Shown: positions 1 through 64,000 of the stretch, piece after piece
Numbering within the stretch: the first letter of the stretch is position 1
Layout of the letters: each line of letters starts with the position of its first letter
From: Candidatus Acidiferrum sp.
GTDB taxonomy: Bacteria; Chloroflexota; Dormibacteria; Dormibacterales; Dormibacteraceae
DNA: 64,000 nt
Reading direction: 5' to 3'
NCBI GenBank assembly: GCA_035571315.1
Contig: DATMKM010000158.1
Span: forward strand, 20,182 to 84,181
Made by a program: the position numbers and the translations under genes
Notes under the pieces: model-generated
Told to the model about the DNA's origin: nothing
The model's database searches: none
Seen by the model: the letters and a program-made list of their open reading frames with translations, nothing else

Positions 1-823
1 CGAACTGCAGCGTCGAACCAACCGCGCCGACATATCTGCCAAGCAGCTCGACTCCCATATCGTGCAGCACTCGATAGTTGAGGTCGCGCCCCCCGTCATG
101 ACCTGTCGTCTGCGGGTTGCCGAGCAGCCTCGCCGCGGGCGAAGGGAGCTTGTCGGGGGTGCGGTCCATGAAGCCGGAGTCGACCATCCACCAGACGGCG
201 TCGTGACCCTCGAGGCGGCGTGGCACCCACACGCACCGACCGCAAGCGAGGAAAACCTCCCGGCCTGATTCATGAATCTCCTGCGCGAGCTGGCATCCGG
301 TCTGACCGCTCCCCACGACGAGAACCGCGGCTGGAGGTAGGGCCGCCGGGTTGGAGTATTCCTCGGCGAAGAGCTGAAGTACGTCTGCGGGGAGCAATTC
401 CGCCCCCGCCGGGTGATGAGGACGCTGGTAAGCGCCGGTCGCCACCACGACGCTCCGCGCCCTCAACGTGCCCGAGGCCAACGAAAGGAGAAACCCGTCG
501 CCGTCCTCTTCGAGCCCGACGACAGTCGTGTCTCCTTCAACCGGCGCGTCGAAAGAGTTCGCCCACGACTCGAAGTAATCGATCAGCTCCGCCAGGGGCA
601 TGAAGCCGTCTGGGTCCGGCCCCTCGTACTTGGCGCCCGGCAGATGCACGAACTCGTTTGGGGTGACCAGGCAGAACGAGTCCCAGCGCCGCGAGCGCCA
701 GGTCTCGGCGACGCTGCCGGATTCGAGCACTACGTGGTCGACCTTGGCCTGGGTCAGATACCAGCTCGTCGCAAGCCCGGCCTGCCCTCCTCCGATGACC
801 GCGACGTTGACCCTGCGCTCCAT
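1..823 (-). CDS. FAD/NAD(P)-binding oxidoreductase, flavin-monooxygenase-like; C-terminus lies outside the window
   Basis: Not in the ORF track because it runs off the left edge. Hand translation from ATG 823..821 gives MERRVNVAVIGGGQAGLATSWYL...RSVVVATGAYQRPHHP...AAVLVVGSGQTGCQLAQEIHESGREVFL. There are two GxGxxG Rossmann motifs, spaced as in class-B flavoprotein monooxygenase/CzcO-like proteins. Confidence 0.6.
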   Translation of the reverse strand, partial: MERRVNVAVIGGGQAGLATSWYLTQAKVDHVVLESGSVAETWRSRRWDSFCLVTPNEFVHLPGAKYEGPDPDGFMPLAELIDYFESWANSFDAPVEGDTTVVGLEEDGDGFLLSLASGTLRARSVVVATGAYQRPHHPAGAELLPADVLQLFAEEYSNPAALPPAAVLVVGSGQTGCQLAQEIHESGREVFLACGRCVWVPRRLEGHDAVWWMVDSGFMDRTPDKLPSPAARLLGNPQTTGHDGGRDLNYRVLHDMGVELLGRYVGAVGSTLQF

Positions 824-853
824 GACGGCGGCAATCGTAATGGGAGCTCGAGC

Positions 854-1093
854 CTACTCGACCAGGTCTCCCTCGGCCGGCTCGACCTTCACCCCTCGCG
901 ATTCGAGGTAGGCCACGCCGCGGTCAAGCTCATCCGCCTCTCCTGTGATCTCGAGCAGCACCCAGCCCTGGTCGCGGGTTACGTCAGCCCGCCGGATGTT
1001 GGTGACCAGCGAGAACTGCTTGCCGAGCTGGTAGATCACCGGCTCTTTGACCATGGCCGTACCGAAGATCAATTTCAGCCGCCTCCGCCCCAT
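854..1093 (-). CDS. NIL-domain-like small protein (MetN C-terminal-type ferredoxin fold)
   Basis: ORF 854..1186. Its 5' part overlaps the MoaD-like gene, so the start is taken at ATG 1093, 10 nt after the upstream stop. The 79-aa product is MGRRRLKLIFGTAMVKEPVIYQLGKQFSLVTNIRRADVTRDQGWVLLEITGEADELDRGVAYLESRGVKVE. Confidence 0.55.
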   Translation of the reverse strand: MGRRRLKLIFGTAMVKEPVIYQLGKQFSLVTNIRRADVTRDQGWVLLEITGEADELDRGVAYLESRGVKVEPAEGDLVE

Positions 1094-1103
1094 AGCGCGG
1101 AGT

Positions 1104-1388
1104 CTAAGCCTGCTCGCGACCTCCGGCCACAGCCGGCACGATCGAGATCTCGTCCTTCGCCTGGACCTTCGCCCCCAGACCAGCACCGAGCCGCACGTCC
1201 TCGTCGTTCAGGTACACGTTGACGAACTGGCGAAGCTCGCCCTTCTCGTCGAGCAGGCGATCCTTGAAGCCGGGATAGCGGGCGTCAAGCGCCTCGATGG
1301 CCGTCGCGAGATCGACAGCCTCTACATCGACTGTGGTCTGGCCGTCGGACAGGCGGCGCAGCGGACCTGGGATTCGAAACTGTGCCAT
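1104..1388 (-). CDS. MoaD/ThiS-family sulfur-carrier protein (CysO-like) with a 4-residue tail after the GG motif
   Basis: 94 aa. ...GELRQFVNVYLNDEDVR...DEISIVPAVAGG-REQA* is a beta-grasp sulfur-carrier signature ending in GG. The start ATG shares 1 nt with the ThrC-like stop (TAATG). Confidence 0.75.
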   Translation of the reverse strand: MAQFRIPGPLRRLSDGQTTVDVEAVDLATAIEALDARYPGFKDRLLDEKGELRQFVNVYLNDEDVRLGAGLGAKVQAKDEISIVPAVAGGREQA

Positions 1389-2626
1389 TAGATGTTCACC
1401 TTCTCGCGAAACGACTTTAACGTCGGTTCTATTTCCACGCGTCGTGAATGGCCGTTGGCCGAGGCGAGAACGTCAGCGGTTTTCAGGCCGTGCCCGGTGA
1501 CATAAGCAACCACCACCTCGTCGCCGTTCCACCGCCCGGCCCTCGCCAGCTTGGCCAGCACCCCGATCGTCACCCCACCCGCCGTCTCGGTGAAGATGCC
1601 CTCGGTGCGAGCCAGGAGCCGGATCCCGTCGACGATCTCCTCCTCCGACACCGCTTCGACCACCCCGCCTGTCTCCAGCGCGATGCGGTTGACGTACATG
1701 CCGTCAGAGGGGTTGCCGATCGCGATCGAGCGGGCGATCGTGTCGGGCTTGACGGGCAGCACCCGCTCGGGCGTGTCCGAAGTGAAGGCGTTGTAGACGG
1801 GCGCGCACCCGAGCGCCTGGGCGCCGGTGAACTTGGGGACACGGTCCTCGCGGACGAGACCAAACTCGACAAGCTCACGTGCGGCCTGACGGTGGCGCAC
1901 GAACTGGCAGCCGCTGCCGATCGGGACGATGATCTCGTCGGGCAGCTTCCAGCCGAGCTGCTCGGCCGTCTCGAAGGTCAGAGTTTTGGACCCTTCCGCG
2001 TAAAAGGGCCGGATGTTGATGTTGCAAAAGGCCCATGGCGTCGACTCGACGAGCTGGCTGCAGAGACGATTTACCTCATCGTAGTTCCCGCGCACCGCGA
2101 CCACATTGGGATCGAAGACGCCGATGCTCGCGACCTTCCCGGCCTCGAGATCGTCGGGGATGAAGACGAAGCACTCGAGTCCGGCGCGCACCGCGTACGC
2201 CGCCACCGCGTTCGCCAGGTTTCCCGTGGACGCGCAGGCAATCGTCTCGAAGCCGTGCGCCCGCGCCCAGCTGATCGCGACCGAAACCACGCGATCTTTG
2301 AACGAGTTGGTCGGGTTCATGCTGTCGTTCTTCAAGTAGAGGTTCCGCAGTCCGAGCTCGGCCCCGAGCCGATCAGCCTTCACGAGCGGGGTCATGCCTT
2401 CGCCTAGGGTGACGACAGGCACGGAATCCTCGATGGGCAGCAGATCGCGGTAGCGCCACATCGACTTGGGCCCTTGCTCGATCCGTTCCCGGCTGACGAT
2501 CTTCTTCAGCGCGGCCTGGTCATAGACCACGTCAAGCGGCCCAAAGCACATCTCGCAGACGTGAGTCGCCTGCAGCTCGTACTCGGTGCCGCACTCGCGA
2601 CAACGCATCCCAAGGAGCTTGGACAC
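1388..2626 (-). CDS. thrC: Threonine synthase-family PLP enzyme with an N-terminal Cys4 zinc ribbon
   Basis: 412 aa. N-terminus MRCRECGTEYELQATHVCEMCFGPLDVVYD. PLP-lysine region NPTNSFKDRVVSVAISWA and ...ACASTGNLANAVAAYA... match ThrC-fold enzymes. GTG start at 2626, or ATG at Met7. Confidence 0.8.
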   Translation of the reverse strand: MSKLLGMRCRECGTEYELQATHVCEMCFGPLDVVYDQAALKKIVSRERIEQGPKSMWRYRDLLPIEDSVPVVTLGEGMTPLVKADRLGAELGLRNLYLKNDSMNPTNSFKDRVVSVAISWARAHGFETIACASTGNLANAVAAYAVRAGLECFVFIPDDLEAGKVASIGVFDPNVVAVRGNYDEVNRLCSQLVESTPWAFCNINIRPFYAEGSKTLTFETAEQLGWKLPDEIIVPIGSGCQFVRHRQAARELVEFGLVREDRVPKFTGAQALGCAPVYNAFTSDTPERVLPVKPDTIARSIAIGNPSDGMYVNRIALETGGVVEAVSEEEIVDGIRLLARTEGIFTETAGGVTIGVLAKLARAGRWNGDEVVVAYVTGHGLKTADVLASANGHSRRVEIEPTLKSFREKVNI

Positions 2627-2725
2627 GACCTCAGTTTAGGACGGGGGCTTTGCACGGGCCGGATTTCAGCGCGTCTGGCGTCAACGCCTCCTTCAACTCA
2701 AGCATCCAGTTGCGCGCCGTTGGAA

Positions 2726-3466
2726 TCACCTCGCATCCCGCACCTCCAACCACCACTCCAACTCCTCACCTGGCCCCAACAAGGGCGCCGGTTCCCCCGA
2801 GTCCGGCCGGTCGCCACCGCCCGTCGCGGGCTCGATCGCGATCTGCCGGTACCCGCCCAGGTCCCCATTGCAAACCCAAACCCCCAGATAAGGAGCGGTC
2901 TCGACGTCCCACATCAGTTCGATCGCCGCACCGGAGCTCCACCCCAGCCTCGCACGATCGATTGAGCCCTTAGGCAGAAACAGTTTCTCGCTGGTCCCCT
3001 CAGCCAACTCAGCAAGGCGCGACCCACCCGGCACGCCGATTTTCATCCCGGTCTCGAACTTGAACAACGGGTGAGCGCACCAGTACGCGTAGTGCGGCGA
3101 GGTCCCGCGATTCGTATACGTGTACGAGAGCCGAAAGCGGTCCTGGTCCAGCTCGATCCGCCGACCGAGCTCCCACGGCACCACGCGCCCGGCGCAACGC
3201 ATGAACACCGAACTCCGCGTCACAGAAGCTACCTGCCACGGCAGCCGCCAGGCCTCCCCATGATCGGGCAGGTTCCCCGTCGCGGCCACGGTCGGCACCA
3301 TCTCGTCCCACCCAAAGGCCCCACCCGCCACGAAGCCCACAGCACCCGGATCGTCGATCCCGATCCCCTGCTCCAGCAGCTCCTCCCGGTCCAGGCGCAG
3401 CGAGGTGATCCGGCCCCCGCGCTCCGGCGTCACCTCCACCTCCCACGAACCACTTCTCAGCAGCAT
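2726..3466 (-). CDS. Aldose 1-epimerase/galactose-mutarotase-fold protein
   Basis: 246 aa. ...ERGGRITSLRL...GWDEMVPTV...DHGEAWRLPW...YAYWCAHPLFKF...RQIAIEPATG resembles the mutarotase superfamily pattern. Confidence 0.5.
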   Translation of the reverse strand: MLLRSGSWEVEVTPERGGRITSLRLDREELLEQGIGIDDPGAVGFVAGGAFGWDEMVPTVAATGNLPDHGEAWRLPWQVASVTRSSVFMRCAGRVVPWELGRRIELDQDRFRLSYTYTNRGTSPHYAYWCAHPLFKFETGMKIGVPGGSRLAELAEGTSEKLFLPKGSIDRARLGWSSGAAIELMWDVETAPYLGVWVCNGDLGGYRQIAIEPATGGGDRPDSGEPAPLLGPGEELEWWLEVRDAR

Positions 3467-3495
3467 TTAAGGGTCGGATCGTAGGCTCAGAGAGG

Positions 3496-4401
3496 ATGCG
3501 GTTGGTTGCTCTCGTCGTTTCCGCCTGCCTTCTCGCGGCCTGCGCACCGAAGTCGACGGCCCAGGCCACGCCAACGCGCAGCCCCACCCCCATCGCCGGC
3601 GCGCCCGACCCGACCCCAGACCCAACGCCGCCGGCGGCGCCTCCCCACGTTTTCCTGATCATCATGGAGAACCGCAGCTACAGCCAGGCGATCTCCAGCG
3701 CCTACGTGTCGAGCCTTGCCGCGCAGTACGCGATCGCCACCGACTACCACGGCGTGTCGCACCCAAGCCTCCCCAACTATCTCGCCCTCACCTCAGGCAG
3801 CACCTGGGGGATCGCCGACGACGGGTTCCACGCGCTGCCCGCCGGCGGCCTCGGCGCACAGCTGACCAACGCGGGGATCGACTGGCGCGCCTACATGGAG
3901 GGCATGACCAACGGCTGCTTTCACAGCCCCTACCCCTACGCGTTGAAGCACAACCCCTTCGCTTACTACGGCAGCGTGTGTCCGCCGCAGGTCGTGCCCT
4001 TCACGCAGTTCGCCTCTGACCTCTCGGGCAACACACCCCTGTTTTCCTGGATCACGCCGAACCTCTGCAACGACGGCCACAACTGCTCCAGCTCCGTCGC
4101 CGACGCCTGGCTTTCCAAGACGGTCACGGCGATCCTCAGCTCCAATGCATGGCAGGACGGCGGCATGCTCGTGATCACCTGGGATGAGGGCGAGGACAGC
4201 TCCAATTCGGTCCTGACGCTGATCATCCGGCCGAACCCGGTGAACCACCGCAGCGCGAAACCTTACGACCACTACTCGCTGCTCGCGACGATCGAGGACA
4301 CGCTTGGAGTCGGGCGGCTGGGCAAGGCCGCTCAGGCCACCCCGATGACCGACCTCATCGCAGTCGAGGCGGCGCCGAAGCTCCGAAACCAGACGGCTTA
4401 A
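3496..4401 (+). CDS. Secreted/lipoprotein phosphoesterase (AcpA/phospholipase C family)
   Basis: 301 aa. Lipobox LLAAC, Pro/Thr linker, then HVFLIIMENRSYSQ...SHPSLPNYLALTSG...KHNPFAYYG, typical of the PF04185-type phosphoesterase family. Confidence 0.65.
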   Translation: MRLVALVVSACLLAACAPKSTAQATPTRSPTPIAGAPDPTPDPTPPAAPPHVFLIIMENRSYSQAISSAYVSSLAAQYAIATDYHGVSHPSLPNYLALTSGSTWGIADDGFHALPAGGLGAQLTNAGIDWRAYMEGMTNGCFHSPYPYALKHNPFAYYGSVCPPQVVPFTQFASDLSGNTPLFSWITPNLCNDGHNCSSSVADAWLSKTVTAILSSNAWQDGGMLVITWDEGEDSSNSVLTLIIRPNPVNHRSAKPYDHYSLLATIEDTLGVGRLGKAAQATPMTDLIAVEAAPKLRNQTA

Positions 4402-5501
4402 CCGCCGATCGTCTGCTTCCAGTGCGTGATCGAGTCGAGGAACTCCATGTCGACCTCGACGCCCAGCCCCGGTCCTTTGGGCACGTCCAGCCGCCCGTCG
4501 CGCAGCTCGAACGGTGCGGTGATGTCGCGGTGATAGTAACGGTCCGACGCCGAGGTGTCGCCCGGTAATGTGAAGTTCGGCATCGCCGCCATCGCCACGT
4601 TGCCGGCCCGCCCGAGCCCCGTCTCGAGCATCCCTCCCATCCACACGGGCACCCCATGAGAGGCGCAGAGGTCGTGTATGCGGCGCGCCTCGAGGTATCC
4701 CCCGACGCGCCCCGGTTTGATGTTGATGATCCGGCAGGCGCCGAGCTCGATGGCGTCCGCCGCGGCCTGCGCCGACGTGATCGACTCGTCGAGGCAGATC
4801 GGCGTCCGCACCGACTTTGCGAGGGCAGCGTGCGCCATCACCTGGTCCTCGGGGAGCGGCTGCTCGATGAGCAGCAGGTCGAACGGATCCAGCAGCGCGA
4901 GCTGCTCGGCGTCAGACAGCGAATAGGCCGTGTTGGCGTCCACCTGCAGCGGCACCTTGCCGAATCGCTCGCGGACCGCCCGCACCGGCTCGAGGTCCCA
5001 GCCCGGCTTGATCTTGAGCTTGATCCGCCGGTAGCCGTGCTCGAGGTAGTCGCCCACCGTTTCCAGTAGCTCGGGGATCGTTTTGTGGATCCCCACCGAG
5101 ACGCCCGCGTCGACGGCCGGCCGCACCGCGCCGAAGTACGTGCCGAACGATTCACCCGATGCACGCAGCTGCGCGTCGAGAAGAGCCATCTCGATCGCGG
5201 CCTTCGCCATGTGATGCCCGTGCACCGGGCGCAGCACAGGCCCCACATCCTCGGCTCGGGTGCTCGACCGCGCGAGCAGCCGCGGAAGCAGGTGGTGGAT
5301 CAGCACGTGCTGGCAGCCGTCCACGTACTCGCTGGAATAGGTCGGCTCTTCACCGGCCACGCACTCGCCCCAACCTTCACCGTCGGAGGTGGTCGCTTTC
5401 AATAGCAGGATGTCCCGCTCGGTCTGCACGCCGAAGGATGTTTCGAAGGGCGCCACCAAAGACTGGCGGATGCGCCGCAGCTCGACCGAAAGGAGCTTCA
5501 C
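4398..5501 (-). CDS. Enolase-superfamily o-succinylbenzoate synthase / N-acylamino-acid racemase
   Basis: 367 aa. MKLLSVELRRIRQSLVAPFETSFGVQTERDILLLK...RIKLKIKPGWD...LLIEQPL...ICLDESI. No other men genes are nearby, so a racemase role is as likely as MenC. Confidence 0.8.
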   Translation of the reverse strand: MKLLSVELRRIRQSLVAPFETSFGVQTERDILLLKATTSDGEGWGECVAGEEPTYSSEYVDGCQHVLIHHLLPRLLARSSTRAEDVGPVLRPVHGHHMAKAAIEMALLDAQLRASGESFGTYFGAVRPAVDAGVSVGIHKTIPELLETVGDYLEHGYRRIKLKIKPGWDLEPVRAVRERFGKVPLQVDANTAYSLSDAEQLALLDPFDLLLIEQPLPEDQVMAHAALAKSVRTPICLDESITSAQAAADAIELGACRIINIKPGRVGGYLEARRIHDLCASHGVPVWMGGMLETGLGRAGNVAMAAMPNFTLPGDTSASDRYYHRDITAPFELRDGRLDVPKGPGLGVEVDMEFLDSITHWKQTIGG

Positions 5502-6397
5502 GCGCTAAGGCTATCGAGCCGCGCCGACTCGTCGTGCGAGAGCTCGAGGTCGCCGGCGGCGACGTTCTCCTCCAGTTGGTGAAGGCTCGAAGCGCCCGGG
5601 ATGGCCACGACGTTGGGCTTTCGGATCAGCCAGGCCAGGGAAACCTGCGCCGGTGTCGCGCTGTGGCGATCGCCGATCTCGCGCAGGGCGGCAATCAGCG
5701 GCGCCAGACGGGCTCGGTTGGCGGGGCTGAAGCTGCCCCGCCGGCGTCTTACCAGGTTGGTCGGCATCGCGTCCTCGTACTTGCCCGAGAGCAACCCCTG
5801 TCCGAGCGGGCTGTAGGCGATGATCACCCTTCCGTTCTGCTGAGCCCACGGCAACAGCTCGCGCTCCGGCCGCCGTTCGACGAGGTTGAAGAGGACCTGG
5901 TTGGAGAGCACTGGGCCGCCCAACGCTCGCTCCGCCTCTTGCCACTGCGCCAGGTTGTGGTTGCTGACGCCGACGTGCGCGACCAGGCCCTGGTCGACCA
6001 GCCGCCGCATGCGCGGCATGGTGGAGCGCGGTGGGAACAAGGGGCTTGGCCAGTGCAGCTGGTAGAGGTCGATCTTGTCGACCCCCAGCCGTCGAGCGCT
6101 GCCGCGCTCTCGCCAGGGGGTCATAAACGGCAACCCGATCGGGAAGATCTTCGTCGCCAGGAACACCTCGGCGCGCCGGCCCTGGATCGCGTGCCCCACG
6201 ATCCGCTCGGAGCGCCCGAACCCATAGAACTCGGCCGTGTCGATCAAGTTCACGCCCAGCTCGAGGGCTCGCCGCACGATCTTGCCGGCCTCGACCCGGT
6301 TGTACTCGGGACCATAGCCCCACTCCGTCGAGCCGAACTGCCAGGTGCCAAGCCCGATCGCTGACAGACGAACGCCACCCAGCTGAATGTATTTCAA
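5498..6397 (-). CDS. Aldo/keto reductase
   Basis: 299 aa. LGTWQFGSTEWGYG...LGVNLIDTAEFYGFGRSERIVG...IDLYQLHWP. 4-nt overlaps with both neighbours. Confidence 0.85.
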   Translation of the reverse strand: MKYIQLGGVRLSAIGLGTWQFGSTEWGYGPEYNRVEAGKIVRRALELGVNLIDTAEFYGFGRSERIVGHAIQGRRAEVFLATKIFPIGLPFMTPWRERGSARRLGVDKIDLYQLHWPSPLFPPRSTMPRMRRLVDQGLVAHVGVSNHNLAQWQEAERALGGPVLSNQVLFNLVERRPERELLPWAQQNGRVIIAYSPLGQGLLSGKYEDAMPTNLVRRRRGSFSPANRARLAPLIAALREIGDRHSATPAQVSLAWLIRKPNVVAIPGASSLHQLEENVAAGDLELSHDESARLDSLSA

Positions 6398-6984
6398 GAG
6401 GTCAACCTGTCAAACACCATCTGTGACCACGACTCCATCTCGAGGTAGTGGATCCGCATCTCGTCCACGGTGAGAAGCTCGCCGGCCAGCTTCGTCGTCT
6501 CGCGGATCGCGATGTGGGGCGAATTACCGTCGACGAGGAATACCACGCCCAGGTGCACCTTCGACACCGGCGCCGACTCGTCGTTGAGCAGGCCGATCAG
6601 GTGGGCATCGAACCGCCCGTCGTACACGACCTCCTCCGCCCACTCCCGCTTGAGGCCGTCGAGGATCGGGTCGCCCCCTTCGAGGTCTCCCGGGTTGATG
6701 TGGCCGCCGATGCCGAGCGAGTACTGCTTGCGCAGTCGCTTCTCGGAAGAGGCGCGCAGGCGATGTGTCAGAAAGTAGCGGCCGTCGTGCCGGAACACGA
6801 CGTACGGGATGATCTGCTGAAAGTTCGGATCGTCCTCGACCTCGGCGCGCGGCTTGAAGAAATGGCGCTCGCGAATCACCGCCTGGTGACGCTCCAGGTC
6901 CTGGCTCACGAACCCGTGCCACGCGCCGTCGGGAAAGATGTCCTCGCGCTTCACGCACAGCACCTGCTCCGAAGCCACGCTCAA
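6394..6984 (-). CDS. Nudix-hydrolase-like protein
   Basis: 196 aa. ...QIIPYVVFRHDGRYFLTHR...LGIGGHINPGDLEGGDPILDGLKREWAEEV is a Nudix-box-like G-x5-E-x7-RE-x2-EE pattern. Confidence 0.55.
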   Translation of the reverse strand: MSVASEQVLCVKREDIFPDGAWHGFVSQDLERHQAVIRERHFFKPRAEVEDDPNFQQIIPYVVFRHDGRYFLTHRLRASSEKRLRKQYSLGIGGHINPGDLEGGDPILDGLKREWAEEVVYDGRFDAHLIGLLNDESAPVSKVHLGVVFLVDGNSPHIAIRETTKLAGELLTVDEMRIHYLEMESWSQMVFDRLTS

Positions 6985-7631
6985 ACCATCCGGACCAGGC
7001 CGCGCCCGAACACGGCGATCAGCTCCGCTGTGCGATCGATGTCATCGTCGCCAACAGGGAGGAAGTAGACCCAGGCCGCTCGCTCGGTGTCGGTCGTGAT
7101 CATGGTCCGGACCGAATCGGCGCTCGGGTTGCCACATGGCCCTTGGGCGTCAGCCACGCAGATCCGTCCCGCCACGTTCACGTGCTCTTTTCCGATGCCC
7201 GTGTATCCCTCGCCCGCCACGCCGAGCCTGATCACGAGCTCGTCACCCTTGACCTTGTCGAGGTCGTAGAGGCCGACCGGCACCTGCAGCTGGACCGATA
7301 GAGCATTGGCCACATCGACCAGGGAGTTTATGCGGGGCAGCGGTTCGCCTTTCTTGAGGCGGCGCAGCAGCGCCTCCGACGAGGGGCGCACCCGCGTCGG
7401 GTCCAACCCGAAGTGACGGTACAACTCGCGGGCCCGACCGACCGCACCGACCTCGCCAGACTTCGCCACCTGCATGGTGCGCGCCACCTCGAGCTCGAAG
7501 TCATCGCGCGGCGCGGTCACCTCCAGCTCGTAGAGCTCGAGCACGTCCGGCTCGACGTCGATCTCGGCGCGGAACTTCAACACAGGTATTCGAGATGGTC
7601 GAAGAAATCCGGGTATGAGATCTCGACGCAT
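6981..7631 (-). CDS. Stand-alone B3/B4 (PheRS beta-subunit editing-domain-like) protein
   Basis: 216-aa ORF. ...SSEALLRRLKKGEPLPRINSLVDVANALSVQLQVPVGLYDLDKVKGDELVIRLGVAGEGYTGIG...VCVADAQGPCGNP matches the B3_4 domain pattern. The start is uncertain: GTG 7583 would reduce the overlap with aroA to 7 nt. Confidence 0.6.
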   Translation of the reverse strand: MRRDLIPGFLRPSRIPVLKFRAEIDVEPDVLELYELEVTAPRDDFELEVARTMQVAKSGEVGAVGRARELYRHFGLDPTRVRPSSEALLRRLKKGEPLPRINSLVDVANALSVQLQVPVGLYDLDKVKGDELVIRLGVAGEGYTGIGKEHVNVAGRICVADAQGPCGNPSADSVRTMITTDTERAAWVYFLPVGDDDIDRTAELIAVFGRGLVRMV

Positions 7632-8833
7632 TCCGCCCCGTCGATCTCCGTCCGCCCGTCCGCGATCAGGCCCGCCACCGCGAGCGCCATGGCAACGCGA
7701 TGGTCACCGTGCGAGCTGACCCGCGCGCCTTCGAGGTAGCGAGGCCCGTTGATGATCCAGCCGTCGTCGACTGCGGTGACGTCCGCGCCCATCGCGACGA
7801 GACCTTCCTCCATCGCCTCGATCCGGTTCGACTCCTTGACGCGCAGCTCCGCAGCCCCCGAGATGAGCGTTTGACCGGGAATCTGGGTGGCGGCCACCGC
7901 CAGCACGGGAAGCTCGTCGATCATCTCGGCCGCCATGTTCCCTTTGACCTGGATCGACCGCAGTTCAGCAGCCGCCGAGAACTCGAGATCCGCCACCGGT
8001 TCGCCGCCCGCGAAGCGCGGCCGTACGAACTTCACCTTGAAGCCAACGCCGAGCAACAGGTCGATGAAGGCGGTCCTGGTCGGATTGACGCCGACGCCTT
8101 CGAGCAGCACGCGCGAGCCGGGCATCAGGCCGGCCGCAACGAGCCAGAATGCGGCGGCGCTGATGTCACCGGGAATGTCGAGGTCCAGCGGCTCGAGCCG
8201 GGTCGCGGGCTCCATCCGCACGCGGAGCCCCTCGACGGCGACCGTCGCGCCCATCGCCTGGAGCATCAGCTCCGTATGGTCTCTCGTCTTCACCGGTTCT
8301 ACGACGGAGGTGGCGCCCTCGGCCAAGAGCGCGGCGAGGAGGATCGCCGACTTCACCTGCGCGCTCGGTATGGCCATCGTGTGATCGAAGCCGTGCAGCG
8401 GCGCCCGGCCTCCGACTCGTAGCGGCGGCCAGCTCGCGCGCGCCCCCATGTCGCGAAGGGGCGCGACGACTCTGTCCATCGGCCGGCGCGAAAGCGACTC
8501 GTCGCCGCTCAGCTCGCTCTCGAACTCCTGCGCGGCCAGCACGCCGGCGAGCAGGCGCATCGTCGTCCCGGAGTTGCCGCAGTCGAGCGCACCCTTTGCC
8601 CTGTGCAAGCCCTGAAGCCCGCGCCCATCGAGCATCACTCCATCGAGCTCGGTCCCCAGCTCCTGAACGCAACGCAGCGTCGACTGCACGTCAGCGCCGG
8701 GCGACAAGCCTCCCAGCCGGCTCCGGCCCGACGCGATCGATCCGAGGATCAGGGCGCGGTGCGAGATCGACTTGTCGCCCGGAACGCGAATCGCGCCATC
8801 GAGCTTGCGCGCCCGCCGAACGGTCGCGATCAT
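7577..8833 (-). CDS. aroA: 3-phosphoshikimate 1-carboxyvinyltransferase (EPSP synthase)
   Basis: Real start is ATG 8833 (MIATVRRARKLDGAIRVPGDKSISHRALILGSIASG...), in an ATGA overlap with the tyrA stop. The 170 Arg/Gly-rich residues upstream in ORF 7577..9343 are discarded. Confidence 0.9.
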   Translation of the reverse strand: MIATVRRARKLDGAIRVPGDKSISHRALILGSIASGRSRLGGLSPGADVQSTLRCVQELGTELDGVMLDGRGLQGLHRAKGALDCGNSGTTMRLLAGVLAAQEFESELSGDESLSRRPMDRVVAPLRDMGARASWPPLRVGGRAPLHGFDHTMAIPSAQVKSAILLAALLAEGATSVVEPVKTRDHTELMLQAMGATVAVEGLRVRMEPATRLEPLDLDIPGDISAAAFWLVAAGLMPGSRVLLEGVGVNPTRTAFIDLLLGVGFKVKFVRPRFAGGEPVADLEFSAAAELRSIQVKGNMAAEMIDELPVLAVAATQIPGQTLISGAAELRVKESNRIEAMEEGLVAMGADVTAVDDGWIINGPRYLEGARVSSHGDHRVAMALAVAGLIADGRTEIDGAECVEISYPDFFDHLEYLC

Positions 8834-9645
8834 CGACGCGACCACCGCTCTCTGACCGCGTGCGCCTCCTCGAAGAGCTCCACGAGGCGTGAATCGTTCG
8901 CCTCGAGGTGCCTCCGGAGGCGGGCCAGCTCCGCAGCGATCGCGTCGAGCTGCTCCACCAGCTGTGCGCGGTTCGTCCGCGCCACTCCGGCATAGAGCTC
9001 CGGGTCGCCCCCCGCCAGGCGGCTCATGTCTCGAAAGCCTCCCGCCGCCAGCTTCGACGCCTCGGGCCAGTCGGAGCGGCGCGACAGCGCCAGCACGTAG
9101 CCGACGGAGAGCAGGAACGCCGCATGGCTGACGCCGGCGACCAAACGGTCGTGAGTCTCCGCGTCCATCACGATCGGATGCGCCCCGATGGCTTCTATCA
9201 GGTCGACGAGCGCCGGCTCGCCGCGGGTCAGCACCCACGGCGCATCCTTGAACATCGAGCCGTCCGCGGCCTCGATGCCCGAGCTCTCCTTCCCGCACAT
9301 CGGATGGCCGCCGACGAGGGCGATGCCGGCAGAAGACGCCCACTCCATGACGTCGGCCTTGGTGCTCGCCATGTCGCTGACCACTTTTCCATCTGTCCTT
9401 CCCGCCAGCTGCGCGAAGACGTCGCGCATGGCACCGATGGGGGCGCCGATGACGATCACCTCGGCCATGTCCGCAATGCTCGTGTCGGCGCTCGCGCTGG
9501 CGACGATGCCGCGCTCCAGGGCTTTGCGAAGCGTCCTCGAATCCGTGTCGCTTCCAACGATCACGGTGTCGGGCCGCGCCTTTTTCAACGCGAGGGCGAA
9601 CGACGAACCCATGAGCCCGAGCCCGACCACCGCAACTGTGGTCAT
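8830..9645 (-). CDS. tyrA: Prephenate dehydrogenase
   Basis: 271 aa. MTTVAVVGLGLMGSSFALAL...LVGGHPMCGKE... Confidence 0.85.
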   Translation of the reverse strand: MTTVAVVGLGLMGSSFALALKKARPDTVIVGSDTDSRTLRKALERGIVASASADTSIADMAEVIVIGAPIGAMRDVFAQLAGRTDGKVVSDMASTKADVMEWASSAGIALVGGHPMCGKESSGIEAADGSMFKDAPWVLTRGEPALVDLIEAIGAHPIVMDAETHDRLVAGVSHAAFLLSVGYVLALSRRSDWPEASKLAAGGFRDMSRLAGGDPELYAGVARTNRAQLVEQLDAIAAELARLRRHLEANDSRLVELFEEAHAVRERWSRR

Positions 9646-9649
9646 GGAG

Positions 9650-10666
9650 CTATGCCAGCTGCTTGGCCATCGAATCCAGCAGGCGCCGCAGGTCGGTCAT
9701 CAGCAAGTCGAAGTTCTCGAAGTCGAGCGACTGGGCGCCGTCGGACAGCGCCTGGTTGGGCGACGGGTGCACTTCCACGATCAGCCCGTGAGCGCCCGCG
9801 GCCACCGCCGCCAGCGACATCGGCCGCACGAGCGACCACCTGCCGGTGGCCTGAGAGGGGTCGACGATGACGGGAAGATGCGACAGCTCGCGCGTGAGCG
9901 GAATCGCATTCAGGTCGAGCGTGAAGCGCGTGGCGGTCTCGAAGGTCCTGATGCCGCGCTCACAAAGGATCACGTCGCGGTTGCCTTGCGACAGCACGTA
10001 CTCCGCGGCGAGCAGCCACTCCTCGATGGTCGATGACATGCCTCGTTTGAGCAGCACCGGCTTGCCAGACCTCCCAGCCTCCTGCAGCAGCGCGTAGTTC
10101 TGCATGTTGCGAGTTCCGAGCTGGAGGATGTCCGCGTAGCGCGCGACTAGCTCCACGTCGCCCGGAGCCACGACCTCGGTCACGACCTTGAGCCCGGTCT
10201 CGTCGCGCGCGGTCGCCATCATCTTGAGCGCCGCCTCGCCGAGACCCTGGAACGAGTAAGGCGAGGTGCGCGGCTTGAACGCCCCGCCCCTGAGCACCTT
10301 GGCACCCTGCTTGGCGACATGCCGCGCTGTGTCGAGGAGCATCTCCTCGCCTTCGACCGAGCAAGGGCCGGCCATCATGACGACTTCGTCCCCACCGATC
10401 TTCACCCCGCCCACGTCGACCACTGTGTTGGCGCGGCGGAACTCGCGGCTCGCCAGCTTGAATGGCTTGGTGATCGGGATGATCTCGTGGATTCCACCGA
10501 GGTGGGAGAAAGCCTCCTTGTACGCGTAGGCGTTCCCTCCGATCACTCCGATCAGCGTCCGCTCCTCGCCCTTGGAGAGCTCGGTCTTGAGCCCGATTTC
10601 GTGTACGCGGTCGACCACCGCATCCACCTCGGCCTTGGTCGCGCCGTGCGTCATGACGATGATCAC
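9650..10666 (-). CDS. aroF: 3-deoxy-7-phosphoheptulonate (DAHP) synthase, type I-beta with N-terminal ferredoxin-like regulatory domain
   Basis: From GTG 10666 (GTGA overlap with the aroH stop): VIIVMTHGATKAEVDAVVDRVHEIGL...MMAGPCSVEGEEMLLDTARHVAKQGAKVLRGGAFKPRTSPYSFQGLG...ILCERGIRTFE. Colinear with the Thermotoga-type enzyme. Confidence 0.9.
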   Translation of the reverse strand: MIIVMTHGATKAEVDAVVDRVHEIGLKTELSKGEERTLIGVIGGNAYAYKEAFSHLGGIHEIIPITKPFKLASREFRRANTVVDVGGVKIGGDEVVMMAGPCSVEGEEMLLDTARHVAKQGAKVLRGGAFKPRTSPYSFQGLGEAALKMMATARDETGLKVVTEVVAPGDVELVARYADILQLGTRNMQNYALLQEAGRSGKPVLLKRGMSSTIEEWLLAAEYVLSQGNRDVILCERGIRTFETATRFTLDLNAIPLTRELSHLPVIVDPSQATGRWSLVRPMSLAAVAAGAHGLIVEVHPSPNQALSDGAQSLDFENFDLLMTDLRRLLDSMAKQLA

Positions 10667-11058
10667 GGAATCAACGTGCCCCGCAGGTAGTCGAGGTCGG
10701 CCTTGATCGCCTGCGCACCGCGCAGGTAGGCGAAGCGCATCGCCGACTGAGGTTGCGCAGTGTTGTAGAGGATCAGGACCCGCACACACTTAGGCACGCC
10801 GCGCGGGTTGGGCAGCTCAATGTCCATGTCGTGGCCGCACAACAGCGGCACGTCGAGCCAGCCCAGACGGCGCGCGGCGAAGGCGGGAAACTCGGCCGTC
10901 AGGTCGTGCGTGGTGGTGAAGTAGGTGAAGCAGATCTCCGCGATGTCCAGGTGGTTGAGGCGCACCAGCTCACGGAGCAGCTCTTCGGTCGCCTCCGTGA
11001 TCGACTCCGCAGTGTTCGACTGGGCGGTTGTCGCGCCCCTGATCCCTCTTACCGGCAA
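10663..11058 (-). CDS. aroH: Chorismate mutase, AroH class
   Basis: 131 aa. [28 protein letters not shown]...DLTAEFPAFAAR...CVRVLILYNT resembles B. subtilis AroH. Confidence 0.85.
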   Translation of the reverse strand: MPVRGIRGATTAQSNTAESITEATEELLRELVRLNHLDIAEICFTYFTTTHDLTAEFPAFAARRLGWLDVPLLCGHDMDIELPNPRGVPKCVRVLILYNTAQPQSAMRFAYLRGAQAIKADLDYLRGTLIP

Positions 11059-11822
11059 CCCTTCAAAAGCTCCTTCACCAGTGCGACCGGGTCTCCGCCC
11101 CGGTCGATCTCGTGGACGATCGCGCTCCCCACCACCGCGGCGTCCGCGATGGCACGCAGCGCCTTCATGTGCTCGGCTCGCGAGATCCCAAAGCCCGCTG
11201 CAATCGGAAGCTTCGTATGCCGTCGAACCTGCGCGAACAGGTCCTTCATTCCAGGCGGCAGGTCCTTCCGCGCGCCCGTGATTCCGGTCACCGTCACGCA
11301 GTAGACGAACCCGCTCGAGTGGTCGCAGATCATCGACAGCCTTTCCTGCGCGGTCGTCGGAGCGACCATGAAGACAGTGTCCAGGGATGCCGCCCGGAGC
11401 CAGCCGGCGACCGGCTCGGACTCCTCGACCGGCAGGTCCGGGACGATCACGCCCGCCACCCCGGCCTGCGCTGCCTCGGCCGCAAATCGCCTCGGGTCGT
11501 AGGCCAGCACGGGGTTGATGTAGGTCATCAGGACGACCGGCACGCCCTCAGTCGCAATTGCTGCCGCCACCTCGAGCGCCCCCGCCACGTTCATTCCGTG
11601 CTCGAGGGCGACCTGTCCCGCGTGCTGGATCACCGGGCCGTCCGCGAGCGGGTCCGAGAAGGGAATACCGATCTCGAGGGCCGCGATGCCCGAGCCGGCG
11701 AGCCGCTTCCCCACCTCGATCGACTTCTGCTTGGTGGGATGCCCGGCCATCATGTAGGCGACGAGCTTCAGGTCGCCGGTTGCCCTCAGCGCCTGCTCCA
11801 GTGAAACGGCTTCAGCCCGCAT
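11049..11822 (-). CDS. trpA: Tryptophan synthase alpha chain
   Basis: ...AYMMAGHP...[19 protein letters not shown]...[15 protein letters not shown]. Start taken at ATG 11822, an 11-nt overlap with trpB. Confidence 0.9.
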
Positions 11823-13002
11823 CTTCCACCGAGTCCATGTCCTTGTCACCACGTCCCGAAAGACACACGAGAATCCGCCCGCCCGGCCCCATTTCCCGCG
11901 CCAGCACGCCCGCGTGGTGCAGCGCGTGCGCTGGCTCGAGCGCCGGCATGATCCCCTCGAGCCGCGTACAGAGCTTGAACGCCGCGAGCGCGTCCTTGTC
12001 CGTCACCGCTACATATTCGGCACGCTCGATATCGCGGAGGAAAGAGTGCTCTGGGCCCACGCCCGGGTAGTCGAGCCCCGCCGAGATGGAATGCGTGGGC
12101 AGCACCTGTCCGTCGCCGTCCTGCAGGAGGTACGAGTAGCTGCCGTGCAGGACGCCGGGGCGCCCACCCACCAGCGAGGCTGCGTGCTGCCCGCTCTTCA
12201 CGCCCCTACCTGCGGCCTCGACTCCGACAAGCAGCACGTCCTTGTCCTCGAGGAATGCGGTGAAGATGCCGATCGCGTTGGACCCGCCGCCGACGCACGC
12301 GATCACCACGTCCGGCAGTTTGCCGTCCACCGAAAGGTACTGGTCACGTGCCTCGTCGCCGATCACGCGCTGGAGGTCTCGCACCATCTCGGGGTACGGA
12401 TGAGGCCCGACCACCGAACCGATGATGTAGTGAGTCGTGCGCACGTTCGTGACCCAGTCGCGGATCGCTTCCGAGGTCGCGTCCTTCAAAGTCTTCGTAC
12501 CGCTCGTCACCTCGACGACGTCTGCGCCAAGGAGCTTCATCCTGCGCACGTTCATCGACTGCCGGTGCATGTCCTCAGTTCCCATGTACACGGTGCATTC
12601 GAGGCCGAACCTCGCGGCCACCGTCGCGGCGGCGACCCCATGCTGGCCGGCGCCGGTCTCGGCGATCACTCGCTGCTTGCCCATCCGCAGCGCCAGCAGC
12701 GCCTGGCCGACGGCATTGTTCAGCTTGTGCGCGCCGGTGTGGCAGAGGTCTTCGCGCTTCAGATGGATGTGGGCGCCGCCGAAGTGCTCGCCCAGCCTGG
12801 TCGCGGCGTAGAGCGGGGTGGGCCGGCCGACGAATGCGTGTCGATGACCGGCCAGCTCGAGCTGGAACTGCGTGTCCGCCTTAGCCTCGTGCCACATGTC
12901 CTCGAGCTCTTGCAGGGCGCCCATCAAGGTCTCCGGCACGTACTGGCCCCCGTAGGGACCGAAGCGCCCGTCGACCGGGTGCGTCGGAGCGTTGCGCGCC
13001 AT
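11812..13002 (-). CDS. trpB: Tryptophan synthase beta chain
   Basis: 396 aa. [16 protein letters not shown]...[17 protein letters not shown]...GGGSNAIG. Confidence 0.95.
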
Positions 13003-13611
13003 CTACATCAAAGCCTCGGCGAGGCGGACGGCGTGGACGAACGCGCGGACCTTGTCCGGATCCTTCACACGAATCGAGGACTCGACGCCGCTCGAAACGT
13101 CGACACCATGTGGTTTGAACACGCTCACGACCTTGCCCACGTTACCCGGTTCAAGACCACCGGCGATGAACACCTTGCGTGCCGCGAGCAGGGGACGCGC
13201 GAGCTCCCAGTCCCAAACCTGTCCGGTACCGCCGCGCTGGTCGGACGACCAGGTATCGAGCATCACCGGGTCGGGCCACCCGTCCGTGTCGGGGACCTGG
13301 CCGTCTTTGACCTTCAGCACCTTCATCACCGGACGCCCCGCGTCAAAGCCCGGCGACTCCGATCCGTGCAGCTGCACGACGTCCAGGCTCACGAACTCCG
13401 CGATCTGCCGGACCTCCTCCGCCTCCTGGTCGATGAAGACTCCGACGATGGTGGGTCGCAGGGTGAGACTGTCGAGGATCGCCTTTGCCTCCTCGGGTGT
13501 CACCCGCCGCTGCGACGAGCAGAAATGAAACCCGATCAGGTCGGCGCCGGCTTCGACGGCGGCGGCCGCGCCCGCCACGTCGCAGATGCCGCAGATCTTC
13601 ACCTGGACCAC
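13003..13611 (-). CDS. trpF: Phosphoribosylanthranilate isomerase
   Basis: 202 aa. MVQVKICGICDVAGAAAAVEAGADLIGFHF...LDTWSSDQRGGTGQVWDW. Confidence 0.9.
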   Translation of the reverse strand: MVQVKICGICDVAGAAAAVEAGADLIGFHFCSSQRRVTPEEAKAILDSLTLRPTIVGVFIDQEAEEVRQIAEFVSLDVVQLHGSESPGFDAGRPVMKVLKVKDGQVPDTDGWPDPVMLDTWSSDQRGGTGQVWDWELARPLLAARKVFIAGGLEPGNVGKVVSVFKPHGVDVSSGVESSIRVKDPDKVRAFVHAVRLAEALM

Positions 13612-14393
13612 GCGGTCAGCTCCTTGATCCGGAGCTCAGGCTTCTCGGCTCGCATCAGCGCCTCACCCACCAGGATCGCGTTGGCGCCCGCTTCGTACAC
13701 CCGGCGCGCGTCGTCAGCGTCCTTGATGCCGCTCTCCGCCACGACGATGACATTGGCCGGGATCACCTTGCGCAGCCGCTCGGTCAGTCCGAGGTCGATC
13801 TCAAAGGTTCGAAGGTCGCGGTGGTTGACGCCGACGAGCTCAGCGCCGGACTCGAGGGCGACGGTCGTCTCGCCCTCGTCGTGCACCTCGACCAGCGCCG
13901 CCATCCCGCGGCTCCTGGCGACCGCGAGCAGCTCTTTGAGGTGCGGCTTGTCCAGCGCGGCCACGATGAGCAGCACGGCGTCGGCCCCGGCCGCCCGCGC
14001 CTCGGCGATCTCGTACGGGTCGGTCACGAAATCCTTGCGCAGGATCGGAAGGTTGCTCGCCGCACGCGCGGCGAGGACATGTTCTGGGCGACCGCCGAAA
14101 CCGGCCATGTGCGTGAGCACGGAGATCGCCGCCGCACCGCCCTCCGTGTAGGCGTGTGCGAGGTCCGCGGGCCGGTAGTCCTCGACCAGCACGCCCATGG
14201 TAGGCGTGCGCTGCTTCATCTCGGCGATCACCGCCAGGCCGGGGCCTTGGAGCGCCCGGGCAAAGTCCTTGGGTGTGTACAGGGCGACCGTGCGCTCGAA
14301 CTGGTCCTGCGCGATCAGGGCCCGGCGTCGCTGCAGATCCTGCCTGGCTTCCACCACGAGGCGAGACAAGAGGTCCTTCTGTTCCTGGGTCAC
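13599..14393 (-). CDS. trpC: Indole-3-glycerol phosphate synthase
   Basis: ...GLAVIAEMKQRTPTMG...GGAAAISVLT...LRKDFV...ALVEVHD...VGVNHRDL. Start taken at GTG 14393 (GTGA overlap with the trpD stop). The ORF track start is 14414. Confidence 0.9.
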   Translation of the reverse strand: MTQEQKDLLSRLVVEARQDLQRRRALIAQDQFERTVALYTPKDFARALQGPGLAVIAEMKQRTPTMGVLVEDYRPADLAHAYTEGGAAAISVLTHMAGFGGRPEHVLAARAASNLPILRKDFVTDPYEIAEARAAGADAVLLIVAALDKPHLKELLAVARSRGMAALVEVHDEGETTVALESGAELVGVNHRDLRTFEIDLGLTERLRKVIPANVIVVAESGIKDADDARRVYEAGANAILVGEALMRAEKPELRIKELTAWSR

Positions 14394-15391
14394 TCCTGGG
14401 AGATTTTCGCCCACCGCTGGAGGACCTCGCCCGCGCGCCCGGAGTCGATCGTCTCGGCCGCGACGCCCAGGCCATCCTTCCAGGTATCCGCCAGGCCGGC
14501 TGCCCGAAGCGCCGCGGCGGCGTTCAGGAGCACGGCGTCGCGCCGTGGGCCCTTCGTCCCCTGGAGCACCTCGCGTGCGATGCGTGCGTTCTCCTCCGGC
14601 CCGCCACCGCGCATCGCCTCGACCGGCGCCCTGGCCAGCCCGAGCTGGACCGGATCCAGCTCATATTCTTTGCGCTCTCCATCGATCTCGATCACGTGGG
14701 AGGGTGAGCTCACCGAGAGCTCGTCCATCCCATCGCCGGCGTGGAAGACGATCGCTCGCTCGACGCCAAGCCGCATCAAGACGTCCGCCATCTTGCCCGC
14801 CATCGAGCCGTCGGCCACACCGAGCGCCTGGTACCTCGCGCCCGCGGGATTGCAGAGCGGTCCGAGCACGTTGAACACCGTGCGCATCCCGAGCTCGCGC
14901 CGTGGCACGCCCGCAAATCGAAACGATGGGTGAAAGACCGGCGCGAACAGGAATCCGATTCCCGCCTCCTCGACGCAGCGTGCGACGCCCTCGGGACCGA
15001 GGTCGATCTTCACGCCCAGCTGTTCGAGCACGTCGGCCGAGCCGCACATCGACGATGCCGCCCGGTTGCCGTGCTTGGCGACCTTCGCACCCGAGGCAGC
15101 GGCGACGATCGCAGACAGGGTCGAGATGTTGAAGGTCGCGAGTCCGTCCCCACCGGTCCCACAGGTGTCGAGGAGCGCGCCGTCGATCTCGATCGGGGTC
15201 GCCACCGCGCGGGCGGCTCGCGCGAAGCCGGTGATCTCGTCGACCGTCTCGCCCTTCATCCGGAGCGCGACGAGAAAGCCGGCGATCTGAACCGGTGTCG
15301 CGTCGCCCCGCATGATCTCCTCGAACGACGCAGCCGCCTCGTGCTCCGTGAGGTTTTCACACCTCACCAACTTGGCAATCGCCTCGATCAA
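14390..15391 (-). CDS. trpD: Anthranilate phosphoribosyltransferase
   Basis: 333 aa. ...DTCGTGGDGLATFNIST...KHGNRAASSMCGSADVLE... Confidence 0.9.
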   Translation of the reverse strand: MIEAIAKLVRCENLTEHEAAASFEEIMRGDATPVQIAGFLVALRMKGETVDEITGFARAARAVATPIEIDGALLDTCGTGGDGLATFNISTLSAIVAAASGAKVAKHGNRAASSMCGSADVLEQLGVKIDLGPEGVARCVEEAGIGFLFAPVFHPSFRFAGVPRRELGMRTVFNVLGPLCNPAGARYQALGVADGSMAGKMADVLMRLGVERAIVFHAGDGMDELSVSSPSHVIEIDGERKEYELDPVQLGLARAPVEAMRGGGPEENARIAREVLQGTKGPRRDAVLLNAAAALRAAGLADTWKDGLGVAAETIDSGRAGEVLQRWAKISQE

Positions 15392-15957
15392 GATTTCTTC
15401 TCCGAGCGCCGCACGAAGTTAGCGAGGATCTTCTTGCCCTCTTTGGTCAGCACCGACTCGGGATGGAACTGCACTCCATAAGTCGGGTGCTTGACGTGAC
15501 GCAGCCCCATCACGGTGCCGTCAGCCGTCCACGCGGTGATCACGAGTTGTTCCGGCACCGAGTCGCGCTGGACGATCAGAGAGTGGTAGCGCGTTGCCTC
15601 AAACGGGTCGTTCACGCCCGCCATGACCCCTGAGTTGTCGTGCCTGATCCACGACGTTTTACCGTGCGCCGGTTCGTTGCGCACCACGCGCGCGCCGAAC
15701 GCCTCGCCCAGGCACTGATGGCCGAGGCAAACGCCGAGGATGGGCACCTTGCCGCTGAGCTCGCGGATTGCCGCAGTCGACACTCCGGCGTCATCGGGCG
15801 TCCCGGGGCCTGGCGAGATCACGATGCCGTCGAAGGCGGCGAGCTCGTCGACCGTCACCTCGTCATTCCGGAAGACCGTCGGTTCCGGGCCAAGCTCGGC
15901 CAGGTACTGCACCAGGTTGTACGTGAACGAGTCGTAGTTGTCGACGACCGCGATCAC
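15388..15957 (-). CDS. trpG: Anthranilate synthase component II (glutamine amidotransferase)
   Basis: 189 aa. MIAVVDNYDSFTYNLVQYL...ISPGPGTP...PILGVCLGHQ...GVQFHPES. Confidence 0.9.
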   Translation of the reverse strand: MIAVVDNYDSFTYNLVQYLAELGPEPTVFRNDEVTVDELAAFDGIVISPGPGTPDDAGVSTAAIRELSGKVPILGVCLGHQCLGEAFGARVVRNEPAHGKTSWIRHDNSGVMAGVNDPFEATRYHSLIVQRDSVPEQLVITAWTADGTVMGLRHVKHPTYGVQFHPESVLTKEGKKILANFVRRSEKKS

Positions 15958-17367
15958 CTACATGCCCTCCGCCATCTCGATGGCCTTAAACATCGCGCTC
16001 GCCTTCTCCAGCGTCTCCTCGAATTCACGCTCAGGTCGCGAGTCGGCGACCACGCCGGCGCCTGCCTGGACGTAAGCCACCCCGTCGGCTACCACCACCG
16101 TCCGAAGTGTGATCGCCATGTCGAGGTTGCCCCCGAAGCCCACGTAGCCGAGCGAACCCGCGTACACCCCGCGCTGGTCCGGCTCCAGCTCGGCGATCAC
16201 CTCCATGGCGCGAATCTTCGGCGCGCCGGACACGGTCCCCGCCGGAAACGCGGCACGCAGCGCGTCGAGCGACGTGCAGCCGTCCCGCAGCTCTCCACTG
16301 ACCGTCGATGAGATGTGCATCACGTGCGAATAGCGCTCGACCTCCATCAGCCGTTCGACATTCACCGTGCCCGGGCGGGCGACTCGGCCCACGTCGTTGC
16401 GCCCGAGGTCGACGAGCATTACGTGCTCGGCACGCTCCTTGAGGTCGCTGAGCAGCTCCCTCTCCAGCTTCACGTCTTCGGCCGGGTCGGCGCCGCGCCG
16501 CCGTGTTCCGGCCAGCGGCCGCGTCTCGACGCGCTTGCCCTCCACCTGGATGAGCTTCTCGGGTGAGGTGCCCACGACGTGGCGATCGCCCCCCAGCGAC
16601 AGGTAGAACATGTAGGGCGACGGGTTGATCGCACGGAGGCAGCGGTACACGTCGAACGGGCTGGCCTCGAGCGGCTTGCGAAAGCGCTGCGACGCCACGA
16701 TCTGGAAAGCGTCGCCGGCGAGGATGTGCTCCCTGGCCGCGTCGACCATCGACTCGAACTGGCCCTTGGTGACGTTGGACTCCCAGCGAGTACCGTCCGC
16801 CCCGCGCGCATACGACGCGACCTGATCCGAGCCGAGCCGGCGCTCCATCTCGTCGATGCGGCTCACCGCCTCTTCGTAGTCTTCGCGGTCCGGCCGGTGG
16901 ATCGTAAGGAGCTTGAGCCGGCGCGTCACGTGGTCGAAGACGGCCAGGTCGTCCGCGCGAAGGAAGGCGCTCTCGGGCATCGGCGGAGGCGCGCCCGCGG
17001 CGACGGGCAGGCGCTCGAAGTGGCGGGCGGTCTCGTAGCCAAGGTAACCGACCGCCCCCCCGTGGAATCGCGGCACGCCTCTGACCGGCGCGGTGACCTC
17101 GGCGGCGACGGCGCGGAGTGCAGCGAGGGGATCGTGAGGGGCGAGGTCCAGGTGCCTCGGCTCGAAGCCGATGAACGAGTACCGGGCCAGGCGTTCGCCG
17201 CCCTCGACGCTCTCGAGGAGGAAGCCGGGAGTCCCCGGCGGGCACAGCACCGTGTACGCGCGGACCGGGGTCAGCATGTCGGCCAGCACCTCCCGGTAGA
17301 CCGGGATCAATGCATGGTCTTTGGCGAGTACCTGGGCTTCTTCCCCGGAGGGAGTGCAATCTCTCAT
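15958..17367 (-). CDS. trpE: Anthranilate synthase component I
   Basis: 469 aa. ...FQIVASQRF...NPSPYMFYL...LAGTRRRG...GAPKIRAMEVI...RGVYAGSLGY. Confidence 0.9.
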   Translation of the reverse strand: MRDCTPSGEEAQVLAKDHALIPVYREVLADMLTPVRAYTVLCPPGTPGFLLESVEGGERLARYSFIGFEPRHLDLAPHDPLAALRAVAAEVTAPVRGVPRFHGGAVGYLGYETARHFERLPVAAGAPPPMPESAFLRADDLAVFDHVTRRLKLLTIHRPDREDYEEAVSRIDEMERRLGSDQVASYARGADGTRWESNVTKGQFESMVDAAREHILAGDAFQIVASQRFRKPLEASPFDVYRCLRAINPSPYMFYLSLGGDRHVVGTSPEKLIQVEGKRVETRPLAGTRRRGADPAEDVKLERELLSDLKERAEHVMLVDLGRNDVGRVARPGTVNVERLMEVERYSHVMHISSTVSGELRDGCTSLDALRAAFPAGTVSGAPKIRAMEVIAELEPDQRGVYAGSLGYVGFGGNLDMAITLRTVVVADGVAYVQAGAGVVADSRPEREFEETLEKASAMFKAIEMAEGM

Positions 17368-17587
17368 CTCATCTCATCGTCCTAGTCTCGACTGGTCTCG
17401 CCGCCCGCTTTCTGCAGCGGGCCGGAGGCGAAAGGTTAGCAGAGACAGGCCGGGTCACAATTCGCGCCCTGCCCACCCGTCTGCCTGCCATCGCCGCGCT
17501 CGGTCTCTGGCTGATGGCCGTCTCGGCGTCGGCGCCCATGGGGCCACCCCCCGGGCGACTCCGAACCGCCAGGCAACTACTAGACGG
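17368..17587 (-). promoter_or_regulatory. 220-nt untranslated leader of the trp/aro operon, with a strong stem-loop (17398..17431)
   Basis: No plausible ORF. The transcribed strand can form tcgcc-(tccg)-gcccgct-gcagaa-agcgggc-ggcga (12 bp in total) about 30 nt before the trpE ATG, with no U-tract. It also contains AGAGA (17504..17508) and GGGTGGG (17472..17478). The regulatory class is not assigned. Confidence 0.3.
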
Positions 17588-18154
17588 CTACTTCCTTGTC
17601 GTCTTGGCTTGCGCGTTCGCCTTTGCTTTCATATCCCGCTTGATCTCTCGCGCGTGCGCCATCGACTCGACCGAGTCGACGTCCGCCACGGTGTGCCAGT
17701 TCGCGGCGTGCTTCTCCCATCCGCGCGGCTTGACCCCGAACTTCTTGGCCAGCACCGCAACCAGGATCTTGACCTTCAAGTCTCCGAAGCCAGGCAGCTT
17801 CTTGATGCGCTCGGCCAGGTCATCCCCGTCGCGCGCGTCCCTCCACACCGAACCCGCGTCGCCCGCGTATTCGGCGACGACCACCTGGCAAAGCGCCTGC
17901 GTGCGTTTGGCCATGCTGCCGGGGAAACGATGCAGCGCCGGGCGCTCCCGAAAGACCGCGACCAGCTTGTCCGGGTCCATGTCGGCGATCTTCCGCACGT
18001 CGAGGTGGCCCAGCCGCTTCTTCAACTCGAGGGGGCCGCTGAACGCCTTCTCCATCTTGACCTGCTGGTCCAGGACCAGGCCGATCAGGAGGGCGAGCGG
18101 GTCGGTCTCCAGGAGGCGGTTCGCCTCGGGATCGTCGGTCCATACGATGGGCAC
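17588..18154 (-). CDS. HhH-GPD-type base-excision DNA repair protein
   Basis: 188 aa. ...DPLALLIGLVLDQQVKMEKAFSGP...RPALHRFPGSMAKRTQALCQ...KKLPGFGDLKVKILVAVLAKKFGVKP matches the actinobacterial HhH-GPD family as I recall it. GTG start. Confidence 0.75.
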   Translation of the reverse strand: MPIVWTDDPEANRLLETDPLALLIGLVLDQQVKMEKAFSGPLELKKRLGHLDVRKIADMDPDKLVAVFRERPALHRFPGSMAKRTQALCQVVVAEYAGDAGSVWRDARDGDDLAERIKKLPGFGDLKVKILVAVLAKKFGVKPRGWEKHAANWHTVADVDSVESMAHAREIKRDMKAKANAQAKTTRK

Positions 18155-18187
18155 CTGAAAACTTTACCCTTTGCCGTTATAGCCAAC

Positions 18188-18790
18188 GTGCCAGCGTTGC
18201 CTGATCGGGGGCAGGAGACGTACCAGCCGGGCTTGCGAGAGGACTTCGACCGCCTCTACCGCAACGCCTATCCACGCGTCTTCCGAACCCTTCTCGCGAT
18301 CCTCGGGGACCCCGACGAGGCGGAGGACTGCGCGCAGGACGCTTTTGTCAAGGCCTTCCAGGCCTGGAAGCGCTGGCGCCCCAACGCGCCTGCGGAAGCC
18401 TGGATCCACCGGATCGCGGTCAACCGTGCGATCTCGTACCGTCGCAGCGCGCGCCTGCGGTCGGTTGGGGAGATCCTCCGCCGCGTCGGCAGACCAGCGG
18501 GTTCCACCGATCCGGCGCAAGTGGCGACGCGGCCCGACATCCTCACCGCGCTGCGAGCGATTCCACCCAAGCTGGCGGCCGCCATCGTCCTGCGCTACTA
18601 CCACGGCTACAACAACCGCGAGATTGCCGCGGCGCTGGGGGTTTCCGAAAGAACCATCGGTTCGCGTTTGAACAGGGCCGCCGCGCGGCTGAGACCGCTG
18701 CTTGAAGAATCTCGAACTTCGGCCTTCTCACTTGGCGTAGGTGCGGCGTTGTCTTCAGAGCAGGATGCGAGTTCCCGTGCCGAGAGCTGA
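18188..18790 (+). CDS. ECF-type RNA polymerase sigma-70 family factor
   Basis: C-terminal 200 aa of ORF 17321..18790. Region 2: FDRLYRNAYPRVFRTLLAILGDPDEAEDCAQDAFVKAFQAWKRW...WIHRIAVNRAISYRR. Region 4: LPPKLAAAIVLRYYHGYNNREIAAALGVSERTIGSRLNRAAARLR. Start assigned to GTG 18188, only 33 nt from the divergent gene; uncertain. Confidence 0.8.
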   Translation: MPALPDRGQETYQPGLREDFDRLYRNAYPRVFRTLLAILGDPDEAEDCAQDAFVKAFQAWKRWRPNAPAEAWIHRIAVNRAISYRRSARLRSVGEILRRVGRPAGSTDPAQVATRPDILTALRAIPPKLAAAIVLRYYHGYNNREIAAALGVSERTIGSRLNRAAARLRPLLEESRTSAFSLGVGAALSSEQDASSRAES

Positions 18791-19289
18791 GCACCACCGC
18801 TTGGACCCCGGTTTGGAATGGCGATTGAAAGTGGCACTGAACCGCGTCACACCACCCTCATCGACCCCGCGCTACCTCTCGAGTGCGCTGAATGGCGTCA
18901 GGCCGTGGCGCGTCGCGCCCTTTGCGCTCGCGGGCGCGACCGCCATCCTGCTCGCTCTTACAGCCACCGCCACGACCGGCAGTCCCAACCCAGCCGTGTG
19001 GACGGGCGACGCCGCCTCGACCATCGGTGCGGTCGGGCACCTCCCAGACCCAAGGCCCAGCCCACCGCCGAGCCCGCCGCCCCCGGCCCCGCCTCGCAAG
19101 GCCGCCGTGCCAGCTCTGGCGCACCCGCCCGCAACCGGCAGGGCGGCGCCCAGCGCTGAGCCAACCGAGCGGCCCGAGGAGTCGCCTCGACCCCGGCCCA
19201 CCGCCTCCCCCAGTCCGTCGGACGATCACTCAGGCTGGAGCTGGCCAAATCCCTCGCCGAGCCCGTATAGCGACCCGCGCGACCACTAA
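18765..19289 (+). CDS. Putative anti-sigma factor / single-pass membrane protein with a Pro-rich ectodomain
   Basis: Overlaps the sigma gene stop. ...LEWRLKVALNRVTPPSS...WRVAPFALAGATAILLALTATA (one TM helix), then a Pro/Ser-rich tail. No recognisable domain. Called from position and topology only. Confidence 0.4.
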   Translation: MRVPVPRAEHHRLDPGLEWRLKVALNRVTPPSSTPRYLSSALNGVRPWRVAPFALAGATAILLALTATATTGSPNPAVWTGDAASTIGAVGHLPDPRPSPPPSPPPPAPPRKAAVPALAHPPATGRAAPSAEPTERPEESPRPRPTASPSPSDDHSGWSWPNPSPSPYSDPRDH

Positions 19290-19359
19290 AGCGACCCTTC
19301 CTACTTTTGGGTTTCCGGGCGTTACTAGGCATCCATCGTTGGTCAACAAGGAGGACAAC

Positions 19360-19932
19360 GTGACCAGAAAGACGATATTCAAGATCGGACTCGCCTCGGC
19401 CGCGGCCGGGGTAGCCGCGATCCTGGCGATCACGTCAGCGTTCGCGCACGGGACCCCGACGACGACCGGCCGCTCAATGGTCGGAACGATCGTGAATGCG
19501 GCGACCGGCGCCACCTTCGTGTCTTTCGAGGACCAGGCTCCGACCGCGGTCATCGACGAGCAGACGGCGGACGCTGAGGAGGCTGCCGAGCTGGCCGCCA
19601 AGATCGCCGCGGAGCAAGCCGAGCTGGCCGCCAAACTCGCCGCCCAGCGGGCAGAAGAGGCCGCCGAAGCGGCCGCCGCCACATGCACCACCGCCGACCA
19701 GACCGAAGACACGAGCGAGGCTGCCGCCGACCAGTCAGAGGACTCGGCTGAGAAGACCAACGGAACCGAGAGCGCCGCGGAAGACTCCGCCGAGCAGGCC
19801 GCCAGGCAGGCTACCGACAAGCCTGAGGACGCGGCTGAAGTGAAGTGCGCCGCAACAGAGGGCGAGCACCACAGCGACGGCGACAGCCACGAAAGCAGTA
19901 CCAAGACGTTCTCGTCTGAGGGCGACCACTAA
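19360..19932 (+). CDS. Secreted acidic Ala/Glu-rich protein (hypothetical)
   Basis: GTG 19360 is preceded by AAGGAGG (19349..19355). VTRKTIFKIGLASAAAGVAAILAITSAFA-HG is a signal peptide. The mature part is low-complexity: AEEAAELAAKIAAEQAELAAKLAAQRAEEAAEAAA...SEGDH. Confidence 0.5.
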   Translation: MTRKTIFKIGLASAAAGVAAILAITSAFAHGTPTTTGRSMVGTIVNAATGATFVSFEDQAPTAVIDEQTADAEEAAELAAKIAAEQAELAAKLAAQRAEEAAEAAAATCTTADQTEDTSEAAADQSEDSAEKTNGTESAAEDSAEQAARQATDKPEDAAEVKCAATEGEHHSDGDSHESSTKTFSSEGDH

Positions 19933-19950
19933 GCACCCAACCCTTCCTTG

Positions 19951-19975
19951 AAGGCCGGGCGTCCGGCCCGGCCTT
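19951..19975. terminator. GC-rich hairpin between convergent genes (possible bidirectional terminator)
   Basis: aaggccggg-cgtccgg-cccggcctt (9-bp stem), followed on the + strand by ctccttatttcc. Lies in the 47-nt gap between the stops at 19932 (+) and 19980 (-). Confidence 0.5.
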
Positions 19976-19979
19976 CTCC

Positions 19980-20846
19980 TTATTTCCGGCGCTGCACGAA
20001 CTGAAAGCCGAAGCGTCCCTTCACACAGAGGTGGCCAGCGGTGACGCTGTGGTCGAGCGGCGAAGTCACCTTCACGATCGAGTTGTCCTGCACATGCAGC
20101 TCGAGCATGCAGCCGACCCCGCAATAGGGGCAAACCGTCTGGGTCACGGTCTGAGCCGGCTCATCCCACGTTCCCGCCTGGCGCATGTCGTACTCGCTCT
20201 TGAACATCAGGGCTCCAGTTGGGCAAACGCCGATGCAGTTGCCGCAGTACACGCAGGCCGATTCGGGCAGCGGCGTGGTGAACTCCGTGGAGATGTGGGC
20301 GTCGAAGCCGCGACCCGCCACCCCGATGGCGAACGTGTTCTGCGCGTCGACGCCGCAGGCCTCGACGCACTTGTAGCAGAGGATGCAGCGCGAGTAATCC
20401 CGCACATACAGGTCGTTGTCGATCTTCACCGGCTGAGCGACGGTCGCGACGTTCGCGCCGAACCGACCAGGTGTCGCGCGGTAGCGCGACATCCACCCGT
20501 GCACCTCCTGCGAGCAGAGCGACATGTCCACGGACGACGCGAGCAGCTCGAGCACGAGCCGGCGGCTGTGTCGTACCCGCTCCGAATCCGTCTGGATCTT
20601 CATGCCCGCCTCGACCTTGCGCGAGCAGGCGGGCACGAGCACGCGCGATCCCTCGAGCTCCACCACGCAGACCCTGCATACGTTGACCGGCGTCAGTGTC
20701 TCCAGCTGGCACAGCGTTGGCGTGTCGATCTGCAGCCGGCGGCAGGCGTCGAGGATGGTCGCGCCTTCGAGCACATCGACCTCGTGGCCGTCGATGCTGA
20801 CTTTGACGAACCGCTTGGGCAAGCCGACGAACACAGGCTCAGCCAT
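19980..20846 (-). CDS. Formate dehydrogenase alpha, N-terminal Fe-S module (2Fe-2S, two 4Fe-4S ferredoxin motifs, and the Mo-bisPGD-domain [4Fe-4S] segment)
   Basis: 288 aa. C46-x10-C57-x2-C60-x13-C74; CILCYKCVEAC; CVYCGNCIGVCP; then CPYCGVGCMLEL...LCVKGRFGFQFVQRRK*, which is the first ~50 residues of an FdhF-type catalytic domain. 8-nt overlap (ATGGCTGA) with the upstream gene. Confidence 0.85.
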   Translation of the reverse strand: MAEPVFVGLPKRFVKVSIDGHEVDVLEGATILDACRRLQIDTPTLCQLETLTPVNVCRVCVVELEGSRVLVPACSRKVEAGMKIQTDSERVRHSRRLVLELLASSVDMSLCSQEVHGWMSRYRATPGRFGANVATVAQPVKIDNDLYVRDYSRCILCYKCVEACGVDAQNTFAIGVAGRGFDAHISTEFTTPLPESACVYCGNCIGVCPTGALMFKSEYDMRQAGTWDEPAQTVTQTVCPYCGVGCMLELHVQDNSIVKVTSPLDHSVTAGHLCVKGRFGFQFVQRRK

Positions 20847-22650
20847 CGATCACCGCCAGCTGAGTGAGCCCGGATGCAATCGCGTTCGCCGCCGTTTGAC
20901 CCAGACCGCAAATCGACGCGTCACGCATCGCCTGCGCGATGTCGCTGAGCAGGGCGACGTCAGATTCCTGGCGATCCGTCAGCAGACGATGAAGCACCTC
21001 CTCCTGCCTCACGGTCCCGACGCGGCATGGCACGCACTGGCCGCACGACTCGTCGCGGAAGAAGCGCGCGATGCGGAGCAGGATCTGTTTCAAATCGGCC
21101 GTGTCGTCGAGCACGATGACCGCTCCAGAGCCGAGCGTGGCACCGATTCCTCTTGTCCCTTCGAAGCTGAGCGCAACGTCAAGCTGCCGCTCCGTTACGA
21201 AGGAGCCGGCCGCGCCGCCCAGGAGCACGGCCTGCAACAGTCTCCCGGCGGGTAGGCCTCCAGCCAGGTCGATCAGAGCCCGCAGAGTGGTGCCCATCGG
21301 GACCTCGTAGAGGCCCGGCTCGCGAACATGCCCCGACACGCAGAAGAGGCGAGTGCCTGTGGAATCCGCCGTGCCGGTCGCTGCAAATGCGGCGCCGCCT
21401 TCGACGACGATGTCCAGTACGTTGACGAGCGTCTCAACGTTGTTGATGAGCGTCGGCTTACCGAAGAGGCCTGCCTCGACGGGGAACGGCGGTTTGTTGC
21501 GCGGTTCACCCCGTTTGCCCTCGATCGAGTTGAAAAGCGCGGTCTCCTCACCGCAAATGTAGGCCCATGCGCCGCGGCGGACTTCGATGTCGAAATCGAG
21601 AAGCCCGGCCGCTTTGGTCTGCGCGATCGCATGCTCTATGCGCTGCCTGGCGAGCGGGTACTCGCCGCGGACGAACACGTAGCCCTTGTCGCAACCGGTG
21701 GCGAAGGCGGCGATCGCCATGGCCTCCACGACCGCAAACGGGTCGCGTTCGAGCAGCTCTCTGTCTTTGAAGGTTCCGGGTTCGGACTCGTCGGCGTTAC
21801 AGACGAGGTAGTGGGGACGCGCGGGAGCCTTGGAAACGGAATCCCATTTGCGCCCAGTGGGAAAGGCCGCGCCACCACGGCCAAGCAGCCTGGCGTCGGT
21901 CAGCTCGCGGATGACACCTTCAGGACCAAGCTCCCTTGCCCGCCGCAGCGCGGCAAAACCACCATGCTCGCGATAGCTGTCGATGCTTTCGGGATCGACA
22001 AGGCCAATGCGCCGAAGCATTCTCCCTGCGCCAGCAGCGGAACGTTCAGGAAGTCCCATCCTGGACGGGCTTGCGCCTGAGTTGGTGGGCTCAGGCCAAG
22101 CGCCACCACTCAGGATGGCCTGCGCAGCTATCGATGTGATCGGCGCGATCTGCAGCTCCTCATGAGTCATGCCCGCGCGCTCCACGAGCGCCGCCGGCGC
22201 TCGATCACACAAGCCAAGGCAAGGGCTGCGATGCCATTCCTTGCCCGCCGGGCCGACCGACTTGTCGAGCGCGGCGCACAGCTCATCGGCCCCGGCGCAT
22301 TTACAAGCGATGTCGTCGCAGACGTGGAGCGCGAGCGCGGGTCTTGATTCGAGCGCGAAGCGACCGTAGAAGCTCGCCACCCCGTACGCTTCGGCGGGCG
22401 GGATCGACAGCCTCCGGCACGCATACTCCAGAGCGCCACGGCTCACCCAGCCGACCGTGTCTTGAATGGCGTGGAGGACAGGAAGTAGCAGCGGGCGCTG
22501 AGACCGCGCAGCCCGACCCCCGAAGGCGACGTGATCGTCCGCCGGTCGGCGTTCGCCTCCCTCCCAGAGCGACAGTGGCTCGCCCAGCACACCGTCGACC
22601 GCCGCCTTCTCCTCGGCTGTCGCCGGCCCCCCGGTGGTCCGGATATCCAC
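20839..22650 (-). CDS. NuoE-like + NuoF-like fusion (FDH gamma/beta diaphorase; NAD(H)/FMN/Fe-S)
   Basis: 603 aa. N-terminal part ...LLLPVLHAIQDTVGWVS...HVCDDIACKCAG...SPCLGLCDRAP (NuoE 2Fe-2S). Then GRGGAAFPTGRKW...YLVCNADESEPGTFKDRELLERDP...ESCGQCVPCR (NuoF). The GTG start shares 1 nt with the upstream TAG. Confidence 0.85.
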   Translation of the reverse strand: MDIRTTGGPATAEEKAAVDGVLGEPLSLWEGGERRPADDHVAFGGRAARSQRPLLLPVLHAIQDTVGWVSRGALEYACRRLSIPPAEAYGVASFYGRFALESRPALALHVCDDIACKCAGADELCAALDKSVGPAGKEWHRSPCLGLCDRAPAALVERAGMTHEELQIAPITSIAAQAILSGGAWPEPTNSGASPSRMGLPERSAAGAGRMLRRIGLVDPESIDSYREHGGFAALRRARELGPEGVIRELTDARLLGRGGAAFPTGRKWDSVSKAPARPHYLVCNADESEPGTFKDRELLERDPFAVVEAMAIAAFATGCDKGYVFVRGEYPLARQRIEHAIAQTKAAGLLDFDIEVRRGAWAYICGEETALFNSIEGKRGEPRNKPPFPVEAGLFGKPTLINNVETLVNVLDIVVEGGAAFAATGTADSTGTRLFCVSGHVREPGLYEVPMGTTLRALIDLAGGLPAGRLLQAVLLGGAAGSFVTERQLDVALSFEGTRGIGATLGSGAVIVLDDTADLKQILLRIARFFRDESCGQCVPCRVGTVRQEEVLHRLLTDRQESDVALLSDIAQAMRDASICGLGQTAANAIASGLTQLAVIDG

Positions 22651-24563
22651 TAGGCCCGGGCGCCCGCGTGCAGCTTGTCGATCCTGATCGCGCTCGCCTT
22701 GAACTCCGCGGTACCCGACTTGGGGTCGGTCGCGTCGATGGTCAGCACGTTGGTGGCCACCTGGTCCGGGAAGTGGAGCGTCATGAACGCCAACCCGGGC
22801 CGCAGCGATTCTTCGAAGCGGATCGGCACCTCAACCGAGCCGCGCCGCGAGCTGGCAAGCACCCGCTCGCCGTCGTGGAGGCCGAGCCGCTCGCCGTCGA
22901 CCGGCGATATGAGCAGCGCCTCCCTCGTGCGCAGCGGGGAGGTATACCCGCCCGTCTGGACGCCGGTGTTGAAGGAATCGAGGCGTCGACCGGTCGTCAG
23001 TCTGATCGGAAACTCCTCGGTGAGGTGATCGACAGGAGGATCGTGCTCCACTACGGAGAACGGGGCGAGCATTCCCTCCGCCGGGTCCTTCCACAGCCGG
23101 GCGTGCAGGAATTGTGTTCCGGGGTGCGACTCATCCGGACACGGCCACTGGATGCCGCCGAGCTCGTCGAGGCGGGCATATGACATTCCGGCGTGCATCG
23201 GCGAGAGGCTGCGACACTCGTCCCACACCTGCTCCGCGCTCGGTTGTCCCCATTCACACCCCAGCCTGCGGGCCAGCTCGCAGATGATCTCGAGGTCGTC
23301 TCGCGCGCCGTCCGGGGGCTCGAGGGCGCGGCGGACACGCTGCACGCGCCGCTCGCTGTTGGTGACGGTGCCATCCGACTCGGCCCAGCCCGCGGAGGCC
23401 GGCAGCACGACGTGAGCGAGCTCTGCGGTCTGGGTCAAGAAGATGTCCTGCACCACCAGGTGCTTGAGGCTACTGAGCAGACGCACGGCGCGAGTCTGGT
23501 CGGCCTCGCTGCGCGCGGGGTTCTCGCCCACGATGTAGGCGGACGTCAGCTCGCCGTGCTCCATGGCTTCGAACATCTCGCTCAGGTGGTAGCCCTTCTT
23601 CTCCGGAAACTGTGCGCCACCCCACGCGCGCGAGAACTTGTCGTGAACGGCCCGGTCCTCTAGGTCCTGGAAGCCGGGCAGGCGCGCCGGGATGGCGCCC
23701 ATGTCACCGCCGCCCTGCACGTTGTTCTGCCCGCGCAGCGGGTTGAGGCCGCAGCCGTAGCGGCCGACCTTCCCGGTTAGAAGCGCCAGGTTGATGAGCG
23801 CGAGCACGTTGTCGGTGGCGTTGTGATGCTCGGTGATGCCCAGCGTCCAGCAGATCATCGCCTGGTCGGCTCGCCCGTACTCGAGCGCAACATCTCGGAT
23901 CGCATAAGCAGGCACGCCAGTCTCTTTCTCCGCAACCTCCAGCGTGTATGGCTCGACGCAACTGGCGAACTCCTCATAGCCAGTAGTGGCGCGCGCTATG
24001 AACTCCTTGTTCGCCAGGCCAGCGTGGATGATCACGCGCGCCATCGCGTTGGCCAGTGCGATGTCGCTGCCGACGTCGATGCCCAACCACACGTCCGCCC
24101 ACTCCGCGGAGCTGGTGCGACGCGGGTCCACCGCGACGAGGCGGGCTCCGTTGCGCACACCGCGCAGCAGATGATGGAAGAAGATCGGGTGAGTCTCGCG
24201 AGCGTTCGAGCCCCACAGGATCACGAGGTTCGTGTCCTCAGCCTCGCGATAGGAACTGGTCCCTCCCCCGGCACCGAACACTGTCGCCAGACCGGCGACG
24301 CTGGGAGCGTGTCAAGTCCGATTGCAGCTGTCGATGTTGTTGCTGTGCATGACGGCCCGGGCGAACTTCTGCGCGATGTAGTTCATCTCGTTGCTCTGCT
24401 TGGAGCAGCTGAACATGCCGAAGGCGTTGGGTCCCCGGTCCCTGGCCGAGGCGAAGCCGGCCGCAGCCCGCTCGAGCGCTTCGTCCCAGGTGGCGGGACG
24501 CAACCGCCCGCTTTCCCTGACGAGCGGTTCCGTCAGACGGACAAGCCCGTCATCCATGAACAC
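22650..24563 (-). CDS. fdhA: Formate dehydrogenase catalytic (Mo/W-bisPGD) subunit, selenocysteine-containing, lacking its own N-terminal Fe-S segment
   Basis: Joins ORF 24312..24563 and ORF 22650..24281 (same frame) through TGA 24312..24314: ...WDEALERAAAGF...NYIAQKFARAVMHSNNIDSCNRT-U-HAPSVAGLATVFGAGGGTSSY...NPLRGQNNVQGGGDMGA...TAEFKASAIRIDK. Colinear with E. coli FdhF from about residue 60 onward. Start is GTG 24563 or ATG 24557. Confidence 0.85.
24283..24299 (-). promoter_or_regulatory. Candidate bacterial SECIS hairpin
   Basis: mRNA reads UGA-CACGCUCCCAGC-GUCGCC-GGUCU-GGCGAC. 6-bp stem with a GGUCU loop starting 18 nt after the UGA, the same loop sequence and spacing as I recall for E. 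coli fdhF. Confidence 0.65.
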
Positions 24564-24650
24564 GACAATATCCCGATTTGCACCCGTCGAGCCAAACGGG
24601 CGAAATTCCCCGCGGTGGGCAAGGGCTCGTTTGGCGCCAAACGGGTCGAA

Positions 24651-25838
24651 TCAGCGCTGCGGGTTCGCTGCGATGAACTCCCCGATCCGCTCCAGACCCA
24701 GCTTCAGCTCGTCTTCCGACTGCGTGTAGGCCAGGCGGATGAAGCCCTTTCCCGCGTGCCCGAACGCCGTCCCCGGCAGCACCGCCACGCCGGCTTCGGC
24801 CAGCAGCCGATCCGAAAGCTCGTGCTCGTTGAAGCCCGTCCCCTCGATGTTCGGAAACACGTAGAACGAACCCTGAGGGCGAGCGCAGCGCACGCCGGGG
24901 ATCTCGTTCAGCCCGTCCACCACCAGGTTCCGCCGGTGTTCGAACACCTTCACCATGCGCGCGACTGCATGCTCTGACTCGGGCGCGCTGAGCGCCTCGA
25001 TCGCCGCCATCTGTGTGAAACCCGCGGCGCAGGACGAGGAGTTGATCATCAGCTGGTCGAGCTTGGCCGCGAGCGCCCTGGGAGCCACCGCGTAGCCGAG
25101 CCGCCAGCCGGTCATCGCGTATGACTTCGAGAGACCATCCATGAGAACCGTGCGCTCGCGCATGTCGGGGTGCGACAGCGGCGACACATGCTGAAAGCCG
25201 TACACGAGCTGGCTGTAGATCTCGTCGGACACCACTAGAAGGTCGTGCCTGTGGGCGAGCTCGCACACGAACGTCACGTCCTCTTCGGTCAAGATGCCAC
25301 CGGTCGGGTTCTGCGGGGTGTTCACGATGAGCATCCGTGTCTTCGGCGTCACGAGTGATGCGAGCTCGTCGAGGTCCATCCGGAAGCCGGAATCCTCGCG
25401 CAGCGTCACAGGCTTGGCAACCGCTCCGATGAAGTTGACCTGCGACGCGTATGCGGGATAGCCGGGGTCGGGAAGGATCACCTCGTCGCCCGGCTCGATG
25501 CATGCGAGCAAGGTGAAGAGCAGCACATTTTTCGAGCCTGGGACCAGCACCACCTCCAGCGGATCGACCTCCGTCTTCAGCGTGCGCGAGACGAAGCCGG
25601 CCACGGCCTCGCGTGCTTCGAAGATGCCGCTGGCCGGGGTGTAGTGCGTGTAGCCGTTCTGCATCGCCGAGATGCCGGCCTCGACTATGTTGTCCGGGGT
25701 CGCGAAGTCGGGCTCACCAATCTCCAGATGGACGATCTTCTTGCCCTGCGCCTCGAGGCGCCTTGCCTTCGCCAGCACCTCGAAGGCGCCCTCGGTGCCG
25801 AGGCGCGACATCCGCTCCGCAAACCTGATGGCGCTCAT
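24651..25838 (-). CDS. Class I/II PLP-dependent aminotransferase (aspartate/aromatic type)
   Basis: 395 aa. ...IVHLEIGEPDFATPDNIVEAG...YTPASG...NTPQNPTGG...SKSYAMTGWRLGY... Confidence 0.85.
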   Translation of the reverse strand: MSAIRFAERMSRLGTEGAFEVLAKARRLEAQGKKIVHLEIGEPDFATPDNIVEAGISAMQNGYTHYTPASGIFEAREAVAGFVSRTLKTEVDPLEVVLVPGSKNVLLFTLLACIEPGDEVILPDPGYPAYASQVNFIGAVAKPVTLREDSGFRMDLDELASLVTPKTRMLIVNTPQNPTGGILTEEDVTFVCELAHRHDLLVVSDEIYSQLVYGFQHVSPLSHPDMRERTVLMDGLSKSYAMTGWRLGYAVAPRALAAKLDQLMINSSSCAAGFTQMAAIEALSAPESEHAVARMVKVFEHRRNLVVDGLNEIPGVRCARPQGSFYVFPNIEGTGFNEHELSDRLLAEAGVAVLPGTAFGHAGKGFIRLAYTQSEDELKLGLERIGEFIAANPQR

Positions 25839-25847
25839 GAACGAATC

Positions 25848-26606
25848 CTAGTGGACGCCCAGAAGAGCGCCGCCGTCGACGCCGAGCGTCTGGCCTGTGA
25901 TGTAGCCGGCCTGCTTCGAGCAGAGGAACGCGCACGCGGCCGCGAACTCCGCGGGGTCGCCGTAGCGTCCCATCGGCGCGCTCGCCGCCATGCGCTTGAG
26001 CTCTTCGTCGATGTCGCCGCTTGCTGCGGCCGCGAGATGCCGGGTCCGGTCGGTGAGGATGGCGTCAGGAGCAAGGCAGTTAACCGTGATCCGGTCGGGC
26101 GCCAGCTCTCGCGAAAGCGTCTTGGACAGCCCTGTGACGGCGGCGCGCAGCGAGTTGGATAGGACCAGGCGCGAGATGGGCTGGCGCACCGAGATCGATG
26201 TGATAAACACGATTCGGCCGTGCCCAGACAGTTTCAGGTCCGGCAGCGCGGCCTTGACCAGCCGCACCGCGCTCATCAGGGTCAGCTGAAACGCCGGCTC
26301 CCAGCTCTCCAGAGGCGTGCTCTCAAACGTACCCGGCGGCGGCCCGCCTGCGTTGACGACGAGGACGTCAAGTCCACCCAGCCGGGCGCGGGCCTCGTCG
26401 ACCAGCGCCTCGGGCTCCTTCGAGACGTCGGCGGCGGCCCAGCCCGCCGCCTTGATCGCCTTGCCCGTCGCCTCGATCGCCGCCGCGTCGCGCGACGAGA
26501 TGAAGACGGCCGCGCCCTCTGCGACCAGCGCCTCCGCGCAGGCCCGTCCGAGCCCCCTGCTCGCAGCGGTGATCAGTCCCCGACGATCCTTCAGCCCGAG
26601 ATCCAC
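25848..26606 (-). CDS. Short-chain dehydrogenase/reductase (SDR)
   Basis: 252 aa. ...LITAASRGLGRACAEAL...NAGGPP...Y-x3-K region...GQTLGVDGG. GTG start. Confidence 0.85.
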   Translation of the reverse strand: MDLGLKDRRGLITAASRGLGRACAEALVAEGAAVFISSRDAAAIEATGKAIKAAGWAAADVSKEPEALVDEARARLGGLDVLVVNAGGPPPGTFESTPLESWEPAFQLTLMSAVRLVKAALPDLKLSGHGRIVFITSISVRQPISRLVLSNSLRAAVTGLSKTLSRELAPDRITVNCLAPDAILTDRTRHLAAAASGDIDEELKRMAASAPMGRYGDPAEFAAACAFLCSKQAGYITGQTLGVDGGALLGVH

Positions 26607-26757
26607 GGCTCAATTGTCGGGCAGCGCCCTTTCCGCAATTCGTTAAGTAAAAACTAGCCACTTCCCTAAACAGCGGGACAGGCCTAGACTCGCCCGGGGA
26701 TTGCGGGACCGGCCATGATGGAGGGTCTGGCCTGCCACCTGCGATCCCCCCTTTCGT

Positions 26758-28419
26758 TCATCCGCTGGTGTTGACGTACCACTCGGTGACGTACTGAAAG
26801 CGATCCGACGGCTCGACCACCTTGTTCATCCGCACGCCGTGCACCCGCTGCGACACCGCGTACTCGTAGCGGGCCGAATATAGGAAGATCGCAGGCGCCG
26901 CGGCGGCCATCAGCATCTGGAAGTCGATGTACGCGGCGAGGCGCGCCTGCGGGTCGACCGTGCCACGGCCCATCTCGAGGTCGCTGTCGATCAGCCCCCA
27001 GCCCCGCGCGTATGCGAAGTTCAAGCTGTTCGGGTCCGCGCCCGAGTGCCACAGCGAGTACTCGTCGGGATCCGATCCCACGTCGAACGAGACGAGCGCC
27101 ATCTCGTAGTTGCGTCCGATCAGGTAGTCCTGGACCAGCTGCGAAGGCGGCACGGCCTTAACGTCGAGCTCCACCCCGATGTTCATGAGCTGGCTCGCCA
27201 GCGCGTCGGCCACCTGCTGGCTGGGGTAAGAGTTAGGCGTGACAAGCTGCACCTTGAACGGGACGCCGTTCTTCGCCCTCAGCTTGGTTCCCGGGGTCGA
27301 CACCCAACCCGCCTTGTCCAGCGCCTGCGCCGCGGCGACCGGGTCGTACGGGTAGAGCGCGGCTGCCGCCGCGGAGAAGGCCCAGTCCCCTACCGGGATC
27401 GGGGTCGAATCCGGATCGGCCCTGCCCGCCATCACATCCGTGACGATGCTCTGGCGATCGACCGCCTGAGTGAGAGCAAGCCGGACGTTGACATCGCTGA
27501 AGAACTGATTGCCGTCACCATTCGGGTTGAAGCTCACGAATGAGTTCGTGAACATCCGCGCGTCGACCACTGAAACGTTGCTCGCTATCGCCTGGAGCGC
27601 ATCAACCTCCTGCGGCTCGAGCCCCCCCACCAGGTCCGCCACCCCCTGTCCCACAGCTCGGATCGCGGACTGCGGATCGGTGGCCGGGTACGTGCGCATT
27701 ACGAGGTGATCGAGATAAGGCTGAGGGTTGGCGTAGGGGTTGCGGTCGAGCGTGATCGCCAGCTGGTTGAGAGCGCCCACCTTGAAAGGACCGGTCCCAA
27801 TCGCTTGAACCCCGCTGTACGGGCTGGCCTCGATCTGAGCCGGCGCCATGCCACCAAAGAGGTGCTTCGCGATGATGCCGATGCGAAGCGCCAGCGGAAA
27901 CGACGCGCTCGGCGCCTTGAGCGTGAACACAACCTGGCCCGGACCTCCCGGCCCGACACCGACCTGGCGCCAGAAATCAGCTCCCGGCTGCGTGTACTCG
28001 ATGTCTTGAAGAACGTGGTACGTGAACAGCACGTCGTCGGCGCTGAACGGCTGGCCGTCGGCCCACTTGACCCCGTTGCGGATGTTGAAGGTGTAGGTGA
28101 GCTGGTCCTGCGACACCGTCCAGTCGCTGGCGAGCTGCCCGACGACGTTCTGCTGACCGTCGACCGTGGTCAGGCCCTGGTAGATGACGCTGTCGACGTC
28201 CCTCGTGCTGTCGACGGATTCGAAGAGCGGGTTGAGGACACCGGCGGCGCCCACCAGCGCTTCGACCGCGGTGCCGCCGCGCGCGGGCTTCGGCACGGTC
28301 GCGACCGGTTGGCAACCGAGGAGGACAACCACCGCCGCGAGCGCGGCGGTGAGCAGGCGCTTATCCGAGATTACGGGCTCGCAACGCGGTGAGGACGATC
28401 GAACACACGAGGAAGGCAA
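26758..28419 (-). CDS. ABC transporter substrate-binding lipoprotein, family 5 (peptide/nickel type)
   Basis: ORF 26758..28503. ...RLLTAALAAVVVLLGCQP (lipobox) ...YQGLTTVDG...WADGQPFSADDVLFTY... The start is uncertain: TTG 28419 is chosen, and any candidate start overlaps the secG 3' end. No permease or ATPase genes are adjacent. Confidence 0.75.
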   Translation of the reverse strand: MPSSCVRSSSPRCEPVISDKRLLTAALAAVVVLLGCQPVATVPKPARGGTAVEALVGAAGVLNPLFESVDSTRDVDSVIYQGLTTVDGQQNVVGQLASDWTVSQDQLTYTFNIRNGVKWADGQPFSADDVLFTYHVLQDIEYTQPGADFWRQVGVGPGGPGQVVFTLKAPSASFPLALRIGIIAKHLFGGMAPAQIEASPYSGVQAIGTGPFKVGALNQLAITLDRNPYANPQPYLDHLVMRTYPATDPQSAIRAVGQGVADLVGGLEPQEVDALQAIASNVSVVDARMFTNSFVSFNPNGDGNQFFSDVNVRLALTQAVDRQSIVTDVMAGRADPDSTPIPVGDWAFSAAAAALYPYDPVAAAQALDKAGWVSTPGTKLRAKNGVPFKVQLVTPNSYPSQQVADALASQLMNIGVELDVKAVPPSQLVQDYLIGRNYEMALVSFDVGSDPDEYSLWHSGADPNSLNFAYARGWGLIDSDLEMGRGTVDPQARLAAYIDFQMLMAAAAPAIFLYSARYEYAVSQRVHGVRMNKVVEPSDRFQYVTEWYVNTSG

Positions 28420-28618
28420 CGACCAGGACCCAGGTGGTCCAGTAGATCTGGCGCTCCAGGCCGCGGCGTGTTCGATATCCGCCGCCGCCCCCGTCGCCGC
28501 CACCGCCGATCGTTCCGCCGAGGCCTGACGACTTCGGAGTCTGGATGAGGACGCCCGCCATCAAGAGGACCGCGATCACGGCCTCGGTGATGACGAGCGT
28601 CGAGACGACCCTAGCCAT
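28361..28618 (-). CDS. secG: Preprotein translocase subunit SecG
   Basis: 85 aa, two TM helices flanking a Gly-rich loop (LIQTPKSSGLGGTIGGGGDGGGGG). Sits in the conserved position downstream of the gap-pgk-tpiA region. Confidence 0.7.
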   Translation of the reverse strand: MARVVSTLVITEAVIAVLLMAGVLIQTPKSSGLGGTIGGGGDGGGGGYRTRRGLERQIYWTTWVLVVAFLVCSIVLTALRARNLG

Positions 28619-28636
28619 GCGACCTCGAGATTTTAC

Positions 28637-29251
28637 CTAGCTCCACACCGAGGAGAAGCGGGTCTCGATGGCGGCCCAGTTCAGCGTGTTGAACCAGGCG
28701 GCCACGTAGTCCGCCCGTTTGTTCTGGTACTTGAGGTAGTAGGAGTGCTCCCAGACGTCGACTCCGACGATGGGGGTCAAACCTTCCATGTAGGGGCTGT
28801 CCTGGTTGGGATAGCCCTTGACGGCCAGCTTGGCTTGCTTGTCGACTACCAGCCACGCCCAGCCGCTGCCGAACTGGCCAACCGCTGTCTTCTGGAGCAG
28901 TTCCTTGAAAGCGTCGTAGCTGCCAAAGGTGGTCTTGATGGCGTCTCCGATCCGGCCTTGCGGGTTGCCGCCGCCGCCCGGCCCCATGATCGTCCAGAAG
29001 ATCGAGTGGTTCGAATGACCGCCCGCGTTGTTGCGGATGACATTGCGGATGTCCTCGGGCACCTCGTTGATACCCCAGAGCAGGTCCTCCACCGACTTGG
29101 CCGCCAGCGCGGGATGATTCTCGAGCGCCTTGTTGGCATTGGCGATATAGGCCGCGTGGTGCTTGTCATGATGGATCTCCATCGTCATGGCGTCGATATG
29201 GGGCTCGAGAGCATCGAACCCGTAGGGAAGCGGCGGAAGCACAAATGGCAT
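28637..29251 (-). CDS. sodA: Fe/Mn superoxide dismutase
   Basis: 204 aa. LPPLPYGFDALEPHIDAMTMEIHHDKHH...DVWEHSYYLKYQNKRADY. GGGAGGG SD 8 nt upstream. Confidence 0.9.
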   Translation of the reverse strand: MPFVLPPLPYGFDALEPHIDAMTMEIHHDKHHAAYIANANKALENHPALAAKSVEDLLWGINEVPEDIRNVIRNNAGGHSNHSIFWTIMGPGGGGNPQGRIGDAIKTTFGSYDAFKELLQKTAVGQFGSGWAWLVVDKQAKLAVKGYPNQDSPYMEGLTPIVGVDVWEHSYYLKYQNKRADYVAAWFNTLNWAAIETRFSSVWS

Positions 29252-29299
29252 TGCGGAACCCTCCCGTGGTCTGAATTTGTCTTTTACCCAGGAATCAGT

Positions 29300-30082
29300 C
29301 TAAGAGGTCGGCGATTCCGAACCAGGAGATCTTGAGGCCTGCGCCCCGACGGCCGCCGCGCGGCGCTCGATCTCGTCGGGGTCGCCGAGATAGCGCCACG
29401 ACTCCGGTTTGAAGCCCGCGTCCAATTCGTACACGCGCGGCACGCCGGTCGGGATGTTCAGCTCGACCACCTCATCATCGCTGAGCCCGTCGAGGTGCTT
29501 GACCAGCGCGCGGAGGCTGTTTCCATGCGCGGAGACCATCACGCATTGGTATCGAAGAAGGTCCGGCACGATCGCGTCGTACCAGTAGGGGAGCATCCGC
29601 TCAACCACGTCTTTCAGGCACTCGGCCCGCGGCAGGAGCTCAGGTGGCAGCTCCGCGTAGCGCCGGTCGTGTGATGGATGGCGCTCGTCGGATGGATCGA
29701 GGTCGGGTGGCCGCACGTCATAACTGCGCCGCCACACCTTGACTTTGTCCTCACCGTACTGGGCCGCCGTCTGGGCCTTGTTCAGGCCCTGCAGGGCTCC
29801 GTAGTGCCGTTCGTTCAGACGCCAGCTCCGCCGCACGGGGATCCAGGTCAGGCCCATCTCGGCCAGCGCCAGGTCAGACGTTTCGATCGCCCGCACCAGC
29901 ACGGAGGTATGCACCACATCGGGCGACAGGCCCGCCTCTTTCATCAGCCGCCCAGCCTCGAGTGCCTCCTCGACGCCGTGGGGACTGAGCGGAACGTCAT
30001 GCCAACCCGTGAATAGGTTCTCGAGGTTCCAGGTGCTCTGCCCATGCCTGAGCAGAACAAGGGTGAATGGTTTGGTCACCAC
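29300..30082 (-). CDS. gpmA: 2,3-bisphosphoglycerate-dependent phosphoglycerate mutase
   Basis: 260 aa. [26 protein letters not shown]...[18 protein letters not shown]...[14 protein letters not shown] start. Confidence 0.9.
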
Positions 30083-30145
30083 CCCGCTCGCCAGGGAGGT
30101 CGGCCTTGCCCGCAGGGCTGCGCCGCGTGGGGGGACTCGAGCTTC

Positions 30146-30937
30146 CTACCGATGTCCGTACACCTCGGCCGTCACTTTTACGATGTGCGCGAACTCCGCC
30201 GCGTCAAGACTCGCCCCGCCGACCAGGACGCCGTCGCACAGCGGCAGCTCGACGTACGCCTCGACATTGGCCGAGTTGACGCTGCCCCCATAAAGGATCC
30301 GGACCTTGCGCGCGGCGCCCGCGCCGATCATGTCCCCGACGACCCGGCGGATCAGCCTCATCGTCTTGTAGGCGTGCTCCGGGTCGGCACTCTTGCCGGA
30401 TCCGATGGCCCAGACCGGCTCGTAGGCGATCACAAGGCGGGCGGAATCGTCGGCCGAGCAGTTCGCCAGCCCCGCCCTGACCTGCGCCTCGACGACCTGG
30501 TCGGAGGTGCCCGCGTCATAGTGGTCGGCCAGCTCGCCCACGCACATGATCACGCTCAGCTCGCATCCGAGGGCGGCGGCGGTCTTCTTGGACACCATCT
30601 CGTCCGTCTCGGCGAGGTAGATCCGGCGCTCAGAGTGGCCGGTGATAACCCACTGACACCAACCCTTCAGCATGGCCGGCGAGACCTCGCCGGTGAAGGC
30701 GCCCGAAAGCTCCCAGAAGCAGTCCTGGGCGCCGAGCTCGACGCCGGACTCGGCGATCACCTCCGACACGCTCATCAGCCAGGGAAAAGGCGGAAAGATC
30801 GCCACCTCGACCCGGTCCGCGTGCCCCCGCGCCACCGACAAGACGCCGCGGACCAGATCCAGGGCGTCGCCCGCATCGTTCGGGTTCATCTTCCAGTTCG
30901 CCGCCACCAGGGGCATCGGCGAGACTCGCGAAGCCAT
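30146..30937 (-). CDS. tpiA: Triosephosphate isomerase
   Basis: Start ATG 30937 shares 1 nt with the pgk TGA. MASRVSPMPLVAANWKMN...ITGHSERR...AYEPVWAIGSG...YGGSV. The upstream 105 codons of ORF 30146..31252 are discarded. Confidence 0.9.
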   Translation of the reverse strand: MASRVSPMPLVAANWKMNPNDAGDALDLVRGVLSVARGHADRVEVAIFPPFPWLMSVSEVIAESGVELGAQDCFWELSGAFTGEVSPAMLKGWCQWVITGHSERRIYLAETDEMVSKKTAAALGCELSVIMCVGELADHYDAGTSDQVVEAQVRAGLANCSADDSARLVIAYEPVWAIGSGKSADPEHAYKTMRLIRRVVGDMIGAGAARKVRILYGGSVNSANVEAYVELPLCDGVLVGGASLDAAEFAHIVKVTAEVYGHR

Positions 30938-32103
30938 CAGGCCTCCTTGAGGATCGCGATGCCGGGCAGTACTTTGCCCTCCAGGTACTCGAGGGTTGCG
31001 CCGCCCCCGGTCGAAACGTGCGAGAAACGTCCGCTCAGCCCAAGGGATTCGATGGCCGCGACCGTATCGCCCCCACCGACCAGCGTGTAACCGCCGGAGG
31101 TTGCGATCGCCTCGCCGATCGCCCTTGTCCCATCGCTGAAATCGCGGATCTCGGATACCCCCATGGGCCCATTCCAGACGACGGCGCCGGCGCCGCGCAG
31201 CCTTTGGGCGTAAAGCGCCACTGACTTGGGCCCGATGTCGAGCGCCATCCAACCTGGTTCCACCTTGTCTGCGTCCATGATGCGCAACGGCTGCCCAGCC
31301 TCCATCCGGCGCGCGCAGACGAGATCGACCGGAAGCAGCAGCTTGCCACCTGCCTGGTCGGCCACCTCCCTGGCCTCCTCCAACGCGGAGTCCTCGACGA
31401 GCCCGCTCCCTGTCGGATAACCCTGCGCCTTGAAGAAGGTGTTGGCCATCGCGCCCCCGATGATCAGCGCGTCGACCTTCTTCAGCAGGTTGCGCAGGAC
31501 GCCTACTTTGGTCGAGACCTTGGCGCCGCCTACCACCGCGATCATCGGGCGCCGCGGGTTGTCCAGGGCCTGGTGCAAGGCCTTGAGCTCGGCCTCCATC
31601 AGCTCACCCGCATAGGCGGGTAAGTAGGCGGCAACCCCGACCACCGACGCGTGTGCGCGGTGGGAAGCGCCGAAGGCGTCGTTCACGTAGAGCTGTCCGA
31701 GCGCCGCCAGCCGGCGAGCGAAGTCCGGGTCGTCCGCCTCGTCTTCGGGGTGAAAGCGCACGTTCTCGAGCAGCAGGACCTGGCCGTCGTGCAAGTTGTC
31801 GACGGCCGTTTGCGCCGGCTCCCCGACACAATCCGCCGCGAACTGCACCTCGCGTTCGAGCGCGTGCGCCAGCTGCGACGAGACCGGCCGCAGGGAGAGC
31901 TCCGGCTCCACGCCCTTCGGCCGCCCCAGGTGTGACATAACGATCACGTTGGCCCCGCGGTTGGCCAGGTGGAGAAGCGTCGGAACCGCGGCGCGAATCC
32001 GAGAATCGTCCGTGATCGTCCCCTTCGACATCGGCACGTTGAGGTCCTCGCGGACGAGGACTCGTTTGCCCGCGACTTCGACAGACGTGATCGAAACCTT
32101 CAG
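30937..32103 (-). CDS. pgk: Phosphoglycerate kinase
   Basis: ...KVSITSVEVAGKRVLVREDLNVPM...VMSHLGRPKG...VSTGGGATLEYLEG. The N-terminus of homologues aligns to a start at CTG 32103 (CTGA with the gap stop). Canonical alternatives are GTG 32157 and GTG 32190. Confidence 0.9.
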   Translation of the reverse strand: MKVSITSVEVAGKRVLVREDLNVPMSKGTITDDSRIRAAVPTLLHLANRGANVIVMSHLGRPKGVEPELSLRPVSSQLAHALEREVQFAADCVGEPAQTAVDNLHDGQVLLLENVRFHPEDEADDPDFARRLAALGQLYVNDAFGASHRAHASVVGVAAYLPAYAGELMEAELKALHQALDNPRRPMIAVVGGAKVSTKVGVLRNLLKKVDALIIGGAMANTFFKAQGYPTGSGLVEDSALEEAREVADQAGGKLLLPVDLVCARRMEAGQPLRIMDADKVEPGWMALDIGPKSVALYAQRLRGAGAVVWNGPMGVSEIRDFSDGTRAIGEAIATSGGYTLVGGGDTVAAIESLGLSGRFSHVSTGGGATLEYLEGKVLPGIAILKEA

Positions 32104-33110
32104 AGGGATTCCGCCATGTACGCGGTGAGGTCGACCATGCGGCAGCTGAAGCCCCACTCGTTGTCGTACCAGCTCACCACCTTCGCCCACTGGCCGCCGA
32201 GCATCGCCGTCACCGGGGCGTCGACGATCGAGGAGTGCGGATCACCCTTGAAATCCGAGGAGACGAGCTCTTCGTGGCTGACGGCGAGGATGCCACGCAG
32301 CTCTCCGCTCGCAGCCTCTTCGAACGCGGCGTTGACGTCCTGGGCCGTCGTCGTTTTGGTGAGCTCGACGGTCAGGTCCACCACGGACACGTCCAGAATC
32401 GGCACCCTGAAGGAGATGCCGGCGAACTTACCCGCCAGCTCGGGCAGCACCTCCGCGACCGCGCGGTTGGCACCAGTCGAAGTCGGAATGATGTTGTCCG
32501 CGGCGGCCCGCGCCCGGCGGAGGTCCTTGTGCGGAAGGTCCTGCAGCTTCTGGTCCGCGGTGTAAGCGTGGATCGTCGTCATCATTCCCCGCTCGATGCC
32601 GAACGAGTCGTGCAGGACCTTGGCCAGCGGCACGAAGCAATTGGTCGTGCAGCTCGCGTTGGAGATGACGTCGTGCTTCGCGCTGTCGTAGCCCTTGTGG
32701 TTGACGCCCATGACCACCGTGTAGTCCTGGTTGGTCGCGGGCGCCGAGATGATCACCTTCTTGGCGCCCCCCTTGTCGATGTGCACGCGCGCCTTGTTGG
32801 CGTCGGTGAAAAGACCGGTCGACTCGATGACGAGCTCGACGCCAAGATCCTTCCACGGGAGCTCAGCCGGATCCCGGTGGCTCAGGAACTTGACGGTCCG
32901 GCCGTCCACTTTGATGGCGTCCTCGGTGGATGACACCGGCGGGCCGAATGTGCCGAGCGCCGTGTCGTGCTTCAGGAGATGCGCGAACGTGTGCGCATCG
33001 CCGATGTCGTTGACCGCCACGATCTCGAAGTCCGCCTTGAGCATGTGGGCGGCGCGGAAGATGTTCCGGCCGATCCGGCCGAAACCGTTGATACCGACCT
33101 TCAAGGTCAT
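32100..33110 (-). CDS. gap: Type I glyceraldehyde-3-phosphate dehydrogenase
   Basis: 336 aa. MTLKVGINGFGRIGRNIFR...SNASCTTNC...WYDNEWG. AGGAG SD 9 nt upstream. Confidence 0.95.
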   Translation of the reverse strand: MTLKVGINGFGRIGRNIFRAAHMLKADFEIVAVNDIGDAHTFAHLLKHDTALGTFGPPVSSTEDAIKVDGRTVKFLSHRDPAELPWKDLGVELVIESTGLFTDANKARVHIDKGGAKKVIISAPATNQDYTVVMGVNHKGYDSAKHDVISNASCTTNCFVPLAKVLHDSFGIERGMMTTIHAYTADQKLQDLPHKDLRRARAAADNIIPTSTGANRAVAEVLPELAGKFAGISFRVPILDVSVVDLTVELTKTTTAQDVNAAFEEAASGELRGILAVSHEELVSSDFKGDPHSSIVDAPVTAMLGGQWAKVVSWYDNEWGFSCRMVDLTAYMAESL

Positions 33111-33202
33111 GTGGGCAAGCTCCTATTGATGGCGGGCAAGAACCCTGGGGGCGAATCCCGGCGGCGAATCCCCGATGAACTCGGTGAACGACGGACGTAA
33201 TG

Positions 33203-34126
33203 TTAGGCGGAGCGGCGCGCTCGCTTGGCCGTTGCCGCGGCGCCTCGCGAATCGGCCAGCTCCTGCAGACGGCGCAGGCGGTGGTTGACCGCGGACTTCG
33301 AAAGCTTCATCCGCCCAGCCAGCTCATCCAGGTTCAGCTCCGGATGCTCGCTGCGCCAGCGGGCCATCTCGCGCAGCGCGGGCGGAAGGCCATCCAGCCG
33401 GCCGCTGCCCTCGAGCCGCTCGATCGCCGCCGCCTGGCGAAGACCGGAGCCGATCGTCTTGCCGATGTTGGCCGTTTCGAAGTTGAGCCGGCGGTTCACC
33501 TCGCCGCTTACCTCGCGCATCACCCGCACGCTCTCGAACTCCATCACCGCGCGGCTGGCGCCCATCAAGGAAAGCAGGCGGACGATCGCATCACCTTCTT
33601 TCAGGTACGCCACGTGCTGCCCGCCCCGCTCCATCACGCCGACCTTCACGTCAGCCGAACCGGCCATCTTCACGACCGCCTCGGCCCACGTATCAGTGGG
33701 GACGACAAACTCGAGGTGGTAGCGGGAGCTCGGCACGTTGACCGAACCGCAGCCCAGGAACAGACCGCGCAACATCGCCTTGCGGTCACAGGCGGCATCG
33801 GGCATGGCTTTCATAGCGGACTGCGTAAACGCCGGAACGAGGCCCTGCGGCAGCGCCAGCTCGATGAAAAAGGACATGCGCTTTCGCGTCTTGACAGCCT
33901 GGTATTTGGCGTCCATGTGTCCGACGGCGCGACCCAGCCTGACCACCTTCCGCGCCACAGCGTTGCGCAGTAATGAGAAGTAAGCGGCCTGCCCTGGCTC
34001 ACCTGGTCGCCTGATCAGCCTCGCGCGCGAGCCGAAATAGATCCCGAGCAGCTCGCTGAGCTGGCAGCAGGGTCGCGCCGGCATGAGCCCGGCCATCTCG
34101 TTCTTGACGTCCGCCGAGAACGAAAT
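33203..34126 (-). CDS. whiA: DNA-binding sporulation/cell-division regulator WhiA
   Basis: ...CCQLSELLG...LAGLIDADG-like core...C-terminal HTH LSKSAVNHRLRRLQELA. The conserved N-terminus (I)SFSADVKNEMAG lies upstream of the first ATG. Start inferred at ATT 34126..34124, 6 nt after GGAGG. Confidence 0.85.
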   Translation of the reverse strand: MSFSADVKNEMAGLMPARPCCQLSELLGIYFGSRARLIRRPGEPGQAAYFSLLRNAVARKVVRLGRAVGHMDAKYQAVKTRKRMSFFIELALPQGLVPAFTQSAMKAMPDAACDRKAMLRGLFLGCGSVNVPSSRYHLEFVVPTDTWAEAVVKMAGSADVKVGVMERGGQHVAYLKEGDAIVRLLSLMGASRAVMEFESVRVMREVSGEVNRRLNFETANIGKTIGSGLRQAAAIERLEGSGRLDGLPPALREMARWRSEHPELNLDELAGRMKLSKSAVNHRLRRLQELADSRGAAATAKRARRSA

Positions 34127-34210
34127 CGCTTACCTCCAAAGGCAGTGGTGACTTTCCCCCGACCCAGATCGCAGTGTACCCCTGGGGCCGTGGCGCTGGA
34201 CAATGGTCAG

Positions 34211-35194
34211 GTGGCCGAAATGAGGATGATCGAGGCGGTGCGTGCCGCCATGGGTGAGGAGATGGCGCGGGACGATCGGGTGCTCGTCATGGGCGAGGAC
34301 GTGGGCCGCAAAGGGGGGGTGTTCGGAGCGACGGACGGCCTCTACGCGCGCTTCGGCGAAGCCCGCGTGCTGGACACGCCGCTCGCCGAGTCGGCCATCG
34401 TCGGAGTCGCCATCGGCGCCGCCCTCAACGGTCTCATCCCCATCGCCGAGATCCAGTTCGCGGACTTCATTCATCCGGCGTTCGACCAGATCGTGAGCGA
34501 GGCCGCGCGCACACGCTACCGCTCCAACGGGGACTGGTCCGTCCCGATCGTCATCCGCACGCCGTTCGGGGGCGGAGTCCACGGAGGGCTCTACCACTCG
34601 CAGTCGATCGAGGCCTTCTACGCGCACGTGCCGGGGTTGAAGGTCGTGGTGCCGAGCATGCCCGCGGACGCGCACGGGCTGCTCAAATCAGCCATTCGCG
34701 ACCCTGACCCGGTGTTGTTCCTCGAGCACAAGAAGCTCTACCGCCTGGTCGCGGAGCAGGTCCCTGACGGCGACCACCTGGTCCCGATCGGCCCCGCCGT
34801 GGTGCGGCGTGAGGGCGCCGCCCTGAGCTGCTTCGCTTGGGGGCTGATGACCCACTACTGCCTGGAGGCCGCGGCACAGCTGGAGACCGAAGGAGTGAGC
34901 GTGGAGGTCGTTGACCTCCGCACGCTGGCGCCGCTCGATCGGGACGCCATCCTGCAATCGGTGCGCAAGACCGGAAAAGCAATGGTCGTGCACGAGGACA
35001 ACCTGACCGGCGGTTTCGGCGCCGAGGTGGCCGCGATCATCTCCGAGCACGCCTTCGGCGACCTCGACGGCCCGGTGGTCCGGGTGGCGGCGCCGGACAT
35101 CCCGGCCATGCCGTTCAACACTCCTCAGGAGGAGTTCTTCATGCCAAACCCACACAAGATCGCCGACGCGATGCGAAAACTTGCCGCGTACTAA
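34211..35194 (+). CDS. 2-oxoacid (pyruvate/branched-chain) dehydrogenase E1 component, beta subunit
   Basis: ...MIEAVRAAMGEEMARDDRVLVMGEDVG..GGVFGATDGLYARFGEARVLDTPLAES...AEIQFADF...RTPFGGGVHGGLYHSQS. Start is GTG 34211 or ATG 34220. No E1-alpha or E2 gene is adjacent. Confidence 0.85.
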   Translation: MAEMRMIEAVRAAMGEEMARDDRVLVMGEDVGRKGGVFGATDGLYARFGEARVLDTPLAESAIVGVAIGAALNGLIPIAEIQFADFIHPAFDQIVSEAARTRYRSNGDWSVPIVIRTPFGGGVHGGLYHSQSIEAFYAHVPGLKVVVPSMPADAHGLLKSAIRDPDPVLFLEHKKLYRLVAEQVPDGDHLVPIGPAVVRREGAALSCFAWGLMTHYCLEAAAQLETEGVSVEVVDLRTLAPLDRDAILQSVRKTGKAMVVHEDNLTGGFGAEVAAIISEHAFGDLDGPVVRVAAPDIPAMPFNTPQEEFFMPNPHKIADAMRKLAAY

Positions 35195-36434
35195 GCGCCC
35201 GGACAAAACCGGGACCCCTCGCGCCATCCCTCCCGGGCCGGCGGGCAGGGCAACCTACCCGTCGATCTCCCCATCCGAATATGCGATGCGCCGCGAGGCC
35301 GTCGCCGCGGGCATGGAGGCAGCCGGCCTCGACGCGATCTGCGTTTTTTATCCGGCCCGCATCGCTTACCTGACCGGCTTCCACCACGTTCCCACCGAGC
35401 GGCCCATTGCGCTCGTGCTCGGGCCGAAAACCAAGACCGTGCTGGTGGTGCCGGCGGTCGAAAAGGAGCACGCCGAATCGTCGACCTCGTTGGACCGGAT
35501 CGACGTCTACTTCGAGTATCCCGGCGCCGAACATCCCATGGAACGCGTGTCGGCGATCCTTTCGGAGAACGGCGCCAGGCCGTCGCGAACCGGCGCCGAC
35601 CACGACGGCTATATCCCCTACTGGGGCTACCGCGGACCGCTCCTGAGCGAACTCACCGGCCAGCGCGCATTCGACGCCGAGTTGATCATCGAATCGCTCC
35701 GTCGCGTCAAGTCGCCGGCCGAGATCGCCTGCATCCAGCTGAGCTGCGACTGGGCGGTGCGCGCCCACCATCGCATGCAGTCCGCGATCAAGACGGGCAA
35801 GACCGAGATGGAGATCTACACGCCGGTCGTCACCGAAACGCTGCAGGCGATGCTTCGCGAGATGCCCGGCTGGCGCCCTCGCTCATTTGCAGGCAACGGG
35901 CTGGAATCGATGTTCGTGGCCGGTCGTTCGACGGCGATGCCCCACGGTTTCGTGCGCGGCCATGGCGTTCAAGGCGGCGATGTGCTGGTGAGCGGCGCGA
36001 GCGCCGACATCGATGGTTATTTGAGCGAGCTGGAGCGGACGATGATCGTGGGTGAGCCCACGGCCGAGCAGGAGCGCGCCTTCGACGCGATGCTCGCGCT
36101 GCAGACGCGCGCGATCGAGGTCATGGCGCCAGGAGTGCCGGCGGGTGAAGTGGAGCTCGCCACCGTGCGGTTGGCCGAAGAGCTCGGCGTCTCCGGCAAC
36201 CTGCGCCACCACGTCGGCCATTCGATCGGGCTCGAGGGGCACGAAGCGCCGTTTCTCGACCGCGGGGAGGAGACCGTGCTCGAAGCCGGCATGGTGTTCA
36301 CGGTCGAGCCCGGCGTCTACGTCAAGGAGCTCGGCGGCTTCAGGCACTCCGACACGGTGGTCATCACCGACGGCGGCTGTAGGGTGATGACGGATTATCC
36401 GCGCGAGTTGAAGGATCTAGTCATCACGCCGTAA
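35181..36434 (+). CDS. M24-family metallopeptidase (Xaa-Pro peptidase/creatinase-like)
   Basis: 417 aa. Creatinase-like N-domain (GLDAICVFYPARIAYLTGF) and pita-bread C-domain (...GDVLVSGASADIDGYLSELERTM...HHVGHSIGLEGHE...VFTVEPG). TTG start. Confidence 0.8.
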   Translation: MPRTKRPDKTGTPRAIPPGPAGRATYPSISPSEYAMRREAVAAGMEAAGLDAICVFYPARIAYLTGFHHVPTERPIALVLGPKTKTVLVVPAVEKEHAESSTSLDRIDVYFEYPGAEHPMERVSAILSENGARPSRTGADHDGYIPYWGYRGPLLSELTGQRAFDAELIIESLRRVKSPAEIACIQLSCDWAVRAHHRMQSAIKTGKTEMEIYTPVVTETLQAMLREMPGWRPRSFAGNGLESMFVAGRSTAMPHGFVRGHGVQGGDVLVSGASADIDGYLSELERTMIVGEPTAEQERAFDAMLALQTRAIEVMAPGVPAGEVELATVRLAEELGVSGNLRHHVGHSIGLEGHEAPFLDRGEETVLEAGMVFTVEPGVYVKELGGFRHSDTVVITDGGCRVMTDYPRELKDLVITP

Positions 36435-38295
36435 CCGCCTCGGGCTCGGGCATCGGCCGGATCTTGCTCGTGTACATGTGGAGCACGGTTATGCCGTCGG
36501 CCGTGTGACGCCGGACGCGATCCACCGCCATCGGGGGCAGCATGCCCTGGTCCTCCACCGTCACCAGGGTCTCTTTGGGTCCGACCGTCCGCCACACCTC
36601 GCCGACCATCTCGCGCGGGAGGCTGCCCGGCATGTAGACGTACCGCCGGTTCTTGATGTGCTCTCGCGCGAGCATTTCAGCCCGCGCAAAAGCGTCATGC
36701 GCGGAGAAGTCCCTGAGGTACGGGTCGGCCACCTCCAGCAGCTCGTGGTGCTGGTTCGGGTAGCGGTCGCCTCTATACAGGAAGACGGCGCCGCGGCCGG
36801 CGGCGGCATGAGTGGCAGCGCGCATCACGGCCTCGGCCGCCAACTGGTCGTGAGGCAGTATGACGAGCGTCTCGCCGGCCGACGGTCGATTACCGAGCGC
36901 GGTGGCGATGGATTCCGCCGCCCGCCGGGGCCGGAAAGACACCGGGAACACGCTCGGCCTTCGCGAACGGTAATACCGGTAGGTCAGAAGGCCGATCACG
37001 AGCCCCACGACCGTGAGGCCACCACCGAACTTTGTGGCGCTTGGCTTGTAGACAAGGTTGACCAGCCAGGCGGTGACGACGAGCAGCGTGGTCAGGATGC
37101 CAATCACGAAGATCGCCGTTGTGCCGGCCGTCCAGGTTGGGCGTTCGCGCCAGCGCACCACGTCGAGGCTGACGCAGGTGAGCACAAACGTGCCGAGCAA
37201 ACCGAACGCGTAGAGGTCACCGAGCAACGGAACCTGGGCCCGTGCGGCAATCGTGATCACGACGGGCATGGCGACGGCGACGAGAATCGACCAGTGCGGG
37301 GTCACCCGCCACTTGTTCCGGCGCTCCAGCACACGGGGCAGAAAGCCCATGCGCGCCAGCGCGATGAAGACGTGGTAGGCGCCGATGATGGCCGTGTTGC
37401 TGGCGAAAACCAGCAGCAACGAACCTGAGACGGCGACGTAATCGCCCACCAGGTGACCTGCGACCCGAGCGCCGAGCAATGAGATGAACTGGTTGGGGTC
37501 CGCATTCGCGTTGAGAAGGGTGGTCGACCACAACGTGAGCAGCGGGCTCGTGATGGCCATCGTCAGTACGACGGCCGTCATGGCTCGGAAGGCGACCTTC
37601 TTGCGCGGCTCGCGCATGGCCGGCGCGAGCTGCGCGACGCTTTCCAGTCCCGAAAACGCGAGAAAGGCTGCGCCGTAACCGGTGAGCAGCAGAATCGGGG
37701 TCAGCGGAGTCCCGTGTGTGATGGCGCTGAAGCTGTGCACCACTCCGGCCGGTCCGAGGAAGAGCGCGGTTGCCAGCACAACCGCAAGCTGCCCTCCCCC
37801 GGCGAAGCACGCGACAATCGCCGTCGCCCGCGCGCTCTCCTTGATCCCGAGCAAGTTCAAGATGCAGAGGGCGATCAAGGCGCCGACCGAGGCCTGCAGC
37901 GCAACACCCTTCAAAAACGGCAGCAGCACCGCGAGGTACAGCACCCCAGACAGCGCGCTGAGCGCGGCGGTCAGGAAGTAGTCGACCAGGATCATCAGGC
38001 CGCCGAGCAGCCCCGCAAACGGGTGCAGGGCTTGCGACGAGACGTTGACGACGCCACCGCCTTCCGGGTAACGCCAGGTGACCTCGGCGTACTTCACACA
38101 TAGAAGGACGAAGACGAACAGAGTCATCAAGACGAACAGGGCGGCTCGCGAGCGGAAGGGGCCGTACAGAATGCCCGGCACGTAGTAAACCGACGTACCG
38201 ATGTCCGCGAATACGACGGCCCAGCACAGGAACGCCCCGAGGCTTCCGCCGCGGACTTTGATCCTGCGGCGGGACGGAGTGATGGCGTGGCTCAA
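36424..38295 (-). CDS. APC-superfamily permease with a ~170-aa C-terminal cytoplasmic domain (USP-like by eye)
   Basis: 623 aa, ~12 TM. ...FADIGTSVYYVPGILY...YPEGGGVVNVSSQAL... Soluble tail ...ETLVILPHDQLAAEAVMRAATHAAAGRGAVFLY... TTG start in a TTGA overlap with the upstream small ORF. Confidence 0.75.
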   Translation of the reverse strand: MSHAITPSRRRIKVRGGSLGAFLCWAVVFADIGTSVYYVPGILYGPFRSRAALFVLMTLFVFVLLCVKYAEVTWRYPEGGGVVNVSSQALHPFAGLLGGLMILVDYFLTAALSALSGVLYLAVLLPFLKGVALQASVGALIALCILNLLGIKESARATAIVACFAGGGQLAVVLATALFLGPAGVVHSFSAITHGTPLTPILLLTGYGAAFLAFSGLESVAQLAPAMREPRKKVAFRAMTAVVLTMAITSPLLTLWSTTLLNANADPNQFISLLGARVAGHLVGDYVAVSGSLLLVFASNTAIIGAYHVFIALARMGFLPRVLERRNKWRVTPHWSILVAVAMPVVITIAARAQVPLLGDLYAFGLLGTFVLTCVSLDVVRWRERPTWTAGTTAIFVIGILTTLLVVTAWLVNLVYKPSATKFGGGLTVVGLVIGLLTYRYYRSRRPSVFPVSFRPRRAAESIATALGNRPSAGETLVILPHDQLAAEAVMRAATHAAAGRGAVFLYRGDRYPNQHHELLEVADPYLRDFSAHDAFARAEMLAREHIKNRRYVYMPGSLPREMVGEVWRTVGPKETLVTVEDQGMLPPMAVDRVRRHTADGITVLHMYTSKIRPMPEPEAVTA

Positions 38296-38519
38296 TCGCT
38301 GTCCAGGTTTCGCCGTTCGCCGAGGTAGCGACCAAGATTCGCCAGGTCGCCGCGCACCTTGTTGAGGGCCCGTTGCGCCTCACGATCGCCCAGGTCCATG
38401 TACGCGACCGCGGCCAAATAGAGGTCGGCGCGCTCGAGCTGACGCATGGCAGAGCGCAGAACCGTGCGCCGCTCGTTGGCGGTCCTCGTCTCTGGAAGCT
38501 GAACGATGGCGTTGCGCAT
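38292..38519 (-). CDS. Small helical hypothetical protein, translationally coupled to the permease
   Basis: 75 aa, MRNAIVQLPETRTANERRTVLRSAMRQLERADLYLAAVAYMDLGDREAQRALNKVRGDL... The stop overlaps the permease TTG start (TTGA). No recognised domain. Confidence 0.4.
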   Translation of the reverse strand: MRNAIVQLPETRTANERRTVLRSAMRQLERADLYLAAVAYMDLGDREAQRALNKVRGDLANLGRYLGERRNLDSD

Positions 38520-38622
38520 CTCTTCACGGTAGAAGCCAGGTCGTTAGGTCCCCGTTTGGCCTCGGCGATTATCCCTATGGATTCTGTATGGAGGCGGCTC
38601 CGATCCTTTAACCTCGCCTGAG

Positions 38623-40473
38623 ATGAGTCCCGACGCCGTCGCTCGCCGCGGGCGCCGCCCCGGCGACCTCCGTGTCGTCGTGGGTCGCGCCGCCAAGCTG
38701 CCCCGCACCCTCGGAGCGCCGGCCCTGTTCGCCGCCAGCTACGGCAACGTCGGGTCCAGCATTTACTACGCCCTGGGCGTCACCGCGGCGTTTGCCCTCG
38801 GTCTGACGCCGCTTGCCCTGATCCTCGCCGGCCTGATCTTCGTCAGCACCGCGTTGAACTACGCGGAGGGCTCGGCGGCGCTGCCACACGCTGGCGGCAG
38901 CTCGCAGTTCGCACGGCGCGCCTTCAATGCGCCGATCGGCTTTTTGGTCGGTTGGGTACAGCTGCTCAACTACACAGCGACCGTCTCGATCTCCGCCTAC
39001 TTCGCCATCAGCTACCTCGGTGTGTTCGGCAAATATTTCTGGCTTTTCGGCGAGTTCAGGTCATCAGAGCCCTGGCACATCGGCGCCACCATCGTGTTGA
39101 TCGGCCTGCTGCTCGTCGTCAACGTGATCGGCATCCAGGAATCAAGCGCGCTCAACCTGGCACTGGCCATGACGGACTTGGTGACACAGTTTGCGCTGGT
39201 CATCCTCGGACTCATCTTTCTGCTCAACATCCACACGGTCATCAACAACATCCACCTTGCAGTTGCGCCGACCTGGGGTAACTTCCTGGCCAGCATCTCG
39301 ATCGCGATGGTCACCTATACCGGGATAGAGACGATCTCGAACATGTCCGAAGAGGTCAAAAACCCCGGCCGCAGTGTGCCTCGAGCGACTTTTGCTGTCA
39401 TCGCAGCTGTCCTGTTCGTTTCGGCTTTCCTCCCGACGATCGGCATGAGCGTGTTTCCGGTTCATCTCGTCGACGGCCAGTACACGACGGCCCTCGCGAC
39501 CACCTATAAGAGCGACCCGGTGGCCGGCATCGTCACCGGATTCAATACGGTCTCGACGACCCTCGCCTTCTGGGCGGGCCTCTGGGTTGGCTTCCTCGCC
39601 TTCACCATCCTTGTCATCGCCACCAACGCGGGCTTGATCGGAATCTCGAGACTTAGCTACTCGCTGGCGGGCGCCGACCTGCTCCCGCATCGCTTCGCCC
39701 GGTTGCACCCGAAATTCAAGACGCCGTACATCTCGATCATGGTGTTCGGCATCGCCGCGGCCGTGCTCGTTTTACCCGGAATCTTTGTCCACGGCCAGGA
39801 GATCGACCTCCTCGGGTCGGTCTATGCACTGGCCGCAACCTTCGCCTTCTGCTCCGCGCATCTCTCCGTCATGCGGCTCCGCTTCATAGAGCCGAATCTC
39901 TACCGTCCCTACCGCATGCCATGGAACATCAGGTTCGGCCGGGACAGCATCCCGGTACTTTCACTGCTCGGGGCGCTTGCGATAGGCACCGTCTTCACCC
40001 AGCTGATGTCGCAGAACATCTCGAACTCCTCCTATATCTATCTAGGCTGGCTGTGCCTTGGCATCATCACCTTTGTGGTCTATCGCCGCTACCGCAAGCA
40101 GCCGCTCTGGGAGCCACTCGAGGTGCCGCCTCCACCGGACCGGGAGGTGGAGCGCCTGCCGGCCGCACCGCTACCTAGCTCGGCTCGCTACAAGCACGGG
40201 AGGCGCGTGGCCGCCCACGCCGCGGTGGCAGCCGCGCAACACCGCGGGCACCGCCCGGCCTGGCAGTTGGAATTCGAGCTTTTCTTCGCCCGCCATGGGC
40301 AGGCGCGCGGCATTTTGATCGTCCTGGTGTTCGCGGCCGTCAGCGGCCTCGCGATCTTCGTAAACCTCTCGAAATACGATCCGTTTGGATCGCGACTGAG
40401 CTGGTCGCCGGGCCTGGTGCTGGTGGCCTTCATCGCTGCCTACCTGCTCAACCGCAGTCACGGCGAGCGCTAA
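38623..40473 (+). CDS. APC-family amino acid/polyamine permease with extra C-terminal TM segment
   Basis: 616 aa. ...LFAASYGNVGSSIYYALGV...YAEGSAALPHAGGSSQFARRAF... Multiple TM helices throughout. Confidence 0.8.
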   Translation: MSPDAVARRGRRPGDLRVVVGRAAKLPRTLGAPALFAASYGNVGSSIYYALGVTAAFALGLTPLALILAGLIFVSTALNYAEGSAALPHAGGSSQFARRAFNAPIGFLVGWVQLLNYTATVSISAYFAISYLGVFGKYFWLFGEFRSSEPWHIGATIVLIGLLLVVNVIGIQESSALNLALAMTDLVTQFALVILGLIFLLNIHTVINNIHLAVAPTWGNFLASISIAMVTYTGIETISNMSEEVKNPGRSVPRATFAVIAAVLFVSAFLPTIGMSVFPVHLVDGQYTTALATTYKSDPVAGIVTGFNTVSTTLAFWAGLWVGFLAFTILVIATNAGLIGISRLSYSLAGADLLPHRFARLHPKFKTPYISIMVFGIAAAVLVLPGIFVHGQEIDLLGSVYALAATFAFCSAHLSVMRLRFIEPNLYRPYRMPWNIRFGRDSIPVLSLLGALAIGTVFTQLMSQNISNSSYIYLGWLCLGIITFVVYRRYRKQPLWEPLEVPPPPDREVERLPAAPLPSSARYKHGRRVAAHAAVAAAQHRGHRPAWQLEFELFFARHGQARGILIVLVFAAVSGLAIFVNLSKYDPFGSRLSWSPGLVLVAFIAAYLLNRSHGER

Positions 40474-40480
40474 CAGCTCA

Positions 40481-41161
40481 TCAGCCCTCGAGCCGGTATC
40501 CGACTCCCGGTTCGTTGATGATGTAGCGCGGGTTCGCCGGGTCGTCACCCAGCTTCTTGCGGATCTGGGCGACCACGTAGCGGGTGTTGTACTTGTCGCC
40601 TATGGCGTAGTCACCCCACACCTGCCGCAGGAGCGTCGTGTGAGTCACCGGCTTACCCGCATGCAACGCCAGGTACCTCAGCAGTTCGTACTCGGTGGGC
40701 GTCAGCCGCACCAGCTTTCCCTGGACGGTGACAGTGCGCCGTCCGATGTCAATCTCCAGGTCGCCCGAACGGATGACCGGCTCGCCCGCCGTGACATCCG
40801 CCTGGCGGCGCAGCACGGCCCGGATCCTCGCGACCAGCTCTTCGGTGCCGAACGGCTTCACGAGGTAGTCGTCCGCCCCCGCATCGAGCGCGCGCACCTT
40901 GTCCTTCTCATCAGGCATGACGCTGATCACGATCACTGCCGCGCGAGTCGCCGGCCTCAACTTTTTCAGCGTCACGAACCCGTCCATGCCAGGCAGGCCG
41001 AGATCGAGGAGTATCACGTCCGGACGCCACGTGGCGGCCTCGCTGATCGCCTCCTCCCCGCTCCCCACGGCGCGTACCTCGAAGTCGTGATAGCTGAGCC
41101 CGGTTCGCAGGGCCCGTTGCATCTCCACCTCATCGTCGACGACAAGCACCCGGCCGCTCAT
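40481..41161 (-). CDS. OmpR/KdpE-type response regulator
   Basis: Start ATG 41161. MSGRVLVVDDEVEMQRAL...DVILLDLGLPGMDG...DDYLVKPF...winged-helix LTPTEYELLRYLALHAGKPVTHTTLLRQVWG...GVGYRL. Confidence 0.9.
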   Translation of the reverse strand: MSGRVLVVDDEVEMQRALRTGLSYHDFEVRAVGSGEEAISEAATWRPDVILLDLGLPGMDGFVTLKKLRPATRAAVIVISVMPDEKDKVRALDAGADDYLVKPFGTEELVARIRAVLRRQADVTAGEPVIRSGDLEIDIGRRTVTVQGKLVRLTPTEYELLRYLALHAGKPVTHTTLLRQVWGDYAIGDKYNTRYVVAQIRKKLGDDPANPRYIINEPGVGYRLEG

Positions 41162-41162
41162 G

Positions 41163-42647
41163 TCACAGCGCCTGCGCTCGCGGAGCCGCGACATGGGCGA
41201 GCGGAAGCGTGAACGTGAAACGTGGACCGCGGCGCCTGTTCTCGGCGCGGATGGTGCCTCCGTGCGCCTCGACCACCCGCTTGCAGATGGCAAGGCCCAG
41301 ACCGCTGCCGCGCACGCGGCGTGTCCAGAACGTGTCAAAGATGCGATCGAGGTCACCCGTCGCGATCGGCGGTCCGTCGTTCTCCACCCACGCCTCGAGC
41401 ATCCCGTCGCGCGGCGATGCGCCAACCTCGATCACGCCGCCGGGTGGGGCCCACTCGTGCGCGTTCTCGAGCAGGTTCGCGACCACCCGCCCGGCCTGCA
41501 CCTCATCGACGTTCACGGGAGGCAGGTCGTCGGGCAGTTCGACCACCAGTCGGTTGCTTGCTAGCTCGATGCGCAGGTGCCTGGTCGCGTTGGCCACGAG
41601 GTCCGAGAATCCATGCGCTTCGCGGTCGAGCTGCAGGCCCGCCTCGAGCCGGGACAGCGCGAGCAGATCGCCGACCATGCGGTCCAGGCGGCTCGCCTGG
41701 CGATCGAGGTCGACCAGAAGCTCACGCTGATCGTCTTTCAGTCCCGCCTGCGGCGCGGCCAGCGCGGTGAGGCCGGTGCGCAGCGAAGCGATCGGGCTCT
41801 TCAGCTCGTGGGACAGCGACGAGAGGATGGCCGTCTTGAGCCGGTCCGAGGACTCGAGCCCGCGAGCTCGCTCGGACTCCAGGGCCGCGCGACGGCGGTC
41901 CATCAGAAGGTCCGCGAGGCCGACGACGGCTGCCAGCATGCGCAGCTCATCTGGCGTGACCTGGTCCTCGTCGATTCCGATCACCGCCACACCGCTGGCG
42001 AGCGGCAGGTAAGCCGGCGCGGAGTCCGACGGATGCTTCCGCACAACCGAGACCATCCCGTCGCGCACGGCAATCCCGATCGCCCGGCCGTTCTCGTGAG
42101 ACCAGGCCGCCTGTTTGAGCTCCGCCGGGCTCAGGTCGCCGCCGGCCAGCGCGCTCGGCTGCCCCGAGTCCACGGCGACGAGTGCGAACCTGCTCACGGA
42201 CGTCAGCTCCGTGGCGCGCCGGCACAGCATCGACAGGGCGGCGGTCACCTCAGCCGAGCGCAGCGCGGCAGTTGCCACCTCATAGAGGGCGCGCGACTCA
42301 CGAGCCAGCGCCTCCGCGGTCGCTCGTGAGCGGCGCAAGGAGGCCGCCAGCTGGCTCGTGACCAGGGCCACAGCGAGCAGGACGATCAGTTCGAGCACAT
42401 TGGCGGAGTCTCGGACGGTGAACGTGTTCACAGGAGGGACAAAGAAGAAGTCGTAAGAGAGGAATGCGCCAACGCTTCCGACCAGAGCAGGGCCCCTACC
42501 CCAACGCGCTCCGAGCCAGAGTATGAGGAGCAAGTAGATCGCGGAAAGCCCGGGCACCGATGTCTTCGAGCTGATCAGCCAGATGACGGCCGTGATGGCG
42601 ATCACCCCGCCGATCGCGACCGCGTAGGGCGCCAATCGGGGTCTCAT
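41163..42647 (-). CDS. Sensor histidine kinase, KdpD C-terminal type (DUF4118 membrane domain-GAF-like-HisKA-HATPase), lacking the KdpD N-terminal/Usp domains
   Basis: ...ILWLGARWGRGPALVGSVGAFLSYDFFFVPPVNTFTV (DUF4118-like)...LSSLSHELKSPIASL (H-box)...GSGLGLAICKRVVEAHGG. Start ATG 42647 (ATGA with the upstream stop). Confidence 0.85.
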   Translation of the reverse strand: MRPRLAPYAVAIGGVIAITAVIWLISSKTSVPGLSAIYLLLILWLGARWGRGPALVGSVGAFLSYDFFFVPPVNTFTVRDSANVLELIVLLAVALVTSQLAASLRRSRATAEALARESRALYEVATAALRSAEVTAALSMLCRRATELTSVSRFALVAVDSGQPSALAGGDLSPAELKQAAWSHENGRAIGIAVRDGMVSVVRKHPSDSAPAYLPLASGVAVIGIDEDQVTPDELRMLAAVVGLADLLMDRRRAALESERARGLESSDRLKTAILSSLSHELKSPIASLRTGLTALAAPQAGLKDDQRELLVDLDRQASRLDRMVGDLLALSRLEAGLQLDREAHGFSDLVANATRHLRIELASNRLVVELPDDLPPVNVDEVQAGRVVANLLENAHEWAPPGGVIEVGASPRDGMLEAWVENDGPPIATGDLDRIFDTFWTRRVRGSGLGLAICKRVVEAHGGTIRAENRRRGPRFTFTLPLAHVAAPRAQAL

Positions 42648-43699
42648 GACGCCAACCACCGAACTTCCGTGCCGTGCGCCATGCTCGTACCCATCAGGTC
42701 GCCATCGAGCCGAATTTCAAACCGCGACTCGCCGGGCTCCATGCTGAGGTGAAGCAGCGGTGCGTCCGGCGTCGCGCGCGACACGGCCGCGTCGATCACC
42801 TCCGCGATGCGCGAACGCATGGCCTCCGAGGGGTACTGCATGACGACCGAGTGGTAGACCACCGTGGCCATGTCAGGCCGCGGCTCATCAAGCTCGCGCT
42901 CCAGAAACGTCGCTGCATCCATCTGCTCAACTTCGAGCGGCCACTGTTTCGCGACCTCGATCGCACCGTCGAGGCGGGAAAGGCGGCCGAGCTGGTCCGC
43001 CCAGATGAATGATCGGAGGGACAGCGCGCCGTCCTGCGACGTCGGGTCGATGGGAACCAGGTCGCATCCCTTTCGTTCAATAATCTCGGCCGGTCGATCG
43101 AGTGGAGGAGGCACCTCAAAGAAGTGCACGAACCGCACAGGCGAATGATCGTCTCCCCAGCCGGTGTCACCCGACTCGTATCGATAGCGATCCCACCGAA
43201 GGTTGAGGCCGGCACTGGCGCCGATCTCCAGGATGCGCAGTGGCAATCTGGTCCGATGTGCGACCTCGAGGAATCCGCCGAGCAACGCAGCGCTGCGTCC
43301 CACCTCGTTGGTCTGGCATCCGCCCGACATCAAGCGGCGGATCTCGGCGCCAGGCTCCGTCAGCGCCTCGCGAAACAACGGCCAGGCCAGCGCGGCGTCG
43401 CCGTCCCCTCCGACCGATGGATAGTGCGGCGCAAGCTGCGGCAGGCGATCCTGGAGCACGAGCCGGTGAATAGCGGCCATCATCCGCAGGGCGAGCACTG
43501 ACCATTCCGGGTCGGCCCGGAAGTCCTTCAACAGCTCCCAGACCGCGCCGCCAGAGCCCAGGTCATCGGCGGCGGACTCGAGCAGGGTGGCATAGAAGGG
43601 CGAGCCGAGCACCGCGCACGCCTGTGCCTGGAACCTGAGCCGGCTTTCGATCTCGTCACGGGTCGCCGGCAATCGCAAGCTCCTTCGCGCGGTTCGCAT
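42644..43699 (-). CDS. DUF2332-like protein
   Basis: ...RLRFQAQACAVLGSPFYATLLESAADDL...RILEIGASAGLNLRWDRY... resembles DUF2332 as I recall it. Start uncertain (ATG 43699, or TTG 43672/43678). Confidence 0.55.
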   Translation of the reverse strand: MRTARRSLRLPATRDEIESRLRFQAQACAVLGSPFYATLLESAADDLGSGGAVWELLKDFRADPEWSVLALRMMAAIHRLVLQDRLPQLAPHYPSVGGDGDAALAWPLFREALTEPGAEIRRLMSGGCQTNEVGRSAALLGGFLEVAHRTRLPLRILEIGASAGLNLRWDRYRYESGDTGWGDDHSPVRFVHFFEVPPPLDRPAEIIERKGCDLVPIDPTSQDGALSLRSFIWADQLGRLSRLDGAIEVAKQWPLEVEQMDAATFLERELDEPRPDMATVVYHSVVMQYPSEAMRSRIAEVIDAAVSRATPDAPLLHLSMEPGESRFEIRLDGDLMGTSMAHGTEVRWLAS

Positions 43700-44597
43700 A
43701 CCCCGGGTGTGAGGGACGCGCGACCCGGTACCAGGCCAGGGTCTCGGCCAGGGCGTCCTCCAGCGCCGAAGGCTCGAACCCGAGCTCGTGGCGTGCCTGG
43801 TCGAGGACGTACCCAGCGGAGCGTTTGGGATCAGGCCCGTATGGGCTTGCACCGTCCGGCAGCTCCGCGAACGGCATCGGGTGAAGGCGCGCGGGACGGC
43901 CCATCGCTTTGGCGATGCCTTCGACCAGGTCGCGCAGGCTCACACCCTCGAAGGCGGCGTTGAACGCCTTGTGCGTCAGGTGCTTGCGCAGGTCGCACGC
44001 CAGCGCACAGGCGTAACCGATGTCCTTGACCCATGCGAGCCCGGCCTGGCGCTCGTACGACTCGACCGGAACGAGTACCGGTCCGCCGTCCTCCACGCGC
44101 TGAATGTAGGCGGCGATGCGCAGGGAGGGGTCGGCCGGCCCGAGCACGGCCGGCGGCCGGATCACCGTCCAGGGGAGGTCGGTCTCGCGCGCCAGCATGG
44201 TTTCGCACCAGCGCTTGCCATTCATGTAGTCGAGCTTGGGTGGGGGATCTCCGACCAGCGGGACGAAGTCGTCTTCGCGGGCGGGCCTGCCATCCAAGTT
44301 GGGATATACGCCGGTCGAAACGAAGACGTAGCGGACACCTTTGAACAGACTCGCCACAGAGCGCACCTCGCCCGGCAGGTAGCACGCGAGGTCGAGCACA
44401 ACGTCCGGCTCGACCTGGCGGAGGGTGCGCTCGAGCTGCTCGTCATCCGTCCGGTCGAATGCGAGGTAGCTCGTGAAAGTGCCGTATGGGCGATCCTTCC
44501 TCCCCGCCGCTATGGTCTCCACGCCACGGCGCATCAGCTCCTTGCACGCGGCGACCCCGACGAACCCCGCCCCACCCAAGACGAGGGCTCGGGTCAC
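43656..44597 (-). CDS. NAD-dependent epimerase/dehydratase (extended SDR)
   Basis: 313 aa. MTRALVLGGAGFVGVAACKELMRRG... The GTG start shares 1 nt with the upstream TAG. Confidence 0.8.
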   Translation of the reverse strand: MTRALVLGGAGFVGVAACKELMRRGVETIAAGRKDRPYGTFTSYLAFDRTDDEQLERTLRQVEPDVVLDLACYLPGEVRSVASLFKGVRYVFVSTGVYPNLDGRPAREDDFVPLVGDPPPKLDYMNGKRWCETMLARETDLPWTVIRPPAVLGPADPSLRIAAYIQRVEDGGPVLVPVESYERQAGLAWVKDIGYACALACDLRKHLTHKAFNAAFEGVSLRDLVEGIAKAMGRPARLHPMPFAELPDGASPYGPDPKRSAGYVLDQARHELGFEPSALEDALAETLAWYRVARPSHPGYANRAKELAIAGDP

Positions 44598-45268
44598 TAA
44601 AGATCGCGAGCTGAAAATTCGATGTCGATCCCGTCGACGTTCTTCATCCGCTCGGACATCTCACGCGCCATCGCGACGGAGCGGTGCCGCCCACCGGTGC
44701 ACCCGAAGGCGACCACCAGGTGCGAACGTCCCCGCTCCCTGTAATGAGGGATTGCGGCGGAGAGCGTCTTTTCAAGGTTGACCAGGAGCTCTTGCGCCGC
44801 AGGCTGGTTGACCACGTAGTCCCGCACGCGCGGGTCGCGTCCGTCCAGAGGCCGAAGCTCCTCGACCCAGTACGGGTTTTCCAGCAACCTGACGTCGACC
44901 ACCCATGACGCCCCGTCCGGGATGCCGTTCTTGTAACCGAACGCCATGCAAGACACGAGCAGACGCTCGCGCGAGCGAAGCTGCTGCGCCAGCTCGCGCA
45001 GCTGGGCGACGTCGACGCGATGGTGCGCGCGCTCGTGACTGCCGCCGGCCCTTCCGTCCCCCGGTCCGACGTGCACCAGCACGTAGCGGATGTCCTGCGC
45101 GTCGGCGTCCTTGAGCACCGATACGGCATCGCCGCGCAGCGGCAGCACAGCGTCGGCGTCGTCCCACGCGGAAAGCCAGCGGGCGAGCTGAAAACCCGAA
45201 TCGATAAACACGCCTACGGCCTCGTCGAGCTGGGGCTCGCTGCCCCCGCCGACGATTACAAGGGTCAC
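44597..45268 (-). CDS. RapZ/YvcJ-like protein with a degenerate, shortened N-terminal NTPase domain
   Basis: 223 aa. The C-terminal half matches RapZ (FGYKNGIPDGASWVVDVRLLENPYWVEELRPLDGRD...VAFGCTGGRHRSV). The N-terminus MTLVIVGGGSEPQLDEA replaces the LVI(I/V)xGxSGxGK(S/T) Walker A motif. Confidence 0.75.
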   Translation of the reverse strand: MTLVIVGGGSEPQLDEAVGVFIDSGFQLARWLSAWDDADAVLPLRGDAVSVLKDADAQDIRYVLVHVGPGDGRAGGSHERAHHRVDVAQLRELAQQLRSRERLLVSCMAFGYKNGIPDGASWVVDVRLLENPYWVEELRPLDGRDPRVRDYVVNQPAAQELLVNLEKTLSAAIPHYRERGRSHLVVAFGCTGGRHRSVAMAREMSERMKNVDGIDIEFSARDL

Positions 45269-47115
45269 AAAGATTCCTTCAATCGTTTGGCCAGGCGCTC
45301 AGGCACGCCCAGCTTGACGATGTCCTCGACGGGCGCCTCGCGGATCGCCTGCACCGAGCCGAAGTGTCGCAGGAGGATGCGCTTGCGTGCGGGCCCGATG
45401 CCTTCGACCGAATCAAGCGGCGAGGTCAACGCTTTGCGCGCGCGAACCTTGCGGTGGTGGGTGATCGCAAAGCGGTGAGCCTCGTCGCGGATACGCTGCA
45501 CCAGGAACATGCCAGGCGAGTTGCGCTCCTGGACGATCGGCTCGGCACGTCCGGGCGCAAAGATCTCCTCTCTCTCCTTGGCCAGCGCGAACGTCGGGAT
45601 ATCCGCGTAGCCCGCCGACTCGAGCACCTCGAGCGCGGCGCTGAGCTGGCCACGGCCGCCATCGATGAGGATCAGATCGGGCCGGCTCGTGAACGAGCGG
45701 TCCCCCACGGCGTCGGCCTCCTCGCGGCGTTGGGCGGACTCGAGGCGCTCGAGCCTGCGCCGCAACACCTCTTGCAGCATCGCGAAATCGTTTGGTCCGG
45801 GGACAAACTTGATCTTGAAATGGCGGTAGTGATCGTTCCGCGGCCGGCCGTCCTCGAAGACCACCATCGCTCCGACCGCCGAGTCACCCTGGAGGTTCGA
45901 GATGTCGTAGCACTCGATGCGCTTCGGGGGTGACTCCAGGTCGAGGGCTTCGGCCAGCGCCGCGAGCATCGGCTCGGTGCGGCTGCGGTCGTAGTCGGCC
46001 TGGATGCGCAGCTGCTCGAGCTCCTGCCCGGCCGTATCGGCGAGCTGCAGCACCAGAGCGCGTTTGCGCCCGCGCCGTGGCACCTCGATCGACACCGGGC
46101 CGCCGCGCCTCTGGCTGAGCCAGCCCGCGAGGAGGTCGGGCTCGTCGACGAGCCCCGGCAGGATCACCGCCCGCGGCACGTGTGTAGCGCTCGCGTAGTA
46201 CTGGAGCACGAAGCCGCGCAGCAGTTCGGCCTCGGTCGCCTCGCCGGCGCCATCGAGAGCGTGGCCGTCGTGCCCGACCATTTTGCCCTGCCTGATGTAC
46301 GCCACCTCGACGAACACGTCTCCCGCGTGACGCGCGTACGCGACCAGGTCCTGATCATCACGGCCGTGGGTGAGGACCTTCTGCCGGTCGGCGATGCGTT
46401 CGATCGACTGGAGCTGGTCGCGGTAGCGCGCGGCGTTCTCGAAATCGAGCCGGTTGGCCGAACCCTCCATACGCTCCTTGAGCTCGTTCACCAGCAGGTC
46501 CGAGCGCCCCTCCATGAAGAGCGCGACCTCGTTGATGCGCGCCTTGTAATCCTCCGAGCTGATCCGTCGCTCGCATGGACCCGGGCAGCGCTTGATGTGG
46601 AAGTCCAGGCATACCTTGCCCTGCTTGAAAATCTCGTCCGAGCAAGTCCTGAACGGCAGAAGCTGGCGGATCGACTTGACGGTGCCGCGCAGCGACTGGG
46701 CGGACGTATACGGGCCGAAGTACCGCGCGCCGTCGTTCTGCACCCTGCGCGAGTAATGGACGCGCGGAAACTCCTCGGTCACCGGGAGCTTCAGATAGAG
46801 GTAGTTCTTGTCGTCCTTGAGCCGGATGTTGAAGCGCGGCCGATAGTTCTTGATGAGGCTGCACTCGAGGACCAGGGCCTCCACCTCGTTGGCGGTCGTG
46901 ACGAATTCGAAGTCAGTGGCCCTCCGCACCATCTCGGCGACGCGCGCCGTCTGCGTATAGCCGGGCGTGAAATAGGAGCGCAGCCGATCGCGCAGGCGCA
47001 GTGCCTTGCCGACGTAGATGACCTGGCTCCGGTTATCGCGAAACAGGTACACGCCAGGGCTGTCAGGCACCGCCTTGAGGCGCCGCTTGACCGTGTCTTC
47101 CAGGGAGATCGCCAC
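45265..47115 (-). CDS. uvrC: Excinuclease ABC subunit C
   Basis: ...LKAVPDSPGVYLFRDNRSQVIYVGKALRLRDRL (GIY-YIG)...UvrBC and RNase H-like/HhH C-terminus. Start assigned to GTG 47115; the ORF track start is 47184. Confidence 0.9.
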   Translation of the reverse strand: MAISLEDTVKRRLKAVPDSPGVYLFRDNRSQVIYVGKALRLRDRLRSYFTPGYTQTARVAEMVRRATDFEFVTTANEVEALVLECSLIKNYRPRFNIRLKDDKNYLYLKLPVTEEFPRVHYSRRVQNDGARYFGPYTSAQSLRGTVKSIRQLLPFRTCSDEIFKQGKVCLDFHIKRCPGPCERRISSEDYKARINEVALFMEGRSDLLVNELKERMEGSANRLDFENAARYRDQLQSIERIADRQKVLTHGRDDQDLVAYARHAGDVFVEVAYIRQGKMVGHDGHALDGAGEATEAELLRGFVLQYYASATHVPRAVILPGLVDEPDLLAGWLSQRRGGPVSIEVPRRGRKRALVLQLADTAGQELEQLRIQADYDRSRTEPMLAALAEALDLESPPKRIECYDISNLQGDSAVGAMVVFEDGRPRNDHYRHFKIKFVPGPNDFAMLQEVLRRRLERLESAQRREEADAVGDRSFTSRPDLILIDGGRGQLSAALEVLESAGYADIPTFALAKEREEIFAPGRAEPIVQERNSPGMFLVQRIRDEAHRFAITHHRKVRARKALTSPLDSVEGIGPARKRILLRHFGSVQAIREAPVEDIVKLGVPERLAKRLKESL

Positions 47116-47122
47116 GCGATCG

Positions 47123-47128
47123 ATTTTA
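47123..47128 (-). promoter_or_regulatory. -10-like hexamer TAAAAT, 7 nt upstream of the uvrC GTG (possible leaderless transcript)
   Basis: The transcribed strand reads cc-TAAAAT-cgatcgc-GTG. No SD and no convincing -35. Confidence 0.25.
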
Positions 47129-47151
47129 GGTAGCTCTCTTACACTGCCCCG

Positions 47152-47511
47152 ATGGAGAAGTCGCCCGCGGCGCCGGCGCCGCACGCCATCCCGCCCGCGT
47201 ACGCCCCCCAGGCGAGCCGCCCCTACAACCCCTGGGCGATCGTCAGCGTCTCATTCGCCGCTTCGACCGTGCTCGGCAGCTGGTGTTTCGGCGGACTGGT
47301 GGCAGTCATCACCGGACACGTCGCGCGCCACCAGATCAAGACGAGCGGCGAGGCGGGCGGAAACCTCGCCCTGATCGGCCTGGTCGTGGGCTACGTGGCG
47401 ATCGGCCTCTTCTTGCTCTTCATCACCGCCTACATCGCATTTTTCGTATTCATCGCAGTGTTCGCGGCCACCCACGCGACCCTGTCGCCCAGCCCAACCC
47501 CATCACCGTAA
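47152..47511 (+). CDS. DUF4190-like small membrane protein
   Basis: 119 aa. Pro-rich N-terminus, then ...AIVSVSFAAS...LVAVITGHVARHQIKTSGEAGGNLALIGLVVGYVAIGLFLL. Confidence 0.6.
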   Translation: MEKSPAAPAPHAIPPAYAPQASRPYNPWAIVSVSFAASTVLGSWCFGGLVAVITGHVARHQIKTSGEAGGNLALIGLVVGYVAIGLFLLFITAYIAFFVFIAVFAATHATLSPSPTPSP

Positions 47512-47522
47512 ACTTGACCGCA

Positions 47523-47942
47523 GTGAGCACCACCCCCGGCAATCTCCCGCCCCCGCCGCCACAAATCAGCGGCGCCACGCAGATCGCGGGGCAACAGTCG
47601 GCTCCCTCCACCTCGGTTCCGCCGGGTCCAGTTGGTCCGATGTACACATCGGCCGGCGCCGGCACCAACACTCTGGCGATCGTCAGCCTGGTGGCCGGGA
47701 TCGGATCGTTCTTCGCGCACATCATCCCCGGAATCGGCGGATTCACGGTCGCCCTGATCGCGATCATCACCGGCTACATGGCCCGCCACCAGATCAGGCA
47801 GACGGGCGAGAAGGGGATGGGCATGGCGACGGCGGGGATGATCATCGGGGCGGTCCACATCGCCCTGCTGGTCCTGCTCGTGATCGGTCTGATCTTCGCG
47901 ATCTTCGTCTTAGGCGTAGTCCTGTTCGGAGTGCACCGCTAA
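47523..47942 (+). CDS. DUF4190-like small membrane protein (tandem paralogue)
   Basis: ...LAIVSLVAGIGSFF...ALIAIITGYMARHQIRQTGEKGMGMATAGMIIGAVHIALLVL. Start uncertain (TTG 47514, GTG 47523, or a later ATG). Confidence 0.55.
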   Translation: MSTTPGNLPPPPPQISGATQIAGQQSAPSTSVPPGPVGPMYTSAGAGTNTLAIVSLVAGIGSFFAHIIPGIGGFTVALIAIITGYMARHQIRQTGEKGMGMATAGMIIGAVHIALLVLLVIGLIFAIFVLGVVLFGVHR

Positions 47943-48004
47943 AGGGCGCTCCCTACTCGCATTTCTCGCGTCCGAACCCTCACCGCATCGCGATCTCCCC
48001 TCCT

Positions 48005-49234
48005 TCACACGCTGGCGACCGCCTCATCCCGCGATGGGATGGCGACCAGCACGAGCACCAGGCTGGCCAGAGTCGCCGCGACCGCGGCCCACAACGCCAG
48101 GTTCAGCGACGCGGCGATGAGCGGCCCGGCCAGCGCCGACCCGATCGGGTTTCCAGCGGAGTTGAGCGACATCGACACGGCGAAAGCCCGACCAAACCAC
48201 GCGGGGTCGGTCCGCCGCTGGCGCAGCGTGAACAGGCCGATGTCGAAAGGCCCGGTCGAGAGACCGAGCAGGACGATCGCTCCTGCGACAACCCAGAGGC
48301 TGTACGCGAAGGGAAGCAAAGCCGTCGCGACTGCGGCGACCACGATGGGGCCCGCCATCAACCACCGCTCCCGCCCCTGGCTGGAGAAGCGGCCTGCGAC
48401 AAGAGCAGAGCCCAGCCCCGCTCCTCCCATGGCTCCCCATAAGAGTCCAACCGTCGAGGGTCCGGAATGCAACCGGGTGAGAACAAGCACTGGGACCGCT
48501 ATCGCGAGCAGGCCGTTGCCGACGTTGTAGATGCTCAGCGTCAGGGCGAGGCCGCGCAGCGTCGAATTTCTCACCGTGTACACGAGGCCGAGCCAGGCAT
48601 TCCTCAGCACAGAGCCGACCGGCGCCGCTGCATTTCGCGGCTCGGGCAGGCGCAGCATGACCACGGCTGCCGCGACGTACACCGCGCCCGAGGCGGCCAG
48701 CGCCCATTCCCCTCCGAACAGGCCCACGAGCGTGCCGGCCAGTGGCGATGCGAGAAGCGTGGCGATGACATGCCCGCTGCTGTCCAGACCGTTGGCCCGC
48801 TCCCACAGGTGCCGCGGGGCGAGGATCGGAAACAGGGAGCGGGCCCCGGCCCAGCTCAATGGGTTGGTGAGAGAGGCGACCGCGACGATGGCGAGGAGAA
48901 GCGGCGAAGCCAGCCAATGCAGGGCGGAAAGGCCTGCAATGAGTCCCAGCGCCACCGCGGCTACCGCATAGTCCAGGACCACCAGCCGGGCGCGACCGTA
49001 GCGGTCGAGCAGGGCGCCCGCCAGCGGCGAGACGACGATGCCAGGCAGGGCGGCCATGAATGCTGTCGCGCCGGCGAGCTCCGGCGAGTGGTAGCGCTGG
49101 AGCACGAACAGGACCAGCGCCACGAAGAGCATCGACCCGGCCATGCGGCCCAGCAGCAGCCCAGCGTAGAGGCGGGTGAAGCCCGGGACCCGGAGAAGCG
49201 CGGAATATCCGGTGGCCGGTCTCTCCGTCTTCAG
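48005..49234 (-). CDS. MFS transporter
   Basis: ORF 48005..49144 begins inside TM1. The open frame continues upstream as [35 protein letters not shown]... with no ATG/GTG/TTG. Start inferred at CTG 49234 (CTGA with the uvrA stop). Confidence 0.75.
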
Positions 49235-52125
49235 ACGGCGACTTTGACGCGGCGTCTGGCGGACGGCCGAGAGGCGGTGGATCCGTTCGCCTTTCCGAGC
49301 CGGCCCGCCCGTTCGAGCGGTGTGCGCAGGAACTGTCCCGTCGACGATGCGGAGTTGGCCGCCAGCTGCTCCGGCGTGCCTTCGGCGATCACGTAGCCCC
49401 CCTTCTCCCCGCCCTCCGGTCCAAGGTCGATGAGCCAGTCGGCGGTCTTGAGGACGTCGAGGTTGTGCTCGATCACAACCACCGTGTTGCCGTGCTCGAC
49501 CAGGCGGTGGAGCACGACCAAGAGCCTCTCCACGTCCGCGTAGTGAAGGCCGGTCGTCGGCTCGTCCAGCAGATACAGGGTCCGGCCGGTGTCGCGTCGC
49601 GACAGCTCAGAGGACAGCTTCACGCGCTGCGCCTCGCCTCCGGACAGCTGCGTCGCCGGCTGGCCGAGCCGGATGTAACCGAGCCCAACGTCGCGCAACG
49701 TCTTCAACTTGGTCTGAATTCGCGGTACGTTCTCGAACACCTCGTAGGCCTCGTCGACGGTCATCTCGAGCACGTCGGAGATCGAGTGCCCGCGGAACTT
49801 CACCTCCTGGACCTCGCGCGAGTACCGCGTCCCGTGGCATACCTCACACGGCACGTACACGTCGGGTAGGAAATGCATCTCGATCTGGATGATCCCGTCA
49901 CCCTGGCACGCCTCACACCGGCCCCCGCGCACGTTGAAGCTGAAGCGGCCCGGCTTGTAGCCGCGCATCTTCGCCTCGGGAAGCTGCGCGAACAGCTCGC
50001 GCATGTACGTGAACATCCCGGTGTAGGTCGCAGGGTTGGACCGCGGCGTGCGACCGATCGGCGACTGGTCGATGTCGATCGCCTTATCGAGATGCTCGAG
50101 CCCCTCCACCGCGTCGTGGGCCCCAGGCCTGTCCTTGGCCCGATAGAAGTGCTGCGCGACCTTACGGCTGAGGATGTCTGTGACCAGCGAGGATTTCCCC
50201 GAACCGCTCACTCCCGATACCGCGACAAACGTGCCGAGCGGAAGCGCGACATCCAGGTTCTTGAGGTTGTTGGCCCGAGCGCCGCGGATCACCAGGCGCT
50301 TGCCGTTGCCTTTTCGGCGGCGTGGCGGAACCGGAATCTCACGGTCTCCTCTGAGGAAGGCCGCGGTCAGAGAGTTCGGGCTGCGCAGCACCTCGTCCAC
50401 GGTTCCCGCGGCGATGATCTCCCCTCCATGTTCGCCCGCCGCGGGTCCGATGTCGACCATGTAGTCAGCCGAGCGGATCGTCTCCTCATCGTGCTCGACG
50501 ACGATCAGCGTGTTGCCGAGGTCGCGCAGCCTCAGCAGCGTGTTGATCAGCCGCCGGTTGTCGCGCTGGTGCAGCCCGATCGACGGCTCGTCGAGGATGT
50601 ACAGGACGCCCATCAGCTTCGATCCGATCTGTGTCGCGAGACGGATCCGCTGCGACTCGCCACCGGAAAGCGTGTTGGCAGCGCGCTCGATGGTCAGATA
50701 TTCGAGCCCGACGTCGATCATGAACTGCAACCGCTCGGAGATCTCCTTCAAGACACCACGAGCGATGAGGTGCTCACGCTCGGTCAGGTCCAGCTGGTCG
50801 AAAAAGCTGACCGCCGTGCTGACCGGCAGCTCGCACACCTCGGCGATGTTGTGATTCGCCACGGTCACCGCGAGCGACTCGGGCTTGAGGCGGCGTCCTT
50901 GGCAAGCGGGGCACGGCTTGTCGGACATGTACCGCTCCAGCTCCGCCTTCAGGAAGTCGGATTGCGTCTCCTGGTACCGCCGCTGCAGGTTCGCGATCAC
51001 ACCTTCGAACGGCGCCTCGTACCAGCGCGAATGCCCGTACTGGTTCTTGTAGCCGAACCGGATCTTGCGATCGCCCGTACCGTTGAGCAGCACCTCACGC
51101 TGCTGCTTGGACAGCTTCGACCACGGCTTGTCCATGTCGATGCCGAAGAACTTGCTGACCGATTCCAGCAACTCCGGATAGAAGAACTGCGAGCGGCTCC
51201 ACGCGGCGATCGCTCCCTCGCGAAGGGAAAGCGACGGGTCGGGCACGACCAGGTCTCCGTCGACCACGAGCTGCGAGCCGATCCCGGTGCAGGTCGGGCA
51301 TGCCCCATGCGGGCTGTTGAACGAGAAGTTGCGCGGCTCGGGTTCGGGCACGCTGGTCCCGTCGTAGGGACAGGCGAAGGCCATTGACATCTGGATCTCT
51401 TCTCCGTTTTCGGGAGCGATGATCACCAGGCCGCTGCCGAGTCGCGCCGCAGTCTCGACCGATTCGACAAGCCTCGTGCGCTGGTCGGGTCCGATCACGA
51501 TCCGGTCGACCACGACCTGGATGTCGTGCTTCTTGTTCTTGTCGAGCGGAATCTGCTCGGTCAGCTCGTACAGGCTGCCATCGACACGGACCCGCACAAA
51601 TCCCGACTTGCGCACGTCGTCGATGAGCGATTTGTACTCGCCCTTACGACCCTTGACGATCGGTCCCAGGACCATCACGCGCGTGCCTTTGGGCAGCTTT
51701 TCGACGTGGTCCGCCATCTGATCGACCGTCTGCCGGCGGACCTCCCGTCCGCACACGGGACAGTGCGGGTGCCCGACCCGCGCATAGAGCAGGCGTAGGT
51801 AGTCGTAGACCTCGGTGACTGTGCCGACGGTCGACCTCGGGTTCTTCGACGTTCCCTTCTGGTCGATGGAGATCGCGGGCGAAAGGCCCTCGATGGTGTC
51901 GACGTCCGGCTTCTCCATCTGGCCGAGGAACTGCCGCGCGTAGGCGCTCAGGGATTCCACGTAGCGCCGCTGGCCTTCCGCATAGATGGTGTCAAAGGCC
52001 AGCGACGACTTGCCGGAACCCGACAGGCCGGTGAACACGACGAGCTTGTCACGCGGGATCGACAGCGTGACGTTTTTGAGGTTGTGCTCGCGCGCGCCGC
52101 GAATCGTGATGTGGTCTATCGGCAT
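49231..52125 (-). CDS. uvrA: Excinuclease ABC subunit A
   Basis: 964 aa. [60 protein letters not shown]... Two ABC modules and zinc fingers. Confidence 0.95.
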
Positions 52126-52137
52126 CCTGGACTCTGG

Positions 52138-52536
52138 CTATTCCTTCTCTCTCGTGATTGCAAACGTGCCGCTCGCCGTCGCGATCAGCCTCCCATTCGT
52201 CCCCTCGACCCGGCACACCATCACAGCCGTGCGGCGCCCCGCATGAACCACCGTGCCGGTCGCCCGCAGGTCCTCGCCGATCTTCGCGGCGTTGATAAAG
52301 CTCAATTTGAGGTCGATGCTCATCGCACGCGCCACGCCTGGCTTGATGGTTCTCAACGAGCGTCCCATGGCGCTGTCGGCGAGAGCGCTGATGATACCGC
52401 CGTGCACAAACCCGGAGTGATTCGCCATCTGCTCGGTGGTGCTCATGTCCACGACAGCGCTGCCCTCGCCGGCGTGGAAGAGTCTGAAGCCGAACCAGCT
52501 CCAGGCCGGCGAGTATGCCTCGACGACCTTACTCAC
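52138..52536 (-). CDS. PaaI-family hotdog-fold thioesterase
   Basis: 132 aa. ...[20 protein letters not shown]...[18 protein letters not shown]. Confidence 0.75.
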
Positions 52537-52950
52537 GACCCTGTCCCTCGGGAACCTCGAGACAGGTCGACGACGCTCGGGCCACGAGCCTGTTTTCGTC
52601 GTCCAGCACGTCCGCCTCGCTGAACATCAGCTTCTGCTTCATCTCGACGACCCGGCCGACCGCGCGAAGGCGCCCCGAGATCACTGGCCGGATGAAATTG
52701 ATCTTCAGCTCGATCGTCGTGTTCCACACCCCGTCCTCCTGAAGGGTCGCCAGCGACATGCCCATCGCCGCGTCCGCGATCTGTGTGATCACCCCTCCCT
52801 GAACGATCCCACCGCCGTGGCGGTGCCTGGGCCCGGCCTCGAGTTCGAGCACGACGCGCCCCGGCTCGGACTCGCTGATGCGGGCCCCGAGAGTTTCCAT
52901 CCAACCGGTCGGCGGGGTCGCGAGTAGCTCAGCAGCCCTTCTCACGTTCC

Positions 52951-52954
<4 letters not shown>
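52529..52954 (-). CDS. PaaI-family hotdog-fold thioesterase (tandem paralogue)
   Basis: 141 aa. ...HGGGIVQGGVITQIADAAMG...VGRVVEMKQKLMFSEADV. Confidence 0.75.
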
Positions 52955-55038
<2,084 letters not shown>

Positions 55039-55050
55039 GCGAGACGTCTA

Positions 55051-55056
55051 ATTCTA
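55051..55056 (-). promoter_or_regulatory. -10-like hexamer TAGAAT upstream of uvrB
   Basis: The transcribed strand reads ...GTTCGCTT-TAGAAT-tagacgtctcgc-ATG. Confidence 0.35.
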
Positions 55057-55058
55057 AA

Positions 55059-55074
55059 GCGAACGGACGTTCGA
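55059..55074. promoter_or_regulatory. LexA (SOS) box, Gram-positive/actinobacterial type
   Basis: gCGAAC-ggac-GTTCGa is a perfect GAAC-N4-GTTC palindrome and matches 15/16 of TCGAAC-N4-GTTCGA. It lies 20 nt upstream of the uvrB ATG, 2 nt from the -10-like hexamer. Confidence 0.6.
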
Positions 55075-55107
55075 AGGGAGCCCGCCTGCCTCCGGCGTTA
55101 ATCAGGT

Positions 55108-55308
55108 ATGAGAGACCAGGTTCGGGGAAAAGCGGAAGAAATCGACGGCAAGGCCACTGGCGACCCGGCCGCTGAGATGAAAGGCGACGCCCGCCAGGCG
55201 GTGGGCCACCTCAAACGAAGCGCGCGGGACGTACGCGGTGACGTGCAGGACGAAGTCGATCGCACGAAACGCGAGCAGGACCGCGCCGGGCTGCCCCGCT
55301 CACGGTAG
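55108..55308 (+). CDS. CsbD-family stress-response protein
   Basis: 66 aa. MRDQVRGKAEEIDGKATGDPAAEMKGDARQAVGHLKRSARDVRGDV. Confidence 0.7.
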   Translation: MRDQVRGKAEEIDGKATGDPAAEMKGDARQAVGHLKRSARDVRGDVQDEVDRTKREQDRAGLPRSR

Positions 55309-56514
55309 GGACAGGATCATCGCGTCGACCATGGCTCCGGCTTTGATGCCCTGATCCCCCGGCGGGATCCGCACCAGCGCATGCGCTCCCGCCAGCGACA
55401 TGAGTCGCGACGAGGATTGGGAGCCCGTCGAGACGGCGACCAGGTCTGGTCCGTCGCGTCGCAGGTTGACCCGTTGATACTCGGTGCGATCGGCAGTCGC
55501 CCTCGCGTCGTATCCCAGGCGGACCGGCAGGGTCGGGCGCTGGAGCTGGGTGAAACCCTGCATCTTGCGCAGCGCCGGCCGCACGAACACCTCGAAGGTG
55601 ACGAGCGACGAAACCGGGAAGCCGGGCAAGCCGAACGCCAGCTTCTCTTCTGGCAAGGTCGCGAAGGTAAACGGCTTCCCGGGTTTCAGCTTGACCCGCC
55701 CGATATGGACATCCCCGAGGGATTCGAGCAGCGGCTTGATGAGATCGTGCGTGCCGACGGACACCCCTCCTGACGTGACCAGGACGTCCGCGCCAACGAG
55801 CGCATCGACGACCAGCCGCCGCAAGGCGTCAGGCTCGTCCGGCCCGATGCCGAGCAGGCGAATTTCCGCGCCGGCTTCGCGCAGGGCCGCGAGCAGCGCC
55901 CACCGGTTGGAGTCGGGTATCTGCCCGCGCGCCGGTGTCTTCCCCACCTCGACGAGCTCGTCCCCTGTGGACATGAGCGCCACTCGCGGACGGCGGCCGA
56001 CCGGCAGCTCGGCCAGGCCCAGGGCCGCGGCCAGGCCGATCTCCGCCGCGCCGAGCTGCACTCCCGCCGGCAGAACCTTCTCGCCGGCTCGCAGATCGGC
56101 TCCAGGCGCGTGGAAGTTCTGGCCCGGCTGGAGGCCGCCGGGGATGGTGACGACGTCACCGCTCAGCTCGACGTCCTCCATCATCACGACGCAATCCGCC
56201 CCTTCGGGCAAGACTCCGCCGGTCAGGATTCGAAGCGCTGTGCCCGGCTCGAGTGGACTGTCAAATGGCCGGCCTGCCGCGGACTCGCCGGCCACGCGCA
56301 GAGCCTTGCGGGCGTCGGCTGCGCGGAGCGCATATCCATCGACCGCGCTGGACGGGAGGGCGGGCAGTGCAGCCGAGGCCACGATGTCTTCGGCGAGAAC
56401 GCGCCCGGCGCAATCCATGAGCGGCACCCTTTGGGCGCCCAGGAAATGTGTGCGCTCGAGCACCAGCGCCGCCGCGACCTCGGCGTCAACCAGCGGGTAA
56501 GCAGAAGCCCTCAA
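55300..56514 (-). CDS. moeA: Molybdopterin molybdenumtransferase
   Basis: 404 aa. ...LPALPSSAVDGYALR...RILTGGVLPEGADCVVMMED...VLVTSGGVSVGTHD. TTG start. Confidence 0.85.
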   Translation of the reverse strand: MRASAYPLVDAEVAAALVLERTHFLGAQRVPLMDCAGRVLAEDIVASAALPALPSSAVDGYALRAADARKALRVAGESAAGRPFDSPLEPGTALRILTGGVLPEGADCVVMMEDVELSGDVVTIPGGLQPGQNFHAPGADLRAGEKVLPAGVQLGAAEIGLAAALGLAELPVGRRPRVALMSTGDELVEVGKTPARGQIPDSNRWALLAALREAGAEIRLLGIGPDEPDALRRLVVDALVGADVLVTSGGVSVGTHDLIKPLLESLGDVHIGRVKLKPGKPFTFATLPEEKLAFGLPGFPVSSLVTFEVFVRPALRKMQGFTQLQRPTLPVRLGYDARATADRTEYQRVNLRRDGPDLVAVSTGSQSSSRLMSLAGAHALVRIPPGDQGIKAGAMVDAMILSLP

Positions 56515-56523
56515 TTAATTGAG

Positions 56524-56580
56524 TGCGTGACTTCCCCGCTCGCGGGGAGGCTGGCGCGCATCACCGGATCGCGGACGGGA
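56524..56580 (-). repeat. Intergenic copy of a ~50-nt GC-rich hairpin-forming repeat (copy A)
   Basis: Fills the spacer between the ABC-gene stop (56581) and the moeA start (56514). 56529..56575 is 37/47 identical (hand count) to 60439..60485 inside mutM, in the same orientation. The transcribed strand can form UCCCCG-CGAG-CGGGGA. Confidence 0.5.
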
Positions 56581-58878
56581 CTACTCGTAGCGGAGGGCAC
56601 GCGCCGGATCCTGGACGGCGGCTCTCAGTGCCGGGAGGAGGCCGCTGACCGTGCTCAGCACGATCGCCACGACGAGCGCCGCCGCCACGACCCCGAAGTC
56701 CGTGCGGAACACGTCAAAGCCGGCGCCGGCGACCGATTGGGTCAGCCGGTCGACGGCAGCGTTGCCGAGGCGGCCCAGCCCGACCGCGATGAAGATCCCG
56801 ACCAGGCCGCCCGCAAGCCCGATGAAGGCGGCTTCGGCGACGAAGATGAGCAGCACGTCGCGCCGGCGCGCGCCGAGTGCCTTCAGGACCCCGATCTCCT
56901 TGGTCCGCTCGAGGACCGCGGTGTACATCGTGTTGGCGATGCCGAGACAGGCGAGGAGCAGAGCGACCAGCGCGAGCCCCAGGAGAGCCACGCGCATCTT
57001 TCCGAGCAGGTCCTCGAAGCTGCGGAACTGGTCGCCAAACGTCTGGGCCTGGAACCCTAGCGCCTCGACACGCTGCTGCAGGCTGTCGACCGAAAGGCCG
57101 GAATCGGCCAGCAGCGTGATGGTCGAATACTCCCCGCCCCTCCAAGCGTTGGTCCGCGCGAGCTGCGCCCAGTAATCACGCTCTGTCGTGTAGGGCGCCA
57201 TGCCGCCGGGCGCACCCGCCGGCATCGCGTTGCCGGACACGATTCCGACGACGAGCAACTTCAGCTCAAGAGGGCTCGTGACTGGGTTGCGAGTCACGCC
57301 CGGGACCATCAGCGCACCGGAGGTGGCGCTGTAGACGACTTGTGTCCCGATCGCGCCACGGGGTGCGGGGAAGCCGAGAGCGGTCGCCTCGCTGTCCGTC
57401 AGAAGCACCTCGGAGGCAGCGTCGGACTTGGGCAGGCGGCCGGCGCTCAGCACTGGCATCACGCTCGACGAACGCAGAGGGGCTAGCGAAACCAGCGCCC
57501 CTGACAGCGCGGGCCGCGGCGCTGCGGCCGATCCAGCGCGCGTCCCGGTGGCGAAGGTCCCGCTCATCGAGAGCTGACCCCAGGCGGCGCTCACGTGAGG
57601 CTGCCCCGCAAGGGTGGCCAAGGTGCCGCCGTCAAAAGTAGAGGTTCCCGCGTCGGCGGCGGGATAGACCTCGACCTGATGCACCTGGCTCGTCGCCAGG
57701 GCCGGGGCGTCGAGAGCCCCCTGCAGCCCCCCGGCCAGGGCGACGATCAGGCTCATCGCGGCGATGCCGATGGCGACTCCGGTGGTCGTGAGCGCGGTGC
57801 GCAGCGGCCGTCGGCCCGCGCTCCCGAGGCCGACTTTCAGCGTGTCGCGCCAGTGGAGTCGCGGAGCCGGATCGACCGGCTCCTGCTTCCGCACGGTGGG
57901 ATTTCCCGCGTCGAGCTCGATCGCTCGCCCGTCGATCATCCTCACGACGCGGTGGGCGCGCCGAGCGACCTCCGGGTCGTGGGTCACCAGCACCACAGTC
58001 GCTCCGCGGTGATTGAGGTCCTCGAGCAGGTTCAGGACCCCTTCGCCCGCGGCCGAGTCGAGGCTGCCGGTCGGCTCGTCGGCGAGGATGAGCCCGGGGC
58101 GGTTGGCCAGAGCGCGAGCCACCGCAACCTTCTGCTGCTCTCCGCCTGAGAGGAGTCGAGCGCGCGAACGGGCACGATGCTCGAGGCCAACCAGTGCCAG
58201 CAGGTGCCGCGCGCGCTTGAGCCGTTCCTCGAGCTCCACCCCCGCCAGTGTCATCGGGAGCGCCACGTTGTCTTCGATCGTCATCGAGGGGATGAGATTG
58301 AAGGTCTGGAAGATCGTGCTCACGCGCTGGAGCCGGTAGTCGGCGAGGTCCTGCTCCGAAAGCTCGCCGAGCGGAAGGCCGGCCGCGTAAACGTGTCCGG
58401 TGGTGGGTTTGTCGAGTCCACCCATCATCGAGAGCAAGGTGGTCTTGCCGCAGCCGGACGGACCGACGACCGCGACGAACTCACATGGCCCGATCTCGAG
58501 CGAGACGTTCCGGAGCGCGCTCACGTGCATCTGGTCACTCCCGCCAAACTCGCGGGAGACCGAATCCAGACGCAGGCCGACCGCCTGGCCGAGCAGGTCG
58601 TTGAAATCGTCCGGCTCTGCCATCGGAGCCTCCACGAGGATCGCCTGGTGCAGTGGAGATTCCAGCTCGGGCACGAGCGCGACCGACACGACCTGCGCCT
58701 CGGCCATCTGCGCGGGCGGAATCGTCTCGGTCGCGCTGCCGTTGCCGTTCGCGCTGCCGTGGTCGCCGTGGGCCTGTTCCAGCGCGGCGGCCGCCTCGCG
58801 GCGCGCCTGGCGACGGCGGCGCTTTTTGGGGCCGTTGGAATCGCCGGGAACGTCGACTACGGTTGCCACCCCGTCCAT
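56581..58878 (-). CDS. MacB-like fused ABC transporter (ATPase + FtsX-type permease) with a disordered ~100-aa N-terminus
   Basis: 765 aa. ...VVGPSGCGKTTLLSMMGGL...LSGGEQQKVAVARAL...ILADEPTGSLD...then 4 TM with a large extracytoplasmic loop and an FtsX-like C-terminus. Confidence 0.85.
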   Translation of the reverse strand: MDGVATVVDVPGDSNGPKKRRRRQARREAAAALEQAHGDHGSANGNGSATETIPPAQMAEAQVVSVALVPELESPLHQAILVEAPMAEPDDFNDLLGQAVGLRLDSVSREFGGSDQMHVSALRNVSLEIGPCEFVAVVGPSGCGKTTLLSMMGGLDKPTTGHVYAAGLPLGELSEQDLADYRLQRVSTIFQTFNLIPSMTIEDNVALPMTLAGVELEERLKRARHLLALVGLEHRARSRARLLSGGEQQKVAVARALANRPGLILADEPTGSLDSAAGEGVLNLLEDLNHRGATVVLVTHDPEVARRAHRVVRMIDGRAIELDAGNPTVRKQEPVDPAPRLHWRDTLKVGLGSAGRRPLRTALTTTGVAIGIAAMSLIVALAGGLQGALDAPALATSQVHQVEVYPAADAGTSTFDGGTLATLAGQPHVSAAWGQLSMSGTFATGTRAGSAAAPRPALSGALVSLAPLRSSSVMPVLSAGRLPKSDAASEVLLTDSEATALGFPAPRGAIGTQVVYSATSGALMVPGVTRNPVTSPLELKLLVVGIVSGNAMPAGAPGGMAPYTTERDYWAQLARTNAWRGGEYSTITLLADSGLSVDSLQQRVEALGFQAQTFGDQFRSFEDLLGKMRVALLGLALVALLLACLGIANTMYTAVLERTKEIGVLKALGARRRDVLLIFVAEAAFIGLAGGLVGIFIAVGLGRLGNAAVDRLTQSVAGAGFDVFRTDFGVVAAALVVAIVLSTVSGLLPALRAAVQDPARALRYE

Positions 58879-58901
58879 GAGTCTAAGTGTTGACTTAACG
58901 C

Positions 58902-59234
58902 TTAGTCGCCTTGTTGCGTTACTTGATCTGCGAGCCAGTTCAGGTAGTCGGCCGACCCGCCCTCGACGCTGATCTGCAGGATCTCCGGCAGTTCGTATTC
59001 GTGGTGAGTTCGGACGTATTCCTGAACCGCGGCGGCCTGGGACTCCAGGGTCTTCACGAGCAAAAGCGCCTCGTGCTCACGCTTCAGCTGGCCTTGCCAG
59101 TAATAGACCGAATGGACAGTCGAGATGACCGAGCAGCACCCTGCGAGATGTCCTACCACGAGGGCCTCGCCGAGGCGCTCCGCGTCGTTGCGGCCACCGG
59201 TCGTGACCATGATCAAGACCGCTCTGTCCGCCAC
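58902..59234 (-). CDS. cutA: Divalent-cation tolerance protein CutA
   Basis: 110 aa. ...LAGCCSVISTVHSVYYWQGQLKREHEALLLVKT...HEYELPEIL. Confidence 0.85.
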   Translation of the reverse strand: MADRAVLIMVTTGGRNDAERLGEALVVGHLAGCCSVISTVHSVYYWQGQLKREHEALLLVKTLESQAAAVQEYVRTHHEYELPEILQISVEGGSADYLNWLADQVTQQGD

Positions 59235-59237
59235 GTC

Positions 59238-59906
59238 CTAATTGTCGGGCTTTACCGGACGGTCCAACCAGACTGTCGCCGCCACGAGGGCGATGCCGCC
59301 CAGCAGCAGTCCGCCGATCACGTCCGACTCCCAGTGGACGTCGAGATACAGCCGGTCGAAGGCGAGGGCGACGACGATGAGGGTCGCGGCCGGGAGGGCG
59401 AGGAGTCGCGCCACACGTGACGGCGCGAGGCGGCGGACGACAAAGGCGAGCAGGCCGTAGGCAACGACCGCCCGCACCATGTGCCCGCTCGGAAAGCTGT
59501 TGCCCAGCCCGTTTCCAAGGAAAAGGTCGGTCACGCTCGGACCGTCCTGATGAGAGAGTGAGGGTGGCGGCCCCGGATGAAAGAACAGCTCCTTGTAGAC
59601 CAGCTCGAGCACGACGGCGCCGGCGAACGCAATCACGACAAGGGCGTCGGCCCCGAACCCGCCGCGCCATAAGTAAAAGAAGAGCCCGACCATGAGCGCG
59701 GTAGTGAGCTCGAGCCCACCGAGCTCGGCGATCAGCTGGAACAGCCCCTGCAGAGATTCCTGCCAGATGCTGTGCATCGCCTCCGCGACCTGGTGGTCGA
59801 GGCTCGCGAAGACTCCTGCTGTAATCGCAATTGTCAGCGCGACGAACGCGACCGCAAGCACGACGATCGCGAAGAGCCTCGGGTACAGCCTCTCTAATGC
59901 TGGCAC
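59238..59906 (-). CDS. PAP2-family membrane phosphatase
   Basis: ...SFPSGHMVRAV...DVHWESDVIGGLLLG (PAP2 motifs). Start taken at GTG 59906, a 13-nt overlap with mutM. The ORF track start is 60035. Confidence 0.75.
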   Translation of the reverse strand: MPALERLYPRLFAIVVLAVAFVALTIAITAGVFASLDHQVAEAMHSIWQESLQGLFQLIAELGGLELTTALMVGLFFYLWRGGFGADALVVIAFAGAVVLELVYKELFFHPGPPPSLSHQDGPSVTDLFLGNGLGNSFPSGHMVRAVVAYGLLAFVVRRLAPSRVARLLALPAATLIVVALAFDRLYLDVHWESDVIGGLLLGGIALVAATVWLDRPVKPDN

Positions 59907-60799
59907 TTGGTGCAGAAGACTGTGCTCCGTCCCGCGAGGCGGATCATCTTGAGCGGCCGCCCGCACGTGAAGCATGGTTCGCCGGCGCGGCCGTAGACCA
60001 GCAGCTTCTCCTGCTGACCTCCGAGCTCGCCCCACGCGTCGCGATAAGTGTCGACCGAGCTGCCGCGGTTTCTAATCGCCGTTAGCAGTGAATCGCGCAG
60101 AGACTCGTGCAGTCGTTGCGCCGACTTGCGGCTGAGGCCCGCGGCCATGCGGTCAGGCCGCAGGCGGGCGCGATGCATGGACTCGTCCGCATAGATATTG
60201 CCAACGCCCGCGATCGCGCCTTGATCGAGCAACACAGCTTTCAACGAGGTGTGCCGCTTCCGCAGACTTCGATAGAGCTCGTCGGGCGCGAAAGCGGGAT
60301 CGATCGGTTCGGGGCCGAGCCTCGGCATCTTTTTCGAAGCGAGAAGCGACTCTTGGGTGCCGAGCAGCAGACGACCGAAACGCCGCGGATCGCGATAGCG
60401 CAACTGCCGTGAAGGGCGGGCCGGAAAACTGGATGGCTCACTTCCCCGCTGGCGGAGAAGGTGGCGCGCACCGCCGGATGGGGAACTTGAGTCTCCATCC
60501 AGCGTGAAGATCGCGTGCGTGTGTTTTTCGATGGGCGCGTCAGCGTCCACCAGCCGCAGCTGTCCCGTCATGCCGAGATGGACCACCAGGAGAAGGTCGT
60601 GGTCGAGGTCCATGAGGATGAACTTCCCGCGTCTCCTCACCGCGTTGATGCGCATGCCGGCGACGGAGTCGACGAACACCTCCGGCTCCGGGTGCCGGAC
60701 GATGGTTGGGAAAGGAAGCTCGGCGCGCACGATGGTACGCCCGACCAGGTGCGGCCGCAGGTCCGCGACGATCGTCTCTACTTCGGGAAGTTCAGGCAC
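59894..60799 (-). CDS. mutM: Formamidopyrimidine-DNA glycosylase (Fpg/MutM) carrying a 27-aa insertion
   Basis: 301 aa. MPELPEVETIV...HLGMTGQL...RYRDPRRFG...GVGNIYADE...zinc finger CFTCGRPL...FCTKCQ. Confidence 0.9.
   Translation of the reverse strand: MPELPEVETIVADLRPHLVGRTIVRAELPFPTIVRHPEPEVFVDSVAGMRINAVRRRGKFILMDLDHDLLLVVHLGMTGQLRLVDADAPIEKHTHAIFTLDGDSSSPSGGARHLLRQRGSEPSSFPARPSRQLRYRDPRRFGRLLLGTQESLLASKKMPRLGPEPIDPAFAPDELYRSLRKRHTSLKAVLLDQGAIAGVGNIYADESMHRARLRPDRMAAGLSRKSAQRLHESLRDSLLTAIRNRGSSVDTYRDAWGELGGQQEKLLVYGRAGEPCFTCGRPLKMIRLAGRSTVFCTKCQH
60410..60490 (-). repeat. 81-nt in-frame insertion in mutM containing copy B of the hairpin repeat
   Basis: Encodes SSSPSGGARHLLRQRGSEPSSFPARPS between ...FTLDGD and RQLRYRDPRRFG, a segment absent from E. 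coli and M. tuberculosis Fpg as I recall them. The core 60439..60485 matches 56529..56575. It can form CUUCUCCG-CCAG-CGGGGAAG. It begins and ends with TCA. Confidence 0.5.
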
Positions 60800-63479
60800 G
60801 CAAGACCGCGAGCTTTTTCATGTCCGCCCAGTTGGGTCCGACCTTGGTTTCGACCTCGATGCCCGTTTCGAGCTCGTACGCGCTGGTCATGATGCGCGGC
60901 ACCTTCTCCGCAAACTGATCCACTTCTGACTCAGGCACCTCGAACAGCAGCTCGTCGTGAACCTGCAGCAGCATGCGTCCCTCGATCTGATCCGCCTCGA
61001 TCTCTCGCTGCAAGCGCACCATGGCGATCTTGATGATGTCGGCCGCCAGCGACTGCATGGGGAAGTTGATGGCCATTCTCTCAGCCGCGCTGCGCAGCTG
61101 AAAGTTCGGTGACCGCAGGTCAGGAATCGCGCGGCGCCGGCCGGTGGCGCTGACGACGAACCCTTCCTCGCGCGCCTTCTTCCGAACCTCGTCGAGGTAT
61201 TCCTTCAAGCGCGCATAGGTGGCCCAGTACTGCGCGAGGAACTCCCGCGCCACGTCACCGGTGATGCTGAGCTGCTGAGACAGGCCGTACTCGCCCTGTC
61301 CGTAGATGGACCCGAAGTTAGCGACCTTCGCCAGCCTGCGCTGGTTTGGATCCACCGACTCGATCGGAATTCCGAACACGGCTGCGGCGGTCGCGGTGTG
61401 AATGTCCTGGCCCGCCGCGAACGCGCCGAGCAGCTTCGGATCGCCGCTGAGGTGCGCCGCGATGCGCAACTCGATCTGTGAATAGTCCGCGGACACCATC
61501 ACGTGACTGGGCCGTGCCGCCTTGAACGCGCGGCGGATGCGCTGCCCGAGCTCGGTCCTGATCGGGATGTTCATCAGGTTCGGGTTGGACGACGAGAGCC
61601 GCCCGGTGGCGGTGCTCGCCTGCCCGAACGAGGTGTGAACACGGCCGCTCAGCGGATCGACCAGCTGCGGCAGCGAGTCGACGTACGTCGACTTGAGCTT
61701 CGACAGCTGCCGGTGCTCGAGGATCAGGCCGATGATCGGATGCTTGTCGCGCAGCGCCTCGAGCGTATCCGCGTCGGTCGAATAGCCAGTCTTCGTCCGC
61801 TTGCCGACGGGAAGTCGAAGGTCTTCGAACAGCACCTTGGCCAGCTGTTGTGGAGCGCCGAGGTTGAACTTCTGGCCCGCGACCTGCTCGACCTCTGACT
61901 CGATCGCCGCCAGCTGCTCGCCCAGCTCTTCCTGCATGTCCTTGAGGTAGGGCACGTCGATCGCGACACCCTCCGACTCCATGTCCGCGAGCACACCCGC
62001 GAGCGGGAGCTCGATCTCGTGAAAGAGATAGTCGACGCCGAGGTTGGTCATCTCTGCTTCGAGGCGAGGGCGTAGGTTGAGGATCGCCTCGGCACGACGC
62101 GCGGCGAACTCCGCCGCTTCGCTGCGAGCAACGTCGCCCGGCTTGCGTGCCGCGCGTCCGGTGCCCAGCAGCTGCTCGGTGCTGACGAGCGTGACGTCTA
62201 GGAACTCTCGCGCCAGGTCCTCGAGCCGTGGGTCCCGCGAGCCCGCGCCGAGAAGGTAGGCCGCGAGAAACGTGCTGAACGCCCACTCGCGCTTCCCGCC
62301 TCCCAGCGACCGCAGCGCAAGCTCAGTCTCTTTGGCGTCGTGGCCAGAGATGGGCCGGCCCGAGAGGGTGCTCGCGACCGCGTCCATCGCGTCAGGCGCG
62401 GCGGCGTAAAACGTTTGATGGCCCGTCGACACGCCCAGGCCGCAGATGCGCGCCGAGCGGCCCGCGCCTTCATTGAACGCGAAGACAGCCACGTCGGCGG
62501 ATCCGGCGAGCAGGCCCGCCGCTTCGGCCGGGTCATCGACAATCCTCAAGCCTGCGGGCTCGGGCGCGGGCTCGAAAGCGAGGCTCGGCTGGACCGGCAC
62601 CTGGTCCGGAGGCGGGAACCGGCTCAGCAGCTGCCTGAACTCCATCCGGTCGAAGACGAGCCGCACCTTCTCGTAGTCGTAACGAGTCCAGCGGGCGCGT
62701 TCGAGATCGAGCTCGATGGGAACGTCGCGCACGATCGTGACCATGCGTTTGCCCAGTCGCACCTGCTCTTGGTTCGCTTTGAGTGATGTCTTCAAACGCC
62801 CGTCGGGCAATTCGTCAACCCGCTCGAGGAGCGCCTCGATGGTCCCGAAGTCCTGAACCAATTTCGCAGCGGTCTTGTCGCCGACACCAGGGACGCCGGG
62901 AATGTTGTCGGACGTGTCGCCGCGCAGCGCTTTGAAGTCGATGAGCTGCGACGGCTCAAACCCGTAGCGCTGGCGAACCTGGTCGGGTCCGTACACGAAC
63001 GTGTCCGTGATGCCCCGTCGTGGCACGAGCGCTTCGACTGACTCCGAAACAAGCTGCAGGCAGTCGAGGTCTCCGGAAACGATCGTGACCGCGTGTCCTC
63101 GTTCCTCGGCGAGCCGGGAAAGCGTGCCGATCAGGTCGTCAGCCTCGAAGCCTTCGATGCCGTAGATCGGGATCGAAAATGCCTGCAGCAGCTCACGCAC
63201 CTTCTCGATCTGCGGCCGCAGGTCGTCGGGCATCGCGCGCCGGCCGGCCTTGTATTCCTTGTATTCAATTGACCGAAATGTCGGCGCGCCCACGTCGAAG
63301 GTCCCGATCGCGAACTCGGGCCGCGAGGCGAGGACGATCGCCAGCATGGACGTGAAGCCGTAGACCGCGTTCGTCACCTGGCCGTCGGACGTGCTCATTG
63401 GAGGCAGCGCGAAAAACGCCCTGTAGATGAGGCTGTGGGCGTCGATCAAGACCACCCTCCCCCGCTTCCCCTTAGCCAC
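60792..63479 (-). CDS. polA: DNA polymerase I
   Basis: 895 aa. 5'-nuclease domain (VLIDAHSLIYRAFFALP...), 3'-5' exo-like region, and pol domain (...ADYSQIELR...QVHDELLFE...). GTG start. Confidence 0.95.
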   Translation of the reverse strand: MAKGKRGRVVLIDAHSLIYRAFFALPPMSTSDGQVTNAVYGFTSMLAIVLASRPEFAIGTFDVGAPTFRSIEYKEYKAGRRAMPDDLRPQIEKVRELLQAFSIPIYGIEGFEADDLIGTLSRLAEERGHAVTIVSGDLDCLQLVSESVEALVPRRGITDTFVYGPDQVRQRYGFEPSQLIDFKALRGDTSDNIPGVPGVGDKTAAKLVQDFGTIEALLERVDELPDGRLKTSLKANQEQVRLGKRMVTIVRDVPIELDLERARWTRYDYEKVRLVFDRMEFRQLLSRFPPPDQVPVQPSLAFEPAPEPAGLRIVDDPAEAAGLLAGSADVAVFAFNEGAGRSARICGLGVSTGHQTFYAAAPDAMDAVASTLSGRPISGHDAKETELALRSLGGGKREWAFSTFLAAYLLGAGSRDPRLEDLAREFLDVTLVSTEQLLGTGRAARKPGDVARSEAAEFAARRAEAILNLRPRLEAEMTNLGVDYLFHEIELPLAGVLADMESEGVAIDVPYLKDMQEELGEQLAAIESEVEQVAGQKFNLGAPQQLAKVLFEDLRLPVGKRTKTGYSTDADTLEALRDKHPIIGLILEHRQLSKLKSTYVDSLPQLVDPLSGRVHTSFGQASTATGRLSSSNPNLMNIPIRTELGQRIRRAFKAARPSHVMVSADYSQIELRIAAHLSGDPKLLGAFAAGQDIHTATAAAVFGIPIESVDPNQRRLAKVANFGSIYGQGEYGLSQQLSITGDVAREFLAQYWATYARLKEYLDEVRKKAREEGFVVSATGRRRAIPDLRSPNFQLRSAAERMAINFPMQSLAADIIKIAMVRLQREIEADQIEGRMLLQVHDELLFEVPESEVDQFAEKVPRIMTSAYELETGIEVETKVGPNWADMKKLAVLRA

Positions 63480-63555
63480 GTTCGTATCCTACCCAGGCCT
63501 CAGGAAGATCAAATTTCGGGGGTTCTGAGGTCCGAAAGGTATAGTGGGACCGAGG

Positions 63556-64000
63556 ATGAAAAACCTCATCGAGGTCTCCGTCGACAGCATCCGGATCCAT
63601 ATGCCGACCGCCCAGCACCTGGTGATCCTCAAAGAGAAGGAGGCCGATCGGTACCTGCCGATCTGGATCGGCTCTTTCGAGGCGCAGGCGATCGCCACCA
63701 AGATTTCGGGCAACCCCCTGGGCCGGCCCCTGACACACGACCTGATGGCGACGGCGTTCGGCGATCTCGGGATCAGCGTGAGGCGCATCGTGGTGACGCG
63801 GCTCGCCGACCAGGTGTTTTACGCCCGGCTCTACGTCAAACAGAACGGACGTGACCTCGACTTCGACGCGCGACCGTCCGACGCCATTGCCCTGGCCGTG
63901 CGAGTCGAATGCCCGATCTTCGTCGCGGAGGAGGTCATGGAGTCGGCCGGCATCATCCCGGACGCGGATGAGGAGGCCGGCGAGAAGGACAAGGCCGAGA
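63556..64000 (+). CDS. Bifunctional nuclease family protein (DUF151), 3' end outside the window
   Basis: Not in the ORF track (no stop within the window). Hand translation gives MKNLIEVSVDSIRIHMPTAQHLVILKEKEADRYLPIWIGSFEAQAIATKISGNPLGRPLTHDLMATAFGDLGISVRRIVVTRLADQVFYARLYV...RPSDAIALAVRVECPIFV. An alternative GTG start is at 63544. Confidence 0.75.
   Translation, partial: MKNLIEVSVDSIRIHMPTAQHLVILKEKEADRYLPIWIGSFEAQAIATKISGNPLGRPLTHDLMATAFGDLGISVRRIVVTRLADQVFYARLYVKQNGRDLDFDARPSDAIALAVRVECPIFVAEEVMESAGIIPDADEEAGEKDKAE

What the first reader, a model, noticed from the sequence alone, without database searches (positions are those of the whole stretch)
19980..24563. FDH alpha subunit split inside the Mo-bisPGD domain, with the halves encoded in permuted order around a NuoE-NuoF fusion
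The minus-strand gene order is: catalytic Mo-bisPGD part (22650..24563), then the NuoE+NuoF fusion (20839..22650), then the Fe-S module (19980..20846). The Fe-S module ends ...CPYCGVGCMLEL...LCVKGRFGFQFVQRRK*. The catalytic gene begins (V)FMDDGLVRLTEPLVRESGRLRPATWDEAL.... In single-chain enzymes these two stretches are contiguous (E. coli FdhF: CPYCASGC...LCLKGYYGWDFIND..RLKTPMIR...VSWDEAL). So the CxxCxxxC...C [4Fe-4S] segment of the catalytic domain sits on a different polypeptide from the rest of that domain. The larger piece has also been moved to the front of the operon. All junctions are tight: TAG/GTG share 1 nt at 22650, and there is an 8-nt ATGGCTGA overlap at 20839..20846. Both pieces look intact. 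This argues for a functional three-protein enzyme rather than decay. I do not know of this arrangement being described.
Basis: partly seen in the sequence, partly recalled or inferred. Interest (0 to 1): 0.75.

Follow-up and report, generated by a model that had tools for sequence, protein, structure and literature searches.

The report
Three-piece formate dehydrogenase, iron-sulfur domain detached
This is a real, conserved and widespread version of the NAD-linked metal formate dehydrogenase in which the small iron-sulfur domain that normally begins the catalytic protein is carried by a different subunit; I found no paper describing it, but it changes the packaging of the enzyme, not its chemistry.

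Summary
On the minus strand lie a catalytic Mo/W-bisPGD gene (22650..24563), a NuoE-NuoF fusion (20839..22650) and a 288-aa Fe-S protein (19980..20846). The Fe-S protein ends with the Molybdop_Fe4S4 (FS0) domain. One FDH-alpha profile (TIGR01591) is divided cleanly: positions 1-50 on the Fe-S protein, 53-672 on the catalytic protein.

It is a selenocysteine codon, followed by a SECIS hairpin supported by covariation.

This is not decay or misassembly:
- In every related locus (about 60) where the Fe-S protein is at least 58% identical and partner genes are in view, they lie in this order and the break is at the same point. These include cultured Streptomyces, Amycolatopsis and Nonomuraea.
- More distant relatives keep the canonical layout.
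- All three genes form one clade, and dN/dS is about 0.1.
- fdhD is nearby in at least 29 of these loci.

The cofactor set equals that of Methylobacterium extorquens FDH1 (alpha-beta), with alpha divided in two. The likely function is a heterotrimeric formate:NAD+ oxidoreductase whose proximal [4Fe-4S] is supplied in trans.

Databases name the pieces only generically, and seven full-text searches found no description. Verdict: a new variant of a known kind, of moderate interest.

The parts
22650..24563 (-). Catalytic Mo/W-bisPGD subunit (637 codons including Sec). It lacks the N-terminal Fe4S4 (FS0) domain. The start is GTG 24563 or ATG 24557; the stop is TAG 22650-22652.
   Evidence: PF00384 from aa 9 (profile position 1) plus PF01568, with no PF04879. 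TIGR01591 positions 53-672 score 649 bits against a cut-off of 666. Best solved relatives are FdhF of T. kivui HDCR, E. coli FdhH, MeFDH1 alpha and RcFDH FdsA 308-931. The Sec-His dyad (RT-U-HAPS) and the RGQNN motif are present and found in 49/49 family members.
24312..24314 (-). In-frame TGA read as selenocysteine (codon 84), at the metal-ligand position of FDH.
   Evidence: The same codon is TGA in 39 distinct sequences of split-family loci (window included). It is TGC/TGT in Streptomyces, Amycolatopsis, Nonomuraea and Sphaerisporangium.
24283..24299 (-). SECIS hairpin GUCGCC-GGUCU-GGCGAC. It starts 13 nt after the UGA (12 nt lie between them).
   Evidence: The loop GGUCU is invariant in all TGA loci, whereas the same Gly-Leu codons vary in Cys loci. 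All cells are paired, 3 of 6 pairs show compensatory changes, and 0/500 shuffles reach the observed covariation score. No Rfam family reached threshold.
20839..22650 (-). NuoE-NuoF fusion (603 aa), the diaphorase subunit: [2Fe-2S], FMN/NAD(H) site and [4Fe-4S].
   Evidence: Pfam 2Fe-2S_thioredx, Complex1_51K, SLBB and NADH_4Fe-4S. NCBIfam NuoF and NuoE models. Best solved relatives are HydB and MeFDH1 beta, about 380 bits each. The protein ends right after the NuoF cluster, so it lacks the extra C-terminal stretch of HydB. That this stretch is HydB's ferredoxin domain is my reading.
19980..20846 (-). Fe-S subunit (288 aa): [2Fe-2S] (C46, C57, C60, C74), two ferredoxin-type [4Fe-4S] (C154-C164, C198-C208) and the detached FS0 [4Fe-4S] domain. 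The His-ligated NuoG-N5-type cluster is absent.
   Evidence: The motif census across the family is 49/49 for each retained cluster and 0/49 for the His-ligated motif.
19992..20150 (-). The detached Molybdop_Fe4S4 (FS0/A1) domain, aa 233-285: C239-x2-C242-x3-C246 ... C274-V-K276-G.
   Evidence: PF04879, 71 bits, profile 2-54 of 55. Equals TIGR01591 positions 1-50. dN/dS is 0.04-0.08 in seven of eight pairs and 0.23 in one. The C[VI][KR]G[RQ]F motif occurs in 49/49 members.
19950..19976 (.). GC-rich hairpin between the convergent Fe-S gene and the plus-strand ORF ending at 19932. It probably marks the end of the operon.
   Evidence: 11-pair stem. The T-run is on the + strand, so it is only weakly terminator-like for the minus-strand operon.

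Best explanation
The three genes encode one soluble NAD+-linked Mo- or W-dependent selenocysteine formate dehydrogenase of the MeFDH1 (alpha-beta) type. Its alpha chain has been divided into two polypeptides.

The 637-aa catalytic subunit binds the bis-PGD cofactor and oxidises formate at the Sec-ligated metal. It has no iron-sulfur cluster of its own. The C-terminal 55-residue domain of the 288-aa Fe-S subunit docks onto it where domain I sits in single-chain enzymes. That domain supplies the proximal [4Fe-4S] and the conserved Lys/Arg of the CVKG motif.

Electrons then pass through the two ferredoxin-type [4Fe-4S] clusters and the [2Fe-2S] of the same subunit. They continue to the [4Fe-4S] and FMN of the NuoE-NuoF fusion, and on to NAD+.

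Shown here: domain content, the clean complementarity of the two halves, conservation, co-inheritance, purifying selection, Sec/SECIS and fdhD linkage. Inferred: the physical complex, the docking, the direction of catalysis and the metal.

The simplest origin is a single rearrangement of an ancestral beta-alpha operon. One possibility is tandem duplication followed by loss of the outer parts. That would create the fission and the CAT-beta-FeS order together. This origin is inference only.
For: Complementary halves:
- TIGR01591 positions 1-50 lie on the Fe-S protein and 53-672 on the catalytic protein.
- The same holds on RcFDH FdsA: residues 16-303 and 308-931.

Recurrence:
- About 60 species-level genome loci show the same order and the same break point.
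- In several loci a stop codon lies 3-13 codons upstream of the catalytic start, leaving no room for an Fe4S4 domain.
- The 120 best protein hits to the Fe-S protein (of 8000 scored) are, with one 392-aa exception, 287-293 aa long and share the same domain set.

Co-evolution:
- The split loci form one clade in the CAT, EF and FeS trees. Pairwise-distance correlations are 0.76-0.79.
- dN/dS is about 0.1.

FDH identity:
- The Sec/Cys-His dyad and RGQ motif are conserved in 49/49 members.
- FdhD/NarQ genes lie within the fetched flanks in at least 29 split loci. They follow the Fe-S gene directly in Streptomyces.
- Formate-THF ligase and an MFS transporter recur as neighbours.

Electron path:
- All on-pathway clusters of RcFDH (A1, A2, A3, the 2Fe-2S and B6) are retained.
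- The only cluster missing is the off-pathway dimer-interface His-ligated one (PMC7171172). MeFDH1 lacks it too (PMC10869683).

Operon:
- Gene junctions are tight or overlapping in the window and in most relatives.
Against: - There is no direct evidence of a physical complex or of activity for any member.
- The window has no fdhD within its 64 kb.
- No tRNA-Sec was found in the window, and sel genes were not looked for. Both could lie elsewhere in the genome.
- In a few relatives unrelated genes separate the three genes: L010, L012, L071 and L052. Co-transcription is therefore not obligatory.
- NAD+ versus NADP+, Mo versus W, and the physiological direction are not determined.
Confidence: 0.8

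Rival explanations
1. Artefact or decay: a misassembled or rearranged fdsA whose fragments are pseudogenes, with the TGA being a real stop.
For: The catalytic ORF has an in-frame stop. Gene callers split it into 81 + 543 aa. The gene order is unusual.
Against: The same order and break point occur in about 60 independent genomes, including isolates. dN/dS is about 0.1 in all pieces. TGA alternates only with Cys codons and is followed by a covarying SECIS hairpin.
Confidence: 0.01
2. The proteins do not form one enzyme. The Fe-S protein plus NuoEF would be an independent NAD(P)H:acceptor oxidoreductase, its C-terminal Fe4S4 domain being a vestigial N7-like cluster. The catalytic protein would hand electrons to some other partner.
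For: In complex I the equivalent cluster N7 is off-pathway (PMC7171172). In L010, L012, L071 and L052 the genes are separated by unrelated genes.
Against: The catalytic protein has no cluster of its own, and FDH-clade enzymes pass electrons out through FS0. The detached domain is the most constrained part of the Fe-S protein in most pairs (dN/dS 0.04-0.08). It keeps the CVKG motif in 49/49 members. The three genes are co-inherited across phyla with congruent trees.
Confidence: 0.05
3. It is an electron-bifurcating or confurcating FDH (NAD+ plus ferredoxin) related to HydABC/Hyt-Fdh complexes, not a simple NAD+-linked enzyme.
For: The best PDB hit of the NuoEF fusion is a HydB subunit (7q4v_B), scoring about the same as MeFDH1 beta. 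That HydB belongs to a bifurcating hydrogenase is from my own knowledge.
Against: The fusion ends just after the NuoF [4Fe-4S]: the alignment stops at HydB residue 516 of 599. It therefore lacks the C-terminal two-cluster ferredoxin domain of HydB (my reading). The Fe-S subunit lacks the His-ligated cluster. The cofactor set equals that of non-bifurcating MeFDH1. Hosts include aerobic actinomycetes.
Confidence: 0.05
4. Same heterotrimer, but its physiological role is CO2 reduction to formate for assimilation, feeding formate-THF ligase, rather than formate oxidation.
For: Formate-THF ligase is a neighbour in 8 split-family loci. That MeFDH1-type W enzymes are good CO2 reducers is background knowledge and was not checked here.
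Against: Most loci lack fhs nearby. An MFS transporter, possibly for formate import, recurs in 11 loci. The window's neighbours are housekeeping genes. The enzyme class is reversible, so sequence alone cannot decide direction.
Confidence: 0.15

Closest known systems
Methylobacterium (Methylorubrum) extorquens AM1 tungsten formate dehydrogenase MeFDH1 (Fdh1AB; PDB 7VW6, 7E5Z)
   Same: - The beta subunit is a single chain carrying [2Fe-2S], FMN and [4Fe-4S], which in domain terms is a NuoE-NuoF fusion.
- The alpha subunit carries bis-MGD, three [4Fe-4S] (A1-A3) and one [2Fe-2S], with no His-ligated dimer-interface cluster (PMC10869683).
- This is exactly the cofactor inventory of the three window proteins.
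- It is among the best solved hits for all three proteins.
   Different: - MeFDH1 alpha is one 989-aa chain. Here it is two chains, broken between the FS0 domain and domain II, and the catalytic gene lies upstream of beta.
- MeFDH1 has Cys at the metal, which I state from background knowledge. The window has Sec.
- Identity is only moderate: phmmer scores are 145 bits for the Fe-S part and 413 bits for the catalytic part.
Rhodobacter capsulatus / Cupriavidus necator FdsGBA(D) NAD+-dependent FDH (PDB 6TG9, 6TGA)
   Same: It has the HoxU-like N-terminal module plus an FdhF-like catalytic module and a NuoE/NuoF diaphorase. The direct chain is bis-MGD, A1, A2, A3, [2Fe-2S], B6, FMN (PMC7171172). 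The window's two proteins align to FdsA 16-303 and 308-931.
   Different: FdsG and FdsB are separate chains. FdsA is one chain with an extra His-ligated [4Fe-4S] at a dimer interface. It has an FdsD subunit and a Cys ligand. None of these applies here.
Formylmethanofuran dehydrogenase FwdB/FwdD (and FmdB/D)
   Same: It is a precedent for a Mo/W-bisPGD catalytic unit of the FDH clade divided between two polypeptides. The RcFDH paper notes that in Methanothermobacter wolfeii the FdsA C-terminus is replaced by an additional subunit. The identification with FwdB/FwdD is from my own knowledge.
   Different: There the C-terminal domain IV (cap) is the separate piece, and FS0 stays with the catalytic chain. 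Here it is the N-terminal FS0 domain that is detached, and it is fused to the electron-transfer module.
Canonical-order relatives found here: fused layout (L072, L074, L076, L078-L082) and the Anaerolineales layout (L069, L073, L075, L077, L083)
   Same: They have the same three modules and the same lack of the His-ligated cluster. Many are Sec-containing with the same SECIS loop.
   Different: - Fused layout: NuoEF, then one chain carrying Fe-S + FS0 + CAT.
- Anaerolineales layout: NuoEF, then an Fe-S protein that ends before FS0, then an FdhF-like chain with its own FS0.
- Only the window's family keeps FS0 on the Fe-S protein and places CAT first.

Membership tests
Mo/W-bisPGD formate dehydrogenase catalytic subunit (FdhF/FdsA clade, TIGR01591) | Molybdopterin oxidoreductase domains II-III and the dinucleotide-binding domain IV | tested here: met
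   PF00384 (233 bits) and PF01568 (83 bits).
Mo/W-bisPGD formate dehydrogenase catalytic subunit (FdhF/FdsA clade, TIGR01591) | Sec or Cys metal ligand followed by His, plus the conserved Arg (RGQ) | tested here: met
   NRT-U-HAPSV and PLRGQNNVQG. Found in 49/49 family members. The RcFDH paper lists His and Arg as conserved in all FDHs.
Mo/W-bisPGD formate dehydrogenase catalytic subunit (FdhF/FdsA clade, TIGR01591) | N-terminal FS0 [4Fe-4S] domain in the same polypeptide | tested here: not met
   The catalytic protein has no PF04879, and in relatives stop codons lie close upstream. The domain is at the C-terminus of the 288-aa protein instead.
Mo/W-bisPGD formate dehydrogenase catalytic subunit (FdhF/FdsA clade, TIGR01591) | Score above the curated equivalog cut-off (666.25 bits) | tested here: not met
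   The catalytic protein alone scores 649.3 bits. The Fe-S protein adds 54.1 bits on profile positions 1-50. Only a rough sum of the two passes the cut-off.
Mo/W-bisPGD formate dehydrogenase catalytic subunit (FdhF/FdsA clade, TIGR01591) | Linked FdhD sulfurtransferase/chaperone gene | tested here: inconclusive
   Present near at least 29 split-family loci and directly downstream in Streptomyces. Absent from the 64-kb window.
Mo/W-bisPGD formate dehydrogenase catalytic subunit (FdhF/FdsA clade, TIGR01591) | Formate oxidation / CO2 reduction activity | not testable with these tools
   No biochemical data for any member were found.
MeFDH1-type alpha-beta NAD+-dependent FDH | Beta subunit is a single chain with a NuoE-like [2Fe-2S] and NuoF-like FMN, NAD(H) site and [4Fe-4S] | tested here: met
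   Cys motifs C-x4-C ... C-x3-C and CxxCxxC are present.
MeFDH1-type alpha-beta NAD+-dependent FDH | Alpha cofactor set: [2Fe-2S], two ferredoxin [4Fe-4S], FS0 and bis-PGD, with no His-ligated cluster | tested here: met
   Motif census, compared with PMC10869683.
MeFDH1-type alpha-beta NAD+-dependent FDH | Alpha is one polypeptide (heterodimeric enzyme) | tested here: not met
   There are two ORFs, separated by the beta gene.
Electron-bifurcating HydABC-type NuoEF modules | HydB-type C-terminal 2x[4Fe-4S] ferredoxin domain | tested here: not met
   The fusion ends at aa 603, right after NADH_4Fe-4S. The alignment stops at HydB residue 516 of 599.
Bacterial selenoprotein gene (UGA plus SECIS) | In-frame UGA at a position that is Cys in homologues | tested here: met
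   39 distinct TGA sequences against TGC/TGT in the actinomycete genera.
Bacterial selenoprotein gene (UGA plus SECIS) | Hairpin just downstream of the UGA with a conserved apical loop, supported by covariation | tested here: met
   All cells paired, 3 compensatory pairs, invariant GGUCU loop. The loop codons vary in Cys loci.
Bacterial selenoprotein gene (UGA plus SECIS) | selA, selB, selD and tRNA-Sec in the genome | not testable with these tools
   No tRNA was found in the window. The rest of the genome is not available.

The most novel reading that the evidence does not exclude
This family would be the first recognised Mo/W-bisPGD enzyme whose proximal FS0 [4Fe-4S] cluster, together with the pterin-contacting Lys, is supplied in trans by another subunit. 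The interface between the catalytic metal cofactor and its first electron relay would then be a subunit interface. The bare catalytic subunit could be matured by FdhD and loaded with cofactor before it docks onto a pre-assembled Fe-S/flavin module. The family is widespread in soil phyla and is missed or under-called by standard FDH markers.
Probability: 0.55. Interest if true: 0.6.

Novelty: new variant of a known kind. Interest (0 to 1): 0.5.

Why it matters
- **Enzymology.** The FS0 domain is treated as an integral part of FDH-type molybdo- and tungsto-enzymes. A conserved natural enzyme that supplies it from another polypeptide shows that this junction can be a subunit interface. It also offers a natural blueprint for modular FDH and CO2-reductase engineering.
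- **Cofactor maturation.** It raises a concrete, testable question: is the cofactor inserted by FdhD into a catalytic subunit that has no cluster, before or after docking?
- **Annotation.** The catalytic protein scores below the TIGR01591 cut-off. Gene callers cut it at the Sec codon. NCBI names all three pieces generically. Formate-oxidation capacity may therefore be under-counted in Dormibacterota-like, Acidobacteriota, Chloroflexota and Actinomycetota genomes.
- **Tractability.** Cys versions exist in culturable, genetically tractable Streptomyces and Amycolatopsis.

Tried and rejected
- **Rfam.** A gathering-threshold scan of the whole window gave no hit, so the SECIS had to be tested by hand.
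- **tRNA.** ARAGORN found no tRNA, and so no tRNA-Sec, in the window.
- **Representative-library search.** The search with the Fe-S protein was dominated by fragments and frameshifted metagenome proteins. Several apparent 'split' representatives turned out to be noisy or cut at a contig end when aligned. I therefore relied on genome loci instead.
- **Structure prediction.** Single-chain models were not run because they cannot test docking.
- **Promoter scan.** No sigma-70-like site was found upstream of the operon. This is uninformative for this GC-rich organism.
- **Literature.** Searches for Dormibacter + FDH, NuoG/NuoE/NuoF + split, SCO6559-6562 (numbers recalled from memory, which gave no hits), Streptomyces + fdsA, gene fission + molybdopterin, and Streptomyces + fdhD found no description of this layout. 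Two reviews and the ForCE and diaphorase papers were also checked.
- **Second FDH in the window.** None: the other large ORFs are uvrA, uvrB, uvrC, polA, permeases, aroA and a histidine kinase.
- **His-ligated cluster.** I considered that its loss would break the electron chain. I rejected this because that cluster is off-pathway in RcFDH and absent from MeFDH1.
- **Taxon labels.** Several SMAG records carry implausible labels (for example Micrarchaeaceae archaeon, Nitrosopolaris). I based the taxonomic breadth mainly on isolates and chromosome-level MAGs; the remaining phylum names rest on ordinary MAG labels.


Full report
**Observation**

The minus strand between 19980 and 24563 carries three tightly packed ORFs.
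- The 288-aa protein (19980..20846) has Fer2_4 and two ferredoxin-type 4Fe-4S motifs. Molybdop_Fe4S4 (PF04879) occupies aa 233-285, the very end of the protein.
- The 603-aa protein (20839..22650) is a NuoE-NuoF fusion: 2Fe-2S_thioredx, Complex1_51K, SLBB and NADH_4Fe-4S.
- In the catalytic protein (22650..24563), PF00384 starts at profile position 1 at residue 9 and is followed by PF01568. It has no PF04879.

The NCBIfam FDH-alpha profile TIGR01591 is divided cleanly. The Fe-S protein matches positions 1-50 and the catalytic protein matches positions 53-672. On R. capsulatus FdsA (6tg9_A) the two proteins align to residues 16-303 and 308-931. No residues are missing from the enzyme; only the covalent link is gone.

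A GC-rich hairpin follows the last gene.

The catalytic ORF contains an in-frame TGA at 24312..24314, in the context NNIDSCNRT-U-HAPSV. This is the metal-ligand position of FDHs.

- Across related loci the same codon is TGA in 39 distinct split-family sequences. It is TGC or TGT in Streptomyces, Amycolatopsis, Nonomuraea and Sphaerisporangium.
- Starting 13 nt after the UGA is the hairpin GUCGCC-GGUCU-GGCGAC (24283..24299).
- The loop is invariant in every TGA locus. In the Cys loci the same Gly-Leu codons vary freely.
- On 21 sequences all cells pair, 3 of 6 pairs show compensatory changes, and no shuffle out of 500 reaches the observed covariation.
- From memory, the hairpin resembles the E. 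coli fdhF SECIS in sequence and position. I did not check that here.

The gene is therefore intact as a selenoprotein gene. The ORF lister splits it into 83 + 543 aa, and gene calls on a relative split it into 81 + 543 aa.

**Is the split real and conserved?**

Protein level:
- A search with the Fe-S protein scored 8000 candidates, all with E <= 1e-10.
- The 120 best are, with one 392-aa exception, 287-293 aa long and 86-90% identical where identity was reported.
- All share the domain set that ends in PF04879. The few that carry names are labelled Dormibacteraeota or Chloroflexi MAGs.
- Contigs carrying an 87%-identical relative show the same gene order, the same TGA and the same wider neighbourhood.

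Genome level: I scanned one genome per GTDB species with an alignment of the Fe-S protein. I then ran tblastn with all three window proteins against the 80 loci returned.
- In every locus whose Fe-S protein is at least 58% identical and that shows partner genes, they lie on one strand in the order CAT - NuoEF - FeS. There are about 60 such loci, and about 50 show all three genes.
- The Fe-S ORF stops 0-26 residues after the GRFG[FW]xF motif.
- The catalytic ORF begins a few codons before RLTxPLVR. In several loci a stop codon lies only 3-13 codons upstream of it.
- The set includes cultured Streptomyces (S. scabiei ATCC 49173, S. parvulus JCM 4068 and others), Amycolatopsis and Nonomuraea.
- It also includes chromosome-level Bryobacterales MAGs and MAGs labelled Acidimicrobiia, Gaiellaceae, Limnocylindrales, Dehalococcoidia, Planctomycetota and Gemmatimonadota.

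Loci at 38-47% identity have the canonical order instead.
- One group has NuoEF followed by a single chain carrying Fe-S + FS0 + CAT.
- An Anaerolineales group has NuoEF, then an Fe-S protein that ends before FS0, then an FdhF-like chain with its own FS0.

**Evolution and selection**

- Neighbour-joining trees of the three proteins each place the split loci in one clade, on a long branch away from both canonical-order groups. Sub-clades are largely congruent, and pairwise-distance correlations are 0.76-0.79.
- dN/dS between the window and its close relatives, and within Streptomyces, Amycolatopsis and an acidobacterial pair, is about 0.1 for all three genes.
- For the detached Fe4S4 domain dN/dS is 0.04-0.08 in seven of eight pairs, with one Streptomyces pair at 0.23.
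- Gene junctions are within about 20 nt or overlapping in most relatives.
- A few lineages have unrelated genes inserted: a Na/Ca-exchanger family protein and a hydrolase-like ORF in L071, and an opposite-strand gene in L052.

Misassembly, pseudogenisation and relaxed selection are excluded.

**Function**

- The catalytic protein has the Sec-His dyad and the RGQNN arginine motif in 49/49 family members.
- Its best solved relatives are FdhF of the T. kivui HDCR, E. coli FdhH, an F420-dependent FDH, MeFDH1 alpha and RcFDH FdsA.
- The most recurrent neighbour of the operon is an FdhD/NarQ gene (PF02634). It lies within the fetched flanks in at least 29 split loci and directly downstream of the Fe-S gene in Streptomyces.
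- Formate-THF ligase and an MFS transporter also recur.
- The window itself has no fdhD and no second Mo-bisPGD gene. Its other large genes are housekeeping genes.

**Mechanism**

The Fe-S protein keeps the Cys ligands for four clusters:
- a [2Fe-2S] (C46, C57, C60, C74);
- two ferredoxin-type [4Fe-4S] (C154-C164 and C198-C208);
- FS0 (C239, C242, C246, C274).

It lacks the His-ligated NuoG-N5-type cluster, as do all 49 family members and the canonical-order relatives.

In RcFDH the direct chain is bis-MGD, A1, A2, A3, [2Fe-2S], B6, FMN. The His-ligated cluster is off-pathway, at a dimer interface (PMC7171172). MeFDH1 lacks that cluster and has exactly three [4Fe-4S] plus one [2Fe-2S] in alpha. 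Its single-chain beta carries FMN, a [4Fe-4S] and a [2Fe-2S] (PMC10869683).

The window's three proteins therefore carry the complete MeFDH1 cofactor inventory. The NuoEF fusion ends right after the NuoF cluster, so it lacks the extra C-terminal stretch of HydB. I take that stretch to be HydB's ferredoxin domain, which argues against flavin-based bifurcation.

The CVKG motif next to the fourth FS0 cysteine is conserved. From my own knowledge, in E. coli FdhH the equivalent Lys44 bridges the pterin and the cluster. If so, that contact would here cross a subunit boundary.

The inferred path is formate, Sec-Mo/W (CAT), FS0 supplied in trans, two [4Fe-4S], [2Fe-2S] (all on the Fe-S subunit), [4Fe-4S], FMN (NuoEF), NAD+.

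**Origin (inference only)**

One rearrangement of an ancestral beta-alpha operon would produce the fission and the CAT-beta-FeS order together. One breakpoint would lie between FS0 and domain II. The event could be a tandem duplication followed by loss of the outer parts.

**Comparison and novelty**

- The closest characterised system is MeFDH1: same cofactors and the same fused beta. It differs by the divided alpha, the gene order and Sec.
- FdsGBA(D) differs further: separate G and B chains, an extra cluster and an FdsD subunit.
- FwdB/FwdD is a precedent for a divided FDH-clade catalytic unit, but at the other end (domain IV).
- From memory, I know of no Mo/W-bisPGD enzyme with FS0 on a different chain.

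NCBI names the Streptomyces proteins only generically. The names are '2Fe-2S iron-sulfur cluster-binding protein', 'molybdopterin oxidoreductase family protein' and 'NADH-ubiquinone oxidoreductase-F iron-sulfur binding region domain-containing protein'. The first two clusters each have more than 2200 member sequences.

Seven full-text searches and checks of reviews found no description. The library omits most subscription-journal papers, so absence is not proof.

**Verdict**

This is a new variant of a known kind: a widespread heterotrimeric, mostly selenocysteine-containing, MeFDH1-like NAD-linked formate dehydrogenase whose proximal cluster domain sits on the electron-transfer subunit.

Interest is moderate. 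It would surprise FDH and molybdoenzyme specialists somewhat, it is experimentally tractable, and it matters for annotation. It does not imply new chemistry.

Noticed in passing
Across the family Sec is the common state in uncultured soil lineages. Cys occurs in Streptomyces, Amycolatopsis, Nonomuraea and Sphaerisporangium.
   Followed up: yes
window 20490..20560 (-), Fe-S protein aa ~95-120: The His-x3-Cys-x2-Cys-x5-Cys motif of the NuoG-N5 / RcFDH-A4 cluster is absent (LELLASSVDMSLCSQEVHGW). It is absent in all 49 family members and in the canonical-order relatives. This matches MeFDH1, where that cluster is also missing.
   Followed up: yes
L069, L073, L075, L077, L083 (Anaerolineales-labelled MAGs): A third layout of the same modules: NuoEF, then an Fe-S protein that stops before the Fe4S4 domain, then an FdhF-like gene with its own Fe4S4 domain. 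So the alpha chain has been broken at two different points in different lineages.
   Followed up: partly
P0132 (1405 aa): This is a metagenome protein with two FdsA-like units in tandem in one ORF: Fe4S4, Molybdopterin and Molydop_binding, followed by Fer2_4, ferredoxin domains and a second stretch matching the whole Fe-S protein, Fe4S4 domain included. It could be a natural tandem duplication, the kind of intermediate a duplication-and-loss origin of the permuted order would need. It could also be an assembly or gene-calling artefact.
   Followed up: no
L071 2552..4941; L010 and L012 equivalent gaps; L052 5402..7001: In some Chloroflexota-labelled and other MAGs unrelated genes sit between the FDH genes. 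Between CAT and NuoEF there is a Na/Ca-exchanger family membrane protein and a hydrolase-like ORF on the opposite strand. Between NuoEF and the Fe-S gene in L052 there is an opposite-strand 449-aa ORF. The three genes are therefore not always one transcription unit.
   Followed up: partly
window 18892..19932 (+): An ORF convergent on the FDH operon encodes a protein with an N-terminal hydrophobic segment. This is followed by a long Ala/Glu/Asp-rich, low-complexity acidic region. It has no Pfam hit. It lies downstream of an ECF sigma factor-like ORF, recognised by eye in the ORF at 17321..18790 (+).
   Followed up: no
loci L004, L005 and protein P0002: Records that are 87-89% identical to the window across this operon carry mutually incompatible labels: Verrucomicrobiia, Candidatus Micrarchaeaceae archaeon and Candidatus Nitrosopolaris. 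Other equally close hits are labelled Dormibacteraeota or Chloroflexi. The SMAG-type labels look unreliable. The window's own taxon, probably Dormibacterota, was not verified.
   Followed up: no
catalytic protein, TIGR01591 score: Because the first 52 profile positions sit on another protein, the catalytic subunit scores 649 bits, just under the curated 666-bit cut-off. Automatic pipelines therefore name it only 'molybdopterin oxidoreductase family protein'. This is a systematic annotation blind spot for the family.
   Followed up: partly

What the first reader, a model, noticed from the sequence alone, without database searches (positions are those of the whole stretch)
24283..24314. In-frame UGA in the formate dehydrogenase catalytic gene is a selenocysteine codon with an fdhF-like SECIS
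The ORF track ends an 83-aa ORF at TGA 24312..24314 and restarts at GTG 24281. Both are in the same frame, 33 nt apart, with no other stop between them. Reading through gives ...KFARAVMHSNNIDSCNRT-[UGA]-HAPSVAGLATVFGAGGG.... This aligns position-for-position with the active-site stretch of E. coli FdhF (...NNVDCCARV-U-HGPSVAGL...), where that position is selenocysteine. Twelve nt after the UGA the mRNA can fold as GUCGCC-GGUCU-GGCGAC. The GGUCUG begins 18 nt after the UGA, which is the loop sequence and spacing I recall for the E. coli fdhF SECIS (UGA-N18-GGUCUG). Standard gene callers would report two fragments or a pseudogene here.
Basis: partly seen in the sequence, partly recalled or inferred. 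Interest (0 to 1): 0.7.

Follow-up and report, generated by a model that had tools for sequence, protein, structure and literature searches.

The report
Selenocysteine codon in split formate dehydrogenase
The in-frame TGA is a real selenocysteine codon, followed by its recoding hairpin, in the catalytic gene of a formate dehydrogenase from an uncultured soil bacterium (Dormibacterota-like); this kind of recoding is well known and gene callers routinely miss it, but the enzyme is unusual in being split into two genes placed in swapped order.

Summary
TGA 24314..24312 (- strand) joins an 83-aa and a 543-aa ORF in one frame. It aligns with Sec140 of E. coli FdhF and with Cys in fused relatives. 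A 6-bp/5-nt-loop hairpin (24299..24283) places GGUCUG at +22..+27 from the UGA, the same register as in E. coli fdhF.

The decisive evidence is comparative:
- All 83 related loci keep TGA at this codon.
- The hairpin codons are the least variable synonymous sites of the whole gene. The few stem changes keep pairing.
- Both sides of the TGA are under purifying selection (dN/dS about 0.05-0.28).
- About 24 relatives carry selD, tRNA-Sec, selA and selB directly upstream.

TGA is otherwise the commonest stop in the window.

Not shown: the sel genes of this organism. None lie in the window or in 8.6 kb beyond it, and the tools cannot scan its genome. The Rfam SECIS_3 match is far below threshold.

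The gene is not fdhF-like in architecture. It encodes only the Mo/W domains. The FS0 [4Fe-4S] domain sits at the C-terminus of a NuoG-like protein two genes downstream, after a NuoE-NuoF fusion. The order is conserved across relatives.

The Sec site is a new member of a known kind. The split, reordered enzyme may be undescribed.

The parts
22650..24563 (-). Complete read-through CDS of the catalytic (Mo/W-bisPGD) subunit. It is 637 aa from GTG 24563, or 635 aa from ATG 24557, with Sec at residue 84 and stop TAG 22652..22650. Domains are Molybdopterin (PF00384) and Molydop_binding (PF01568). There is no Fe4S4 domain.
   Evidence: Translation. Pfam. TIGR01591 Fdh-alpha positions 53-672, 649.3 bits. 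PDB matches to FdhF/FdsA/HDCR FdhF at E 1e-115 to 1e-145. Gene callers split it into 81 + 543 aa.
24312..24314 (-). In-frame UGA, inferred selenocysteine codon (the Mo/W ligand, equivalent to Sec140 of E. coli FdhF), followed by the catalytic His.
   Evidence: Aligned to X140 of 1aa6_A and to Cys of P0126/P0129/P0131/P0132/P0134/P0141. TGA in 83/83 related loci.
24283..24299 (-). Inferred SECIS hairpin at +16..+32 from the U of UGA. The 5' stem arm is 24299..24294 (GUCGCC), the loop is 24293..24289 (GGUCU), and the 3' stem arm is 24288..24283 (GGCGAC). It encodes V-A-G-L-A-T(first two bases of the Thr codon).
   Evidence: Fold -11.0 kcal/mol for nt 13-36. All 6 pairs are canonical or G-U in 78 distinct sequences. 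The only changes, C20>U and A31>G, keep pairing. Lowest synonymous entropy in the gene. Unique exact match in the window. RF01989 aligns over 24317..24259 in register with the UGA, but at 17.3 bits.
24282..24311 (-). The 30 nt between the TGA and the 'restart' GTG, encoding HAPSVAGLAT. The segment is translated, not a spacer.
   Evidence: The amino acids are conserved in 82 distinct sequences, while codons +2, +3, +4 and +10 vary synonymously (H 1.35-1.78).
20839..22650 (-). Gene 2: a 603-aa NuoE-NuoF fusion (2Fe-2S thioredoxin-like, FMN/NAD(H)-binding 51K, SLBB, NADH_4Fe-4S). It is the inferred diaphorase module. Its start GTG overlaps the gene-1 stop (TAGTG), and it ends with an ordinary TGA.
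   Evidence: Pfam. NCBIfam NuoF/NuoE/FDH gamma. Sequence.
19980..20846 (-). Gene 3: a 288-aa NuoG-N-terminal-like Fe-S protein (2Fe-2S and 4Fe-4S domains). The Molybdop_Fe4S4 (FS0) domain, CPYCGVGC...CVKG, sits at its extreme C-terminus. This is the missing N-terminal part of FdhA. Its ATG overlaps the gene-2 stop (ATGGCTGA).
   Evidence: Pfam residues 233-285 = PF04879. TIGR01591 positions 1-50. Translation. Same gene order in all related loci.

Best explanation
TGA 24314..24312 is decoded as selenocysteine. The inferred mechanism follows the E. coli/Moorella paradigm. While the ribosome holds UGA in the A site, the mRNA hairpin at +16..+32 (apical loop GGUCU) is bound by the C-terminal winged-helix domain of SelB carrying GTP and Sec-tRNA(Sec). 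SelB then delivers Sec in competition with RF2.

The product is one polypeptide of about 636 aa. Sec84-His85, together with the downstream Arg of the RGQ motif, form the formate-oxidising Mo/W-bisPGD active site.

This polypeptide is only the catalytic half of an FdsA-type alpha subunit. Its proximal [4Fe-4S] (FS0) domain and the NuoG-like Fe-S chain are supplied by the 288-aa product of gene 3. A NuoE-NuoF fusion (gene 2) supplies FMN and NAD(P)+ reduction. The three genes are linked by overlapping stop/start codons, consistent with translational coupling.

Shown here: the codon homology, the hairpin, their evolutionary constraint, and the Sec machinery next to orthologues. Inferred: SelB binding, actual Se incorporation, assembly of the three products, and NAD+ as the acceptor.
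For: 1. Position: the TGA aligns with Sec140 (X) of E. coli FdhF 1aa6_A and of an F420-dependent FDH (9t1s_L), and with Cys in the fused relatives P0126, P0129, P0131, P0132, P0134 and P0141. The catalytic His follows it, and the RGQ Arg motif is present.
2. Hairpin: GGUCUG sits at +22..+27 in both the window and E. coli K-12 fdhF.
3. Conservation: 83/83 loci (Dormibacterota-, Chloroflexota-, Gaiellales-, Acidobacteriota-, Rokubacteria- and Planctomycetota-labelled MAGs, 74-92% aa identity) have TGA here.
4. RNA-level selection: codons +5..+9 have synonymous entropy 0/0/0.28/0/0, against 1.3-2.0 nearby. They are the lowest of 272 4-fold codons in 73 full-length genes. The stem changes (C20>U in 22 sequences, A31>G in 1) preserve pairing.
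5. One translated protein: dN/dS is 0.07-0.28 upstream and 0.05-0.20 downstream of the TGA at dS 0.55 to above 1, with no other stops. The TGA-to-GTG spacer shows amino-acid conservation with synonymous variation.
6. Machinery: tRNA-Sec was found in 21 related loci (ARAGORN; Rfam RF01852 at 66-79 bits against GA 47). SelB (GTP_EFTU + SelB-wing_3), SelD (AIRS) and SelA lie within 10 kb upstream of the orthologous gene.
7. UGA is a normal stop in this genome: 20 of 43 window genes, including gene 2 of this operon.
Against: - No selA, selB, selC or selD in the 64-kb window, in 8.6 kb beyond it, or within 10 kb of the gene in the 26 Dormibacterota-like loci. Sec decoding capacity of this organism is therefore inferred, not shown.
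- The Rfam bacterial SECIS model RF01989 scores only 17.3 bits (GA 63, E 0.28 in a 301-nt search), and part of that score reflects coding homology.
- The hairpin's folding energy is unremarkable for 66% GC DNA (z = +0.53).
- No compensatory double changes were seen, because the stem is nearly invariant. Pairing is therefore supported by constraint and by two pair-preserving single changes, not by covariation.
- No expression or selenium-labelling data exist.
Confidence: 0.93

Rival explanations
1. The TGA is a genuine stop. The locus is either a pseudogene or encodes two independent products: an 81-83-aa N-terminal peptide and a 543-aa protein re-initiated at GTG 24281.
For: This is how the ENA and NCBI records examined here, and most database entries, annotate it (81 + 543 aa). 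No sel genes are seen near the gene in Dormibacterota-like loci.
Against: - Both fragments would lack the metal ligand and the catalytic His.
- The TGA, the frame and both flanks are preserved in 83 loci with dN/dS 0.05-0.28 and no further stops.
- The 10 codons between the TGA and the GTG are conserved as amino acids with synonymous variation, so they are translated.
- No Shine-Dalgarno-like sequence precedes GTG 24281.
- Orthologues sit beside sel gene clusters.
Confidence: 0.02
2. UGA is read through but not as Sec. Candidates are Cys or Trp inserted by a suppressor or tRNA-Sec-like tRNA, or near-cognate read-through, in a Dormibacterota lineage that lost the Sec pathway. Recoding variants of this sort have been reported in uncultured bacteria (my own recollection of Mukai et al. 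2016, which appears in the reference list of PMC5424206).
For: The Sec machinery of this organism was not observed. Cys is functional at this site in many relatives.
Against: - If Cys sufficed, a one-step TGA>TGC/TGT change would be expected in some of 83 lineages, and none has it.
- The SelB-type hairpin is under strong synonymous constraint within the Dormibacterota-like subset too.
- Relatives with the same hairpin carry canonical selA, selB, selC and selD.
- UGA is the commonest stop in the window.
Confidence: 0.03
3. The hairpin is incidental: a by-product of the conserved V-A-G-L-A peptide and GC-rich codon preference, with no RNA function. UGA recoding would then depend on something else.
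For: The peptide VAGL is conserved even in Cys-type FDHs. The fold is not thermodynamically exceptional. The Rfam hit is sub-threshold.
Against: - The same amino acids (V, A, G, L) elsewhere in the gene use 3-4 codons freely (mean H 1.30), while here a single codon each is used in 73-82 distinct sequences. One of these is the non-preferred GGT.
- The one amino-acid change tolerated in the stem (A>V, GCC>GUC) converts C-G to U-G.
- Register and loop equal those of the E. coli fdhF SECIS.
Confidence: 0.02

Closest known systems
E. coli FdhF (formate dehydrogenase H, b4079) Sec140 and its fdhF SECIS
   Same: The active-site stretch is the same: CxR(V/T)-U-H-(G/A)-P-S-V-A-G-L. UGA is at the homologous codon. 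The loop motif GGUCUG lies at +22..+27. The catalytic His and the RGQ Arg are present.
   Different: - The stem differs: E. coli has a 4-nt loop with a bulged U17, while here there is a perfect 6-bp stem, a 5-nt loop and a paired U17.
- FdhF is a monomer that carries its own FS0 domain and feeds hydrogenase 3. This protein lacks FS0 and sits in a NuoEFG-type operon.
- Identity was not computed for FdhF; the phmmer match to 1aa6_A is E = 3.5e-137. Fused Cys-type relatives in the representative search are about 33-45% identical.
Cytoplasmic NAD+-dependent FDHs: FdsABG(D) of Rhodobacter capsulatus/Cupriavidus necator (6tg9/6tga) and Methylorubrum extorquens FDH1 (7vw6/7e5z)
   Same: The module set is the same: a NuoG-like Fe-S N-terminus + FS0 + Mo/W domains, plus NuoE- and NuoF-like diaphorase. 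A single beta subunit combining NuoE- and NuoF-like parts is how I recall MeFDH1 (my own recollection; not checked here). The Mo domain matches FdsA residues 308-931 (E 2e-119).
   Different: - The characterised enzymes use Cys, not Sec (review PMC13397495).
- Their alpha subunit is one polypeptide. Here it is cut exactly between FS0 and the Mo domain, and the two halves are encoded in the order C-terminal half, NuoEF, N-terminal half.
- No FdsD or FdsC was seen next to the operon.
Rfam RF01989 (SECIS_3), a bacterial SECIS model whose consensus encodes the FDH motif V-U-H-G-P-T-V-A-S-L
   Same: The alignment is full-length (model positions 1-59) and in register with the UGA and the GUCU loop.
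   Different: The score is 17.3 bits against a gathering score of 63. The model's lower stem is not supported here, since positions 12-15/33-36 pair in only 21-77% of sequences.
Other Mo/W-bisPGD enzymes whose catalytic unit is divided between polypeptides, for example formylmethanofuran dehydrogenase FwdB/FwdD (my own recollection, not tested)
   Same: They give a precedent that domains of the catalytic subunit can be supplied in trans.
   Different: There the C-terminal cap domain is the separate piece. Here it is the N-terminal FS0 [4Fe-4S] domain, fused instead to the electron-transfer subunit.

Membership tests
Bacterial selenoprotein gene (Sec-UGA with in-frame bSECIS) | In-frame UGA at a position occupied by Sec or Cys in homologues | tested here: met
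   Aligned to Sec140 (X) of FdhF 1aa6_A and to Cys in six fused relatives.
Bacterial selenoprotein gene (Sec-UGA with in-frame bSECIS) | Stem-loop immediately downstream of the UGA, with an apical G/U-containing loop at the SelB-compatible distance (about 16-37 nt; the rule is from my own recollection of bSECISearch) | tested here: met
   6-bp stem at +16..+32 with loop GGUCU at +22..+26, the same register as E. coli fdhF.
Bacterial selenoprotein gene (Sec-UGA with in-frame bSECIS) | UGA and hairpin conserved beyond what the protein sequence requires | tested here: met
   TGA in 83/83 loci. The hairpin codons are the least variable synonymous sites of the gene (p = 3e-4). Stem changes preserve pairing.
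Bacterial selenoprotein gene (Sec-UGA with in-frame bSECIS) | selA, selB, selC (tRNA-Sec) and selD present in the same genome | not testable with these tools
   Absent from the window, from 8.6 kb beyond it, and from the flanks of 26 Dormibacterota-like loci. The genes are present beside the orthologue in about 24 other lineages.
Bacterial selenoprotein gene (Sec-UGA with in-frame bSECIS) | Selenium actually incorporated (75Se labelling or mass spectrometry) | not testable with these tools
   This needs an experiment.
Rfam RF01989 SECIS_3 | Covariance-model score at or above the gathering threshold (63 bits) | tested here: not met
   17.3 bits, E 0.28 in a 301-nt search. No hit at the gathering threshold in the whole window.
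TIGR01591 formate dehydrogenase subunit alpha (Fdh-alpha equivalog) | Whole-protein score at or above the curated cut-off (666.25 bits) on one polypeptide | tested here: not met
   Gene 1 read-through scores 649.3 bits over profile positions 53-672. Positions 1-50 (54.1 bits) lie on the C-terminus of gene 3. The two together would pass.
TIGR01591 formate dehydrogenase subunit alpha (Fdh-alpha equivalog) | Active-site Sec/Cys-His pair and the conserved Arg (RGQ class I motif, per PMC8808070) | tested here: met
   ...NRT-U-HAPS... and ...NPLRGQNNVQG....
FdsABG / MeFDH1-type NAD+-dependent FDH | NuoE- and NuoF-like FMN/NAD(H) module encoded with the catalytic subunit | tested here: met
   Gene 2 has 2Fe-2S_thioredx + Complex1_51K + SLBB + NADH_4Fe-4S.
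FdsABG / MeFDH1-type NAD+-dependent FDH | NuoG-like Fe-S N-terminus, FS0 and Mo domains on a single alpha polypeptide | tested here: not met
   The alpha subunit is split. No CxxCxxxC lies upstream of the Sec codon in any of 83 loci, and FS0 ends gene 3.
FdsABG / MeFDH1-type NAD+-dependent FDH | NAD+-linked formate oxidation activity | not testable with these tools
   This needs a biochemical assay.

The most novel reading that the evidence does not exclude
The window holds a representative of a very abundant soil clade of selenium-dependent, NuoEF-linked formate dehydrogenases that is systematically mis-annotated. Its alpha subunit is split exactly at the FS0/Mo-domain junction, and the halves are encoded in swapped order: Sec-containing catalytic half first, then the NuoE-NuoF fusion, then the NuoG-like half carrying FS0.

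Every member seen uses Sec. The clade spans Dormibacterota, Chloroflexota, deep Actinomycetota, Acidobacteriota, Rokubacteria and Planctomycetota, often as a mobile selD-selC-selA-selB-FDH island.

Placing the slow-to-decode Sec gene first, with stop/start overlaps, could tie synthesis of the Fe-S and flavin subunits to successful Sec insertion, and so to selenium supply. I found no description of this architecture, or of Sec use in Dormibacterota, in the searchable literature.
Probability: 0.5. Interest if true: 0.55.

Novelty: new member of a known kind. Interest (0 to 1): 0.4.

Why it matters
As a recoding event this is the textbook case. FDH alpha is the commonest bacterial selenoprotein, so the Sec call itself teaches little new biology.

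It matters in three practical ways:
1. Annotation. None of the 120 closest database entries includes the part upstream of the TGA, and nearly all of them are 541-544-aa products that begin just after it. The partner Fe-S gene, whose 90% cluster has 865 members, is named '2Fe-2S protein' or 'YjgC'. Metagenomic surveys will therefore miss or mis-score formate oxidation in Dormibacterota and many other soil lineages.
2. Selenium use. It implies selenium dependence, and a Sec-decoding system, in Dormibacterota. I found no such report for this phylum.
3. Architecture. The enzyme is a natural split of a Mo/W-bisPGD catalytic subunit from its proximal [4Fe-4S] domain. If confirmed biochemically, this is relevant to how these enzymes assemble and to engineering FDHs for CO2 reduction.

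Tried and rejected
- Rfam at gathering threshold on the whole window: no hit. At E <= 10 on 301 nt there was only a sub-threshold SECIS_3 hit and a chance COG3860 hit.
- Thermodynamic significance of the fold: not significant, so I did not use it as evidence.
- Sec machinery in the window: ARAGORN found no tRNA at all in the window. phmmer with SelA, SelB and SelD taken from locus L033 found nothing in the window or in L001-L026.
- Extending the source contig: the first two look-ups failed or returned only a 1-kb JGI contig. The third gave 8.6 kb beyond the window, with no sel genes.
I used the 543-aa ORF and a Cys-substituted query instead.
- A SelA/SelB search of the 5.8-billion-protein database to catch a hit on the known Dormibacterota contigs: considered and not run. 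Only the best 120 hits are listed, and closer Chloroflexota relatives would fill them.
- Literature searches for Dormibacterota + selenocysteine, for a split FdsA, and for the hairpin sequence: nothing relevant.
- Pfam scans of further window ORFs looking for fdhD, mobA or sel genes: only moeA is relevant.
- Genetic-code reassignment of UGA: rejected, because TGA terminates 20 of 43 window genes.
- A longer lower SECIS stem, as in RF01989: rejected, because positions 12-15/33-36 are not consistently paired.
Full report
**What is in the sequence**

On the - strand an 83-aa ORF (GTG 24563; an ATG lies two codons later at 24557) ends at TGA 24314..24312. A 543-aa ORF begins at GTG 24281 in the same frame, with no other stop between them. 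Reading through gives ...SNNIDSCNRT-[UGA]-HAPSVAGLATVFGAGGG.... The read-through product carries the Molybdopterin and Molydop_binding domains. Its best solved-structure relatives are formate dehydrogenases: HDCR FdhF, E. coli FdhF, FdsA and MeFDH1, at E 1e-115 to 1e-145. In the HMMER alignment to E. coli FdhF (1aa6_A) the TGA position falls on residue X140, the selenocysteine, in ...NNVDCCARVXHGPSVAGL.... Fused relatives from the representative search carry Cys at the same column, for example P0126 ...NCARLCHAPTVAGL....

**The hairpin**

GUCGCC-GGUCU-GGCGAC occupies +16..+32 counted from the U of UGA, which is window 24299..24283. I fetched the real E. coli K-12 fdhF gene. It reads UGA CAC GGC CCA UCG GUU GCA GGU CUG..., so GGUCUG sits at +22..+27, exactly as in the window. 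The stems differ. E. coli folds to a 4-nt loop with an unpaired U17. The window folds to a perfect 6-bp stem with a 5-nt loop. Rfam gives no hit at gathering thresholds. At a permissive threshold, RF01989 (SECIS_3) aligns full-length and in register with the UGA, but at 17.3 bits against a gathering score of 63. Folding energy is unremarkable for 66% GC DNA (z = +0.53). The single-sequence evidence is therefore suggestive only.

**Comparative evidence**

The window is ENA contig ERZ27253567:k141_2690570 (84.7 kb). Gene callers there and in NCBI relatives aa + 543/544 aa. None of the 120 best hits in the 5.8-billion-protein database covers the residues upstream of the TGA, and nearly all of them are 541-544-aa products beginning just after it. 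A scan of GTDB species genomes returned 80 loci at 74-92% identity. The closest are labelled Candidatus Dormibacteraceae/Dormibacterota. Others are labelled Chloroflexota, Gaiellales/Thermoleophilia, Acidobacteriota, Rokubacteria, Planctomycetota and more.

- All 83 related loci have TGA at this codon.
- Among 82 distinct sequences, codons +5..+9 (V-A-G-L-A, the hairpin) have synonymous-codon entropies of 0, 0, 0.28, 0 and 0. Neighbouring 4-fold codons have 1.3-2.0.
- Over 73 full-length genes and 272 conserved codons of at least 4-fold degeneracy (mean H 1.30), the four lowest values are codons +5, +8, +9 and +7. Mann-Whitney p = 3e-4, the minimum attainable.
- In 78 distinct hairpins all six pairs are canonical or G-U. 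The only stem changes are C20>U (22 sequences, an Ala>Val change) and A31>G (1 sequence), and both keep pairing. The loop is GGUCU in 74 sequences and GGGCU in 4. No pairing is conserved beyond the 6 bp.
- Against the window copy, the Dormibacterota-like loci show dN/dS of 0.07-0.28 for the 62 codons before the TGA and 0.05-0.20 for the 200 codons after it, at dS 0.55 to above 1, with no additional stops.
- The ten codons between the TGA and the 'restart' GTG are conserved as amino acids with free synonymous variation at +2, +3, +4 and +10, so they are translated.
- TGA is the commonest ordinary stop in the window (20 of 43 genes), including gene 2 of the same operon. This excludes a reassigned code.

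**Sec machinery**

The window contains no tRNA gene and no SelA, SelB or SelD homologue. Neither do 8.6 kb of the contig beyond the window or the flanks of the 26 Dormibacterota-like loci.

Other relatives do carry the machinery. In 21 of them ARAGORN finds tRNA-Sec within 10 kb upstream of the orthologous gene, and Rfam RF01852 confirms this at 66-79 bits against GA 47. About 24 loci carry SelA, SelB and/or SelD there. In L033 the order is selB, selA, tRNA-Sec, selD, a transporter, then the FDH gene. So the family is demonstrably a selenoprotein family. For this organism the machinery is inferred from the maintained TGA and SECIS, and I could not test it directly.

**What the gene really is**

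It is not an fdhF-type monomer.

- Gene 1: TIGR01591 (Fdh-alpha) matches the read-through product only over profile positions 53-672, at 649.3 bits, just under the 666.25 cut-off.
- Gene 3: positions 1-50, the FS0 [4Fe-4S] domain, are found at the extreme C-terminus of the 288-aa product of the third gene (20846..19980). The rest of that product is a NuoG-N-terminal-like 2Fe-2S/4Fe-4S protein. It ends ...CPYCGVGC...CVKGRFGFQFVQRRK*. Gene 1 begins where FdhF's ...ILTPRLKTPMIRR aligns, so nothing is lost at the cut.
- Gene 2: between them lies a 603-aa NuoE-NuoF fusion (22650..20839).
- Linkage: the genes overlap as TAGTG and ATGGCTGA.

The order 'Mo half, NuoEF, Fe-S half' holds in every related locus long enough to tell. 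None of the 83 loci has a CxxCxxxC motif in frame upstream of the Sec codon. The nearest fused relatives are only about 45% identical and use Cys. Recent reviews list the characterised NAD+-dependent enzymes (FdsABG, MeFDH1) as Cys enzymes whose catalytic alpha (FdsA) is described as one subunit carrying the Mo cofactor and its Fe-S clusters. My literature searches found no split FdsA and no report of Sec in Dormibacterota.

**Mechanism**

Shown: codon homology, the hairpin, evolutionary constraint on both, and the sel context in relatives.

Inferred from the E. coli/Moorella paradigm (my own knowledge): SelB carrying GTP and Sec-tRNA(Sec) binds the apical loop at +22..+26 while UGA is in the A site and inserts Sec84. 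Sec84 ligates Mo or W next to His85.

Inferred from domain content: gene 3 docks its FS0 domain on gene 1 and relays electrons through its Fe-S chain to the FMN of gene 2, which reduces NAD(P)+.

Speculative: putting the Sec gene first, with stop/start overlaps, ties expression of the partner subunits to successful recoding.

**Verdict**

The rivals each rate about 0.02-0.03: a true stop or pseudogene, non-Sec read-through, and an incidental hairpin.

The Sec/SECIS site is a new member of a known kind, and is of interest mainly as a systematic annotation error in an abundant soil lineage. The split, reordered, all-Sec enzyme noticed along the way is the more novel element and deserves a separate follow-up.

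Noticed in passing
window 19980..24563 (- strand): The FDH alpha subunit is split and its halves are encoded in swapped order. Gene 1 is the Mo/W domains without FS0. Gene 2 is a NuoE-NuoF fusion. Gene 3 is a NuoG-N-like Fe-S protein ending with the Molybdop_Fe4S4 (FS0) domain. The TIGR01591 profile is divided 53-672 / 1-50 between genes 1 and 3. The order is conserved in all related loci. I found no description in the literature searched.
   Followed up: partly
L033 3592..8146, and also L029, L030, L034, L038, L042-L044, L046, L049, L052-L054, L057, L059, L062, L070, L073, L075, L083: In about 24 non-Dormibacterota relatives a selB-selA-tRNA-Sec-selD cluster (with a MobA-like gene in L033) lies directly upstream of the orthologous FDH gene. 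This looks like a transferable 'Sec + FDH' island. In Dormibacterota-like loci the FDH operon instead sits between an aminotransferase gene and the trp operon, with no sel genes nearby.
   Followed up: partly
L004-L083 (record titles): Loci 75-92% identical in protein carry MAG labels from more than 8 phyla, including 'Candidatus Micrarchaeaceae archaeon', 'Eisenbacteria' and 'Verrucomicrobiia'. Those at 85-92% share the Dormibacterota synteny (aminotransferase upstream), which suggests mis-binned contigs in the SMAG catalogue. The 75-80% group suggests horizontal transfer.
   Followed up: no
L036, L056, L079, L082 (SECIS loop): Four Rokubacteria/Methylomirabilota-labelled loci have loop GGGCU instead of GGUCU (a U24>G change, GGT>GGG, synonymous). 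This is the only variation seen in the loop.
   Followed up: no
L034, L037, L049, L059, L082 (operon region): Several MFD long-read MAG copies show the FDH or NuoEF genes broken over two or three frames. These are probably sequencing frameshifts rather than decay, since the TGA and the hairpin are intact.
   Followed up: no
window 24651..24653 and 24564..24650: The upstream class-I/II aminotransferase gene (25838..24651) ends with a TGA that is in the same frame as the FDH gene. Only 87 non-conserved nucleotides separate it from the FDH start. The start itself (GTG 24563 or ATG 24557) is ambiguous, and gene callers chose the ATG.
   Followed up: partly
window 55300..56514 (- strand): A MoeA (molybdopterin molybdenumtransferase) gene lies 31 kb from the FDH operon. 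No fdhD or mobA was found among the window ORFs scanned.
   Followed up: partly
window 18892..19932 (+ strand) / 19230..19904 (- strand): The stretch just downstream of the operon has a 346-aa + strand ORF with no Pfam match. The ENA record instead calls a 190-aa gene on the strand opposite the operon, also with no Pfam match (L001 14350..14922). Its function is unknown and the region differs between relatives.
   Followed up: no
window 28637..63479: The housekeeping synteny polA, fpg, uvrB, uvrA, uvrC, rapZ, whiA, gap, pgk, tpi, secG is of the Actinomycetota/Chloroflexota (Terrabacteria) type, consistent with the Dormibacterota assignment.
   Followed up: no
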